DNA from: Chiloscyllium plagiosum
Taxonomy: Eukaryota
DNA length: 64,000 nucleotides
Reading direction: 5' to 3'
Assembly: GCF_004010195.1 (NCBI RefSeq)
Contig: NC_057718.1
Coordinates: forward strand, 91,187,986-91,251,985
Below the pieces are notes generated by a model that worked only from the letters and a program-made list of their open reading frames with translations, was not told where the DNA came from and ran no database searches. Numbering within the stretch: the stretch's first letter is position 1; every line of letters begins with the position of its first letter. The translations under genes and the position numbers were made by a program. This document shows positions 1 through 64,000 of the stretch, piece after piece.

Positions 1-885
1 CTTATCAGCCTTCAGACCTAACAGTCTCTCCAACACCAATTCCTGGCAAATATAAATTCCCTTCAGTTCAGGTCCTTCAGCCACTGTTGCCTCAGGGAGA
101 TTGCTTGTGTCTTCCCCAGTGAACACAGATCTGAAGTACCAATTCAACTCTTCTGCCATTTCTTTGTTCCCTGTAATATATTCCCCTGTTTCTATCTTCA
201 AGGGCCCAATTTTAATCTTAACCATTTTTTTGCCTTTCACATACCTAACCAAGCTTTTACTATCCTCCTTTATATTTTTGGCCAGTTTACCTTCGTACCT
301 CATTTTTTCTCTGCATATTTCCTTCTTAGTAATCCTCTGTTGTTCTTTAAAAGCTTCCCAGTCCTCCATTTTCCCACTTATCTTTGCTACGTTATACTTT
401 TTCTCTTTTAAATGTTCCTTAACTTCCCTCGTCAGCCACGGCCACCCATGCCTCCTCCTAGGATCTTTCTTCCTTTTTGGAATGAACTGATCCTGCATCT
501 TCTGCATTATCCACAGAAATATCCACCATTGTTCCTCCACTGTCATCCCTGCTAAGGTATTGCACCATTAAATTTTGGCCATCTCCTCCCTCATAGCTCC
601 ATAGTTCCCTTTATTCAACAGAAATATTGTCACTTCCGATTGTACCCTCTCCCTCTCAAATTGCAGATTGAAGCTTATTGTATTATGGTCACTATTTCCC
701 AAAGGCTCCTTCACTTCGAGGTCCCTGATCAATTCTGGTTTGTTGCACAATACCAGATCCAGAATTGCCTTCTCCCTGGTAGGCTCCAACACCAGCTGTT
801 CTAAGAATCCATCTCGGAGGCACGCCACAAAGTCTCTTTCTTGAGGTCCAATACCATCCTGATTATCCCAGTCTACCTGCATGTT
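1..885 (-). mobile_element. CR1-clade LINE fragment (endonuclease/linker region)
   Basis: ORF 568..882 contains FLEQLVLEPTREKAILDLVLCN...LGNSDHN (APE C-terminus). Confidence 0.85.
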
Positions 886-1082
886 GAAACTCTTATTTTA
901 TTTTAAAATGTCCAGGAATAATGTCACCGAAAATGAACTATTGACTAATATTTACTTTAATCAAATTGAGACTATTTGAATTGTTTTCAATAATGTATTG
1001 AACTCAGAAGTAAATGTGGTTCAGCATTTTGACCCAATCTTGAAAAAGAAGCACGTAAAATTACATTCTGTGGTTTTCTTAC

Positions 1083-1261
1083 TTCTTTCTGCTTTTCTTC
1101 AAACTTTGCAAATGCTACAAAAAGCTGTTCATCCATGTGGTCTTCTCCATAAAACTCCACTCCTCTTTCATATACTTTCCGTGCATGTCCAATGTAACCA
1201 TGTTTTTCTTCAAACCGGGCATATTTAATCCAGTTCTTCACATCAGGATGAATAAAAACAA
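1083..1261 (-). CDS. CRNKL1: CRNKL1 coding exon 6 (FVFIHPDVKNWIKYARFEEKHGYIGHARKVYERGVEFYGEDHMDEQLFVAFAKFEEKQKE); gene continues beyond the window
   Basis: Overlaps ORF 987..1241. AC acceptor with a U12 branch point, GTAAGA donor, 179 nt. The six exons total 798 nt in frame. Confidence 0.94.
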
Positions 1262-1604
1262 GTGCAGAAGAATTAAGGAGAATAAAACTGTATAAAAGAA
1301 CCCTGCCTACATATGGCTATAAAACAATCATTTTTAGGTTACTACCCAGGTGAAAATGAAGACCTTTTCATACATCTTGAACAATAATGATATTTCGCTG
1401 CTTTCAAGGTAGTGGATAAAGGTTGACCATTATCACTAGCCTGCATTCGCATCAATTCCTCCAGTGGAAAAGCCAATACAGCATGAAATATCTTGACAGT
1501 ATCACAGAGAGCAGGTATTTAGGTTTGGGTGACAAGTAAAAATTCACATTTTACACTCTATGACATTTCTGCATTTTTTAAAGAAACTCTGAACACCAAA
1601 GGCA

Positions 1605-1925
1605 ATGGAAAAGTGTAATATCACTGGAACAGTAATCCAGACCCCAGGCTAATGATCTGGAACATGGAGTCAAATCCCACCGTGTTAGTGACATTTGAAT
1701 TGGTAAAACAAAAATCTTGAACTAAAAGCTAGCCAAATCGTGTTGGTGTAACCCATCTGATTCACTTATTTCCTTTCAGAAAGGAAATCTGTCATACTTA
1801 CTTGGTCAGGCCTAGAGGCTACTCCAGACCCACAGCAATGTGAGTGACTCTTAACTACCTTCTGTGCAATGAGTGACGGGTAAAAAAATGCTGGCCTAAC
1901 CAATGATGTCTACATCCCATTAAAA
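1605..1925 (+). mobile_element. tRNA-derived SINE with L2-like tail
   Basis: B-box-like GGAGTCAAATCCC. The 3' end resembles the LINE tails at ~41950-42000 and ~53060-53130. Confidence 0.5.
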
Positions 1926-2944
1926 ATTAAAATGTAACTATGGGAGCCTACGTCCCACAAGTGTATAAATAGAAAGGGATGTGCAGACTAGGTGAATTAG
2001 CCAGGGGAAATGCCAGGTCACAGGGATAGGGTGGGATGTTCTTTGGAGGGTTAGTATGAACCGAAGAAGCTGAATGGCCTTTTTACATACTGTAGGAATT
2101 TATGATTCTATGAAAAGGTACTGGACTATGGAATTTATCGAAAGGTTTCAGAGTAACAGTGGCATAAAAATAATGCTGCCTGTTTTCTGCAAGGAAATAA
2201 AAGATTACCCTTAATATAATATGGCTACCTTGCTTGGGCTGATGTGGCCAGTGACATCAACTGCTGTGACAGGACAGGTCACAGGAAGTATCTGCACATG
2301 TATTGATGACATCACCACGTTCCACATTTAACTAATGGGCATAGTTTGGTTCTGCATTATAATAGACAAGAAAGGGAAACAAGAGGCAATGAGAACAAGG
2401 CACCATTTGAGAAGATACCAACAAATTTAAACATTTCCATTGCAAAACACTGGCTGAGTAACTCTTCAGGACTGTTCTTACTCTGTTGATGTAATGTTGT
2501 CCCATTTGGAAACACAAATAAGATTCCTGCAGTATTTATTGGGGATTAATACCAGAAAAGTGGGAGAGATTGCAACATTTTCTGTCAACATCATTCAAAA
2601 GTGAAACATCTACTAATAATATTAGCCTACGAAAGTAGTTTGAAACACTAACTGCAACATGATAATGTCTTTTGACACTAATGTTGGGTGCCACCTATAT
2701 TGACAACACGGTGAATTTGTGGAAATCACTGTTTGTCACAAGACAGAACAATATATCCATGACATTTTCAGTTGAAGTTAGAAATGAAAAATTAAAACAG
2801 ATAAAAGTTCAGTTGATCATAAAATGTTACAGATGTCTAGGTAATTGGGTTTTTTTAACACAAATCCCCCACTTAACGGACACTCACAGACCAGCTGCCA
2901 CTGCTGTGAAGTATCAGTATGTTCAATTGCACATTCCACACATA

Positions 2945-4440
2945 GCAGAGTCATAGAGATGTACAGCACGAAAACAGACCCTTCGGTCCAACTCATTCAT
3001 GCCGACCAGATGTCCCAATGCAATCTAGTCTCACCTGCCAAGTCCTTCCTATTCATATTCCCATCCAGATGCCTTTTAAATGTTGCAGTTGTACCAGCCT
3101 CCACCACTTCCTTTGGCAGTTCATTCCACGCACATACCATCCTCTGTGTGAAAAAGTTTCCCCTTAGCTCTCTTTTATCTTTATCTCCCTCTCACCATCA
3201 ACCTATGCCCTCTAGTTCTGGACTCTTCCACCCCAGGGAAGAGACTTTGTCTATTTATCCTATCCATGCCCCTCATGATTTTATAAACCTCTAGAAGGTC
3301 ACCCCTCAACCTCCAACACTCCAGGGAAAACAGCCCCAGCCTATTCAACTTCTCTCTATAGCTCAAATCCTCTAACCCTTGCAACATCCTTGTAAATCTT
3401 TTCTGAACCCAAATGTCACAACATCCTTCCTGACCCATGTCCTGTGCAGCCACAATGTGACCTTCCAACTTCTACACTCAATACTGTGCCCAATAAAGGA
3501 AAGCATACCAAACGCCTTCTTCACTATCCTATCTACCTGCGACTCCACTTTCAAGGACCTATGAACCTGCACTCCAAGGTCTTTTCGTTCAGCAACACAC
3601 CCGAGGACCTTACTATTAAGTGTATAAGTCCTGCTAAGATTTGCTTACCCAAAATGCAGCACCTCGCATTTATCTGAAATAAACTCCATCAAGATCCCGT
3701 TGTAATCTGAGGTAACTTTCTTCGCTGAGAAAGTGAGGACTGCAGATGCTGGAGATCAGAGCTGAAAATGTTCCTAGGATGCTGCCTGACCTGCTGCGCC
3801 TTTCCAGCAACACATTTTCAGCTCTAACTTTCTTCGCTGTCCACGACACCGCCAATTTTGGTGTCATCTGCAAACTTACTAACTGTACCTCTTATGCTCA
3901 TATCCAAATCATTTGTATAAATGGTGGACCCTGCACCGATCCTGGTAGCATTCCACTGGTCACAGGCCTCCAGTCTGAAGATGAACCTTCACCACCACTC
4001 TCTGTCTACTACCTTCAAGCCAGTTCTGTATCTAAATGGCTAGTTCTCCCTGTATTCCATGAGATCTAACCTTGCTAACCAATCTCCCATGGGGAAGCTT
4101 GTCAATCGCCTTATTGAAGTGCATATAGGTCACATCCACCACTCTGCCCTCAATCCTCTTTGTTACTTCTTCACAAAACCTCAATCAAGTTTGTGAGACA
4201 TGATTTTCCACACACAAAGCCATGTTGACTGTCCCTAATCAGTCCTTGCCTTTCCAAATACATGTACATCCTGTCCCTCAGGATTCCCTCCAATAACTTG
4301 CCCACCACCGACGTCAGGCTCACTGGTCTATAATTCCCTGGCTTGTCCTTACCACCTTTCTTAAACAGTGGCACCACATTAGCCAACCCCCAGTCTTCCA
4401 GTACCTCACCTGTGACTATCGATGATACAAATATCTCAGC
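2945..4440 (-). mobile_element. CR1 (HER1-like) LINE 3' fragment
   Basis: ANVVPLFKKG..PGNYRPVSLTS, QHGF..GKSCLTNL and LGLFSLE..RLRGDL motifs, with a CTATGACT tail. Confidence 0.88.
3728..3824 (-). mobile_element. Family A Penelope-type insertion, core deleted, inside CR1
   Basis: 15-bp TSD TAACTTTCTTCGCTG (3713-3727, 3825-3839). Sequence shared with 4607-4909. Confidence 0.7.
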
Positions 4441-4606
4441 ATGTACTGATTTTAGGAAAGAGCAATAGGCAAATGCAAAGCTTCTAAAAAAAAGACTGAA
4501 CACAGAAAAAGCAACAATGAATACTGATGCATTTGAGCTTGTTTTGTGGCAGTTTGAAAAGTTCATTCCTGGCCCAATGCACTATACAATGAGTTTCAAT
4601 ATAAGT

Positions 4607-4909
4607 TGAAAAATGTGATGCTGGAAAAACACAGCAGGCCAGGCAGCATCCAAGGAGCAGGAGAATCGACGTTTTGGGCATAAGCCCTTCTTCAGGAATG
4701 AGGCTGGTGTGCCAAGCGGGCTGAGATAAAAGGTAGGGGGGAGGGAATTTTATCTCAGCCCGCTTGGCACACCAGCTTCATTCCTGAAGAAGGCTTATGC
4801 CCGAAATGTCGATTCTCCTGCTCCTCGGATGCTGCCTGACCTACTGTGTTTTTCCAGCATCACATTTTTCAACTCTGGTCTCCAGCATCTGCAGTCCTCA
4901 CTTTCTCCT
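4607..4909 (+). mobile_element. Fold-back Penelope-type short insertion (family A) with hammerhead-like cores
   Basis: ~125-bp inverted arms (4604-4730 / 4747-4874). 15-bp TSD AGTTTCAATATAAGT (4592-4606, 4910-4924). CTGAAGA...GAAA core on the plus arm, with a decayed copy on the minus arm. Confidence 0.75.
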
Positions 4910-5296
4910 AGTTTCAATATAAGTGCCTGTTGGGAAGATAAGGCACTGAAATTGTAATTTTTGGTGCAACTTCTGAATAACTGAGATCCAGGAAATTCAA
5001 AAGTTTGCTTCTCCATATTGGTGCTTTTGTCTCACTTTCTTTTAGTTCCTTGTTTGCTCAGAAGAGTGCTAAAAAGAAACTTAAATAATCTGAATTGTAA
5101 TTAATTGTAATCACAATTGTAATCAGATATGATTAGACCTTAATCCAAATTTAACTACACTGCTTTTGCATTAGGGCAACGTCAGCGATGCTTATAAATA
5201 AGTTCTTAAAACTTAAGATTGTCTTCGTTATCACGAGCTATCCATGCAAGTAATATTCCCAATGTCTGATGTTATGTACTCATTCCACAAGGATAT

Positions 5297-5463
5297 ACTT
5301 CTCATAAACCAGCCTGGCTCTTTCAATTTCTTTGTATCGGAGTTCAAAGTTGATATAGGAGTGCCATGCTTGTTCATCAGGCTGCCATTCCATCCACCGC
5401 TCAAACACTTGTCGTGCTCCTGCAACATTTCCTAACATCTCCTCCATGTATGTATATTTATAC
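5297..5463 (-). CDS. CRNKL1: CRNKL1 coding exon 5 ([55 protein letters not shown])
   Basis: TAG acceptor, 167 nt, ends at the U12 donor ATATCCTT. Confidence 0.94.
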
Positions 5464-5808
5464 CTAGCAAAAGTAAATACAATATATCATGTGCACATTA
5501 GCATAAGCATACCAATAGATCTACTGGGAACATTAAGTAAATATAGCAATGGGCTTTAAATTATATCCATCATTGCAAAAGCACAACACAGCACTGATTT
5601 TGCAACCCATAGCTCCAAATGGAGTCTCAACACAAATCAGATACTTCCCTAACTTGACAGGGTCTCATCTACAATCTATGTTCATGTGTGGGTTCAGAAT
5701 GGTTGTAGCTGATTTTAGGGCTTAGGTGGGCAACGGTTCTTACTCCTCAAATTACAGAAAACCTAAGAGATCGCAATCCCATTCTATGAAATGGACAGGC
5801 AAATGATA

Positions 5809-6126
5809 AGATTAGATTAGATTCCCTACAGCGTGGAAACAGGCCCTTCGGCCCAACAAGTCCACACCAACCCTCCGAAGAGTAACCCAGCCAGACCCAT
5901 TTCCATTTGACTAATGCACCTAACACTATGGGCAATTTAGCAAGGCCAATTCACCTGACCTATACATCTTTGACTGTGGAAGGAAACCGGAGCACCTGGA
6001 GGAAACCCACGCAGACACAGGGAGAATGTGCAAACTCCACACAGAAAGTCACCCGAGGCTGGAATTGAACCTGGGACCCTGGTGTCGTGAGACAGCACTG
6101 TTAACCGCTGAGCCACCGTGCCGCCC
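5809..6126 (-). mobile_element. HE1-like V-SINE
   Basis: tRNA-like head with A/B boxes, V-domain GGGTTTCCTCC.GGTGCTCCGGTTTCC, CR1-like tail and (AATCT)n. Confidence 0.85.
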
Positions 6127-6684
6127 TTTTAGGTACTTTTACTAAAAAATGGGCTCTCCCTTTGAGAAGGCTGTGACATGAACAGCCAGTAACTAATTAG
6201 TCTAAATGTAACAACAGTCTTAAGAGCAACAGAAATACTTCTTCAGCTTAAATGTGCTATTATACAGTAAACTATCAGAACCAAAACAATTGGTCCTAAC
6301 TATATATTGGAAATGTAATTTGCATCAAATGCAAATATTAAAAGTTTAAAACAAATAAGTGAAATAGAAAGTACTTAATCAATGAAATAGAAAATTCTTA
6401 TTCTTGCTGTCAACATTCATTCAAGTTGAATTTTTGAGGATGTATTAAGAATGATTGCCAAGAAATTGATTAGAAAAACAATTATTCAAATTCAGAAATA
6501 TTTTGGAATTAGAATATTATTAGAATAATGCTTTAATCAGTCTACACATTTTCATGCAGTTTGGTCAACGAAACATTTAAGGTTACAGGAGATCTGATTG
6601 ATGCTAAATCCACACAAAACTCCACAGTATATTATACATAAGTGAAACACAAAACCAAAGATTGTTTACCAGTAGTCAACTTAC

Positions 6685-6843
6685 CAAAACTGGTTGACCC
6701 TGGGCAGTATGGTAATTGCGCGATCCCAGATATTTCGGGCATGGTTAATCTGCCGATTTTTCATCTCCATTTCTGCATACTTCAACCACAGAGTTATATT
6801 TCTGTGATCGACATCTAATGCTCTCTCATAAATGGAACGTGAT
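6685..6843 (-). CDS. CRNKL1: CRNKL1 coding exon 4 ([53 protein letters not shown])
   Basis: AAG acceptor, GTAAGT donor, 159 nt, HAT repeats. Confidence 0.95.
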
Positions 6844-6950
6844 CTTCAGCAATAATAGTGTAAATGTGTGAAAATAAAAGAAACATTTGTTTATTTCTTG
6901 TCAAAAAGATGCGGTCATGTGAATCAATTGCATTTTTTTGAAATAATTAC

Positions 6951-7042
6951 CGTTGTATTTCTTTTAAGCTCTCCTCCCATTGTGCGTATTTGATCCAGTT
7001 GCTAATAACAGTTCGATTTTTCCGTATGTTGTCTTCAAATGT
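6951..7042 (-). CDS. CRNKL1: CRNKL1 coding exon 3 (TFEDNIRKNRTVISNWIKYAQWEESLKEIQR)
   Basis: AG/GT boundaries, 92 nt, start of the HAT repeats, frame consistent. Confidence 0.95.
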
Positions 7043-7168
7043 CTATTATAAAGTGGTAGCAGTAAATAAAAACATATACAACTTACAAATACAGCAAAGG
7101 CAACAATCCTGATTTATTACATTATTTTGGTAAACAAAGAAAAATTGTAACTGTTACAAAGCACTTAC

Positions 7169-7321
7169 TTTTCTTTTCCTTAACTTGTAGTCATTCAATT
7201 CCTCCTCATCGGTAATCTTTTGTGTAGGAGGTGGTGGAAGGAGTTCAAGTTCCCTCTCTTTCGCTTCTCTCAGGAGCTGTTCAGCAGTGATTTGCAATTC
7301 GGCAGGTGCTTTATTTTTCAC
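7169..7321 (-). CDS. CRNKL1: CRNKL1 coding exon 2 ([51 protein letters not shown])
   Basis: TAG acceptor, GTAAGT donor, 153 nt, in frame with exon 1, hallmark Crn/Clf1 sequence. Confidence 0.96.
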
Positions 7322-8489
7322 CTATAAATGAAAACCAACTGAGTCAATAATGGTTCTTTTGACCAATAGCTAAACCTGGTGGTGCATGTAAAGATTAAAT
7401 AAAATCTTTTAGCTGTAGCTCTGTTTAAGAAACTTTATGTTGAAATCCATGATGGGGCTTTATGATCTCTTTTGGGGTCTCCAATATAAAGCACATCTTT
7501 GAACATATGCAGAACTGTTGAAGTACTGGCTACATTCAAAAATTGAGTGAATGTCAAGCAAACTATACATTGAAAACTAAATATAGCGATAATTTGGAAA
7601 ATATAGAATATAACATTCTGTTGTGCAACATGGTACATACGGGTTGAAGGTGAGAGGAGAAATTCTAAATATATAAATACGCTGGTCTCAGGTACTGAGC
7701 AGATTTTGTTTCCCCTGTAAATACACCACTTCAGTTTTTATGTTGTACTTTTCCTGCACATTTCCTTTGTGTTCTTGAGAAGAGGAAGTAGGAACAGTGA
7801 AAGACTTCATTGTGTACACACAATATTAAAATAAACTCTATTGCTCCCAAGACCAAATTTTCTGATTAGACATATGGTGACAATGTCTCTTGCATTCTTT
7901 GTATGCAATTTTCATAGTACTACTAATCAATATTGCTTCCCTGCTCCTGCAATACGAACAAACTAATGACAGTTGTTACTACCTGTTCTCCCTGGTAAAC
8001 TAACACTTTATCACCATACGAAACATATTTGTGCCATTTTGCAGGAATTCTCATCCAAATCTCACTACTTCACTTCCTGCTCCTTGAAAGATACTTTTGA
8101 CCAAGCTTCTAAACATCTGCCTTCCTGACATCTGATTCATCCCAGTCTTCAGTCAATTCAATCAATGTAATATCAAGAAATGGCTGAAGGCACTGGAAAC
8201 TACAAAGGTTATGGCCCTAACAACATCTCAGCAGCAGTTATGAAGACCTGTGCTCTAGAACTAGCTGCACCCTATATCAAGTTGTTCCAATATAGCTACA
8301 ACACTCAAAATGTGGAAAATTGCCCAGGTACGTCCTGCACACAAAAAGCAGGAGAAATCCAACATGGAGTTGTTTGTTGGTTTGCCGAGCCAGAGATTAA
8401 TATGTTGGTGGGTGCTTTCTAACTTGGACCGTTTAATGATAATGAAGGTAGTTCATAGACAGTTCATAGTGTTAAATGCAGAACTGAAG

Positions 8490-9480
8490 TCTATCATTCC
8501 TCAGCACCTGATTGGAAAGCTGAGACTGCTGGCCTAAATACCCCACTTTGTAACTGGATCCTGGACTTCCTGACTGGAAAACCACAGCCAGTCCAGATTG
8601 GGAACAGCATCTCCAACACCATCACACTGAGCACAGGGACCCCCAGGGCTGTGTGCTCAGTCCACTGCTGTTCACCCTGCTAACACACGACTGTGTGGCA
8701 ATGCACAGGTCGAATCACATTGTCAAGTTCGTTGTTGACATGACTGTATTTGGTCTCATCAGCAGGAACGACGAGTCAGCATATAGAGAAGAGGTGCAAC
8801 GGCTAACAGACTGGTGCAAAGCCAACAACCTGCCTTTGAACTTGGACAAAACAAGAGATGGTTGTTGACTTCAGGAGGGCACAGAGTGACCACTCTCCAC
8901 TGGACATTGATGGCTCCCCAGTGGAGATCATGAAGAGCACCAAATTTTTTAGCATCCACCTGGCGGAGAATCTCACCTGGTTCCTCAACATCAGCCCATA
9001 GCCAGAAAGCCCAGTAGCATGTCTACTTTCTGCGTAAACTGTGGAAAGCCCACCTCGCAGACTCCCCATCCTCACTACATTCTACATTCAGTGTTAGTTT
9101 ACCAGGGAGGACAGGTAGTAACAACTGTCATTAACTTGTTCGTATTGCAGGAGCAGGGAAGCAATATTGATTAGTACTACTATGAAAATTGCATACAAAG
9201 AATGCCACATCATTGCTTGGTTTGGGAATTGCACCATCTCAGATCATGAGACCCTACAATGGATAGTGAGGACATCAGGGTCCCTCTCCCCTCCAGTACA
9301 AACATTTACACCACATGCTGCATCCGAAAGGCTAACACAGCATTGAGGAAGACCCCACACACTCCTCACTGAAATTCTTCTCCCTCCTGCCATCTGGCAG
9401 AAGATACTGGAGCATTAGGTCTCTCACGGCCAGATTGTGCAGCAGTTTCTTCCTCCAAGCCATCAGGCTCCTTAACACAA
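8490..9480 (+). mobile_element. Rex1/Babar-like LINE RT 3' fragment
   Basis: [18 protein letters not shown]...IVKF..D motifs (ORF 8653..8868). Confidence 0.7.
9090..9205 (-). repeat. Inverted copy of 7892-8007 inserted into the Rex/Babar LINE
   Basis: 116-bp near-identical reverse complement. Confidence 0.88.
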
Positions 9481-10429
9481 TATGATTGGACTCTTTTTCA
9501 TCTGAGATTCTTTGCACAACATCAAATTGCTGCTAGAACAATGCCTATTAATTAGCATTCTTTTATTAAACAGTAACTTGCGTGTTTTGCATTTCTGTAC
9601 ACTTTATGCCACCCTTTGTATGATCGTGTAGTTTGTGCTGTGCATGAGGCGCCTTGGTCCTGGAGGAATGCTATCTCTTTTTTTACTGCATCAGTTGTAT
9701 ATGGTAGAAGTGACAAATAAAATCTAATCTACTCTCGACATCAGGAAGCAACCTCTCAACTAATTGGAGTCATAACAAGCACAAAAGGAAATGGTTTAGC
9801 AGTTGGAGGTCAGTCTTCTCAATTACAGCTGATTGTTGCAAAAGTACTTTAGGGAACTAGCATAGGCCCAAACACCTTGAGTTAATTCGGCAATTCTACA
9901 CATCAGAGGCAGGTATGTCCATTGACAGTTGCCTGATGCTCAGCAGCATCAATGACTCCACAGATACTGAAGCAATCCATGTCTGCATGCAACAATGCAT
10001 GTGTACTGTGTTTGCCAACACTCCTATGATGTACCAAGAGTCACTCAAGCATGTTAAGTCCCTATATAAACCACAAGTGACCACTGTAGGGTATTAATGA
10101 ACAAAACAATCAGAATCTTGAATTACAATGTTAAATCAACTTTAGTGCACGTTCTCAAGTGGTTATGTGAAGGCTGTACAATCAGGCCACACTTCAAGCA
10201 CTGCTAAGGTTCAGATCACTGTGACAGATTGTAATAGTAGTGCATTCAGCTGCAAAAATATTACTTTATGGTGTTAAAAGGAGATGCTGTGGTAAGGATT
10301 TAGCGCAGTTAAACAAGATACTTAGCAGAACACAGACAGCAAACAAACAATGCTTTTGCAGCACTAAGTTGATTGTTGGAAGTCAAAAGTTTAGATGTCA
10401 GAAAAATCCTTCATCAAATGGTAAACGAT

Positions 10430-11470
10430 TTGTATTTCTATTGTACCTTTATGTAGTAAAATCTCACAAGGCATTTCACAGCAGATTAAAGCAGACTATG
10501 ACATCAAGTCAACTAAGGTTAAAACAGATGACCAGAAATTTGGTCAAGCACTATCATAAAGGAAGAATGAGGGGTGGAGAGGTTTAGTGAGAGCTTATGG
10601 CTTTGGAAACTGAAGGCAGGCCCACCAGTCGTGCAACACTGATTCTGAACAGGTGAAAATGAGAGGAGGATTCTGGGGCAGAGAATCATATAATACAGTA
10701 GAGGGCCTTCAGCCCATCAAGTCTGTACTGCCAAAATTATACCACCACCTACACTAATCCCACTTTACCACACTAAGCCCATAGCCTTGAATATTATGAC
10801 ACAAAGTCTTTTAAAAGTACTTGATTAACACTATGAGATTTCCCACCTCAACTATCCTCTCAGACAGTGCATTCCAGATACCCAAGACCCTTTAGGTGAA
10901 AATGCTTTTTTTCAGATCCCCTCTAAACCACCTGTCTTCACTTTAAAATTATGCCCCCTTGCTGCTGACCCTTCAACTAAGGAAACAGCTACTTTCTATA
11001 AACTCTATCCATACTCCTTATAATTTTTACACTTCTAAAAGGCCCTCAACGTTCTCTGCTCCAAAGAAAACAACCCTAGCTTATCCAACCTTCATATTAG
11101 AAGAGGTAGGAAGAGACTATGCCATTCAGGAGTGAGGCTTAGGATTTGAAAACAAAATGAAAATTTAAAAATAGATTGCTGCTTAACCAGAAATCAGTGC
11201 AAATCAATGAGCAACAGGGTGTGAGCAAGGACATGGGCAGCAGAATCTTGAATGGCCTCAAGTTCATGGAGGATAGAATATAAGGAGGCCACCAGGAGTG
11301 TGTTGGAACAGCCGAGAAGTGGTAAAGGCATGGTTGAGGGAATCAGCAATAGCCAGACCTTGACAGAACAGAATTGAGCCATATTATGGGGTTGGAAATA
11401 GGTAGCCTTAGTACAGACGTATAGTAGGAGGAACTGTTTGGGATCAAATATGACACCAGCATTACGAATG
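10430..11470 (-). mobile_element. Decayed L2-like LINE 3' part with a nested CR1 fragment (~10660-11090)
   Basis: LEAIQDSAAHVL resembles the L2 LQ.IQN.AAR motif. A CR1 3' end is embedded. Confidence 0.5.
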
Positions 11471-12058
11471 GGAATTGATTTCTATATTTGTTTCAAGATC
11501 AGGGTATGGAAATCATTTAAAAACAAAATCAAGTGCATGCCGTAACAACAAGACTGGAAAACAAAAGTTCAAATGGGGTGAAGGATTTTAATTCAAAACT
11601 TTGGCCCAGATCTTATGACCATTGATGAAGTAACTGTGCTTGCCACTGAACTTTTCTGGGCCAGTAGGGGCATTCAGCAAAACGTGTGAAGTTAGTTGAC
11701 CAATTTAAACTTGCACATGTTGTCCAGCTTGGGTTCCAATGGTAACAAGGTTTTACTCAGAGTAATTTCAGCTAATATACTTTAAAATTATCTTGAAATC
11801 CAAGAAAGGTGATATAGAAATGCAAATCCTTCCTCTGAAGGAAACGAGGAGGAGTAGGGAGCAATTTTCAACTCACAGCAAGCAAATGTGTTGGGAGAAG
11901 GGAAGGAACAGCACAGTCCCTGTGCCAACCTTTAAACGTCCTGATCTTAACCGCAAGGCCATCAGGTTGCTGATGTCGGTCAAGAATAAATGTCGGTGTT
12001 TGTCAATTCCTACAAAGCCTGACTGGGCCCAACACAGTTCTAGCAAGGCGCTGGTTAC

Positions 12059-12106
12059 CTTCGCCACTTTAGGAATTCGCTGTTTTCCAGCCGCGGTCGA
12101 AGCCAT
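12059..12106 (-). CDS. CRNKL1: Crooked neck pre-mRNA splicing factor 1, coding exon 1 (MASTAAGKQRIPKVAK)
   Basis: ATG at 12106-12104. The peptide matches the conserved CRNKL1 N-terminus. Donor AAG|GTAACC at 12058. Confidence 0.95.
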
Positions 12107-12312
12107 TTTCCGACCGTTGTTTTTTTTTTCCACTCTCCTCAATCGTTCTTTTGCTAATTCAAAGTAAAACGCAACCACTAAAATGAAATAAAACAAAACG
12201 CTGTCGCCGTCGCCGTCGCCGTCACCGTCACTCCGACAGCAGCCCAGCAAACATCCGGGCCTCCCGCGCCGTGACCTCCGACCCGACAGCACACCACGTG
12301 GTACCGACGGCA

Positions 12313-12350
12313 GTTGCCATGGTACCGGAGCGCCGCGTTGCTAAGGCATC
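12313..12350 (+). promoter_or_regulatory. Tandem RFX X-box-like motifs (GTTGCCATGGTACC; GTTGCTAAGGCATC)
   Basis: Both resemble the X-box consensus GTTGCCATGGCAAC and sit at the 5' end of the ciliary gene CFAP61. Confidence 0.7.
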
Positions 12351-12484
12351 TTGTGGCTTCTCGGTCGCGAAGGCTGTGGCAGTGGCGCAGGTTTGTTTTA
12401 CTTTTAAGAAAGAAATTGAGTGACTTCTTCTATCTGGAAGAGGGCAAATTTTTATTATTATGCGTGGGGCAGAGGCTTATAAAG
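12330..12484 (+). other. CFAP61: Putative non-coding first exon of CFAP61 (candidate donors CAG|GTTTGT after 12390 or AAG|GTGAGC after 12484)
   Basis: The ATG exon at 14799 has an acceptor only 7 nt before the ATG, so an upstream UTR exon is expected. Its boundaries are inferred. Confidence 0.4.
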
Positions 12485-12509
12485 GTGAGCTCAGACTTGG
12501 CTAAATTCA

Positions 12510-12765
12510 ACAATAAAACAAAGAATTGCGGAGGCTGGAGATCTGAACAAAAACAGAAATTGCTGGACTGTTAGCTCAACCGGTCTGTTAGTATCTCTGT
12601 AAAGAGAAAGCAACGTTTCGACTTCAGAGTCCGAACGAAGGGTCGCTGGACCCGAAGTTAACTCTGATTTTTCTCCACCGATGCTGCCAGACCTGCTGAG
12701 CTTTTCCAGCAACTTCTGTTTTTGTTTCGGATTTAGAGCATTCGCAGTTCTTTCAGTTTTTATTT
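12510..12765. mobile_element. Family B fold-back Penelope-type insertion next to the CFAP61 promoter (other copies ~47985-48095, ~62800-62940, ~15270-15380)
   Basis: Inverted arms AAAAACAGAAATTGCTGGA.../...TCCAGCAACTTCTGTTTTT, with a degenerate GGGTC-loop-GACCC GAA core. Confidence 0.6.
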
Positions 12766-13167
12766 AGAGAGAAAGCGGTAATACTTATTGAGTGTTCATT
12801 TTGAAATAGCCAAAAGTTACACAATACCAGGTTTATTCAAAATCACAAGCTTTTGGGGTGCTGCTCCTTTGTCAGATGAAGTAATCAATCAGATCATAGC
12901 TCACCCCTTCACTTACTATTCAGCTGTTGACACTTTATTCACACCGTTTGAAACTTTTGATCAATTGCAAAAACGTTATTCGGCCTGTCGACATTCAACT
13001 CATATTATTTGTACTTTTGACACTCTTAATTGCCTGGAACTATCTTGCCATTATCTCTCGACCTATAAATTCTATGCCTGTGTACTTCCTTCCACTTCAC
13101 TTAACAATACACTTCATTTGACAAAGGAGCAACACTCTAAAACTTGTGATTTCAAATAAACCTGTTG

Positions 13168-13702
13168 AGCTGTACAGGACTTTGGTTAGGCCACAGTTGG
13201 AGTACTGTGTGCAGTTCTGGTCGCCTCACTTTAGGAAAGATGTGGAAGCTTTGGAGAGGGTGCAGAGAAGATTTACCAGGATGTTGCCTGGAATGGAGAG
13301 GAAGTCGTACGAGGATAGGTTGAGAGTTCTCGGCCTTTTCTTGTTGGAACGGCGAAGGATGAGGGGTGACTTGATAGAGGTTTATAAGATGATCAGAGGA
13401 ATAGATAGAGTAGACAGTCAGAAACTTTTTCCCTGGGTACAACAGAGTGTTACAAGGGGACATAAATTTAAGGTGAAGGGTGGAAGGTATAGGGGAGATG
13501 TCAGGGGTGGGATCTTTACCCAGAGAGTGTTGGGGCATGGAATGCGCTGCCCGTGGGAGTGGTGGAGTCGGAATCATTGGCGACCTTTAAGCGGCATTTG
13601 TATAGGTACATGGATGGGTACTTAATCTAGGTTAGAAGTTCGGCACAACATCGTGGGCCGAAGGGCCTGTTCTGTGCTGTATTGTTCTATGTTCTATGTT
13701 CT
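13168..13702 (+). mobile_element. 5'-truncated CR1 LINE
   Basis: LYRTLVRPQLEYCVQFWSP... (ORF 13146..13625) with a (TTCTATG)n tail. Confidence 0.9.
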
Positions 13703-14805
13703 AACTATAACTTGGTGTCGTGTGACTTCTGACTTTGTCCTCCCCAGTGCAACACTGGCAGCTCCACATTATTGTGAAATACTCAAGACAAATCTGACCA
13801 TTATGCGTTATTTGCAGCTTTTACTGTTTATTCTTTCTAAGAATGAATAACTGTCCTTCTGTCTCTACGGATGTGCCTGACCTGCAGGTTGCTTCAGTTT
13901 TATTCAGTATATTTTAAGGGTATATACCAACAAACTTGGAGAAATGTGTTATTTATAGCCTATAGAATTATTGTGTGCAATATGTAATTTAATCCATGCT
14001 TTATCTCTATTTCTCCAATCCTTTTTCCTAATTGTGGTTAGATACAATTCAGCTTTGAGGCAAAATCTGTGAGATGTGGTGGTGTGACTGGCTATTAAGT
14101 TTTGGAATTAGCAGAAGGCATAACATCAGAGTTGATTCACAAGTCACATATGATTCCTCATAATTCAGAAGAAGTTATGTTGTGAAGAAGACCCATGTTA
14201 TCATTGTTTTTCCTCATTCATAGAGCAGCCCTCTAGAAAGTACCTATAACCATTATGGATCACCAGCATCTCAAGGGCTGAAATGTTTCAAAGAGAAGGC
14301 CCTCAGTGATCACACAAGATAACTAGGAATTCACAAAAGTTGTTGGTGTCAACCACATTCTGAGAATAAATAAAAATGACCTAAGTAACATTGACAATTT
14401 ATATTTATATCTTTTTAACTTCATTTCAGTGACGATTTTGAAGTGTCAGTACATAGTTCACAGGACATCAAACAGGATAGGAGAGATAATTAGCAAGATG
14501 TTTTTGATAACCTTATCTATTATCTCTGCCTCTAATGATATAGTAATATCATTTTAATTTTAAATTGTAATGCCTAGTCATTTATTTAGCTCCATAGATC
14601 TGTAGTGGTTATTGTTGCTCAAAATTTTGTTTGACAATGTTTGCACAAGATTATCATATCCTTTCAATTTTTGCCATTGATACCTGTGACTGAAAATATT
14701 GTTCTGTCTAATTGCAATTTTTATGACCCTGAGTAAATATTTTCATTACCTCATGATATGCTATAATTTCCATTCCTTATCTGTACTCTCTTTTCCAGAG
14801 CAACA

Positions 14806-14948
14806 ATGACAACAATATATGCTTCAGGTGGAGGAAGTCTAGTAATAAATGTCAGACGATCAGAATCTCAAGATGCACATCAGATTGTGAAACTGTTCAC
14901 CCCCAGTACGACAGCCATGTTTGGAAGAATTAATATCTTCTACCTGCT
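14806..14948 (+). CDS. CFAP61: Cilia- and flagella-associated protein 61, first coding exon (MTTIYASGGGSLVINVRRSESQDAHQIVKLFTPSTTAMFGRINIFYLL)
   Basis: Pyrimidine tract plus CAG acceptor at 14798, ATG at 14806, donor GTATGT. RR.ESQD...FG.INI.YL matches the CFAP61 N-terminus, and the head-to-head position with CRNKL1 fits. Confidence 0.88.
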
Positions 14949-15449
14949 GTATGTATATGTAAAGAATGTCCAGTAATAAGGCCTTAGAAAAGCTGTTTTC
15001 ATTGAAGTGTACAGAGCTAATATGTGTTTTAGTGATTAGGTGCAAAAGTACAACTAAGGATAAAAAGCTACGGTGGAAATAATTATAGCTCAAATTGCAT
15101 CTGAATTTCCTTTAATCTTTATCATAATGTACCAAGGTGATTCATGAATTATTACAAACTAAATCAATGAGATTAACAGGCAAGCAACCATTTCAGAGTT
15201 TACTTTGTCCTATCATATTGTCATTTTCTGTGCCATTCTACAACTTAAAGGCAATCTGTTACAAAATATAAGTAGAACTTGTTGGGGGGAAAACCCAACA
15301 AGTCAAGAATATTCTGCAGGGATATAAACAGAATTAATGTTTACTGTTGATCACCTTGCATCGGATCTGGAAGAAGCTAGAGATTTAATAATATATAAGT
15401 AAGTGCAAAGCCAGGGAAGAAGTGGAACATGTGGGGACATCTGCAAGGA

Positions 15450-17845
15450 AAATATAAGAACAAAAGAAATAAAAGTAGGAGTAGACATTTGGCTCCTCAC
15501 GTTCGCCCTGTCAGTCAGTAAGATTATGGCTAATCTGTGCAGGCGTCAACTTCTGTTTCATATCATCTCCTTGTAGCTCTCAATTCCCAATAGTTCTAAA
15601 ATCTATCTATCCTCTCTTTCAACATTTCAATAATCAAACCTCTACAACTCTCTGGTACAGAATTCCAGCCATTCACTATCTTCTGAGAAAATAAATCACT
15701 TCACATCACAGTTTTAAATAAATATTCTCTTTCCATGTAACAATGTTCCCAAGTTTGAGATTCTCCCTCTCGTGGAAGCATCTTTTCGATATCTACCCTG
15801 TCATGATCCTCGGAATTTTGAGCACTTCAATAAAATTATCCCTTCTGTTTGTAAACCCTAACCTGTTCAGCCATTTCTATTAAGTCAATCCTTTCATCCT
15901 AGGAATCAGCCAATGAATCTTTTTTGAGCTGCCTCCAGTACTAGTATATCCTTTCTGAAATATAAGGACCAAGACAGAACTCCAGGGTATGGCCTCACCA
16001 ACACCGTCTACATTTGTAATAAGACTTCCTTATTTTTAAGCTCCAACTCCCTGGTAATGAAGGCCAAAATTCTCTTTGCCTTCTTAATTACTTGCCGCGA
16101 GCTTACTTTTTATGTTTTGTTTACAAGATCACTTTTTGCTGCAATTTTTTGAAGTTTTTCTCCATTTAAATAATAGTCTACCTTTTGGTTCTTCTTGGCA
16201 AAGTATATGATCTCCAATTTCCTATATTAAACTCAATCTGCCAAGTGTTTTGCCCACTCAGTCAACTTATTGCTATCCCCTTGCAAATATTTATGTCCTT
16301 ATCACAGCATGACCTCCCAACTACTTCTGTATCATCAGTAAGTCTGGTTACATTCAACATTAGCCCCCCACCAAAAGTTATTAATACAGATCGTTAAGAA
16401 TTGAAGCCCTAGGACCTATCCACATAGCACTCCAATAGTTACATACTTCCAACCTGAAAATGTCCTGTTAATTCCAAATGCCCGTCTTCTATGTGTAAAC
16501 CAATCCTCAATCCATACTAATGCATTATTCACAGTACAGTGAACTCCTATATTGTGCAACAACATTTTCTAGGGCACCTTCTGTGGAAATCTAAATACAC
16601 TACATCTACCAGTTCATTTTTATCAACTTTGCTTGCTCTCAATGAACTCTAGCAATTTTGCCAAGCAGATTTCCCTTTGACAAAACCATGTTGAACTTGC
16701 TTGATTGCATTAAGCTTTTCTAAATGTCCTGCTAATAATGGACTCCAGCATTTCTCTTAATAATGGACTCTGACACTTTCCCAATGACAGATGTTAGGCT
16801 AACTAGCATGCACTTTCCTGCTTTCTATCTCCCTTCCTCCTTGAACAGGAACATGATATTCATGGTTCCCGTCTCTCAGGGTGTGTTTTAGAATATTTTG
16901 GCCAATACCTCCATTATCTCTGTAATCATTTATTTTAAAACCTTGGATCAGGTCTTGGTGATTTGTCTGCCTTTGGTTTCATTAGTTTGTCAATAACATT
17001 TTCACTTATGATAGACACTGTGACAAGATTTTTTTATCCCATTAGCATTTTGGTTATCTATTATATTTTGGGGGTGTTTATGAAGACTGACGCAAAATGT
17101 TGCTTTTAAGTGCCAAAACCCTATTCCCTGTTATTAATTCCCCAGTTGCATCCTCTGGGGTCCCAAACTCCTTTAGCTACTATTTTTCTTTTTGTAGAAA
17201 AAGCTCTAGCCATTCATTTTCTTGTCAGTTTACTGTCATCATCAAATTCATCCTCTTTTAATAGCTTTTTAGTCATACGCTGTTGGTTCCTAAAACTTCC
17301 TGATCTTCTGGTCTTTGTTGTTTTGTATACATTAGTTTATGATTGGATATTCTCCTTGACTATTGTTGTTAACCATTGTTGGTTCATGGTTCTCAAGTCC
17401 TTCTTTTTGACTGGAATAAAGTTTTGCTCAGCATTGTGAAATATCTGCTTAAACGTCTGCCTCTGCTCATCCACTGACCTTCCCTTACGTCTATTTCCGA
17501 GTTGCTTTAGCAACTCTTTTTTTCACATCACCATAATGTTTTTTTTCAAGTTGATGATACTGGTTGGACACCTGAGTTGCTTATCTGCACACTGAATTTG
17601 AAATTCCAGCATTTTGTGACTGCCACCACCACCCCCAAGACTCCAGAAGTCTAAGATCTCATTCATCTAATTTCATCATACACTATAGGTATAAAACAAC
17701 CTGTTCTCGAATAGGTCCTCCAACATATTGCTCAAAGAAACAATTCCTGACGCAGTCTACAAATTTGTCTTCCATGTTACTTTTGCCAATCTGATTTGTC
17801 CAGTCAACAGAGATTAAAATCACCCTTGACAATTGAAGTGCCATC
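15450..17845 (-). mobile_element. Old decayed CR1 LINE
   Basis: Degenerate similarity to the other CR1 copies across the RT and EN regions. Confidence 0.65.
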
Positions 17846-18198
17846 AACTTATCTGTTTTGTTATTAATGTTGCCTGCATTTAGCTAAAGATTCTTAAGAT
17901 TTTACTTTATACCATTCCCGTAGAGGGGAAAGGAATGTGTTTAATGATGTCACCACCCGTTTGTACAAAACAAGATCCAACAAAATAAATTATCTGGACA
18001 TCATATCATTGCTGTGTGTGGGACCTTGTTTTGTGCAAACTGGTTTTCATATATTAAGCAGTGGTTATACTTCAAAAGTGGCTTATATGCTATAAAGTGC
18101 TTTGAGATGACCTGAGGTCATTCAAGCATTTTAGTTACTGAATGAATGCAAGATCAGAATTTCTTTAAGAGTTCTGTTTTATTTCCTTGCACCTCCAG

Positions 18199-18349
18199 AG
18201 AAAAAGCAAATCTTGCTTTGACAGTGGAAAATGAGAAGAAAGACGTTTTAGCTCATGCTGTTTTCTTGGATTATCCAAATATTGAGGCTGTTGAGAAAGA
18301 CAACTGGGAACCATGGCTACATACATATGGTCCTAGTTCAAAATGTACA
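18199..18349 (+). CDS. CFAP61: CFAP61 coding exon 2 (EKANLALTVENEKKDVLAHAVFLDYPNIEAVEKDNWEPWLHTYGPSSKCT)
   Basis: CAG/GTAAGT boundaries, 151 nt, EKANLA...FLDYPN motif. Confidence 0.92.
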
Positions 18350-19691
18350 GTAAGTTGAAATCTGAAAATAATAATAATTCTGAATGTGGGATTCAATATG
18401 TACTGCAATGACAAAATATTTTCACAACCACAGTAAATATGTTTTGTGTTAATGAATTCACTGTTGTGGACTTTGCAGTGAGCAGTTAAGGAAATTGCTC
18501 ACATTAAACACAAAGCTCATAAAGATCTAGCCATTACTGCAGTGTGATTTTCTACTCTCCTAATAGTAAATTTGGTACCAGTACATTTGGTGGCAGCAAC
18601 AGTGTTGTCCCAAGAATTTAAGAGTTGTTGATAAAAATTAAATGTTATTTCACTTAATTTGGAACCCCACTCTTATACCTGTTTCCCAGACTTTTACCTC
18701 TGGCTATCTCCCCCAAACAATTCTCGGCCACGCCCCAACTGAATTATTTTCCTCTACTACTTCTTTCCCTAAGTATTTTCATTCTTTCCACAGCTGAGTT
18801 ATGTTTGCATATTACATATATTTATCATCCTTATCTACTCCCCTCTGTACACTGCCCAGCCCAGCATCAAGTATTTCCAAGATTAGTCTTTTTTAATATA
18901 ATAAAAATGCAGAATATTTTAAATCTAAAGATGTCTGTTAAGAAGAAAACCTATGCAAAGTTCAAAATCTTTTTAATTTCCTGAAATTTCTAATCCTCTT
19001 TTGTCTCTCTGTCCCTATTCTTGAATTCACATGCTTTCTCAATTCCTTCCTTTTTATCTTGGATTTGCTTTTGACTTACTTACTCCTGCCTTATACTTCC
19101 TTCTTTTCCTTCTTTCTTGCCCCTTCCTGCCATATTTCCTGCCTCTGCTTTCTTTCTGCCTTCCTCCTATTTCTCCAAAATGCAGTTTCCCCAACATCAC
19201 TTTCTTTCTGCTTTCTCTCCCATTCTACCTCTGCCCCTCATTTCTTTTCTTTTAAATTAAATACCCTGCATAACTCTCCTCTGCTTTCCCTTCACCTTTA
19301 TTTATCTTGCCACTCCTTTCTGTTCATCTTTACTCTCTTTCATCTTCCCAATCTATTTCCCCATTTCCTTGTCCAATGCCTTCTATTTTGCAATGATATA
19401 ACAATTACCATTTATTGGGAAATCTATAAATTTCACTTTAACATGTGACTAGACATTGTGAATTGTGAGTTACAATGATACGAATGTTACTTGCAATATG
19501 CTTTGTGTAGATTGGCAAACCCTTATTGTGTCAAGAGTGTGCGTTCTCTGGTTTCTGGCATCTCTTAAGTATTACATCTATAGACTGTGGATAAATGTGA
19601 TAAAATATCACTGACTTTCTTTAATTTTTTTATGGATATTTCATTGGGTGAGTTATGTTCACATACAGCATATTTTTTTAAATCTTGACAG

Positions 19692-19768
19692 CCTTTGAAC
19701 ACCCTTTTTTTACATTTGCTTGTGACAAAATCAAGAGTCGCAGGTGGTTGTGCTAGAGAGATTGTCAG
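19692..19768 (+). CDS. CFAP61: CFAP61 coding exon 3 (PLNTLFLHLLVTKSRVAGGCAREIVR)
   Basis: CAG/GTAGGT boundaries, 77 nt, PLNTLF.HL motif, phase consistent. Confidence 0.9.
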
Positions 19769-19989
19769 GTAGGTTGTGTGTCAGGTAGGTTCTTAACTGT
19801 GGGTAAATTATTCATTCCACTATGGATACACTCAGGCACTGTGCAAGAAAATCTTTGCAAAGCTGTAGAATCATCAGTTACTTGCAAAGGTGTTGATCAA
19901 ATCTACCTCGGACACATGTTGTCATGCTAGGGACTCAGGGAGAATATTACAAAAATAACTTTGAGACGAAGGGCAAGTGGACAAATGAT

Positions 19990-20080
19990 CTGTGCAATGT
20001 CATTTTATCCTTTCTAAGAATTGTTAAATATCATTGCTTACTGTTAAATATCTTAGAAAGGATAAAATGACATTGCACAG
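19990..20080. repeat. Perfect 30-bp inverted repeat abutting the LTR
   Basis: 19990-20019 is the exact reverse complement of 20051-20080. Confidence 0.9.
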
Positions 20081-23000
20081 TGTTTGAACAGCCAGACCCC
20101 CAAACTATTTTAAGGAGGTAGCCTAGACCCAAATGTTTTCCTATTTTAAAGGCTATTGTAAGGTGCCATTTTCCAGATGCAATGCGACTGGTCAAACTAC
20201 TTGATGTTAAGCAAAACACCATTTATTCAAATATTATAGTTAAGGTGCAACAAAAAAGAGCAACTTAGAATAACGTAATTCTATTGGAAAATTTAACAGA
20301 ATAGATACAGTAGTATTACTAATTAACTGTTGCAATATAGTAATATCCCACAAACACATTATTTGGGCAAAAAGGCAAATCCAGAAATCAGATTTTTTCA
20401 AAAGTAACATCTACAGTAGGAAGAGAAACCCAGACTTCTAGCTGTAACTAAGAGAAGGGGAAAAAGATAGCTTTTACTTCTTCAAAACTCCAGCAGCTTC
20501 TACTGAACCCAAAAGCTAAAAAAACCTAGAAATCCTGGTCAGTGAGAGCTGCCAAACCCATCCAAACTGCTTCTATTGTTCGAACATTTTAAAAAACCCT
20601 GTGGCCTCATAAGCTGCTTACGTTACCAAAAACAGTTCATCACCTCTCATTCAATCTCTCTCTTCAAAGAAACCAGGACAAGATACACATCTTAAAGCCA
20701 CAGCATTGTAACACCACATTCCCTTAAAAGAAATGAACATTCAATATACAAAGGTGGCTTCATTTTTAAAGACCTTAATCTTATGCTATTAGTACACTAC
20801 AATACATATACATTACATTGACTCTATGCATGCAAATATTCACTACTACAAGCTATTTCAGTCTGTTTATTCCTGCCACCAAATGATTCCGTCTTCCTCC
20901 ATCAAAGTTGTGACAACGCATCAGTAATTATCCACGTGTCCTGCCACGTGTATAATTTTCAAATTGAATAACTGCAAGAATAGGTCCATTTAACCAGTCT
21001 GGAACTTTTTCTTTAAACTGCTTCAAGAGTTTTCAGGCGTAATGATCAATATATACAATTGTCTCAGGCACAGTTACTGATAATACAAATGTTGAAACAT
21101 TGTAGCGCCAACACCAAATGCTGTAATGCTGAAGGCCCCCTTCTCAATCATGGAATATTTTCCTTGATGATTATTTAGTTTTCTGAAAATACCCAATAGG
21201 TCTTTCTATCTTCTCATCATCTTCTTGCAAGAGTATAGCACCAACACCCACATCACATGGTAAATAGCCATCTTGAATGACTTTACATAATTAGGTGTGA
21301 CTAACACTAGGACAGTGGTTAACACAGCATTCAGCCTGTCAAATGCCTTCTGACAATTCTCTGTCCACTGAAATTTTCTGTACTTCTTCAGTAAATCAGT
21401 CAGTGGAGCACACTTCTAAAATTCAGTACTAACCTCCAATAAAAAACATCAATCCGAGAAATCATAGATAGCACCTTCTTCATTGATGGTTAAGGAAACT
21501 TCTCAGTATTATTTGTCTTCACGTCCTGTGGGGCCATCTGCCAATATCCAGTAAAATGGCCCAGAAATGTGACTTGGGGTTTTGCCAACTTACTCTTAGC
21601 CAGATTGATCACCAAGTCTGCTTCCCAAAGTCTATGGAACAATTCTGAGAGATGCTGCAAATGTTCTTTCCACGTGTGACTAAAAATCACCATATTGTTG
21701 AAGTGTACCACACAATTGGATAAACCAGAAATGACTTTATTAGTTAGGCTTTGAAATGATTTAGATTTAGATTACCTACAGTGTGGAAACAGGCCCTTCG
21801 GCCCAACCAGTCCACACTGATTCTCCGAAGAGTAGTCCACTCAGAACTATTTCCCTCCTAACGCTAACACTGAGCCACCGTGTCGCCCCAAATGTGGCTG
21901 GTGCATTTTTCATGCCAAATGGCATGACTTTAAATTGGTATAGTCCATTCGGTGTCTAGGAAGCCAAAATTATCTTTGCTCTTTTGGATAAAGATACCCG
22001 CCAGTATCATCTGAACAAGTCCAACTTATAATTATAGGTTGCTTGTCCTACCTTCTCAATACAGTCTTCCAAACATGCAATAGAATATGAATCAGACATT
22101 TTAACTGCATTGACTTTATAATAGTCCACACATAATTGTTGGGTACCATCTGGAATTAGCACTATTACTATGGGTGAGCTCCAGTCACAGCAACTCACTT
22201 CTATTATGTTGTCTTTGAGCATGTGTTCAATCTCTTTTTGAACCTGTGTCAAGTTTAGAGGGTTAAGAGTATAAGGATGTTGTTTAACTGGAACAGCACT
22301 TCCTATATCTACACCTTGCATGATTAGTTTAGTACTTCTCAACTTATTCCCATATATCTCCCCATGAGATTGTAGTGACCTTTCAGGTCATTTAAATTTT
22401 CCTCTGGAAGCTAACTCAGTAATTTATCCCAATTTTTGACAACTTCCTCATTGTCCAATATAATTTGGGGGAATGTCCAATTCAGAATCATCTGAATTTG
22501 TTTCTTCACTCTGTAACCAGTAACACATTCTTCTTTAGCTTTCCTTCGTTATCAAACTCTTTTCAGCAATTCACACGATGCATTCTGTGAGATTTCTTTC
22601 TATCTGGCACTTTTATCAAATAATTCACCTCACTCAAATTCGATTTGATTAGGCCCACTAAACCTTACTTTTAACGGTTCATCTACCACTGGAAGTAACA
22701 CTGACACTTTATCCTCACTAGCAAAATTGCAAATTTTTGATTTCTAGTCTACTTCCTGTTTCATCACATGCTGTGCTACTTTTAAATGCTATCTAGCCAA
22801 CTCACCCGCTCTATTTAATCTTTCCCTAAAATTTGACACATTGTCCAAATATGTGACTCTAAACTCTGACTCACCAATTTCTCCTTAATTAGTTTCAGTG
22901 GTCCTCTTACCTCATGCCAAAAACTAATTCAAATGGCCTGAATTTAGTAGATTCATTAGTTGCATTCCTCATTGCAAATAGGGTAAATAAAATTCCTTTA

Positions 23001-25862
23001 TCCCAAACCTCTGGATAGTCTTGACTATATGCCCTCAACATGGTCTTTAAATGTCACTGGTCTAGTGCTCCATGTGATTCTGCTGTGGATTTGAGTTGTT
23101 TTATCCTTAAGCTTTCCATAACTATCTTAAATAATTTTGATGTAAAATTTGACCCTTGATCTGATTGTATTGCTGTGGGTAGTCCATATCCATTAAAAAC
23201 ATTGAGTAACTCTTCTACAGTCCTATTAGTTGTGATATTGCGAAATGGAATAGCCTCTTGAAATCTCATGAACAAATACAGATTCCCACTTTTCGTTTTA
23301 AGTAGGAGTTCTGCGCGGTCAATGAAGACCCTTCTAAAAGGTTCCTCAAATGCAGGAATGGATGCTAGTTTTATCATTGCCTGAGGTTTTCCAATTACCT
23401 GTCACACATGGCATGTCCGTCAAAATTTAACCAAATCCTTATGCTGTCCAGACCAGTAAAAATGCTTTTGTATTTTGGCTTGAGTTTTCCTTACTCCAAA
23501 TGATCTCCTCCTGGTAATTCATTTGCTTTTCGCAACACCTTCTTTCTACAACCTCCAACTCACCGATAATACAACTTTATGAACTTCTGCCCGTTTATCA
23601 TCCGTCTGAATATGTAATGGTCTCAATTTCCTCATCAAAACATCATTTTTAAGATAGTAACAGTCTGGAGTACCTCAGATTCTTCTTCTGTGTATGCTTT
23701 TTGATACCTCTGCTTCAGTTTTTCATCATCCTGTTGTAATTCAATTAACTTCTCCGCACTAAAAATATCCACTTTGTCCTTCCACCTGTTCTTGTTTTTT
23801 CTTAACCTCGTCAAACATAGTCTCTGACAACTGAACTTAAATTTCCTTATCTTTATTCTTTGATTTCTCCTCTTTGTGACCTTGTTACCCTCAGTCGGGA
23901 AACATCCTAGGATACACTTTCTGTAATACCCCAAGTGATTTTCCACTGGCTTTTCAACCACAGTAGGCATCACTCCCACTTGTGATCCAGCTATATCGTT
24001 GCCAAGGATATATTGTATTTCTGGAGCCGAGAGTTTCTCTCGTCCTCCTACCACCACTTTTCCACCAGACTGTCCAACTTCACTTTATATAATGGAGCAC
24101 TTCGCATCTCACCATGAATTCCACATATTACCACTTTTTCTGGCAATACTCCCGAATTATATATCTCCTGATCTCTCACCATCAAAGATTGACATGGTCC
24201 CAAATCTCTTAAAATTTTAATTTCTTTACCTGCTCCTCCTAGCATATACAAGTAAACCTGCCTGCGCAAGTAAATTATCTAAGGAGATCTGACACTTCCT
24301 TCTCAACCAACCCAGATCAGGTTGTACATTCTGTTGCAGCTTTGTAGCTCCACTGTGCTTTCCTTTACCACTTCAACAAAGCCCACTAGCTTATCCTATT
24401 TTCCCACATCTATCTTCCCATTGCTTTTTGTAAACCACCAATAGTGCAACTTCATATGTCCTACATTATTGCAGTGAAAACACCTGAGCTTTTTTACTTC
24501 TCTTTCTCCCTCATGGGTTTTTGTTTTTACCCTGTGATATGTTATCTTCAATGAGATCTCCTTTTCCCATCACTTGAGAAATTCTCTTTTCCCCAACTTC
24601 TATGCCTCACAGATCAAAGTTGATATCAGAAGCCAAAATTTGATTTGTGAACCAACTTATAATCATTGACCATTTCCACTGCTAATCTTGCAGTTTTAAC
24701 TCCTATCTGCTCTTCCACATGAGTTCTCACCACTTCACGATCTGAATTTTTGAACTCCTCCAACATAATCATCTCTCCAAGAGCATCATATGTTTGATCT
24801 ATTTTCAATGCCCTTATCCACCTATAAAAATTACTTTGTTTGATTCTTTCAAACTCAATGTAAGTTTGACCAGGGTCACACCTTAGATTCCTGAAACATT
24901 GTCTATCGGCTTCTGATACTAAGTCATATGCGCTGAAGATGGCTTTCTTTACCTCCTCATACCCTCCAGAAATCTCTTCTGATAGTGATGCAAATACCTC
25001 CCTAGCTCTACCTACCAACTTTGTTTTGGTCAATAATATGCACATGGTCACCGGCCATTTCATTTGTTTAGCCACTTTCTCAAATGAAATGATAAAGACT
25101 TCTACATCCTTTTCATTGAACTTAGATAATATTTGGACATATTTAAACAGATCCCCACCAGGCATTTGGCTACAATGTGACTGGTGTCCATCACTGTCCT
25201 CATCACTAAACCTGCCTTCAAACTTTATCTCTGCCCTTCTAATTATACTTTGCTCTCTAATTACGAACTTTTGAAGGTCAAACTCTTTCTCTTTCTGCTT
25301 TACTTCTGCTAGAGCTATTCCTCCCTTCCTTTATCTTCTATCTTTCCTTTTCTTTTGCCTCTAATTCAAACTGCTTTGTTTGCAATAGAATTTTAGCCAT
25401 TTCCAAAGATTCTGATGGCACTTCTGGCAATTGTAAATGTTGAACTATTGCTGTAATTACCTCCCCTATTCACACAACAAAGGCACCCCAACTCCAGTTG
25501 GTCTGCCAATTCCAAAAGCTTTTCCTTGCTCACTTTCTGTAAAACTCGTGCAGTGACTTCTTCCACCCCAGAAAACTCTTAGTTACTGAAAGGGCCATTA
25601 TTACACAAGGTACACCCTGTTTAAGCCAACCGAATTCAATACCCAAGACAAAAGACACTAACGTTTACCACTCACTGCCCCTGTGTCCAATAATCCTAAA
25701 CCCAACTTTAATTAGGAATTTTGGACGAGCTCCCAATTTGTTACGGACCAGACCAGACTCCCTTAAAATATTTTAAGAAGGTGGCCTAGACTCTTAACTT
25801 TTTCTTATTTTAAAGGCAAATGTTAAGTGCCGTGTTCCTCTTAAAGCCACATCATCATCACA
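20081..25862 (-). mobile_element. Decayed Gmr1-type Gypsy LTR retrotransposon (gag/SCAN-like - CCHC - PR - INT - RT - RNaseH)
   Basis: LTRs at 20081-20713 and 25739-25862 (the latter internally deleted). PBS TGGGAGCTCGTCC at 25718-25735 (tRNA-Pro-like). Gag ORF 24626-25165, CFHCNNVGH knuckle ~24450-24485, protease 24048-24269, integrase 23054-23500, RT 21490-22342, RNaseH DVGVGAILLQ ~21230-21260. Confidence 0.85.
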
Positions 25863-26688
25863 CATATTGTTTAAAAGAGAAATGTTTATCTCGAGAAGTG
25901 TCTATTGTTTAAATTATTGTCATATTTTGTTCCATCTTTGCACCATATTCAATAATACCTGGAATTCCTTACATCATAGAGACCTTCATTTCTGGTCAAT
26001 TTTTCCTTCAGAGGTTGTACGGGTGAAAATAACAACATGTGAAATAAACTGCAATTCTAGTTACTCTAGTTTAATTATTTTGGCAAAATTCAACCAGGCT
26101 GAGAATTGCTGCGGAAATGTCTAAGTTGCAGAAAACTGCATTTTAGAAAACCTTGCAACAGGCTTGGTGCCTTGAGTTCAGCTGCCATTTAGGCTGAAGT
26201 TACAATCTGCTTGGAATGAATGTAACCAATTCCAGACATAGTTGAGTCTCCAGAAAAGAGGGAAAAAGACTTGAAACGTGGATTACTGATAGAAAGTGGG
26301 GAATGTACTTTGTGCAAAACAGTACTTTACTCTTGATTTAGTTAGCAGAAAAGTACACTAATTTCCATTTTGTCATTTGAATTAATTGGTATCTTATGTA
26401 CTATACTGGTTTTTATGTGTCTGTGATATACCAATTTTAGTTTCATTAACACTTCTTCACACTTAAATAAAAGATCCATTTGTAATTTTGCGAATGTTCA
26501 TCATTTCTTCAGGTTATGTATTGAGGTTTTTGGTGGATGATTGAGATAAGGCCTGTAGAAATGATAGCACTAATATGTACCATATTACATGGTGTTAATG
26601 ACATGTATTGATTCTTATTCTTGAGCTTCATTAACCAATGTCAGAATGTGCAATTAAAAATATTAATTTATTTCCAATACTTGTGTAG

Positions 26689-26756
26689 GACTGTCTTTAA
26701 TGACATCCGAGAACTTCACTACATAATCCTTGCTGTGCCAAAGAAAGTCGCCTTAG
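26689..26756 (+). CDS. CFAP61: CFAP61 coding exon 4 (TVFNDIRELHYIILAVPKKVAL)
   Basis: TAG/GTAAAA boundaries, 68 nt, phase consistent. Confidence 0.88.
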
Positions 26757-26872
26757 GTAAAAGATTATTTTAGAAATTGTCACAGAATTTATTCTTTGTT
26801 TTCAGGTACTGTCTGTTTTGAAAATTATTTACTTGTATAAATTTAACAATCATCTGTCTTATTTGATACTAG

Positions 26873-26996
26873 ATCCTGCTGTGTCTGTCTTGTTTGCACC
26901 TATGCCGCAATTTAAGAAGGTGGATGGTGTGCATTATTCGGCTTTCATCTGTTATAGAAAGGACTATGTTCCAGTACTACATATTCGAAAGGCCAG
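26873..26996 (+). CDS. CFAP61: CFAP61 coding exon 5 (DPAVSVLFAPMPQFKKVDGVHYSAFICYRKDYVPVLHIRKAR)
   Basis: TAG/GTAATG boundaries, 124 nt, C.R..Y.P.LH.RKAR motif. Confidence 0.9.
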
Positions 26997-27311
26997 GTAA
27001 TGGATCTTCTGATGGATACCTTCTTTCTAGGAATTGCCTTCTCCCAATGACTTGCTAAAAGATATTAAGATTTAAATTTACTCACATTCTGAACCAACAG
27101 CAAGATATGGGAAATAACAAGCTAATATTTTATGATATGTTTCACATTTTCAAACTATCACAATGTGAGGAACCTTCAGTAAATCTTTTGTGATGCATAC
27201 TATTGGGTAGGCACTAAACAATCTATTTTTGCTCAGCAAAATCTACATAACTAATCATTCTGTTATGCCGGTGTTGTAGAGTGATAAATTCTGGCTAGAA
27301 TCTTGGGTGAA

Positions 27312-27505
27312 CTCGGTGGAAGTGGGTACTGCAGACACAAGAGATTAGAGTCAAGATTAGAGTGGTGCTGGAAAAGCACAGCAGGTCAGGCAGCATCCGA
27401 GGAGCAGAAAAATCAACGTTTCATCATCAGGGCTTCTGCCTGAAACGTCGTTTTTCCTGCTCCTCAGATGCTGCCTGATCTGCTGTGCTTTTCCAGCACC
27501 ACTCT
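27312..27505 (-). mobile_element. Family A fold-back insertion
   Basis: Inverted arms and a 13-bp TSD AATCTTGGGTGAA (27299-27311, 27506-27518). Confidence 0.7.
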
Positions 27506-27814
27506 AATCTTGGGTGAAATCCCCTGCCTTTCAAATAATTCCATGGGATATTTTATTTCCAGGTGAGCAAGAAAATTAGGCCTCAGTGTAATTAATCCTC
27601 CATAAAACAACACGTCTGGCGATGTAGCACACACTTTGTACTGGACAGTAGTGTTAGCCTAGATTATGGGTGGAGTTAAATGTCGATGAAGAGGGTCTCT
27701 CTACCTAGTTGGACAACCGGCAGAATCCCTACATTGCCTGAATTGGGTAAGATTGCCCGATCTTAGTGACTATTGGATGGCCTTCTTCAGAACTTAGAAA
27801 CCATAGAGCAAAAA

Positions 27815-30530
27815 CCCTACCATTCTCCTCCTCCATAATACAATAAGCTTCAATCTGCAATTTGAGAGGGAGAGGGTACAATCAGAAATGACAATATTTC
27901 TGTTGAAGTTCATTCCAACAAGGAAGAAAGATCCTAAGAGGAGGCATGGGTGGCCGTGGTTGATAAGGGAAGTTAAGAAAAATATAAAGTTAAAAGAGAA
28001 AAAGTATAACATAGCAAAGATAAGTGGGAAAACGGAGGACTGGGAAGCTTTTTAAAGAACAACAGAGGATTACTAAGAACGAAATACGCAGAGGAAAAAT
28101 AAGGTACGAAGGTAAACTGGCCAAAAATATAAAGGAGGATAGTAAAAGCTTTTTTAGGTATGTGCAAGGCAAAAAACTGGACCCTTGAAGATAGAAACAG
28201 GGGAATATATTACAGGGAACAAAGAAATGGCAGAAGAATTGAATTGGTACTTCAGATCTGTGTTCACTGGGGAAGGCACAAGCAATCTCCCTGAGGTAAC
28301 AGTGGCTGAAGGACCTGAACTTAAGGGAATTTATATTTGCCAGGAATTGGTGTTGGAGAGACTGTTAGGTCTGAAGGTTGATAAGTCCCCGGGGCCTGAT
28401 GGTCTACATCCCAGGGTACTGAAGGAGGTGGCTCGAGAAATCGTGGATGCATTTTCCAGAGTTCAATAGATTCGGGATCAGTTCCTGCGGATTGGAGGGT
28501 GGCAAATGTTGTACCACCTTTTAAGAAAGGTGGGAGAGAGAAAGCAGGAAATTATAGACCAGTTAGTCTAACTTCAGTGGTGGGAAAGATGCTGGAGTCT
28601 ATTATAAAGGATGAAATTACAACNNNNNNNNNNNNNNNNNNNNNNNNNNNNNNNNNNNNNNNNNNNNNNNNNNNNNNNNNNNNNNNNNNNNNNNNNNNNN
28701 NNNNNNNNNNNNNNNNNNNNNNNNNNNNNNNNNNNNNNNNNNNNNNNNNNNNNNNNNNNNNNNNNNNNNNNNNNNNNNNNNNNNNNNNNNNNNNNNNNNN
28801 NNNNNNNNNNNNNNNNNNNNNNNNNNNNNNNNNNNNNNNNNNNNNNNNNNNNNNNNNNNNNNNNNNNNNNNNNNNNNNNNNNNNNNNNNNNNNNNNNNNN
28901 NNNNNNNNNNNNNNNNNNNNNNNNNNNNNNNNNNNNNNNNNNNNNNNNNNNNNNNNNNNNNNNNNNNNNNNNNNNNNNNNNNNNNNNNNNNNNNNNNNNN
29001 NNNNNNNNNNNNNNNNNNNNNNNNNNNNNNNNNNNNNNNNNNNNNNNNNNNNNNNNNNNNNNNNNNNNNNNNNNNNNNNNNNNNNNNNNNNNNNNNNNNN
29101 NNNNNNNNNNNNNNNNNNNNNNNNNNNNNNNNNNNNNNNNNNNNNNNNNNNNNNNNNNNNNNNNNNNNNNNNNNNNNNNNNNNNNNNNNNNNNNNNNNNN
29201 NNNNNNNNNNNNNNNNNNNNNNNNNNNNNNNNNNNNNNNNNNNNNNNNNNNNNNNNNNNNNNNNNNNNNNNNNNNNNNNNNNNNNNNNNNNNNNNNNNNN
29301 NNNNNNNNNNNNNNNNNNNNNNNNNNNNNNNNNNNNNNNNNNNNNNNNNNNNNNNNNNNNNNNNNNNNNNNNNNNNNNNNNNNNNNNNNNNNNNNNNNNN
29401 NNNNNNNNNNNNNNNNNNNNNNNNNNNNNNNNNNNNNNNNNNNNNNNNNNNNNNNNNNNNNNNNNNNNAGCTGCCAGAGGATGTGGTGGAGGCTGGTACA
29501 ATTACAACATTTAAGAGGCATTTGGATGGGTATATGAATAGGAAGGGTTTGGAGGGATATGGGCCGAGTGCTGGCAGGTGGGACTAGATTGGGTTGGGAT
29601 ATCTGGTCGGCATGGACGGGTTGGACCGAGGGGTCTGTTTCCATGCTGTACATCGCTATGACTCTATGACCTGGACAGGTTAGGTGAGTGGTCAGATGCA
29701 TGGCAGATGCAGTTTAGTGTGGATAAATGTATGGTTATCCACTTTGGTGGCAAGAAAGAAGGCAGATTACTACCTAAATAGAATCAATTTAGGTAAAGGG
29801 GCAGTACAAAGAGATCTGGGTGTTCTTGTACACCAGTCAATGAAGGTAAGCATGCAGGTACAGCAGGTAGTGAAGAAGGCTAATAGCATGCTGGCCTTCA
29901 TAACAAGAGGGATTGAGTATAGAAGCAAAGAGGTTCTTCTGCAGCTGTACAGGGCCCTGGTGAGACCACACCTGGAGTATTGTGTGCAGCTCTGGTCTCC
30001 AAATTTGAGGAATGACATTCTGGCTATTGAGGGAGTGCAGCGTAGGTTCACAAGGTGAATTCCTAGAATTGCGGGACGACCTTATGCTGAAAGACTGGAG
30101 CGACTGGGCTTGTATACCCTTGAGTTTAGAAGTCTGAGAGGGGATCTGATTGAGACATTTAAGATTATTAAAGGATTGGGCACTCTGGAGGTAGGAAACA
30201 TGTTTCTGCTGATGGGTGAGTGCCGAACCAGAGGACACAGCTTAAGAATACGGGGTAGACCTTTAAGACAGAGATGAGGAGAAACGTCTTCACCCAGAGG
30301 GTGCTGGCTGTGTGGAATGCTCTGTCCCAGAGGGCAGTGGAGGCCCAGTCTCTGGATTCATTTAAGAAAGAGTTGGATAGAGCTCTCAAGGATAGTGGAA
30401 TCAAGGGTTATGGAGATAAGACAGGAACAGGATGCTGATTAAGGATGATCAGCCATGATCATATTGAATGGTGGTGCAGGCTCGAAGGGCAGAATGGCCT
30501 ACTCCTGCACCTATTGTCTACTGTCTATTG
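27815..30530 (+). mobile_element. CR1 LINE(s) spanning an assembly gap, with a nested CR1 3' end
   Basis: KSPGPDGLHPRVLKE, GNYRPVSLTS and LVRPHLEYCVQ motifs. Confidence 0.88.
28624..29468. other. Assembly gap (N run)
   Basis: Run of Ns. Confidence 1.
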
Positions 30531-32041
30531 CCTGCACACCCCTGGACATTATGGGTAATTTCACATGGTCAGTCCACCTAATCTGCACATCCTAGGACTG
30601 TGGGAAGAAACCAGAGCACCTGGAGAAAACATGGGAGAACATGCAAATTCTAAACGGATAGTTGCCCGGAGTGGAATCACATAGGACTCCCTGGCAGTAG
30701 TCCCAACCACTGAGCCACCATGCCACATCATGCATTATAAAAAGACTTTTGGCCCGATTCAGTTCAAGTCAGCCAATATATCTTTGATAGAAAGATTAGA
30801 GAATAGTGACATATTCTAATCTTATTACATATTTTCTAATAGAAAAGTGATTTTTGATAAGTAAGTTTTGTTTTAGAGTTCTTTTTGGGCATACATTATA
30901 AGCACTACCCTAAAAGCTATGTTTCTTGACTTTCCTGAAAGCTATGTCATAGCTACGCAATCGTTTCCAAGGCTGACCCTTTTTTAGGAGTTGATGCAAA
31001 GGTGCCAGGATGGAAGCCAGGTTATGTAAGAAATCTCAGTAATAAAACACCAACCCAAGGAAAGGCCTAAGCTCCGGCACAGACATAGGAGTGCCCTCAC
31101 TTTATCTTCCAAAAAGTGTAACCTGGTCTTGTCGACTCTGTAGCCCAAATGGGTCCCTTGGGGTGCCTGGAACACACATTTTCCCTTTCATGGGTGTATA
31201 CCCGCCTGGGAGAAATATCTGAGGATTATGTTCGAGTTTTCTAAGTGCCCCTTATTGATCCTTCCTGTTACTTGTATGTCATCTAGATGAATAGCGACCT
31301 GGAGGAGACATTAAAAAATGTTTTCCATCATCCGCTGAAAAATTGGACAGGCTGTTGATATCCCAGTTGGCAGTCTCGTATATTAGTACAAACTCTTACG
31401 GGTATTAGTTGTAGTATACTCATCTAACCACAATTGCAAGTGCCAGTTGTCCAGTTTCATGAAGGATAGCTCCTCTCCCAGCTTTGCATATAAACCCTCT
31501 CTGTGATGGATTGGGTATTTATCCAGCTGCAAATAGCTGTTTACCATTTGTCTAAAATCTCCACAAAGGTGAACCGATCCATCAGGCTTCAAAATCAGTA
31601 CAATCAGTGCTGCCTATTCCGCAAACTGGACTTGTTTTAAGATTTCTTCACTTTCCAGCCTTCTGATTTCTGCCTTGACATTTGCCTGTAAGGCAATTGG
31701 CACTGTAAGGTTCTTGTAGGATCACTTTGACTTTTAACTTTCCCTTAACTTTCATGAAAGATTTCCAGATATTTAATTAGGACTTCACTCAGGCAGCCAT
31801 TTTTTAATGAAAAAATATTGAGCCAATCTAGGTGATTTGCTCTCAACCAATTTTGCCCCATCAAGCTTGGACCCGAGCCTTTCATTACAATCAGTAGTAA
31901 CTGAATAGCTGCTTCTCATACGAGACTGAAACCAAATTATACACTTAATCTGTAATGGTTCCCTGGTATAAGTTGTCAGTTTAGTTGAGGTCTTGTGCAA
32001 ACGTAAGGCTTAGTGTCCAGAGTGAATTTGTTAAAGACTGG

Positions 32042-32683
32042 TGTTATGGACCAAGCCAGATCCCCACAAAACATTTCAAGAAAGTAGCCTGGACTTTGCT
32101 AGTTGTTTTAAGCAGGTGTAGAGTGGGTATTCCAGAATTGATGCAGCTTTCTCAACCACTTAGTTTTAAACAAAACAGAATTTATTTACAAGATTACCGA
32201 ATGAAACATAAATAAAAAAGAACAGAATATAGAAAAAGTAACCTATCCGAAAACCAACAGACTATCCCAACTTAATGATACTGTTCCAAATATTTGCAAT
32301 AATCCCCACAAACACCCCTTGGCACAAAAGGTGAAATCAAACACAGGGTTTTACAGGAGACATGTCAAAGAGAGGCAGGATCAGCATGGACCTGCTTCTT
32401 TGGATCCAGCAGCTTCACAACTGATTGACTCCTTTCAGTGAACAGCCAAACCAAAGCCAACCAAAGATAGGGCTGAACTGGGAGAACAACTCCACACCCC
32501 TTTCATTGTTCAAGTATTTTTTTTAACGTGAAAGCCTTTTTCCTGAGGCATTATCTGTTAGCTATAATCAAATTGGCCCTAAAACCCATGTAAGCCAGAC
32601 CTTTCAGAATCCCTGCTTTTATGACCTCTGGAAAAAAAAAGCCAAGGACATCATAACCTTGTTAAAGGAGTAGCATCGTAACA
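32042..32683 (-). mobile_element. Solo LTR related to the Gmr1-type element, inserted in the protease region of the second Gypsy
   Basis: TGTTA...TAACA termini, homologous to 20081-20713, flanks CTGG/CTGA (imperfect 4-bp TSD). Confidence 0.75.
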
Positions 32684-33084
32684 CTGATTCTGCGATCACT
32701 GAAAGGGCTGCACCGGTATCGACCTCCATTAGAACCAGGTGACCATTTAACTAGATGGTTCTTTTGATTGGTTGTGATTTGAGGGTCTGAAGCAATTTGA
32801 CTGTTCCAAACTGGATGTACATGGACTTTCCTTGGTGTGCATTCTCCTGCGTACCGGCTTATGAGTTCTCTTATTCAGTTTAGGAATTCTAGTCCAGGAT
32901 TCTCTTAAGGTAAACTTGCAAGTTGAGTCAGTAGTTAGTAGGACTCCTTTGCTGTCTCAAGACTACATACCAGCAGCAATGAAATGGACTGGCAGCCCGG
33001 ACCCTGAAGAAAATTTTTATTATTTGGTTGAGGCTTGGCTTTGTTTTGGGGTTCAAAGTTTGTGAGAAAATTTGTAACTCGGGT

Positions 33085-33280
33085 GTTCGTTGTTGTGGTT
33101 CTGTTCGCTGAGCTGGGAATTTGTGTTGCAGACGTTTTGTCCCCTGTCTAGGTGACATCCTCAGTGCTTGGGAGCCTCCTGTGAAGCGCTTCTGTGATGT
33201 TTCCTCCAGCATTTATAGTGGTTTGTCTCTGCCACTTCCAGTTGTCAGTTCCAGCTGTCCGCTGCAGTGGCCAGTATATT
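33085..33280 (-). mobile_element. Penelope-like terminal fragment (family D) with hammerhead-like core
   Basis: Minus strand 33164-33131 reads CTGAGGA T GTCACC TAGACA GGGGAC AAAA CGTC. Confidence 0.5.
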
Positions 33281-33384
33281 GTTTTGGGGTTTTGCTGTGG
33301 GCTGACCTAGAGTTGCTCTGTTCAGGATACATCCTAAGTGAGGCTATGGAATTGCCTTCACTCAAGTGGTGTTCCCCATGGTCA

Positions 33385-34655
33385 AACAGGGCAAAGTCAG
33401 CATGGTTTTATCAAGGGGAGGTCACGCTTGACAAATCTGCTAGAATTCTTTGAAGAAGTAATGAGCAGCATAGACCAAGGAGAGCCAATGGATGTTATCT
33501 ATCTGGACTTCAAGAAGGCCTTTGACAAGGTGCCGCACAGACTACTGAGTAAGATAAGATCCCATGACATCAGATGCAAGGTGTCAGCATGGTTAGAAGC
33601 TTAGCTGTCTTGCAGAAAGCAGAGAGTGGGGAGAAAAAGTTTCTTCTCAGGATGGCAACCAGTGACAAATGGTGTCCTGCAAGGCTCAGTGTTGGGACAA
33701 CAATCTTTCACTTTATACATTAATAATCTAGATGAAGGAACTGAGAGTATTCTGGCTAAGTTTGCAGACAATACAAAGATAGGAAGAGGGACAGGTAGCA
33801 TTGAGGAGCCAGGGAGGCTACAGAAGGATTTGGACTGTTTAGGAGAGTGGGCAAAGAAGTGACATATGGAGGGCAACATGGGGAAGTGTGAGGTCATGCA
33901 CCTTGGTAGGAAGAATAGAGGCATGGACTACTTTCTAAATGGGGAGAAAATTCAAAAGTCTGAATTACAAAGAGAGTTAGGAGTTCTAGTCCGGGATTTT
34001 CTCAAAGTAACATTGCAGGTTGAGTGAATAGTTAGGAAGGTAAATGCAATGATGGCATTTATTTAGAGAAGACTTGAATATAAAAGCAGGGATGTACTTC
34101 TGAAGTAGTATAAGGCTCTGGTCAGACCACATTTGGAGTATTGTGCACAGTTTTGGGCCCCATATTTCAGGAAGGAAGTACTGGCCATGGAGCTTGTTCA
34201 GAGGAGGTTCATGAGAGTGGTTCCAGAAATTAACAGGTTAACATGTGAGGAATGTTTGAGGACTCTAGGTTTATACTCAATGGTGTTCAGAAGGATGAAG
34301 GGGGATCTAACTGAAACATATAGAATACTGAATGGCCTGAACAGAGTAGTTATTGGGAAGATGTTTCCATTGGTAGGAGAGACTAGGACCCAAAGGCACA
34401 ATCTTAGAATAAAGGGAAGATCTTTTAGAACAGAGTTCAGAGAAACATCTTCAGCCAGAGAGTAGAGTGTGGAATGAATTGCCACAGAAGGCTGTGGAGG
34501 CAGTGATTGTATTGAAGACTGAGTTAGATAGATTCTTGAGTATCAAGCGGATCAAAGGTTATGGAGAGAACATGGGAGAATGGAGTTGAGAAATTTATCA
34601 GCCATGATTGAATAGACTGAATGGCCTAATTTATGCTCCTATGTCTTATAGTCTA
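33385..34655 (+). mobile_element. CR1 LINE RT fragment nested in the second Gypsy
   Basis: QHGFIKGRS.LTNLL, YLDFKKAFDKVPH and KFADNTK motifs. Confidence 0.88.
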
Positions 34656-34977
34656 AGCTCAGTCAGACTGGCAAGGGTGTCTACTTCAATCGAAATAGCC
34701 TGCAACTCATATAGTCCACTTGCTGCATTTTTCAATGATAAAGCCACTTGTAGTGCCTGTTTGAAGGCTGTTAGACTTCAGCTAGCAGGTGATTTTGCAT
34801 CATTAATCCCACATACCAACTGATCTCTCAGCATTCCACGCTTGTCGCCACAAAATAACTTCACAGAGGCCGCTATCCCGTCACCAAGTCACTCTTTATT
34901 TACACATGGAATGTCCTTGACACTGGTTCAGCTCCTTCAGAACCAGCTCCCAGAGTGTTAGAATGTCTGACACTCCT

Positions 34978-35211
34978 GATTTTTTTGGGTTTTTTTATTT
35001 TATTATCAATGCGTTTACAAAACAATTAACATTAACAGCTGTACACAGATAAACAGCAGTTGACAAGGGAGAGGAGGGGCAAAGCTAGGCCCCAAACCCC
35101 AAAACAACTGCAGTCTAATTAGATAAAAAAAAGTGCATAGAATACAGACCATCTCTCTCCCCCTCCCCCTCCCCAACACACACACACACACACACACAAC
35201 CCAACAAGCCA
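34978..35211 (-). mobile_element. Short polyadenylated retro-insertion (L1/Tx1-like 3' end) containing a (CA)n tract
   Basis: AATAAA plus an A-rich tail on the minus strand. 9-bp TSD GACACTCCT (34969-34977, 35212-35220). Confidence 0.5.
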
Positions 35212-36600
35212 GACACTCCTCTTTATCTGTCAGCCAGGGCTCCCTGATTGGACCAGATTAACAGCCCCCATCAGGGAACTCCAGTTTGATGAGGTCCATA
35301 TTCTAATGAGGCTGACCACAGTACAATCAGTACACCATGCTTTCAGCTGGCATGGCTCTAAGTTTTGAATTTGTTTCCCTACCTCATTCCATTTTTGTGC
35401 TTCATTTATGCCATGTCTTACAATCTCTTTAATCATCTGCCTTAACACTTTTATTCAGTTCAGTGTTTAATTTTGGTTTATCATATTCTTGTAAAATGTC
35501 TTTGGCTCTTTTATTGCCTTGATCATGCTATATAACTTCAAGTTGTTGAACTTAGAGCAATAATCACAAAATGCAGGTCTATCAGATAGGTGTCATTTAT
35601 CACTAAAATTACTAACCTTCTTAGAAGGTTTATTATCAGCATACTGATCCTAATTCCATTCCATTAATTTCATCCAGTCTCATCTGTCTGCAGTCATCTG
35701 TCTGCAGTCTGTGATATTGTCAAATCACAATTCTTTTTTGCTTTGCCTCAGACTGTATGTTTCTAAGAAATTTTGATGTGAAAAAGTAGATTAAGCATGT
35801 TGCTGAGCCCTATTTTAGCTCTGTGTAAGTCAGTGTATTTTGAGTGAGCTAAAATGAGGACTTATGATTCTGTAAAATAAAAGAAACTGGTCCAGCTTTT
35901 TGTACAATGTGCCAAGATTTTGAGGGATAGCATACCTTCTTCACTGCCTATCAGATATCACTGAGCTGGACTATGATATTGTCAAACTCAAATCCCTGGC
36001 TTCATAGGTTTAATTTAAACAGATCTATCTTCTAATATCTTTATTTATGGAGTGACCTGAATAATTTAACCTGAATAATTGTGTCTTTTCTTAAATTGAT
36101 CAGATTGCCTTCTTGAGTCTGGGAAGATTTCTATAATGTTGAAGAAACTGTTTTCTCCTTTTTGACCTTCATTCTGCTTTATTCAAAGCTTAATGACATT
36201 CCTGTGATATTTCCGAACAGATAAAACCTCATCCTTCCAGTATCTCTTCCTTCAATTTTTTCTGGTAAATCATTTGCACACCCAACAGTATTCTGCTTGC
36301 TATTACTTGTTATAATTTTTTTTGTCATTGCCTGATATCTTTCTCTGCTATGAAAATTGGTTGAGGTCAAACTATTGAATGTTTTCAAGAAGGAGTTACC
36401 TTTAGCTCGAAGAACTATATCTATGGGGAGAAAATGGAAACAGAGTACTGAGTTGGATAATCAGCTATGAACCTATTGAATGGTGGAGCAGGCTCAAAGA
36501 GCTGAATGACCTACTCATGTCACAATCTTCAGTGTTTCTTTGCCTCTTCCATCCTTTCTAACAGCACAAATGCAAAATCACAGTCATGACAGAATTTTCT

Positions 36601-36737
36601 AGCCTCATTCCTGATGAAGGGCTTTCGCCTGAAACATTGATTCTCCTGCTCTTTGGATGCTGCCTGATCTGCTGTGCTTTTCCAGCACCATACTGTCAAC
36701 TCTAATCTCCAGCATCTACAGTCCCCACTATCGCCTC
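36601..36737 (+). mobile_element. Family A single-arm insertion with hammerhead-like core
   Basis: CTGATGA A GGGC TTTC GCCT GAAA CATT at 36611-36638. 9-bp TSD GAATTTTCT. Confidence 0.65.
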
Positions 36738-37799
36738 GAATTTTCTCATGTTTGCCCAAAGTGATGGAGTATTAATATTGTTCCATCGTGGACAATGTCC
36801 ATTTGTTTGCTTGGTACTTGCAAATGCTGAACTCTGGTTAGTCACTGAAGTCTGTTTCAATTTGCTAAAGTACCCTGTTAGTTTTTTTTAAACAACATAT
36901 CTTCATTCTTTTCTGCCACATACATTCTGAAGATGTTTTTAAATTTTAAACATACAATACACCTTAGTGCAAGTATATTTTATGAAAGTTTTCACTAAGA
37001 CTATGTGATAAAAGTTTGACGTACATATATATTTCTGAAGCCATTACCCAATTTGATTGCGTAGTGATTGTGGAAAACATGTTTCAATGCATTTAGGTTT
37101 CTTGAAATAGCCACAGGAAAAAATGAAGATTGGGCAGTAGATTTAAGGAAGTTTACATGAACTGAATTTTCAGATTATTAATTAGACTACAATGATGTGA
37201 AGAAGAATGTTTCTACATGGATATTAGGATCCTTCTTCTTTTGCCGTTCTGTAGACACAGGAAATTATGTGGACACAGGGAAAGGGAAAATTTGAGGAGA
37301 CATGGTGATTTGTAGTTTGTGATTCCAAGAATAGAACGCACACTTTTATGTAGGTAAATTTGTAAGAAGCATATTGTTAACATTTCTATTTAAAATATTC
37401 TGTGTTGTGCTTACTTTGGGTTCTTATTGTGATTATTCGGATAGTCATCTGCAGAGGGCGCTAAATACTTCCCTAAAGAATGTTTCACGCAGGATTTGAA
37501 TTCACATTAACCAATTAGTTCAATTAAAGTCAAATTCATGATGTTGAACATGGGTTTGGGGAAAATGCTGAAGACAATTTATTTTTGATTTTATTTTTTA
37601 TTCTGTAAGCCTGACTTTGTATGAGCCGAATCCATTTTTGACAATGCAGGGCCAAATTCGCAAACTAGCACACTGTGTACATATTGATATTTATCTTCAG
37701 ATTCATTATGCATTTTTTAAACAAACATGTACTGTGGCCTTCAGTATATAAAAATTAATGTATACAAACATTCTTTAGAATTCACAAGTTACTGAACAG

Positions 37800-40700
37800 C
37801 TGGGGAGGTGACAATGTAGAAATATTGTAATTGGATTAGGTAACACTCTGGTGATCAGAGTTCAAATTCCATCATGACAGATGGTAGAATTTGAATTCCA
37901 TAAAAAGTGGAAATTAAAAGTTTAAAAATGTTGTCCTTAACTTGTCTGGCTTACATGTGACTCTGCCATAATGGGATTGAATTTTAACTGCCCTTTGAAT
38001 GGCCTAACAGGCCTTGTATCAAACATCGCTCAAAATCCTGAAAGAAATGAGACCTGACACAGCGCCCAGCACCAACCTAGGTACTAGAAATGACAGTTAA
38101 CTCAAACATAGCTGTTTTGACCCTGCAAAGATTTTGTTGCTTTGTGCATCTGGGTCCCATGCATCGTGCCCTTAGATGGTAGTTCCATGTGTTCATCATG
38201 GAAGTTGTTTGGAGCAAGTGATGAACCAGGTATGCGCTGTATTTGCTTATTTAGTTTTCCCAGTGTTGTGCTTGTTTAGTGAGAATGGTAAGATGGGATG
38301 ATGAATATAAATGAGGTGAGTTGTGTTGTTGATAAAGCATTTAAGAATCATTGATGATTGTCAGTTGGCAACTTGCTACTGCCCAGCAAGACTCTCATCA
38401 CACAATTTCTGAAAAACATAAAAGGTGTTGCGAGTTTCTCCTGATGTCGAGAGGGGCCTCACTGCACTTGTCACCCTATTCTGCCGCGCATCTTGCTGTA
38501 GCTCATTTTGCTCAGACCCCCTTTGAGATTTGGCCCCAAGAGTGGCTTGGGAGCACCACTACTGACTGAGCTGGTCGAGCCCTAAAGGACGTAACTGCTA
38601 GACTGGGTATGAAGCAGATGGTGAGGAAATCAACAAGAGGAAAAAACATACTTGTCTGCATCATCACTGATCTGTCTGCTGTAGATGCATTTGTCCATGA
38701 CAGTATCAGTACAAGTGACCGTTGCACAGTCCTTGTGGAAACATAGTCCTCTCTTCACACTGGGGATAATTTCCATTGTGTTGTCTGGCTCTACCACCAT
38801 GAAAAATGAAATAAATTTCACACAAATGAAGTCATTCAAAACTGGGGGCATTTGTGAGGTGTTGTGTAAAATCAGCAGCAGCAACAGCAGAATTACATTC
38901 AACCTCACCTGCAACTCTATGTCTTGGCATTTCTCTCTATCTACCGTTACCATCAACCGAGGGGAGCAACCCTGTTCAATGAAGTGTGAGGAGGGCATGC
39001 CAGGAGTAGCACCAGGTATAGCTAAAAAAGCAATGACGCTGTAGCTCAGGACTTCTGCATTCCAAATATTATAAACAGCAACTGATAGACAAAGCTAAGT
39101 GATCACAGTCAATCAGTCGCACCTAAGCTGCACAGTCATAGTGGTGGACAATTGAGCAGTGCACTAAAGGAAACGTCTCCACAAATTACCCCATCTTCAC
39201 TGATGGTGGATCTCAGCACATCAGTTGGAAAGGGCAAACTGATGCATTTGCAACAATCTTAGGCAGAAGTGTCATAGAGTCATAGAGATGTACAGCATGG
39301 AAACAGACCCTTCACTCCAACTCGTCCATGCCAACCAGATACCCTAGCCCAATCTAGTCCCACCTGCCAGCACCCGGCCCATATCCCTCCAAACCCTTCC
39401 TATTCATATACCCATCCAAATGCCTCTTAAATGTTACAATTGTACCAGCCTCCACCACTTCCTCTGGCAGCTCATTCCATACACATACCACCCTCTGTGT
39501 GAAAAAGTTGCCCCGTAGGTCTCTTTCATATCTTTCCCCTCTCATCCTAAACCTTTGCCCTCTAGTTCTGGACTCCCCGATGCCAGGGAAAAGACTTTGC
39601 CTATTTACCTTATCCATGCCCCTCATAATTTTGTAAACCTCTATAAGGCCACCTCTCAGCCTCCAACGCTCCAGGGAAAACATCCCCAGCCTGTTCAGCC
39701 TCTCCCTGTAGCTCAGATCCTCCAACCCTGGCAACATCCTTGTAAATCTTTTCTGAATCCTTCCAAGTTTCACAACATCTTTCCGATAGGAAGGAGACCA
39801 GAATTGCACACAATATTCCAACAGTGGTCTAACTAGTGTCCTGTACTGCCGCAACATGACCTCCCAACTCCTGTACTCAATACTCTGACCAGTAAAGGAA
39901 AACATACCAAATGCCTTCTTCACTATCCTATCTACTTGCGACTCCACTTTCAAGGAGCTATGAACCTGCACACCAAGGTCTCTTTGTTCAGCAACACTCC
40001 CTAGGACCTTACCATTAAGTGTATAAGTCCTGCTAAGATTTGCTTTCCCAAAATTGCAGCACCTCGCATTTATCTGAATTAAACTCCATCTGCCACTTCT
40101 CAGCTCATTGGTCCATCTGATCAAGATCCTGTTGTAATCTGAGGTAACCCTCTTCACTGTCCACTACACCTCCTATTTTGGTGTCATCTGCAAACTTACT
40201 AACTGTACTGTGCTGAGTGGATGATCCATCTTGCTCTCGTCAAGCTGTTCAGAGCATCACAGATGTCAATTCAATTCATATAATACCAAGAAACAGCTGA
40301 AGGCAATGGATACTGCAAAGTTATGGGCCTATGCAATATTCTAGCAATAGTATTCTAGGCTTGTGGTCCAGACCTAGCTATGTCCCTAGCCACATTGTTC
40401 CAGTACAGCTACAAAAAAGGCATCTATGAACGGCACGGTGGTTAGCCCTGCTGCCTCACAACGCCAGAGACCTGGGTTCAATTCCCGCCTCATGCAACTG
40501 TCTGCATGGAGTTTGCACATTCTCCCTCTGTCTGCATGGGTTTCCTCCGGGTGCTCCGGTTTCCTCCCACAGTCCACAAACATGCGGGTTAGGTGAATTG
40601 GCCATGCTAAATTACCTGTAGTGTTAGGTGCAGGGGAATGGGTCTGGGTGGGTTGCTCTTTGGAAGGTCAGTGTGGACTTGTTGAGTCGAAGGGCCTGTT

Positions 40701-42000
40701 TCCACACTGTAAGTAATTAATCTAATCTACTTGGTAATGTGGAAAGTTGTCCAACTATTTACACAAAAAGCAGAACAAATCCATCCCAGTCAATTATTGT
40801 TTCATAAGTTTACTCTTGATCATAAATAAAGTAAAGGAAGGGGTCATCAACAGTACTATCAAGCAACACTTATTAACGGTGACCTGTTCATTGATGTTGA
40901 GTTTGGATTCTGCCAGGGCCACTCAGTTCCTGGCCTTATATTCTTGGTTCACATATGGACAAAAGATCTGAAATACAGCGGTAAGGTAAGAGTGACTGTC
41001 TTGACATAAAGACTGTATTTGACCAAGTGTGCCAACAAGGCCGTCTAACAAAACTGGAGTCAATAGGAATTGGGAAAACTCTCTGCTAGTTGGATTCATG
41101 GTGTTTGCTGGAATCCTACCAGTAATATCCAGGACGTCTCTGTAGAGGTTTCTCGGGAAAGTATCCTAGACCGAACTATCTTCAGCAACTTGATCAATAA
41201 CCTGACTTCCATCATTAGGTCTCAAGTGGGCATGTTCGCTTATATATGCACAATATTCAGCACAATTCATGACATGTCAGATACTGAAGCAATCAATGTC
41301 AAATTGCAGCAGACCTGAACAATATCCAGGTTTGGATTGACAACTAGTAAGTAACATTTGTGCCAAACAAGTGCCAAGCAATGACTTCAACCAAAGATTA
41401 TGACATCTAGTGGCATTATAACTGCTGAATCCCCAACTATCAGCATCTTGAGGGTTACTGTTGACTAGACACTGAACTGGACAAGCCATTTAAATACTGT
41501 GCCCATTCCTCAAAGCCTGGCAAGCATCTATAAGGCAGTTTGGGAGTGTGATAAAATACTCCCATTTGCCTGGATGAATGCAGCTCCAACAATAATTAAG
41601 TTTGACACCATCTAGGAAAATGTAGTGATACCACATCCACAAACATTCACTCTTTCTAAAACCAATGCACAGTAGCAGCAGTGTATACCATTTAAATATA
41701 CACCAGCGATCCTTAGACAACACTTTCAAAGCCCAGTCACTACCATTTAGAGGGACAACAGCAGCAGATGCAAGGAACACCACTACCTACAAATTCCCCT
41801 CCAAGCCATTCATCATTCGGACTTGAGTATATACTGCCACTCCTTCATTGTTGGTGGATGAAAATTCGGGAATTCACTCCTTGACAGCATTTTGGGTCTA
41901 CCAAATACCAAGGTTTGCTGTATTTCAGGAAGGTAGCTCACCATCACCTCGAGGCAGCTAGAAATGTGCGATAAATACTGGTTCAGCCAGTAACTGAATG
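37800..42000 (+). mobile_element. Decayed L2/CR1-group LINE with nested CR1 (39272-40210, minus) and HE1 SINE
   Basis: EN and RT remnants. The 3' tail is shared with the SINE at 1605-1925. The nested CR1 ORF is 39354..40157. Confidence 0.6.
40431..40728 (+). mobile_element. HE1-like V-SINE
   Basis: Same structure as 5809-6126. Confidence 0.85.
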
Positions 42001-43389
42001 ATGGATTTTGTTTTTTGAAAATTTAGAGTCCCTCACAACGCAAATGTTGGTCAAGCTGTGCCGAGGGTGTGACCATTTTTGGAGTTTATAGTGCTTGCCT
42101 TGTAAGATCTGGCCTATATTGGGTAAACAGCAGTCTGAGAAGTTAATTCTATTAGTGTCCATAAAAGTGCATGTGCTCTCCACTGGTAGATTCATGCCTT
42201 GTGACTGGCCCCCAAAGACCTGGGACCAATTCCATCATTTTCTGAGGACCAAGAGGAGTATTAATAATTTACACTTTCTTTTCCAAACTGGTCAACCACA
42301 TAGAGTCTTACTGAACTATACTCATGATAAATGTTTCGTATTCTGGGAGTGCAAATAAGAGTTGTGGGTTGGGAGAGAGCTGGCAAGACACATAATTCAA
42401 ATGAGCACAAAAGAAGGATGACAAGTGTCACTTAAACCTAGTGGTCTCATGCAAATGAAGTGCACTAAACTACAGTGTACATGGGAAGAAATTGTGCAGG
42501 CAAGACTCCAGCACAATTGGAAGGATTGGAGCCCAAAGAATTTTGGAGTCAATATTTACTGAAACGTCATTGAAAGTATGTATATCTAGATAGTAATAAT
42601 CTTTTCAACAGAGGATGGAACTCCCGTTATGTACTGTCAATTCTGAAGTAGTTTAGTCAGGCTTGAAATTGGCCTCCTCCATTCATTAGGGTCCAATCTT
42701 TCTTAACTTTCAGAGTTGGAGAGTCTAAAATACTGAAGCTAAGTAAAAATGAAGGTAGTCGTATGATGGCCGGCTAAGAAACTACCTGAAGGTGGGTGTA
42801 TAACCAAGCATAGGGAATTACTGGTCAATAAGGGCATTAGCACTATAGGGGGCGAGAGCATAAGAACTCAGGAACACATAAGAAATTAGAGTATGATAAT
42901 ATGGCCCAATAAGCCTCCTCTGCCATTTAATGCAATCATAGCAGACCTTAGGCTTTAATTTCACTTCTCTGCCTACTCCCCAAACTCTTTGATTCCATGA
43001 GAAGCAAAAACTATATCTGTCCCATCCTTAGATATACTTCAAATGACGGAGCATCCATAATTCTCTGGCTAGAGGTCTACATATAAATCTCTTTACACTG
43101 ATCTGCTAGAGACTTGAGAAGACACAAAATTGATTAAAAATAACTTTTGCATTTGCTTTCTACTTTACAAGATGTAAGAGGAAGTTATTCCAGCTTTGAC
43201 TGCTCAATCACTCAAGTGTCAGTAATTTGGCCATGGCACTGCAAAGTCCAAGAGGAGCACTAATTGCATTTCATGTGATAAAGGCTACATAACATATTTG
43301 TGTTCTATATCAAAGCATAATACTAGATTGACAACTTTGTCAACTCTACTCTGTGTATCCACAAAATTTCCACTATATAGAAGGTCGCA

Positions 43390-44435
43390 TTGATCATTGA
43401 GGTGCTAGGACATGTGGAAAGAACAGTTCATAAGCAGACAGTGCTTTCAGCATTATTAAGAAGTACATAAAATAAAAGTGCTTGGAGACGATGTTGAACA
43501 TCACTTCTCAGACCTCAGCTGCTGTATTGTGTACAATTTTAGGTAATACCTTATAGTAAAGTAAGAACCAAAATTGCCATAGTCCCAGAGGATTGCACCC
43601 TCATTAGAGAAATGACAGGTGGTGGTTAACCTGAGGTTCCTCGCTTGAGCTGTGGTGACCAAGGTTGAGAAGATGGATCTTCATAGTAATCTCAGCTGGT
43701 GTGGGACTTGAGCCTGTGTTTAGGCCTTGCAAGCTGATCATCTGACCAACAGAGATAACCAGTTCCCATTATATGAAAAATATGAATGTACAGTATTGGA
43801 GAGAGTGCAGAAGCATGTTCCAAGAATGAGAATTAAAGAAGTTGTGAGTGTGCTCCTTGGAAGGAAATCTCAGAGTAGAATTGATAGAAATTTTCAAAAT
43901 CATGAGCAGGCAGGATAGAGTAGATAGGGAGAAGCTATTCCCAGTCATAAACAAAATGATCAAGAGGGCATAGATTTAAAGTGATATGCAAATTAAACAA
44001 AGGTGATGTGAGAAAAAAACTTTTTCACACAGCGGGTAGTTGGGAATGGAATGCACTACCTGGAAATATGGTGGAAATAAGGTACCTCTTTGGGTACACC
44101 TGGGAATCTGTGTACAACTTGTGTTTGAAATTTTGCGTTTGGTTTTTCAAAGTGAAGTTATTATCTGAGTTTTCGTTCAAACCTATTTGCATAATCACAC
44201 ATGTAAAATCATTTATGAACTTTGCAAACATACAGCATTTTTAAAGCAATAATTGGTGTACTTTTAAAATATGATGGCAAGTTCAATTGAGGTATTCAAA
44301 AGGGCATTGATGATTATTTGAATAAAAATGATGGGATATGGAGAAAAGGCAGGAGATTGGCAGTAGGTAATAGGACTCGTGCAGATACAATGGGCCAAAT
44401 GGCCTCTTTGGCACTGTAACAATTTGATGATTCTG
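43390..44435 (+). mobile_element. Decayed CR1 3' fragment with internal insertions
   Basis: VLERVQK and CR1 3' UTR similarity. Interrupted by a tRNA-SINE-like piece (~43560-43760) and a local duplication. Confidence 0.55.
44086..44268 (+). repeat. Direct copy of 44817-44996 inserted in a CR1 3' end
   Basis: ~180-bp diverged direct repeat. Both copies contain ATTTGCATAAT. Confidence 0.85.
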
Positions 44436-45361
44436 TATCACAAATATTGAGAAGTCAAATCATGTAGTAAATAAGGGTAAAAATCAAACATATGTGAAAG
44501 TGTCTGAGGTAACGACTTGGATCACAATATCTTACAAAAGTACAAACAACAGCACGACAGGCAGCATTTTGATGATGATGCAGTAAACAGACTTAAATGT
44601 TCAAAGCATGTCATCAATCCAGATTATGGACTGCTCATTTTCGTTAGATTAGCAATCAAACATTATGGCGACAACACAAAAGATTTGCTGGCATTTATCA
44701 AGCAACATGATAAGCCATTAGTGAGCCTCAGTTGAGTACACTCATGGCTGTAACAAATCAGGTTTATCAAAATAAGAGCTTGTCAGTGAAGGAAATAAAC
44801 ATGTTGGTGTAGTTTTCTCTTTGGGTACTCTGGGAATCTGGGTACAATTTGTGTTTGAACTTGCATTGGTTTTTCAAAGTGAAATTATTATCTAAGTTTT
44901 CATTCAAACCTATTTGCATAATCACACATGTAAAATCATTTATGAACCTTGAAACATACAATATTATTAAAAATAATAATAGGTGTACTTTAAAAAGTAA
45001 ACCTTGCACAGATTTCTTAACATAGCTGAAAATTGTTTTAAAACAAATATAAGCATTTTTAAAACATAGCTAGTCCATCATGTGTGAAATCATTTGAACA
45101 GACTTTAAAAAAAACTGTATTGAACCATTTTCTAATTTTGTTGGTGTAAATTAGTCCGTTTCTTAATACATTCAACAGTTTCAAATTTAAGATGTTTAAA
45201 ACAGCAATTCTGCTTTATGATTAAAAGTAACAGCTTAATTTGGTCTGACACCTTGACAGATTATTAACAGAAACTCACCATGCCCATTATTTTGAATTGG
45301 GAAGCAGGCAGATGTTTGAACTGTGCTTTAAGTGTCTCTGCAGTAGCCGGTGTGCCCTGTA

Positions 45362-46550
45362 ATGAAAACATAAGAAATAAGAGCAGGAGCCTGCTGCACC
45401 ATTCAATAAAATTATGTCTGATTTTTTCATAGGCTCAGATCTACTCACCCACCTGCTTACCATATCCTTTCATTTTTCTACTGTTCAAAAATTCATCTAT
45501 CTTTGAACTAAAACCATTCAATGAGGTAGCCTCAACAGCTTCACTGGACAGAGAATTCCATAGGTTCACAACCCTCTGGGTGAAGAAGTTCCTCTTCAAC
45601 TCAGTCCTAAATCTGCTTCCCCTTATTTTGAGGCAATGCCCCCTATTTCTAGTTCCCTGCTTCTATCTTATCTATTCACTTCATACTTTTATATGTTTCT
45701 ACAAGATACCCCTCCCACCTCATTCTTTTAAATTCCAGTAAGTTTAATCCCAGTCTACTCGATCTCTCCTCATAAGCCAACCCTCTCAATTCAGAATCAA
45801 CCTAGTGAACCTTTTCTGTACTCCCTGTAGTGCCAGAATATCCTTTCTCAAGTAAGGAGACTGAAACTGTACTCCAGGTGAGGCCTCGCCAGCAACCTAT
45901 ACAGCTGTAGTATCATCTCCCTATTTTTAAACTCCATCCACCTAGCAATGCAAGACAATAATCCATTTGCCTTCTTAATTACCTGCTGCACCTGCAAACC
46001 AACGTTTTGTGACTCATGCACAAGGACACCCAGGTCCCTCTGCACAACAGCATACTGTAATCTGTCATCGTCTAAATAATAGTCAATTTTGCTATTATTC
46101 CTACCAGAATGCATGACCTCACATTTACCAAAATTGTAATTCATCTGTCAGACCCTTGCCCATTCACTTAACCTATCTGCATCTCTTTGCAGACTTTCAG
46201 TGTCTTCTGCACACTTTGCTATACCACTCATTTTAGTGTCATTTGCAAACTTTGAAACACTGCACTTGGTCCCCAACTGTCAATCATCTATGTAAATTGT
46301 AAACAATTGTGGTCCCAGCACTAATCCCTGAGGCACACCACTAGCCAACCAGAAAACCTTGCATTTATCCCCACTCTTTGCTTTCTGTTAGTTAATACAT
46401 TTTCTGTCCGTGCTTTATCTTATCTTATGCAGCAACCTTTTGTGTGGTGCCTTCTGGACCTCCAACCACACCATATCTACCAGTTCTCCATTGTCCACTG
46501 TGCTCCTAATGTCCTCAAAGAATTCCACTGCATTAATTAACCATTCCAGT
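45362..46550 (-). mobile_element. CR1 LINE 3' fragment
   Basis: QRDLGVLVHES...LYRLLARPHLEY (ORF 45848..46144). Confidence 0.85.
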
Positions 46551-46699
46551 AAATTAGCTAAACAAATTCATGCAGGAATGAGCTTCCTAAACACCCTGCC
46601 AGTGTATTGGAGAGGCGCCAAGATGGCTGTAATGGGCCGGCAAGTGCCTGATGTCAATGTTTGTGGAAAGAACGGAGTGTACAGCTGGTGCGCATGCAT

Positions 46700-47240
46700 C
46701 ATGTCCTGAGATGGTATTTCCACTGTCTGGCATGAAAGTTGTTTGGAGCAAGTGATGAACAGAAGCCGCCAGGTGTGAGCTGTGGTTTACATATTGAGTT
46801 TTCCCAATATCGTTCTTGCTTAGTGATCTTGGTAAGATGGGAGTCTGACTGTTAGTGAGGTGAGTTGTGCTGTTAATAAAACATTTAAGAATCAATGATG
46901 ACCATCAGTTAGCAACTCACCACTGCCTAGAAAAATCTCACCATGCCATTTATGAAAAGCATAAAAGGTATTGCAAATTTCTTCCGATGTCAAGAGAGGC
47001 CTCACTGCACTTGTCACCCTATTCACCACACATCTTGCTGGAGCTCATATTGCTCAGACTCCCTATAAGATTGGTCCCAAGAGTGGCTTGGTAGCACCAC
47101 TACTGACTAAGCTGGTTGAGCCCTAAAGGACTTAGCTGTTATACTGGGTCTGCGGTAGATGGTGAGGAAACCAACAAGAGGAAAAAACCATACTTGACTA
47201 CATTCTCATTCAGCTGCCCGCTGTAGATGCATCTGTCTGG
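46700..47240 (+). repeat. ~540-bp dispersed repeat, second copy of ~38160-38700
   Basis: Colinear similarity, including the junction into LINE endonuclease sequence. Confidence 0.8.
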
Positions 47241-47419
47241 ATGTGAGGAATGTCACTAAAGATCATGTCTGTCTATTATGCACAAAGGAACTTTTACAAT
47301 ACAGAACTTATTCAAAAGTAATCTCCTATTGGGACCAAAATGGTAGTCCTGGAAGACTTCAATATCCATGTTAGGTGCCCCTCAGTGTTGGAGCCAAAAA
47401 GCACCTGCTGAAATAAAGA

Positions 47420-47800
47420 CTTGTATTTACAATTGATCTTAGGACCAGTCAAAGTGTTTTACAGCCAATGCTATAGCATAGGAACTGCAACCACCAATTA
47501 GCAAAGTCTCAAAAACATTTATGTGATAATGGCCACATAATCTGTTTATCACTGAAATGTTTTGAGGGATAAACTTGGTTAAGTCACTTAGTAGGAGTCC
47601 TCTGTTGGTTGAAATAATCTCTTAGGACTTTTTATATCTATCAGAATGAGGAGACAAGCTTGGTTTAATTTATGATCTGAAAGGCATCATCTCCAATTCT
47701 GTCAATACTGCACTGGATATTAGTCTAGGTTATGTTCTCGACTCTTGTGTATGGGGCTTGAGTCCAGAGCTTTCTGACTCAGATACAAAAATCATTGTGC
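47420..47800 (-). mobile_element. Ancient Deu-domain SINE remnant (related copies ~27190-27680 and ~18000-18120)
   Basis: Degenerate match to the AmnSINE/SacSINE-type ...TACTGCACTG..TAGTCTAGGTTATGT segment, recognised from memory. Confidence 0.45.
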
Positions 47801-49394
47801 TGTAGCTAATATCAAGATTTGCCTTGAGTAAAAGCAAAGTATTGTGGATGCTAGAAAGCTGAAAAAAATTTACCTCTGGGGGCAGGAAATGATTGCCCTA
47901 ACCTGGGTGAAGGAAGCATCAACAACCCTCAATTTTTCATGGTTTCTGAACATCTGCTGTGAATGGAGACAGGGCTGAAAGAGTCTGGAGTTCTGAAGAA
48001 TGGTCACGAGACCCAAAATGTTAACTCTGATTTCTGTCCATAGATGCTGCCAGACCAACTGAATTTTCCCAGCAATTTCTGTTTTTGTTTCTGAAAGGGT
48101 CTGAATCTGATTTAAAAATATCATAGCATCTATTACTGTGGTTACTGTTTTATTGCACTTCCCGCTGATGGAAAAAGGTTTAGGAGAGTCAAAGGCCTTC
48201 AAACTGAGGTGAGAGAGCTCCTCATTTCATGGATGTGGACTTGGAGATCCTCCTTGAGGCAGTGAGGAGAGAAGGAAGGACCTGTAACCAAAAGATGTCG
48301 GGAAAAGGTTAGTCTCCCGAATCAAGACCTTTGGATGGAATTGCTGGGCCTGTGAGCAGATAGCATGGTTAACAGAAATGACCCAGTGTAGAAGGAAGTT
48401 CATTGATCTTATTCACTCTGGAAAGGTGAGTTACATGCTAAACTTTCAGGCCAGGTTTCTGTGTGTTCACCTTCCAGCAGTTGCTCCATCTGAAGAGCAA
48501 GAGGACACATGCTTCTTGACCATGAGAGTAATGTGCGCCCAAGGCACTGACCGGGAATGAATCGGAACCATTGCACTGTTGAGTACCTGCCATCACTGAC
48601 TCATACAACTTATAATGAATAGGAGTATTTGGCCATGGAAGCCAGCACTTCCTTGTTGGCACTCATTCTTTTGTCCTTGGAGGAGCAACATAATACTAGA
48701 GAGTAGTTTCAAACTGGAGGAGACCCTTCATACCTGCACTTCATCACCACAGTGGAAACGTGAGCCAGGGACATCGTCTAGGCTTGTTGTGGTGATTAGA
48801 TAGTACAGTTCATTCATGACAGGGGTGCATTGTACTTCACCATTTTCTAATGGATGTCAAAGCACAGCTGCATCGGGAAGCCTCAGCACTGTAGAGTCTT
48901 CTCCTCTCCAAATGTGCTTCTCAGAATTTCCTCAAACTGGTGTCCATCGAAGTCATGTGTGCCACTATGGCTCAGAACTTTAAATACATCAGCTACCCTC
49001 ATGTCCTCATCTGGATGTTATTGCTGTGAAATCACAGATATGATCTGCATGGAAACCTGATGTGAAAGGACCATCCTATGTTGCTCATTGGCCTTGGTGG
49101 AAGAAGTTTTTACATTTCAAATATGCTGAGCCACATGTCATGGCATTCTGACCTCTACCTCCGGGCATGATGCATCCATTGTTCCTCTCTCAGCTATGGA
49201 GGGTGAGCAGCTGTGGCTCTCTTGTATCTTCACTACATCATGAGGGAACCTATGGTTGGCAGCTCCAGAATACGGATCAGCTCCATATTTGCTAGATGCT
49301 GATGCTGGGCCTTGCCTTGTGGATGCATTCAATTTGTGTAATAGCCCTGTGTGCAATGGATAGAAGGATAGCCATAACTACTATGAGCCCTGGA

Positions 49395-51070
49395 TTCATA
49401 GAGTCATACAACATGGAAACAGACACTTTGGTCTAACTCATCTGTGCCAACCAGATATCCCAATCTGACCTAGTCCCATTTGCCAGCATTTGGCCCAGAT
49501 CCCTCCAAACCCTTCCTATTCAAATTCCCATCCAGATGCCTTTTAAATGCTGTAAATTGTATCCGCCCCCACCACTTCCTTGTGCAGCTTGTTCCAGACA
49601 CGCACCAGCCTCTGCATGAAGAAGTTACCCCTCAGGTCCTGTTGAAATCTTTCCCATCTCACCTTAAACCTCAGTTTTAAACTCTCACCCTAGGAAAAAT
49701 AACTTAACTGTTCACCCTATCCATGCCCCTTATGATTTTATAAATTTCTGTAAAGTCACCCCTCAGCCTCTGACCCACCAGGGAGAAGAGCCCCAGCCTA
49801 TTCAACATCTCTCTATAGCTCAAACCCTCCAGTCCTGGCACAATCCTTGTAAATTTCTTCCGGACTCTCTTTCGAGTTTAACACATTTTCCCATGGAAGG
49901 GTGACCAGAATTGTAGGCAGTATTCGAAAAGTAGCCTCATCAGTGTTCTGTAAAGCTGCAAGATGACTATCCAACTCCTATATGCGATTTCTGACCAACA
50001 AATGCATGCATGCCAAATGCCTTCTTCACCATCCTGTCCACGTCCAACTCCACTTTCAAGGAATAATGCACTTGCACCCTAGCTCTCTTTGTTCGCCAAC
50101 ACTCTCCCATGCTGTACCATTAATTGATTAAGTCCTGCCCTGGTTTGCCTTACCAAAATGCAACACCTCACATTTATCAAAATTAGACTACATCTGCCAC
50201 TCTTCAGCCCATTGGCCCATCTGATCAAGGTCTCATTGTACTCTGAAATAATCTTCTTCACTGTCCACTATGTCAACTATTTTGGTGTCATCTGTCAAGA
50301 TTAGAATGGTGCTGGAAATGCATAGCAGGTCAGGCAGCATCCAAGGAACAGGAAGATCGACGTTTCGGGCTAGGGCGCTTCATGGCTTCTGCCCGAAACG
50401 TCGATTTTCCTGCTCCTCGGACGCTGCCTGACCTGCTGTGCTTTTCCAGCACCACTCTAATCTTGACTCTAATCTCCAGCATCTGCAGTTCTCACTTCGT
50501 CTTGTTGGTGTCATCTGTCTACTAGCCATGTCTCCTATAATCACATCCAAATCATTTATATAAATGATGAAAAACAATGGACCCAGCGTCAATCCTTGTG
50601 GCACATCCCTGATCACGGGCCTCCAGTCCGAATTGCAACCCTCTAGCACCACTCTTTGTCTCCTACTTTCAAGCCAAATTTGTATCCAGTTGGCTAGCTC
50701 CCCCAGATCCCACATGATATAAACTTACTAGCCAGTCTAGTATGCAGAATCTTGTCAAACGCTTTACTGAAATCCATATAGACAATGTCTACCGCTTTAC
50801 CTATATCAATCTTCTTTGTCACCTCTTCCAAAACCTCAGTCAAGTTAGAGCGACCTGCCCTGTGACGTAGTTCTGGTGTCCCCTACCCCAGGAAAAACAC
50901 CTTGGCTATTCACTCGATCCATGCATCTCATTATTTTATATACTTGTGTAAGGTTCCCCCTCAGATTCCAAGGCTTCAGGGAAAAAAGCCCCAGCCTATT
51001 CAGCTTCTCCCTATAACTCAAACTCTCTCACGCACAAAGCCACGTTGACTATCTCTAATCAGTCCTCCAT
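49395..51070 (-). mobile_element. CR1 LINE 3' fragment
   Basis: WIQIWLESRRQRV...PQG..LGPLFFIIYINDLD (ORF 50380..50715). Confidence 0.85.
50297..50504 (+). mobile_element. Family A fold-back insertion inside CR1
   Basis: 15-bp TSD TTGGTGTCATCTGTC (50282-50296, 50505-50519) and inverted arms. Confidence 0.72.
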
Positions 51071-54000
51071 TGTCGATGGTAACAATGAGCCTTGTGGGCA
51101 ATATCAGAAACAAAGCAGATGGTCTGTAATGTGATAATTCAGCTGCACTGTTCAAATGTTGAGACATGGTGGCCTTAACATGGAGGTCTTTGGAATTCCT
51201 CTCCATGGATGTTGTGCATGTTGCCTTGATTTAGATGCCTGCGGTTCAAGCCTTTTGATACACCTACAGATTTCATGTGTGACAGAAATAACAAGGACCT
51301 CTTCTGCTCTCTCTCCCCCCCCCCCCCCCGGCCCAACCTCACCCCCAACCTCTTCAGTAACAAAGAAAGGCATCATTGCATATAGGATAATGATATGGAC
51401 ATTTTATGGGCCCAGTGAGCAGCTCCTGAACTTTGTGCAGGCTATAGGACCTTGGAAAGTGACTGTTGCTTACGCAACCAGGGTGGATCCTTCCACACCG
51501 TAAAACATTCCCTGTGCCTTATAGCCATTAGTAGGATTGACTTGCAATGCTGAATGATGTGGCCAAGAATGCTTGAGGCCAAGATTTTTAGTTGACACAG
51601 TAGGTCAAAGCATGAAGGCCACATACAGCATTTTGTGCTAATAGATGTCCTTCATCTCCTCTATGTGGGTAAATGTTCAGTCCCCTTTGAAGGGTCTCAC
51701 ATTGTCAAGATGTAAAGCCCCTTGTCTCAGAGAAAAACATTCACTCTGCCCACTCTGGGTGAGGTAGGAGCCATTTTCATTTCCATTACACACTTGTAAT
51801 TTGAATGACTATAAAAGGCATCACAGGTCGATCTTCCTGGAGTGAGTGACCGAATTAACCTTTCAATTTAGGTGACTCCCCAAGCTTACATGTTCCTTTT
51901 GTTTTTGCTGTTTTGATGAGCGAGGTGCAATGTTGCCACCAAGTAAGATGCCCTGGGTCACCCTCACAGAACTATGTCATCCATGAGTTTGACCTGAAGC
52001 AGTATATGGCTATCCTATCCCAACAAGGCTGATGACTCCATTATACACTTATTCTAAGCATAGATTCAATGCAACTTATTCTTCCACCAGCCAGACTGTG
52101 GGGCAATCCAAAGGCATCGTCAAGATGAAGTTCTAATGTTTGGATTGGTCTGGGTAGACTTTGCAGTACATTTGATCAGAGTGTACTGCATAACCTTGCA
52201 TGCTCTGCACGACAGCAGCAGACAAAGAGAGGATATGATGGTGCTAAAGAACTAGCAGGCAGCAGTAGTCTTCTGAGGAGGATGAGGATATTGAGCAGGA
52301 GAAACAACACCTTTGCCATGATATAGCAGTGCAGCATCAAGTGCAACAAGGCAGAGAAGACACCCCTTAATTGACAGTTGATATGAGTTGGGTGTTTGTA
52401 AATTTGTTGCTGCTCAAAGGACCAAAAACCGTGTTATAATCCCAAAAATAAATACAGCTTTTTTTTGTTCTTTCTTTTGTTGCTGAGGAAAACTTTATGT
52501 TAACAATTGTTTGAAGGCTTCACACCAACTGATGCTCCCATATTAAACAATCACAAGATCTTACGGGATATTGAGCACTAGGGAAAGAATAGCACTTCGT
52601 CAGACAATGTTACAACAGGAAGTTTCACTAAACAATGGTAGTTTCTGTAGCTTCTGTCTTGTACCTGCAGCTAAAATGACAGTTGCTCAGACAGATGATG
52701 ATTTAAACTGCTAATATATTTCCAAATATGATATCTTTGTGCAGTTAAGTGTTGACCATGCCACTTGTGCACTTTCTTTTTCCGTGCTCTCCCACTATAT
52801 AATTGCAGTTGCAACACCTGCAGGTGGGGTGGACGGAGCCCCACTACAATGGAGCTTGTTGGCCTTAACAATTTGGGTGGACAACCCTGGAACATTTGTA
52901 GCTATAGAGCCCAGAGTGAATCTCAGCTGGATGTAGGTTCACCCTCCTTGGTTTGAACTTCCACACGGTTGGGGTTTGTGTGGAGGATGGTGATGGAAGG
53001 GCTTAACACCTCTGAAGTATCCTGGAACTCCATCTCAACATCTACCCACACCAGTGGTTCAACAAGGCAGCTCACCACCATCTTCTCAAGGGAATCCAGG
53101 GTGGACAATAAAAAGCCCATTTCCCTCAATGAATAATGAAAAGGTCAGATGTCTGTGCTGTATGAAGAACAGTTTGTGGCCAGTTTTCTCGAAAAAAGAT
53201 GTCTTAGTGGCAACTCTCCTTTGTTAAGATCAGGGGAACTCCTCCACAGAAAGGCCTGTGGTTGGAGCTGGAGCCAGGCAGGAAGGAAGGATGGACACAC
53301 GCACACACACACACACTTAAAATCCAGCCCAATGTAGTCATAGCATGGAATACAATTCATTCTTACTAGCCTCTTTTCCTGTACGAACATTATGTAGCAT
53401 GCCTCTTTCTTGTATCTGTCAAAATGTACAGATTATTTATCCAAGTTTTGTATGGAAACTTCATGTGCACATGTTTGAATGTAACGTTTAACAAAAACAT
53501 CCTATTTAGATTCTGAGATTTCAATTAATTCGTCCAGATATTGTGAAGGCCAAAGAATCATTTCTGTTGCGTAGACTGTAATTGCATATCATGTGGAATC
53601 CATGACACAATTGAGAATTGACTGGGAAATGGAATTTTTCAATGTGTGAGTCCCCTGCATCTGGAACCCTCCAAATTCTGAGGGTTCTAACTGACTTAAG
53701 CTGAATAACTACTCAGAAAAGATAATAGGATAAAAAAACCCAGGGTTTCTAGCCGAAATTCAAATGTCTGAGCTATTGTATGAGAAAATCACTGATGCAA
53801 ACCTCTTCAGCCACGCTGTGATGCAATTTATAAAGAAACCACAAAAGACACTGAACTTTCACAATGGTTTTTTCAATATTCAATAAGCTATATTTCATAA
53901 TTTATGTGCAACTATTTAGGTCTGTAATTTCTTTAACTGTCCCAAGAATATTCAAGTAGAACTTCCACCTGTCCTGACCCCATGAAATTTCCTTAGTCAG

Positions 54001-54631
54001 GCCTTATTTTTTGTTCGTGATGGGAATCACATGAGGGCCCAGCAAAGCCCCTGAGGAAAGTTCTGGCAATGTTACAGACAAGAGGACATGATAATTTTAA
54101 AAGAGTGGAAAACCAAAAAAATGAAGAGACCTAGTTTTCCTAGAGGCATGTTCAAAAATGGATCAGATATACTACGTAACAGGAGATAAAATTATTGTTA
54201 AAGGACCTTTTACTGTTTCCTGCAGTGCCTTGCGGATTACGGCTACCTTTCTCTTGTCAGCCTCTAAATGTAATGGAATCTGCGAAGAATATCATCTGCA
54301 TTGTAATTTACAAGTGGCAGGAAGGGTAGCACCAGCGAACAATTGTTTTATTGAGCTGGAGATAAAAATGTAGGTCTTCATAGGCATGGAAGTAGCCCCC
54401 ACTTGACTATTTTCCCTCTTGATCTTCTATTATCCTATCTAATTTGGAGCAGTATAGTATTAGAAAATTAGCACTTTGAAAATTGTAAAGAATCACAACA
54501 CATACCTAATTTATGGTTTAGTTTAGAATTGTATATTGACATTTAAACATTGTGATGCAAACTCCAAGAAACATTTATAATGGTAATTGAAACACTTCTG
54601 AACTGAAGTCCTTGAATTCTTGACTCCCCAG

Positions 54632-54764
54632 GATAGAGGATCATGATGATGTCACCCCTATCTTCAACAAGCAGACTGATACACTGAGATACACTTATGG
54701 TGAATACTTCCTGGCAGAACTAATAGAAGCTCAAGATGAAACGACCCGAGCTGCGGTCTCTGAG
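54632..54764 (+). CDS. CFAP61: CFAP61 coding exon 6 (IEDHDDVTPIFNKQTDTLRYTYGEYFLAELIEAQDETTRAAVSE)
   Basis: CAG/GTCTGT boundaries, 133 nt, EDHDD...TYGEYFLAELIEAQDE motif, in phase across a 27.6-kb intron. Confidence 0.92.
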
Positions 54765-55690
54765 GTCTGTGTTTAGCTTTGTTTTTTATCATGCTAATAA
54801 ACTTATTCTTAGATTTGTTTAAAGAGCACCATGTACATGTTACATGGCAACATACACTATATAGCAAATACAGTACTCTGTTAAGACATGCAGAGAAAAA
54901 TAGCAAATAGTATAGATAAATACTAGTAAGAAAGCTAGTAAAGGATGTTAAAACAACTAAAGAAACAGGTATTGTACCAAATAAAGGACATTATATAATA
55001 ATTGCCCCTATACCATACAGAGCGAGTTTTAAAGTCTCTACTATATAAAGTGAGTTTTTAAAGCCTAGGACTATAGCATGGGAATTTCTGGAATTTATAC
55101 TAGAATATATGACAATTTGAAAAATTTGGCTTGCCCTAAGTCGGAAATCAGTTGAGACTGCCAAATGTAGCTTGGCTGTGATCTCTAAAGATGTAATAAC
55201 CTTACAGATTTCTGGCTTGAGATATACCAAATTGTAAAGCATGTTAAGTAATATGTACTTCCTTGAGGTTTTGAGTGTGACTTTTTAGACAAGGCTTGTT
55301 CTAAGTGCTTCAGGAGAAGTGCTATTGAATCAAGCAAACCAAAACACCCCAATGGGTGAGCTAAATGTGGAGTTTAAAATTCATGATTCTACAGGTGACA
55401 TATCAGAGTCCCTCTGTTAAATGTGAAAGATCAGTCAGATTTCCCACCTTTTGTTTACTGTGCCATATCCCCTGCTTTAAATTCTGAGTCTATGAATGTC
55501 AGTGAAAACCAGTTCAAGCATGTCTGTGATACCTGTTTGATACCAAAATTCGCCATTTAAACTGGCACATGAAGGATGACAATATATAAGTGCTTTGGAT
55601 GAATCTGGCACCTGTAATCAAATTGCATGGTCCTGATCTAGAAATGTGGGAGTGGGAAGATGTAAATTCATGACCCTTCCATTGTGATAT

Positions 55691-56356
55691 TGTGATGATG
55701 CTGTAGCTTTAATAAGGCTATTTTGACTTTGGGTTTTTTTTAAGAGAGGTCGTAAAGGCAAAGATGCCAAAATATCCTGGATGAGCCCCCAATCTGTTTT
55801 GGACCAGGCCAGACCCCCTCAAAATGTTTCAACAAGGTAGCCTATACCCTAACTTTTTCTTATTTTAAGGGCAGATGTGAAATGAATGTTCAAGGTGTGA
55901 TGCAGCTGGTCAAACCACTCAGCTTTAAGCAAAACAGAATTCATTTAAAAGCTACAGATGAAACACAAACAAAAGAAAACAGAATTTGGAATAACAACTA
56001 TTTGAAACCTGAACTGACCCAATACTGCAACTTAATTAAGGAGCAGTTCCAATTCCATAAACACACCCCTTGGCAAAGGTAAATTCAAACACAGGTTCCT
56101 ACAGGCAGAAGAGATTTCAGAGAGAGAATCCAGTCAGGAATCATCTGCTGAAGCAGCAGCTTCTGTTCCTGCTACCAGCAGTTTCTCTGCTACAATTAAA
56201 CCAAACTATTAAAAAACTGAACTGTGACAACTGGCCACTCCCCTGCCATTGTTAAACTAGACACTTTTTTTGAGACATTTCATCACCTCTGCCTTTACAA
56301 GGCAAAAAAAAAACCCAAGGACAAAATAACCTTGTTAAAGTGACAGCATTGTCACA
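55691..56356 (-). mobile_element. LTR + 18-nt tRNA-Pro PBS + inverted LTR-end fragment, ATAT TSD
   Basis: LTR 55795-56356 is homologous to the other Gmr1-like LTRs. PBS at 55774-55791. Segment 55691-55773 is an inverted copy of the LTR end ~56275-56356. ATAT on both sides. Confidence 0.8.
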
Positions 56357-56707
56357 ATATATTTAAAACTTAAATTCTGTACTTTAATTTGAGCCTTTTC
56401 CTTTCCTTGCCATCTCACTCCCATTACTACTGTTAACTGTCAGAGTTTACTTTTAGTGAAAAGCAAATTCTGTTTCTTGTTATGCATATGTTTTGCATTA
56501 GGCCAGTGCTGCCTTGTATGTGTTACATGTCAATACAAAAGACTTGTGTTGGGTAAGTGCTCACTAAGCCAGAAATTAAAAATATTACCTCTGTATCATA
56601 TGCTATGTACCAAACAGCAGGCGGAGAAATATTGAAATAAGAAGCCTACATTCATGGCTGCTTCACGAAGTGCCCAAATTAATTTAGCAATAGCATGCAA
56701 AATAGAA

Positions 56708-56912
56708 CACAACAAATGCTGGAGATCAAAGTGGGTCAGCTTCCGTGGAAAGAGAGCAAGCTAACGTTTTGAGTCTCGATGACTCTGATGGAGGGTCATC
56801 TAGACTCGAAACAGTAACTTGCTTTCTCTTCGTGGATGCCTCTTGACCTGCTGTGATCTCCAGCATTTGTTGTTTTCAGTACAGATTCCAGCATCTGTAG
56901 TAATTTGTTCCT
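56708..56912. mobile_element. Family B-like fold-back insertion
   Basis: 15-bp TSD GCATGCAAAATAGAA (56693-56707, 56913-56927). Core CTGATGG A GGGTC ATCTA GACTC GAAA at 56785-56811. Confidence 0.7.
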
Positions 56913-57591
56913 GCATGCAAAATAGAATGTGGCTCTTTCCACTTCTAAACTTGTCATGGTTGTACCCATTTTGTACCTGTAAATGAACAAAATATTGTTG
57001 AATTTCTACCTCAATAATTTTTCCAATAATTCATAAATTGGCAAATAGTCACAATAAAGAAGTAAATTTGTGATGGTCACATGATAGTGAACATACAAGT
57101 TTTATTGTTAAGGGCTGAATTAAGGGTGAGATTGCAGTTTGTCTGCCATTTTGGCCCCAAACCTCAGTGGAGGTGCCCTCAACTTTTAAGGCTGGGGTCT
57201 ATCAGCATCAGAGGATCCATGCCACAAATAGGGGACTGTGTTCACTGCTGTGACGGTTTTCAAAACCATTCCAGCAAATGTGTTTTCCTTCCACCTAGAT
57301 TTATCTCCCTATCCATATACCTGCTATATAATTATGTGCAGTTGTTCTCCCAGTCATCCACCTGCATTTGTCACACCCATCTTACCAATTGGCACGCCAA
57401 TGCTCCAAATTGCAGCTATCTCGTAAAAGATTGTAATACTGCCCTTGCTGTCAACAAGTGCATGCTCAGGTGCCCCTATGGGCCTGACATTGGTGTTCTG
57501 ATACCAACAATAAGCTTCTGGCCAAAGTTTCTTTGTTCAGAAGCTTAAAACAACCTATGCTTATACAATGTTAATTTTATATGTTATGCAG

Positions 57592-57733
57592 GTAAATAAC
57601 TGTGCAGTGGGGTTCATAAGTGTGTGCAGTGAAGTGAATATCAAACTCCTGAATGAATGTTTTGATTTACGTCCATTTCATGGTTTTTGTAAAACTCAAG
57701 AGGAGTCGTCTCCAAAAATAACAAGGAGTTCAG
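57592..57733 (+). CDS. CFAP61: CFAP61 coding exon 7 (VNNCAVGFISVCSEVNIKLLNECFDLRPFHGFCKTQEESSPKITRSS); gene continues beyond the window
   Basis: CAG acceptor and AVGF.SVCS.VN..LL.ECFDL.PFHG motif. The donor CAG|GTACAA is less certain. Confidence 0.82.
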
Positions 57734-57869
57734 GTACAAGTACCCATTTTATACTTGTAAATGAGTGGAATATTGTTGCATTTCTATATCAATAAACTTT
57801 CCTATAATGCATAAATTGGCAAATAACTATTCACATTCCTGACTTGGAAATATATTGCAGTTCCTTCAG

Positions 57870-59060
57870 GGTTACATTTGGCCCCATGAGCTTGCTCCGC
57901 CATTCAATAAGGACTGATCCGACTTTCCACATGTCCACTTTCCTGTCCTTATCCCCTGAACTCTTGATTCCCCTGTTGATCAAGAATCTATCTATCTCAG
58001 CTTCAAATATACACAATAACTCTGCACCCACAGCTGTCAGTAGCAAGGAGTTCTAAAGATACATTATCTCCTGAGAAAAGAAATTCCTCCTCATTTCAGT
58101 CTTAAATTCAGAAGTCACATGATACCATGTTATAGTCCAACAAGTTTATTTGAAATCACAAGCTTTCGGAGCGCTGCTCTTTCATCAGGTGAAGATTTCA
58201 CCTGACGAAGGAGCAGTGCTCCAAAAGCTTGTGATTTCAAATAAACCTGTTAGAGTATAACCTGGTGTCATGTGATTCTGACTTTGTTCACCCCAGTCCA
58301 ACTCCGGCACCTCCACATAAGTCTCAAATTGGCAACCCTTTATTCTGAGATGATGCTGTCTGGTCCTAGACTCTCATAGTTTAGGAATGTCATCTCAGCA
58401 TTTGCCCTGTCAAGTCCCTTAAGAATCCTGTATGTTTCAATGAGATCACCTTTCATTCTTCTAAATTCCAATGAACAGAGTCCCAATCTGTTTAACCTTT
58501 ACTCATAAAACAATCCTTCTATTTATCCCAGTGACCGTTTTCTGAATCACCTCCAATGAAATGATATATTAAATAAGGAGACCAAAACTGCTCACAGTAC
58601 ACCAGATGTGGTCTCACCAATACCTTGTACAATTGGAGTAAGACCTCCCTGCTTTGTAGCTACTTGTCTTAGGATCCTAGAATGCAAGCCATTAGGACCA
58701 GTGAACTTATCTGACTTTAGCCCCATTAGGTTGTCAACTTCTTTGGTGACTGTGATGGTACTCAATTCCTCCCTGTATTCTTTAATATTAATGGAATGTT
58801 CGAACTATCTTCCATTGTAAAGGTTGACGCAAAATATCATTTTAACTCCTCTGCCATTTCCTTGTTTCCCAAAACCATCTCTCCAGATTCATGTTCTGAG
58901 GGGCCAATATTCACTTTGATCTACAGCTTCCTTTTCATAGATCTAACTAACCTCTTATTGTCAGTTTTTATATTCCTTGTTAGTTTGCCTTTGTGGTTTA
59001 TTTTCTCTTTCTTTATTATCTTTTTAGTTCGCTTTTGCTGGATTCTGAATTTATCCCAGT
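57870..59060 (-). mobile_element. Decayed CR1 LINE fragments
   Basis: Similar to the CR1 3' end and linker seen at 1-500. Confidence 0.7.
58109..58319 (+). mobile_element. Family C fold-back Penelope-type insertion
   Basis: Inverted arms centred ~58195. Core CTGATGA A AGAGC AGC GCTCC GAAA GCTT on the minus strand (58188-58160). TSD AGTCT(T/C)AAATT. Confidence 0.7.
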
Positions 59061-60195
59061 TTTCGGGGCTATCGGTAGATTATCCTTTGTCAGAATTCAA
59101 TTAATTCAGGATGTTAGTGGTTTTAAGCAAGACAGGAAAAGAGGTGGAGGAAAAATAAAAGAGAAGGATAGGATAGAAAAGCGAGAGTGAATACAAGAGA
59201 ATGATAGTGCAATGCAAAAAATAGTTGGTAATAGGATAAGAAGTAAAAGGTATATTCAAATGTATGTGAAAAGCAGAGTGGATAGGCAGGACATCGGAAA
59301 GTTCCTAGCCCTATCGGGTACCTCAATACTACGTGCTAGGTCACCAGAAGTTGGCAGTCATTAAGAGGCTGGCAGCCTTTGGTTCCTAAATATGGCCTAG
59401 GGAGGCCCTGGTGAGGATCTTACAGTGTAAAGGTAAATTTATTTTCCCTTCTTGTTGTGGGGTCAGAGTCACATGGGGGGGTGAAGTCAGGCATGTTGGA
59501 AGCAAGGGCAAGGTGGGGGCTAAAGAAGGTCACTCTTTTGACTTCCATCTTTGCCTTCAATTATCATCAGATAAACACAGCACACAGTTCACTATTGTTT
59601 CCCAGGTGGAAACTAACTACCTTTCTCTTCCACTGTGGAGGCAGGTGATCAGGAAGGTGGTGAGATGAGGTCCTAAGTGACTACTAACTGACTAGTTAAG
59701 AACTTTAATTGCTGGCAAGTTGGGAAAGTTGCCCATGGACCTTCTCACCCAGCATTTAATTACAGATGAAATGAGAAGGAGCTAGTTTCTCTCCAGAACA
59801 AACTTGCGCAATTGTTTCTCCTTTTCACTACCTGTCTCTTCTCGAGGGAGGTGAAAGTTCACTTAGGGTTTGAAATTGTTGAACTTAATGCTGACTCCAG
59901 ATAATCATGGGGAAGTGGCACTGAGCAAACTGTTGGAGCTGGAGGCTGAGAGGTCCCTGGATCCTGATGAATTCCATCCTTGGGCCATAGTGTGTGTTCT
60001 TAAGAGGAGGTGTTGATTAATGTGCATCAGACTTCTCATGCTGTAGGACTGTTTGCTAAACAGTAACTGTACTGTCCTTGTCAGGTTGACCTGCGGAAAT
60101 AGAGTATTCAAAACCATTTCAGCTCACAGAAAAGAACAGCAGTATCCCTCCTAATTTCAGATGAGACAAAACACTAATGCTTACAAATTCAGACA

Positions 60196-60422
60196 GTTAA
60201 AAATCACACAACACCAGGTTATAATCCAACAGATTTATTTGGAAGCACTAGCTTTCGGAATGCTGCTCCTTCATCAGGCAACACCTGATGAAGGAGTGGT
60301 ACTCTGAAAGCTAGTGCTTCCAAATAAACCTGTTGGACTATAGTGCTTCCAAATAAACCTGATGTTGTGTGATTTTTAACTTTGTCCATCCCAGTCCAAA
60401 ACCGGCACCTCCAAGTCATAAC
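60196..60422 (+). mobile_element. Family C fold-back insertion (further copies 61620-61740, and ~12810-13770 interrupted by CR1)
   Basis: Inverted arms, CTGATGAAGGAG...GAAAGCTA on both strands, flanking TTCAGACA repeat. Confidence 0.68.
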
Positions 60423-60789
60423 TTCAGACAAAGCACTGTTTTAGTACTTGTCAGTCCCGTGTGCAGACGTTTTAAATCTCAGTCCTTCTGTGTTCTAAAA
60501 TAACAGCTTGCAATTTTACAGCAACTGTTGTGTAATGTCCCAAGATGTTTCACAGGCATGTAAACTGACAAAAGGTGACAGTGATCCCAAGAACTAAACT
60601 AGGAAAAAAAATGAAGGGCTGATCAAAAAGCTAGTTTTTAATGAGTGTCTTAACAAAGAGAGGGAGTAGATCAAATGTCTGATGGCCAGTTAAGCCTTGG
60701 TCAATATTGCAGAAAACTGAGGAAACTTTACTTGCAGGCAGCCTCGCTTACCTTCTGCATTTATAATGTACACGGAGTTAAGGCCAAAA

Positions 60790-61289
60790 NNNNNNNNNNN
60801 NNNNNNNNNNNNNNNNNNNNNNNNNNNNNNNNNNNNNNNNNNNNNNNNNNNNNNNNNNNNNNNNNNNNNNNNNNNNNNNNNNNNNNNNNNNNNNNNNNNN
60901 NNNNNNNNNNNNNNNNNNNNNNNNNNNNNNNNNNNNNNNNNNNNNNNNNNNNNNNNNNNNNNNNNNNNNNNNNNNNNNNNNNNNNNNNNNNNNNNNNNNN
61001 NNNNNNNNNNNNNNNNNNNNNNNNNNNNNNNNNNNNNNNNNNNNNNNNNNNNNNNNNNNNNNNNNNNNNNNNNNNNNNNNNNNNNNNNNNNNNNNNNNNN
61101 NNNNNNNNNNNNNNNNNNNNNNNNNNNNNNNNNNNNNNNNNNNNNNNNNNNNNNNNNNNNNNNNNNNNNNNNNNNNNNNNNNNNNNNNNNNNNNNNNNNN
61201 NNNNNNNNNNNNNNNNNNNNNNNNNNNNNNNNNNNNNNNNNNNNNNNNNNNNNNNNNNNNNNNNNNNNNNNNNNNNNNNNNNNNNNNNN
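60790..61289. other. Assembly gap (N run)
   Basis: Run of Ns. Confidence 1.
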
Positions 61290-61778
61290 AGCACTGTCCC
61301 CATGACTTGTCCTATCTGCCTACCTTCTTTTCCACCTATCCACTCCACCCTCCCCCCTGACCTATCACCTTCATCCCCTCCCCCACTCACCTATTGTCCC
61401 CAAGTCACATGAGTACCTGCTGTGTACATGGTGGGTGGCGTGTGACATGGTGTTGTGGTTGATGTTGTCCTAAAGGCTGGGCAGTTTGCTGTGAATAATG
61501 GTCTGTTTAAGTTTTGGTGGTTGTTTAAAGGCAAGAAGTGTAGGTGTAGGGAAGGTCTTGGCAAGGTACTCATCCTCATTGATAATGTGTTGTAGACTGC
61601 AGAGGATGTGGTGTAGTGGCCTATCTGATGAAGGAGCAGCACTCTGAAAGTTTGTACTTCCAAATAAACCTGTTCAACTATAACCTGGTGTTGTGTAATT
61701 TTTCACTTTATCCATCCCAGTCTAACACTGGAACCTCCACTGGTACGCTGTTGTTATAATTGTGAAAGCTTTTTTTTT

Positions 61779-62095
61779 AGATTAGATTACTTACAGTGTA
61801 GAAACAGGCCCTTTGGCCCAACAAGTCCACACCGACCCTCCGAAGAGCAACCCACCCAGACCCATTCCCCTATATTTACTCCTTCACCTAACACTACGGG
61901 CACTTTAGCATGGCCAATTCACTAGACCTGCACATCTTTGTGACTGTGGGCAGAAACCAGAGCACCCTGAGGAAACCCGCACAGACACAGGGAGAATGTG
62001 CAAACTCCACACAGACAGTTGCCTGAGGCGGGAATTGAACCCGGGTCTCTGGCATTATGAGGCAACAGTGCTAGCCACTGTGCCACCGTGCCATC
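61779..62095 (-). mobile_element. HE1-like V-SINE (partial copies also at 21761-21888, 30532-30727 and ~1970-2110)
   Basis: Same structure as 5809-6126. Confidence 0.85.
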
Positions 62096-63474
62096 CTAAG
62101 TTTTGGATGATCAAAAAATTCATTCAGTTTTTTGGTGTTGCTGTGTTACCAGTTCTGAAATGTTCTATTCAAATTCCTTTAACTAGTTTCAAATCTGTGA
62201 TAACACTATGTGCTAGATGCAGAGAAGGGAAATGTAAAATCAACAGTAGAGGTTTGGATTGATGTTTAAGGATCAGAGTTAGTATCTACGTAGCATGGTA
62301 TAAAGTAACAGAACAACTGGTTGAAATATGCAAAATGTATTTGTGAATGCAAGTTGATACAGAAGTAGGAATGTCAGTTGTATTATCCTTTAGGTATGTT
62401 GGTCCCATCCTACACAAGGATTGTGGCCTTCTGATCACACCATTGGTTGATCTCCTAATACACAAAATGTGCTTAGTTCTTTGGATGCGAGGAAGGTGAA
62501 ATATGCATTCAACAATCAAATCAGACAATATCAATATTTCCCCTAAGGTGATGAACATCATTTTTGTTAATACAGTAGACCTATAATAGGTATTTCATCG
62601 GCTCCAGGAACATCACTGCTCATCAACTCTATCCATCCTAGATATGTGAGAGACCACACAAGCAGTGCCATGATTGAGTGACACCTCCATCAGGTCAGGC
62701 CAAGGAAGTTGTATGTTCACCATGGAGGTTAATCACTGAACATACTCCCAAGAGGCTGTCGATGTCCTTTTAACAAAAACACAAAAGAAAAACATGATAA
62801 AAACCAAAAGAACTTCAGCTGCTGTAAAATCAGAGACAAAAACAGAAATTGCTGGAAAAGCTCAACAGTCTGGTAGCATCTGAGGAGATCTGAGGAGAGA
62901 AAGAGTTAATGTTTCAGGTCCAGTGACCCTCAGAACTGATAATGTGCATACACATATCTCAGGAGAATAACATGCATATTCCAGTGCCCGCAAATATAGC
63001 CTTTTTTTCACATTGACTTTCACATGCTTCCCATTTCTTGTGGTTGTAAAACTCAGGTCAGAAAATGTGTTCGCAATAATATTCCCTATGGCTTGCTAGT
63101 CACTTAGTGTTCATCTGAAATCATGATTTCGTCTGTTTTGAATTCAATGTTCAAAATTGCTTCATGTTCATAAAAAATGACAGATCTTTGCATAACTGAA
63201 AATCTTAAATACAATTGTTACACTTCAGACCCAAGTTCTCAAATAACAATATATTATGAACATTTATAATAGTCCATATATATTACTGCAAAGTCATTTG
63301 TTGTCAAATGTAGCCACATTCAGATTTTTCAAGACCTGTCTCCCTCAGCTTACTAATGCCTTGGCTTCCTCAACATCATCATGGTTCCCTAAGCGTCTCC
63401 ATTAGACTCCTTTTCTCCCTCATCTTAGGAGATAGGTGGCTGTTCTATCTTCCTGTCTACATTCTCACAGTATC

Positions 63475-64000
63475 ATTGAGCTTGGTTGTGCAGGGCACAG
63501 CAAACAATCCTTTTCAGACCTCTGAGCAGTCCAGGCAATGGAAGCATATCTTCAGTAGACCAATTGTCTATTCAATGATGGCCCAGACAATACTTATTTT
63601 TTGTGTGCTTGCTATCCAGGTAACTGCAGCCTTCTTGCCTGTGGTCACAAATGAACTGAACATTGGAGAGAAATCCTTCCACATCAGGAATTTGCCTGCA
63701 TTATACCACAGAGCGCGGAGCACCACCTGTTCAGCAGATTGCCCCTTGTAGAGGATGGAATTCAGCAATGTCTGCAAATCCAATGGCTCAGCTGCCTTGG
63801 CTGTCTGGGTGCCTGAAGAACTGGACAAACAGATTTGCTTTCCTGCAAAGGGTGTGGTTGAACTCACAAATGCATCTCTGGCTTGCCAGTAGGTCAAACC
63901 CACATATGTCCTCGGCTGAGGCTGATGTTTGAAAGGAACCATGACTAGGAAATTAAATGCTGCTGTGATTTTCACGGCCCCAGGACCTCCGAAGCTATGT
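63475..64000 (-). mobile_element. HARBI1-like Harbinger transposase pseudogene fragment
   Basis: KITAAFNFL, AIIE*TIGLLKICFHCLD and VCCALHN motifs, with frameshifts and deletions. Confidence 0.7.

Follow-up and report, generated by a model that had tools for sequence, protein, structure and literature searches.

Minimal hammerhead ribozymes (min-HHRs) in the pseudo-LTRs (pLTRs) of metazoan Penelope-like elements (PLEs) were defined by Cervera and De la Pena in 2014, and the sections of that report available to us describe no cleavage as monomers and weak cleavage as dimers (PMC4209133). These sections list fish Xena, Poseidon and Neptune elements, coelacanth and Xenopus as carriers; they do not name sharks and describe neither a pile-up of copy 5′ ends nor fusions to U6. 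The accessible part of Craig et al. (2021) calls it unclear what the hammerhead does in endonuclease-encoding (EN+) PLEs (PMC8557442). For Poseidon_Ac (PAc) of Anolis, the available text of Frangieh et al. (2024) reports an internal start of reverse transcription in vitro, an uncleaved template and protein-assisted cleavage; RNA-seq ends were not seen at the cut site, and cleavage played no part in vitro (PMC11167929). Non-LTR retrozymes are presented, in the excerpts at hand, as non-coding, pLTR-related units with a type I hammerhead that form tandem arrays, from which monomers or circles are cut; they are reported in one chondrichthyan, which a survey of retrozymes and PLEs already includes (PMC7229834; bioRxiv 10.64898/2026.07.22.740005). 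Finally, U6/LINE-1 chimeras carry full-length U6 that ends in a T run and is joined to a retroelement 3′ part, and RtcB ligates U6 to a 5′-OH, not to a triphosphate end, according to the accessible portion of Moldovan et al. (2019) (PMC6789731).

Here we analyzed a 64,000-nt stretch of the Chiloscyllium plagiosum genome, referred to as the window, together with other loci of the genome. We consider it probable that minimal type I hammerheads reside in the 3′ pLTR of at least five PLE families and that the short copies arose by run-off of reverse transcription over the front 100 to 140 nt. Judging from the available sections of PMC4209133, the hammerhead class is already published, and the new part is the footprints of a start site and a cut site, not the intronic location. 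Our literature search, which fell short of most subscription papers and of Repbase/Dfam, found nothing on PLE hammerheads of sharks or on U6-PLE chimeras; these shark families may already be listed in bioRxiv 10.64898/2026.07.22.740005, of which a part was accessible.

A fold-back insertion in a CRNKL1 intron

Positions 4592-4924 of the window constitute a single insertion, from one target-site duplication (TSD) to the other, with identical 15-bp duplications at 4592-4606 and 4910-4924. The insertion falls within an intron of CRNKL1, which is encoded on the minus strand (1053-7318) with coding exons near 7318, 7000, 6845-6684, 5462-5283 and approximately 1250. Two arms of a putative Neptune-type family A pLTR lie head to head in it. 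The inverted arm (4604-4731, minus strand, sense in CRNKL1) is devoid of the 3′ tail, and its hammerhead at 4695-4668 (−) carries G12A. The direct arm (4780-4909, plus strand, antisense in CRNKL1) comprises the 5′ strand of stem I, the hammerhead at 4784-4810 (+), the pLTR body and a tail of about 35 nt; its hammerhead has a 1-nt deletion in stem II in addition to C15.2U. A TATA-like box at 4748-4755 (+), a candidate promoter element, precedes stem I by about 30 nt, and long copies of families A, B1, B2 and C have such a box at the equivalent position. When positions 4592-4924 were folded as RNA, the two arms paired over about 130 bp into a single hairpin (−251.5 kcal/mol).

Two further features were observed here. 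In the family A pLTR (for example at 4797-4900), a hydrophobic, cysteine-rich frame begins with an ATG in loop II and continues across pLTR and tail; it may be the true N terminus of the ORF. Immediately 5′ of the first coding exon identified for CRNKL1, 116-nt inverted repeats (7892-8007 and 9090-9205; 97% complementary) surround 1.08 kb with an RT-like fragment.

The hammerhead core, its stems and its decay

The original prediction had placed hammerhead-like cores of four repeat families at eleven sites of the window, and a core was found at every one of them. The supposed family B turned out to be two families, B1 (56785) and B2 (12635/47993); a sixth family, D2, occurs in other loci. We compared the consensuses of eight families or subfamilies. 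All eight keep C3-A9, G12-A15.1, U16.1 and H17, and thereby the C3-A9 and G12-A14 segments that had been singled out in advance; this conservation is partly circular in that the collecting scan demanded the core, and the counts of copies anchored downstream with no core requirement agree with it. The G10.1-C11.1 pair and the single base between positions 9 and 10.1 are likewise present in 8/8 consensuses. Stem II, for which covariation had been foreseen, shows pairing in 31 of 32 cells; stem I, previously unmentioned, covaries as well (28 of 32), with C-G, U-A and A-U swaps and three or more pair types at most stem positions. Permutation gave mean values of 19.4 for stem II and 14.4 for stem I, and the observed values were reached in 0 of 20,000 permutations, which is not a true probability given that the sequences are related. 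In place of helix III, a palindrome lies between A15.1 and U16.1; the expected swap of ACGT and AGCT was seen in seven consensuses, and the B1 majority is ACAT, which we read as CpG decay. In subfamily A1, stem I amounts to 2 bp plus a U-U.

The proposal that many deviations reflect CpG decay was also borne out. The most altered core base is G12, which belongs to a CpG: 34 of 125 copies differ there and 30 at C11.1, compared with 3 to 6 at A13, A14 and A9. Of 182 downstream-anchored copies, 50 are intact, whereas 75 differ in the core and 57 are interrupted within the ribozyme.

A covariance-model match was not obtained: the Rfam search of the window gave no hammerhead at E values up to 10 and returned only hairpin-driven miRNA matches and a U6 fragment at 39738, which was rejected as spurious. 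A relaxed motif scan of the window yielded 13 matches versus 1 to 7 in five shuffles, which is weak evidence alone. The strict scan was applied to a blind sample of 969,963 bases, drawn from large contigs as 100 stretches of 10 kb, the first 60 of which (584 kb) were also shuffled. These 60 contained 45 motifs with core and stem II, whereas 20 shuffles gave 0 to 4 each (mean, 1.95); full motifs numbered 34 versus one over all 20 shuffles combined.

The motifs resemble the published min-HHRs in their core, the extra base between positions 9 and 10.1, the G10.1-C11.1 pair, the short stem I and the palindromic 15.1-16.1 region without loop 3, and also in the many families per genome that are represented mostly by single copies from truncated PLEs; they differ in stem II, which has 4 to 6 bp here versus 7 to 8 bp in the available sections of PMC4209133. 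By the features tested, the motifs of the window and of the families thus qualify as predicted minimal type I hammerheads of the PLE class.

Relation to Penelope-like elements

The motifs had been taken for separate short non-coding mobile families linked to PLEs. The link was corroborated and the separateness was not: a search of the species' own genome showed that longer copies of every family have PLE endonuclease or RT sequence directly upstream in the same orientation. Upstream of family A lie an RT thumb, a CX4CxxC linker and a GIY-YIG domain, and coding sequence ends about 190 nt before the ribozyme. The same layout in decayed form precedes B1 (L071, L081, L082 and L088) and C (L033 and L055); B2 is preceded by an endonuclease C terminus only, in one copy (L139). 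The CX2-5CxxC linker between RT and EN is intact in A and decayed or frameshifted in B1 and C, and the coding regions of B1, B2 and C were found in part only. In Pfam searches, L180 matched RVT_1 (E value of 2e-6) and GIY-YIG (4e-4), each slightly under the cut-off, and L203 matched RVT_1 with an E value of 2e-11; YIGET/YIGQT and YIDD/YVDD motifs are present in PLE copies. Carpet sharks have the nearest relatives of the PLE protein (83% and 70% identity), and two RT probes gave first-look candidate counts of 70,221 and 8,665. The 5′ pLTR of family A was reached in 0 of 20 long loci and 0 of 17 upstream loci of this assembly, which has gaps.

Family D carries a Poseidon-type ORF without the linker zinc finger, the start of which lies within the ribozyme (translation of L203): the start codon is formed at A9-U-G10.1, and the stop codon lies in loop II of the next ribozyme. 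Complete pLTR-ORF-pLTR units measure 2503 nt (L203) and 2502 nt (L199) between ribozymes, L202 is also tandem, and the AC-rich tail has two end points about 40 nt apart. As far as its description is available, PAc shares with family D the ORF start at ribozyme stem II, the AC-rich tail and the tandem pLTR-ORF-pLTR arrangement (PMC11167929). Families A, B and C resemble the Neptune/Nematis-type EN+ PLEs, for which the accessible part of PMC8557442 gives a C-terminal GIY-YIG domain, a CX2-5CxxC linker, 5′ truncation, an inverted 5′ copy and an optional tail of 30 to 40 bp. By domain layout, families A, B and C probably belong to the Neptune/Nematis type, here called Neptune-type, and D is probably a Poseidon-type PLE. 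Because the longer copies continue into PLE coding sequence, the short copies are best read as 3′ pLTRs of 5′-shortened PLEs, often with an inverted arm and a TSD. Head-to-head pairs account for 39 of the 309 Neptune-type copies of the blind sample, and a one-sided tail is also present.

In addition, L203:3005-5535 is a near-complete Poseidon unit with three in-frame stops, and start and stop codons of consecutive ORFs in L203 overlap one ribozyme in different frames. A young Neptune subfamily (L217-L234; 98 to 100% identity over 127 nt) has a proline-rich stretch before the RT. At L309:7550 and 7776 (−), two intact family D hammerheads lie 226 nt apart in direct orientation and are a candidate for a natural dimer.

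Density in the window and the genome

The 100 blind stretches contained 88 motifs with core and stem II and 70 full motifs (72/Mb; bootstrap, 54 to 94), and stem I has at least 2 bp in 59, at least 3 bp in 30 and at least 4 bp in 8 of these 70. Extrapolated to the 3.56-Gb genome, this corresponds to approximately 250,000 full motifs, of which about 30,000 have a stem I of at least 4 bp, and to about 1.2 million pLTR fragments. The available excerpts give approximately 4,000 minimal motifs for coelacanth and 9,000 for Xenopus (PMC4209133) and 126,247 canonical hammerheads for axolotl (PMC7229834), with descriptors that differ from ours. The original prediction had seen a dense set of such units in the CRNKL1 and CFAP61 pre-mRNAs. 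The window is nevertheless average in pLTR density, with 24 fragments in 62.7 kb (383/Mb) versus 200 fragments in 584 kb of blind stretches (342/Mb).

Where the copies begin

We mapped the 5′ ends of copies relative to C3 with shortened references and dropped copies that start more than 25 nt past the cut. Of 309 Neptune-type ends in the 100 blind stretches, 87 fall at −10 to −1, just 12 at −40 to −11, 72 at 0 to +24 and 96 further upstream than −40. The pile-up at −10 to −1 is common to A, B1, B2 and C, its edge is steep (8.7 ends per nt versus 0.4 per nt upstream), and in 22 of the 39 head-to-head pairs the longer arm begins there. Upstream of the edge, the flanks are unique DNA, a TSD or the inverted arm, which rules out missing reference UTRs as its cause; a 3′ splice site was also rejected, as the AG is found only in B1 and B2 and is absent in A and C. 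D2 counts were dropped from the comparison of TATA box and edge because a SINE in the reference tail polluted them.

Long copies of A, B1, B2 and C have the TATA-like box about 30 nt before the edge in four unrelated upstream sequences. In A and B2, stem I contains an initiator-like site. Taken together, the box, this site and the edge of 5′ ends make stem I the likely transcript start. TATA and Inr elements are present in a rotifer pLTR (PMC3846280), whereas Drosophila Penelope has an internal promoter without TATA, which counts against a TATA-driven start (PMC2377424). In an RNA-seq run of the same or a related species the edge recurs, with 92 reads having loose ends before −4. Its reads match both strands of families A and D and come from mixed copies, so that they are uninformative on the window introns; this one run, a single-cell poly(A) library and a weak test, showed no pile-up of RNA ends at the cut site or at the presumed start.

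The pile-up could also stem from stalling of the RT, fold-back or microhomology at the ribozyme structure, and some observations favor this. No significant excess of a cap-derived G ahead of the 5′ ends was seen in the blind stretches (20/68 versus 33/126; P = 0.38) or over all loci (62/179; P = 0.051). The 72 ends at 0 to +24 lie within the ribozyme, and B2 has a small peak at +17. The Poseidon families have a TATA box, yet none of their 14 blind copies begins at −10 to −1 or near −22, where the box, 30 nt upstream, would place the start. The edge, however, is abrupt and lies distal to the structure, which the RT has already traversed at that point; family A shows the peak despite a stem I of only 2 bp; and TATA-like boxes lie at one distance in four unrelated upstream sequences. 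We therefore regard stalling as an unlikely source of the pile-up and favor a transcript start at stem I. Apart from this peak, family A has a second cluster of about 35 copies that begin at −78 to −93 from C3 (blind sample L235-L334), which may be real or else an alignment effect or an artifact of a C-rich tract.

At the cut site itself there is no bulk peak of 5′ ends (5 of 60 nearby ends at −2 to +1; P = 0.94), and only two of the 309 ordinary copies begin at N1.1. The absence of this peak suggests that uncleaved RNA would be the main template, as reported for PAc in the accessible part of PMC11167929. It also bears on the notion that the short units are self-standing non-coding retroelements, similar to retrozymes or SINEs, amplified via circular RNAs cut by the ribozyme, as cut-to-cut monomers should start at N1.1. 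The very many 100- to 140-nt units with TSDs of their own would fit this notion, as would the direct pair of intact family D ribozymes in L309 and a 2026 preprint that, in its available part, derives vertebrate retrozymes from pLTRs (bioRxiv 10.64898/2026.07.22.740005). Against it stand, besides the missing ends at N1.1, an unbroken size series up to RT-EN copies, the lack of tandem arrays in the window and the lack of the upstream box in short copies. The notion is largely refuted, and we hold it to be very improbable. In contrast to the arrays of non-LTR retrozymes, the copies here are solo or head to head and start upstream of the cut; with no tandem arrays in the window and one direct 226-nt pair elsewhere, these families are not non-LTR retrozymes. 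Run-off copies of longer PLEs remain the favored reading.

U6 fusions at the predicted cut site

We surveyed U6 copies in 40 stretches that cover 43 of the best 48 U6 matches; five top matches from a single cluster were omitted. In 34 of the 40 stretches, the 3′ end of U6 could be read. All four fusions of U6 to a family A pLTR (L342, C7:109202440; L346, C31:9507200; L349, C10:45249680; L355, C10:28341540) carry full-length U6 and join exactly at N1.1 without microhomology, at four loci and in different subfamily sequences. None joins at the −10 to −1 peak, and L346 is a fold-back with the U6 join on both arms. In L336 and L367, read by eye, U6 is joined inside the endonuclease region, and the join of the D-like fusion L344 is not clean; U6 joins to PLE sequence are therefore not all at the cut site.

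Hammerhead cleavage leaves a 5′-OH at N1.1. Because RtcB needs such an end and the four fusions join precisely there, they provide indirect evidence that the family A ribozyme may cut in the germ line in vivo. The L1 partners of U6 are variably truncated by an unknown nuclease, as described in the available part of PMC6789731, whereas the four joins here share a single bond, at which the ribozyme is predicted to cut. The fusions also set Neptune family A apart from PAc in pointing to some cleavage in vivo.

Other partners of U6 were seen in the survey. In L356:69-142, U6 runs straight into a complete copy of tRNA-Lys(CTT), and about one-third of the U6 copies read join the head of one abundant SINE-like repeat (L337-L341, L343, L347, L348, L351, L359, L360, L363 and L369). 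This repeat is presumably tRNA derived; ARAGORN found no tRNA in three of its copies joined to U6.

A proposed life cycle

We propose the following course of events. Transcription would start at stem I, so that the ribozyme would form the first 30 to 35 nt of the RNA. Reverse transcription would begin at the tail, 100 to 130 nt downstream, as it does with PAc in vitro, and run off the 5′ end of a template that would mainly be uncleaved RNA; occasional fold-back during this step would produce the inverted arm, and run-off copies, being without the upstream box, would likely be dead ends. With A15.1 and U16.1 two bases apart, the ribozyme would need a partner via the 4-bp palindrome, or help from a protein, and would likely cut a minority of transcripts. 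Its 5′-OH product would occasionally be ligated to U6 and then retroposed. After insertion, the CpGs at C11.1-G12 and in ACGU would decay, and inverted pairs would bury the ribozyme in a long hairpin.

We lean, by a narrow measure, toward a broader reading in which the genome preserves the PLE life cycle in fossil form. Hundreds of thousands of copies would place the start at the ribozyme's first base, as strong-stop-like cDNAs of a capped leader, the U6 chimeras would reveal a germ-line cut at N17, the ribozyme would act as a self-decapping switch at the mRNA 5′ end, and with about 250,000 motif-intact copies few described genomes would be as rich in hammerheads. The ends of the copies and the U6 joins provide exact candidate positions for transcript start and in vivo cleavage.

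Other copies in the window and the host genes

Coding exons of both host genes were identified, in agreement with the predicted location of the copies in introns of CRNKL1 (−) and CFAP61 (+) and in both orientations. The CFAP61 exons (14848-57693, plus strand) encode its N-terminal domain (PF16092) at 14848, 18194, 54627 and 57526; copies from 27 kb to 57 kb sit between these exons, and those past 57.7 kb lie presumably in later CFAP61 introns. TSDs of 8 to 15 bp flank 7 of the 11 window sites checked.

Family A is represented by a head-to-head remnant without ribozyme (3713-3839; 15-bp TSD), by inverted pairs truncated within the ribozyme at 27299-27518 (13-bp TSD) and 50282-50519 (15-bp TSD), and by a solo pLTR at 36592-36746 (+) with a 9-bp TSD, the core of which (36611-36638) is intact with a broken palindrome (ACAT) and a stem I of 2 bp. 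B1 forms an inverted pair at 56693-56927 (15-bp TSD) with A9G and U16.1G in the plus-strand core at 56785. B2 occurs as a pair at 12515-12760 with a degenerate hammerhead near 12630-12660, as a solo pLTR at 47975-48097 (+) with G12A and a changed G10.1 in the core at 47993, and as a decayed pLTR at 62800-62930 (−). Fragments of family C lie within 12816-13769, at 12816-12875 (−), 13119-13166 (+) and 13706-13769 (+). Its inverted pair at 58104-58320 has an A10.1 mismatch at 58188 (−) and G12A at 58202 (+), and in the pair at 60188-60430 both cores, 60277 (−) and 60285 (+), are intact and pair with each other in the RNA fold; a solo family C pLTR at 61625-61740 (+) has an intact core, a G10.1-U11.1 pair and the palindrome AGTT. 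The 5′-truncated end of a putative Poseidon-type family D element at 33041-33291 (−), antisense in CFAP61 with a 13-bp TSD, consists of the last ORF codons, the hammerhead at 33164-33131 with G12A, and the AC-rich tail.

Most of the window copies are thus damaged, the two hammerheads of the CRNKL1 insertion included. Only 3 of the 11 cited copies (36611, 60285 and 61625) have an undamaged catalytic core in the sense orientation of the host gene; all three have G10.1-U11.1, two have a damaged palindrome, and 60285 is half of a hairpin. That intronic copies cut CRNKL1 or CFAP61 pre-mRNA and have been retained as regulators, as with the hammerheads conserved in amniote introns, is the least credible explanation, as these three CFAP61 sense copies with a kept core are set against an average density, a CRNKL1 sense copy without G12, CpG decay at 11.1 in every candidate, the damage and burial just listed, a predicted stem I pairing of 0 in a 550-nt context and, in the accessible sections of PMC4209133, the failure of minimal hammerheads to cut as monomers. 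Because of CpG decay and hairpin burial by inverted pairs, the intronic hammerhead copies in CRNKL1 and CFAP61 are likely inert. Fast decay of the CpG that necessarily includes the general base G12, together with masking by inverted arms, would explain why one motif per 14 kb is tolerated in shark introns.

Two other structures of the window were noted. Positions 19983-20083 form a near-perfect, AT-rich hairpin of about 100 nt with weak miRNA-family matches only, and a young LINE-like repeat is present as an inverted pair at 1-688 and 27833-28385, 27 kb apart and 85 to 97% complementary.

Follow-up and report, generated by a model that had tools for sequence, protein, structure and literature searches.

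How does a single retrotransposon insertion come to carry the same end of its long terminal repeat (LTR) on both sides? The question is raised by a 666-nt element in the window, the 64,000-nt stretch of Chiloscyllium plagiosum DNA analyzed here, which on the minus strand reads LTR, 3-nt spacer, 18-nt primer-binding site (PBS) and inverted start of U3. A sequence-only reading of this DNA had proposed a strong-stop cDNA that snapped back on its own U3 and integrated or, if multi-copy, a propagating non-autonomous family whose terminal inverted repeats (TIRs) are made from an LTR. Our best reading is a rare, recurrent, mis-aimed plus-strand transfer, rather than a spreading TIR family.

Anatomy of the element and its parent family

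The LTR is complete (562 nt, TGTGAC...AAACA; 55795..56356, minus strand), and no polypurine tract (PPT) lies ahead of it. It is followed on the same strand by the spacer GAT (55792..55794), as in the normal 5' LTR-PBS junctions of the family, and by the PBS, TGGGGGCTCATCCAGGAT (55774..55791). We take this PBS to be of the tRNA-Pro type; it departs from the form found in family copies such as L072 by two G-to-A differences, both at CpG. Arm A of the terminal inverted repeat is U3 nt 1-80 (56277..56356, minus strand), and arm B, an inverted U3 nt 1-83, starts directly behind PBS nt 18 and ends with the U3 tip (55691..55773, plus strand). An alignment of the two U3 arms shows identity in 62 of 80 columns and needs a single 3-nt gap. 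The inner junction thus joins PBS nt 18 to U3 nt 83-84 and contains no LTR tip, and both outer ends are U3, as the sequence-only reading had described.

Copies of ATAT flank the element on the LTR side (56357..56360) and on the arm-B side (55687..55690), and the PBS and inverted U3 both sit between them, so that the element is indeed not a solo LTR. The target-site duplication (TSD) had been called perfect. Both copies are present, but ATAT is palindromic and the tip of the arm recurs in the flank (ATTGTGAT occurs twice within a local 8-nt repeat, 55681-55696), so the window TSD taken alone is ambiguous as an integrase-made duplication and cannot prove one. A contig from a related species (organism C) covers 55300-55812, 39 letters beyond the junction, at a cost of 15 differences and 1 gap. 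An organism B contig reaches from 55635 to 55803, 30 past the junction and one short of our bridging criterion. Because related-species contigs run through the junction, the structure is not an assembly artefact. The insertion predates the split of the compared species, and no empty site was seen at the window locus or at the C4 locus described below in the related-species contigs compared; none is to be had from these species, since the element is older than their split.

The LTR belongs to a high-copy family (4473 first-look candidates, of which 40 were scored, at 78-82%) whose copies share start and stop motifs. Members have direct LTRs with TG...CA ends, a PBS after the 5' LTR, a PPT before the 3' LTR, and a 4-bp TSD. 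In a sample of 36 family LTRs without adjoining PBS or PPT, a 4-bp TSD was exact in 11 and had one mismatch in 8 more, against an exact 5-bp TSD in 1 and an exact 3-bp TSD in 2. The full-length copy L158, whose LTRs are 86% alike, encodes gag, integrase, reverse transcriptase (RT) and RNase H in that order: Integrase_H2C2 (E 2e-12) and Integrase_p58_C (E 4e-7) were detected, with rve reaching only E 0.025, and RVT_1 (E 6e-22) and RT_RNaseH_2 (E 9e-9) both follow the integrase. An integrase ahead of RT is given as a mark of the Gypsy Gmr1 clade in a passage of PMC8220671. The parent family likewise has its integrase upstream of RT and RNase H, and this gene order points to a Gmr1-like Gypsy family. 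The window element differs from that clade in being a non-coding by-product of the parent family rather than a member.

Other repeats lie elsewhere in the window. A decayed Gmr1-like element of a related subfamily occupies 20091-25829 (minus strand), with a SCAN-type gag at 24626-25330, an RT fragment at 22007-22387 and a 5' LTR that seems to be internally deleted (about 125 nt). A solo LTR, also of a related subfamily, lies at 32042-32683 (minus strand) with a CCAG/TCAG-like 4-bp flank, and LINE-like pieces at 1-688 and 27833-28385 are 94-97% alike, inverted and 27 kb apart.

The pattern of LTR end plus PBS has 308 genome matches at up to three mismatches. Among the first 90, which include at least two duplicate rows from unplaced contigs, 87 continue normally into the leader, while 2 turn into inverted U3 and 1 runs into unrelated DNA. 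Among 134 distinct junctions, a set enriched by targeted searches, the counts were 126 for the normal leader, 3 for inverted U3, 1 tail-to-tail, 1 with another repeat inserted and 3 other. The inverted piece is therefore not part of the normal element, since normal copies enter a different leader after the PBS. Among the ways in which its interpretation could fail, the sequence-only reading had named an inverted segment that is ordinary internal sequence of the family and one that comes from a different LTR subfamily; the normal leader does not contain the segment, and LTR and segment belong to one subfamily. In 111 of the 126 shared-leader junctions PBS nt 18 is followed by T. In all three inverted elements it is followed by A, and none of them has a leader base there. 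The window element thus has the plus-strand strong-stop anatomy that had been claimed for it: an LTR, the spacer and exactly 18 nt of PBS, with no leader base and no PPT, broken exactly at PBS+18. A further idea, that the PBS of the family matches its tRNA imperfectly and was corrected in the inverted elements, was rejected because at least 36 junctions match the PBS pattern without mismatch.

Some further junctions leave the normal leader in other ways. L215, a candidate for inverted U3, was rejected because a different repeat (the same as family D8) is inserted after its PBS. At L254 (G000:C29:39486329), L112 and L225, the LTR end and PBS give way to unrelated DNA within a few bases, and the first 8 nt past the PBS of L254 resemble an inverted LTR end.

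The same junction at three loci

Four junction-directed searches of the 3.56-Gb genome, made with exact-phase patterns and one 71-nt BLAST, found the same junction, to the base, at three loci. A 26-nt junction pattern matched 4 places and a 34-nt pattern 3 places; the reversed control patterns each found 0, so the match is not due to chance. Because the search was restricted to exact phase, a junction elsewhere in U3 may have gone unnoticed among the remaining LTR-PBS matches, 100 of the 308 having been listed. The window copy (C9:91243672) has 666 nt, an arm B of 83 nt and the TSD ATAT/ATAT. The C48 copy (C48:7530650 region) has 665 nt, an arm of 80 nt and the TSD AGGT/AGGT. The C4 copy (C4:24624919) has 167 nt, an arm of 84 nt and the TSD CCAA/ACAA (also given as TTGG), and is internally deleted, most of the LTR sequence between its arms being gone. 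All three terminate exactly at the U3 tip. Their flanks are mutually unrelated, and segmental duplication was rejected because these flanks share nothing. A purine-rich flank ahead of the C48 copy was rejected as a PPT, as it has no homology to the true 3' internal ends of the family. L063 (G000:C16:14063502) fits the junction pattern and was not counted as a fourth copy, as it has no LTR upstream; its PBS-like 18-mer followed by 9 junction-like nt may be chance or a very small remnant.

The TSDs agree with the 4 bp of the family at all three loci, with one mismatch at C4 in this genome; the C4 duplication is a full match in an organism C contig (place 1425), and the C4 junction is bridged in organisms A and B. 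The duplications of C48 (AGGT) and C4 are non-palindromic direct repeats, which fold-back into flanking DNA could not make. Two U3 ends with a 4-bp duplication, as claimed for the window element, are found at each locus.

Do three identical junctions mean one founder? The B arms differ between loci at 13/77, 19/74 and 12/74 non-CpG columns, compared with a family-pair mean of 14.7, and they share 1 rare state over the three pairs; at least one is shared by 444 of 2145 background pairs (about a fifth). In a tree of 88 LTRs (3 of 91 rows were dropped, one a duplicate and two mis-cut), the window LTR clusters with a pair of ordinary LTRs (97/91) and not with C48, and the subfamily tree is star-like. 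An AU test on 42 LTRs did not reject a clade made up of window and C48 (p 0.47). An uncommon LTR-end variant, CCAAAACA, occurs in both window and C4, which also have the same PBS changes and are 94% identical across the 70-nt junction; this would point weakly to kinship, but a rare arm state common to C4 and C48 conflicts with such a grouping. Because there is no clear clonal signal, and because by the established mechanism normal reverse transcription cannot regenerate a structure that has neither a PPT nor a second R, independence is favoured, and the three loci are likely separate events.

How separate errors could share a junction is suggested by U3 itself. Just past the junction base, family U3 resembles the reverse complement of the PBS, and because this site begins at the junction base, separate errors would yield one junction. 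With the PBS of copy L072 as probe, the site ranked first for pairing with the PBS in 10 of 41 LTRs, and first or second in 14 of them (20-26 sites each; a few LTRs were anchored at the wrong place yet counted). These LTRs share ancestry, so that the rank statistic amounts to about one observation, and many copies have no such site. In the LTR of C48 itself, the site pairs in the junction register with 12 bases of the PBS, as far as nt 17 (−11.3 kcal/mol), and the ordinary LTRs L094, L022 and L010 pair with the PBS in that register too. The corresponding position in the window copy (56259..56276, minus strand) is weak: its U3 site pairs poorly at present, ranking 19 of 20 (−1.9 kcal/mol), while the site is strong in C48 and many family copies. 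The sequence-only reading had taken identical junctions with distinct TSDs at many loci as the sign of a propagating family. Such junctions do occur, at three loci, but their identity does not diagnose propagation, since the U3 site fixes the junction for independent errors as well; with three loci and no clear clonal signal, a propagating non-autonomous family finds no support.

A probable mis-aimed plus-strand transfer and its alternatives

In LTR elements, plus-strand synthesis copies U3-R-U5 and then 18 nt of the primer tRNA. We consider it probable that the window element is such plus-strand strong-stop DNA, lengthened along a template other than its proper one, and that integrase inserted it by way of two U3 ends. 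The course that we infer would begin with a normal strong-stop strand, the LTR plus an 18-nt tRNA copy, which re-priming at the PPT would displace, as has been shown for yeast Ty elements. Judging from the sequence match, its PBS end would then miss the minus-strand PBS and pair, on plus-sense DNA, with the complementary site near U3 nt 85-100, and RT would copy U3 from nt 84 to nt 1, up to the 5' end of the template. The simplest hypothetical source of the second strand would be a later plus strand, still unfinished: the two strands would prime each other, and the result would be a linear duplex bounded on either side by a U3 end. The 4-bp duplications suggest that integrase would insert this duplex. 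The product would be dead on arrival, because it has no PPT and no second R.

The self-primed snap-back proposed earlier keeps its strong-stop anatomy, but the hairpin would need a further step: a plain hairpin has one duplex end, which is why pure snap-back fits less well than priming on a second plus strand, and the window's own U3 site ranks 19 of 20. Sequence alone cannot separate self-pairing from pairing with a second strand, because the arms within one element differ as much as random family pairs do (13/73 and 20/74).

Other arrangements of LTR and PBS were seen in related contexts. In a second LTR family with the same PBS, L217/L233 (L233:2012-2838; G000:C7:116826229) reads LTR end, GTT, PBS, AAC and a complete inverted LTR without PPT, the left LTR being truncated. 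As a supporting side case, it can be read as a tail-to-tail dimer in which a PBS-tailed strand is joined to a strand ending at the spacer, both of them species of the Ty model; a search with the tail-to-tail pattern found just L217 and one 8-nt remnant (L254). In the same second family (for example L230 and L231), the leader just past the PBS could pair with the spacer and LTR end, which gives the look of a stem around the PBS. L161:1190-2554 / L234 (G000:C25:25386408), from a related subfamily, has an LTR, the PBS, about 430 nt of leader/gag and an inverted LTR 5' half that ends near the U3 tip. One end is degenerate and may carry an AGGG duplication. The locus may represent a second kind of two-U3-end product.

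Could the three copies descend from a single founder, copied as a non-autonomous TIR element by an integrase-like (Ginger-type) transposase? The identical junction with separate TSDs would fit, as would TGT...ACA ends, inverted repeats of about 80 nt and a 4-bp TSD, all within the Ginger1 range given in PMC2836005; the internal deletion of C4 is MITE-like, window and C4 are similar, and one clade was not rejected (AU p 0.47). We nevertheless regard this as unlikely: 3 loci were found in 3.56 Gb, their arms resemble each other no more than background pairs do, shared states conflict (window with C4 versus C4 with C48), the TSDs (ATAT, AGGT, TTGG) are other than the CCGG/CCGT of Ginger1, and the U3 site already accounts for the fixed junction. 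We are similarly doubtful of a combined course, in which mis-aimed transfer would give two-U3-end DNA in one step and one product would then have moved as a DNA element with LTR-derived TIRs; this would be a captured Ginger1-type transition, favoured in Gmr1 as the integrase gene precedes RT.

The remaining alternatives place the rearrangement in the chromosome or in a circle. An integrated element might have broken after its PBS, the chromosomal 3' end folding onto the U3 site, being copied to the tip and rejoining the far LTR end via ACA, with the old TSD kept. The first junction would likewise be set by the U3 site, the TSD in the window is palindromic and ACA occurs at both LTR tips, but two exact switches would be required three times over, and all three copies retain PBS nt 18, have no leader base and stop exactly at the U3 tip; we think this quite improbable. 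That two family members inserted independently in opposite orientation, with a deletion between them, is very unlikely even for an abundant and self-nesting family (L159), as it can produce neither matching outer duplications nor one junction base at three loci. Autointegration, followed by recombination of an inversion circle into the chromosome, seems scarcely credible: such circles are described as particle products in PMC7197481, but the inner junction has no LTR tip and circles have no free ends from which a TSD could arise.

The nesting in L159 (L159:1268-3361; G000:C8:85907461) is a PPT-bearing 3' LTR of one subfamily lying antisense inside the gag of another copy, and as a nested insertion with PPT it was rejected as the same kind of product. 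L160 (L160:1345-2105; G000:C19:45402074), in which the LTR 3' part, PBS and ~165 nt of leader are inverted relative to the LTR 5' part, was rejected as well; it is likely a local inversion, because both parts sum to one LTR.

Relation to known products of reverse transcription

No description of an integrated LTR-PBS-inverted-U3 product was found in the open-access literature searched, older virology papers being out of reach. On our reading the product is akin to known strong-stop mispriming, but it is integrated, plus-stranded and rare. Pulsinelli and Temin reportedly obtained retroviral deletion mutants through plus-strand transfer errors in 1991. Those mutants reportedly break at the end of the PBS copy as well and re-prime at short homology, but they are reported to have U3 and U5 ends in direct orientation, whereas landing on plus-sense U3 would invert the end in the shark. 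For Ty1 and Ty3, PMC5371799 describes repeated priming at the PPT, displacement of the first strong-stop strand and accumulation of dead-end strands in particles. These strands resemble the shark product in being an LTR extended into the primer tRNA; they are described there as unintegrated dead ends, while the shark product would have been extended on U3 and is found in the genome between the copies of a 4-bp duplication. The self-priming described for HIV-1 in PMC6088434 is alike in that a strong-stop 3' end primes on complementary LTR sequence instead of transferring. It involves the minus strand and the cTAR hairpin in vitro and is called a dead end, in contrast to the plus-stranded, PBS-primed and integrated shark case.

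Ginger1 elements have TGT-type termini, inverted repeats of 40-270 bp and a 4-bp TSD (Bao et al., 2010, PMC2836005). The window element has TIRs of such length, TGT ends and a 4-bp TSD; it has no transposase gene and no CCGG/CCGT preference, and there is no evidence that it excised or spread. In the same paper, the Ginger1 repeats are said to come possibly from two oppositely oriented LTRs, by a chain of events called unclear. That suggested origin takes two insertions, whereas both ends would here come from one reverse-transcription event.

The element is inert, and its three copies have no evident host effect. On our reading it preserves in the germ line, as a fossil, an accident of the PBS-tailed plus strong-stop strand that is otherwise seen only in yeast particles or in vitro. 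It points to a Gypsy integrase able to act on two U3 ends in vivo, and to a cryptic U3 site, complementary to the PBS, as what directs the error. If our reading is true, such mis-aimed transfer would be a concrete, one-step source of LTR-derived TIRs, turning LTR ends into the ends of a DNA transposon, which is the step that the Ginger paper calls unclear (PMC2836005).
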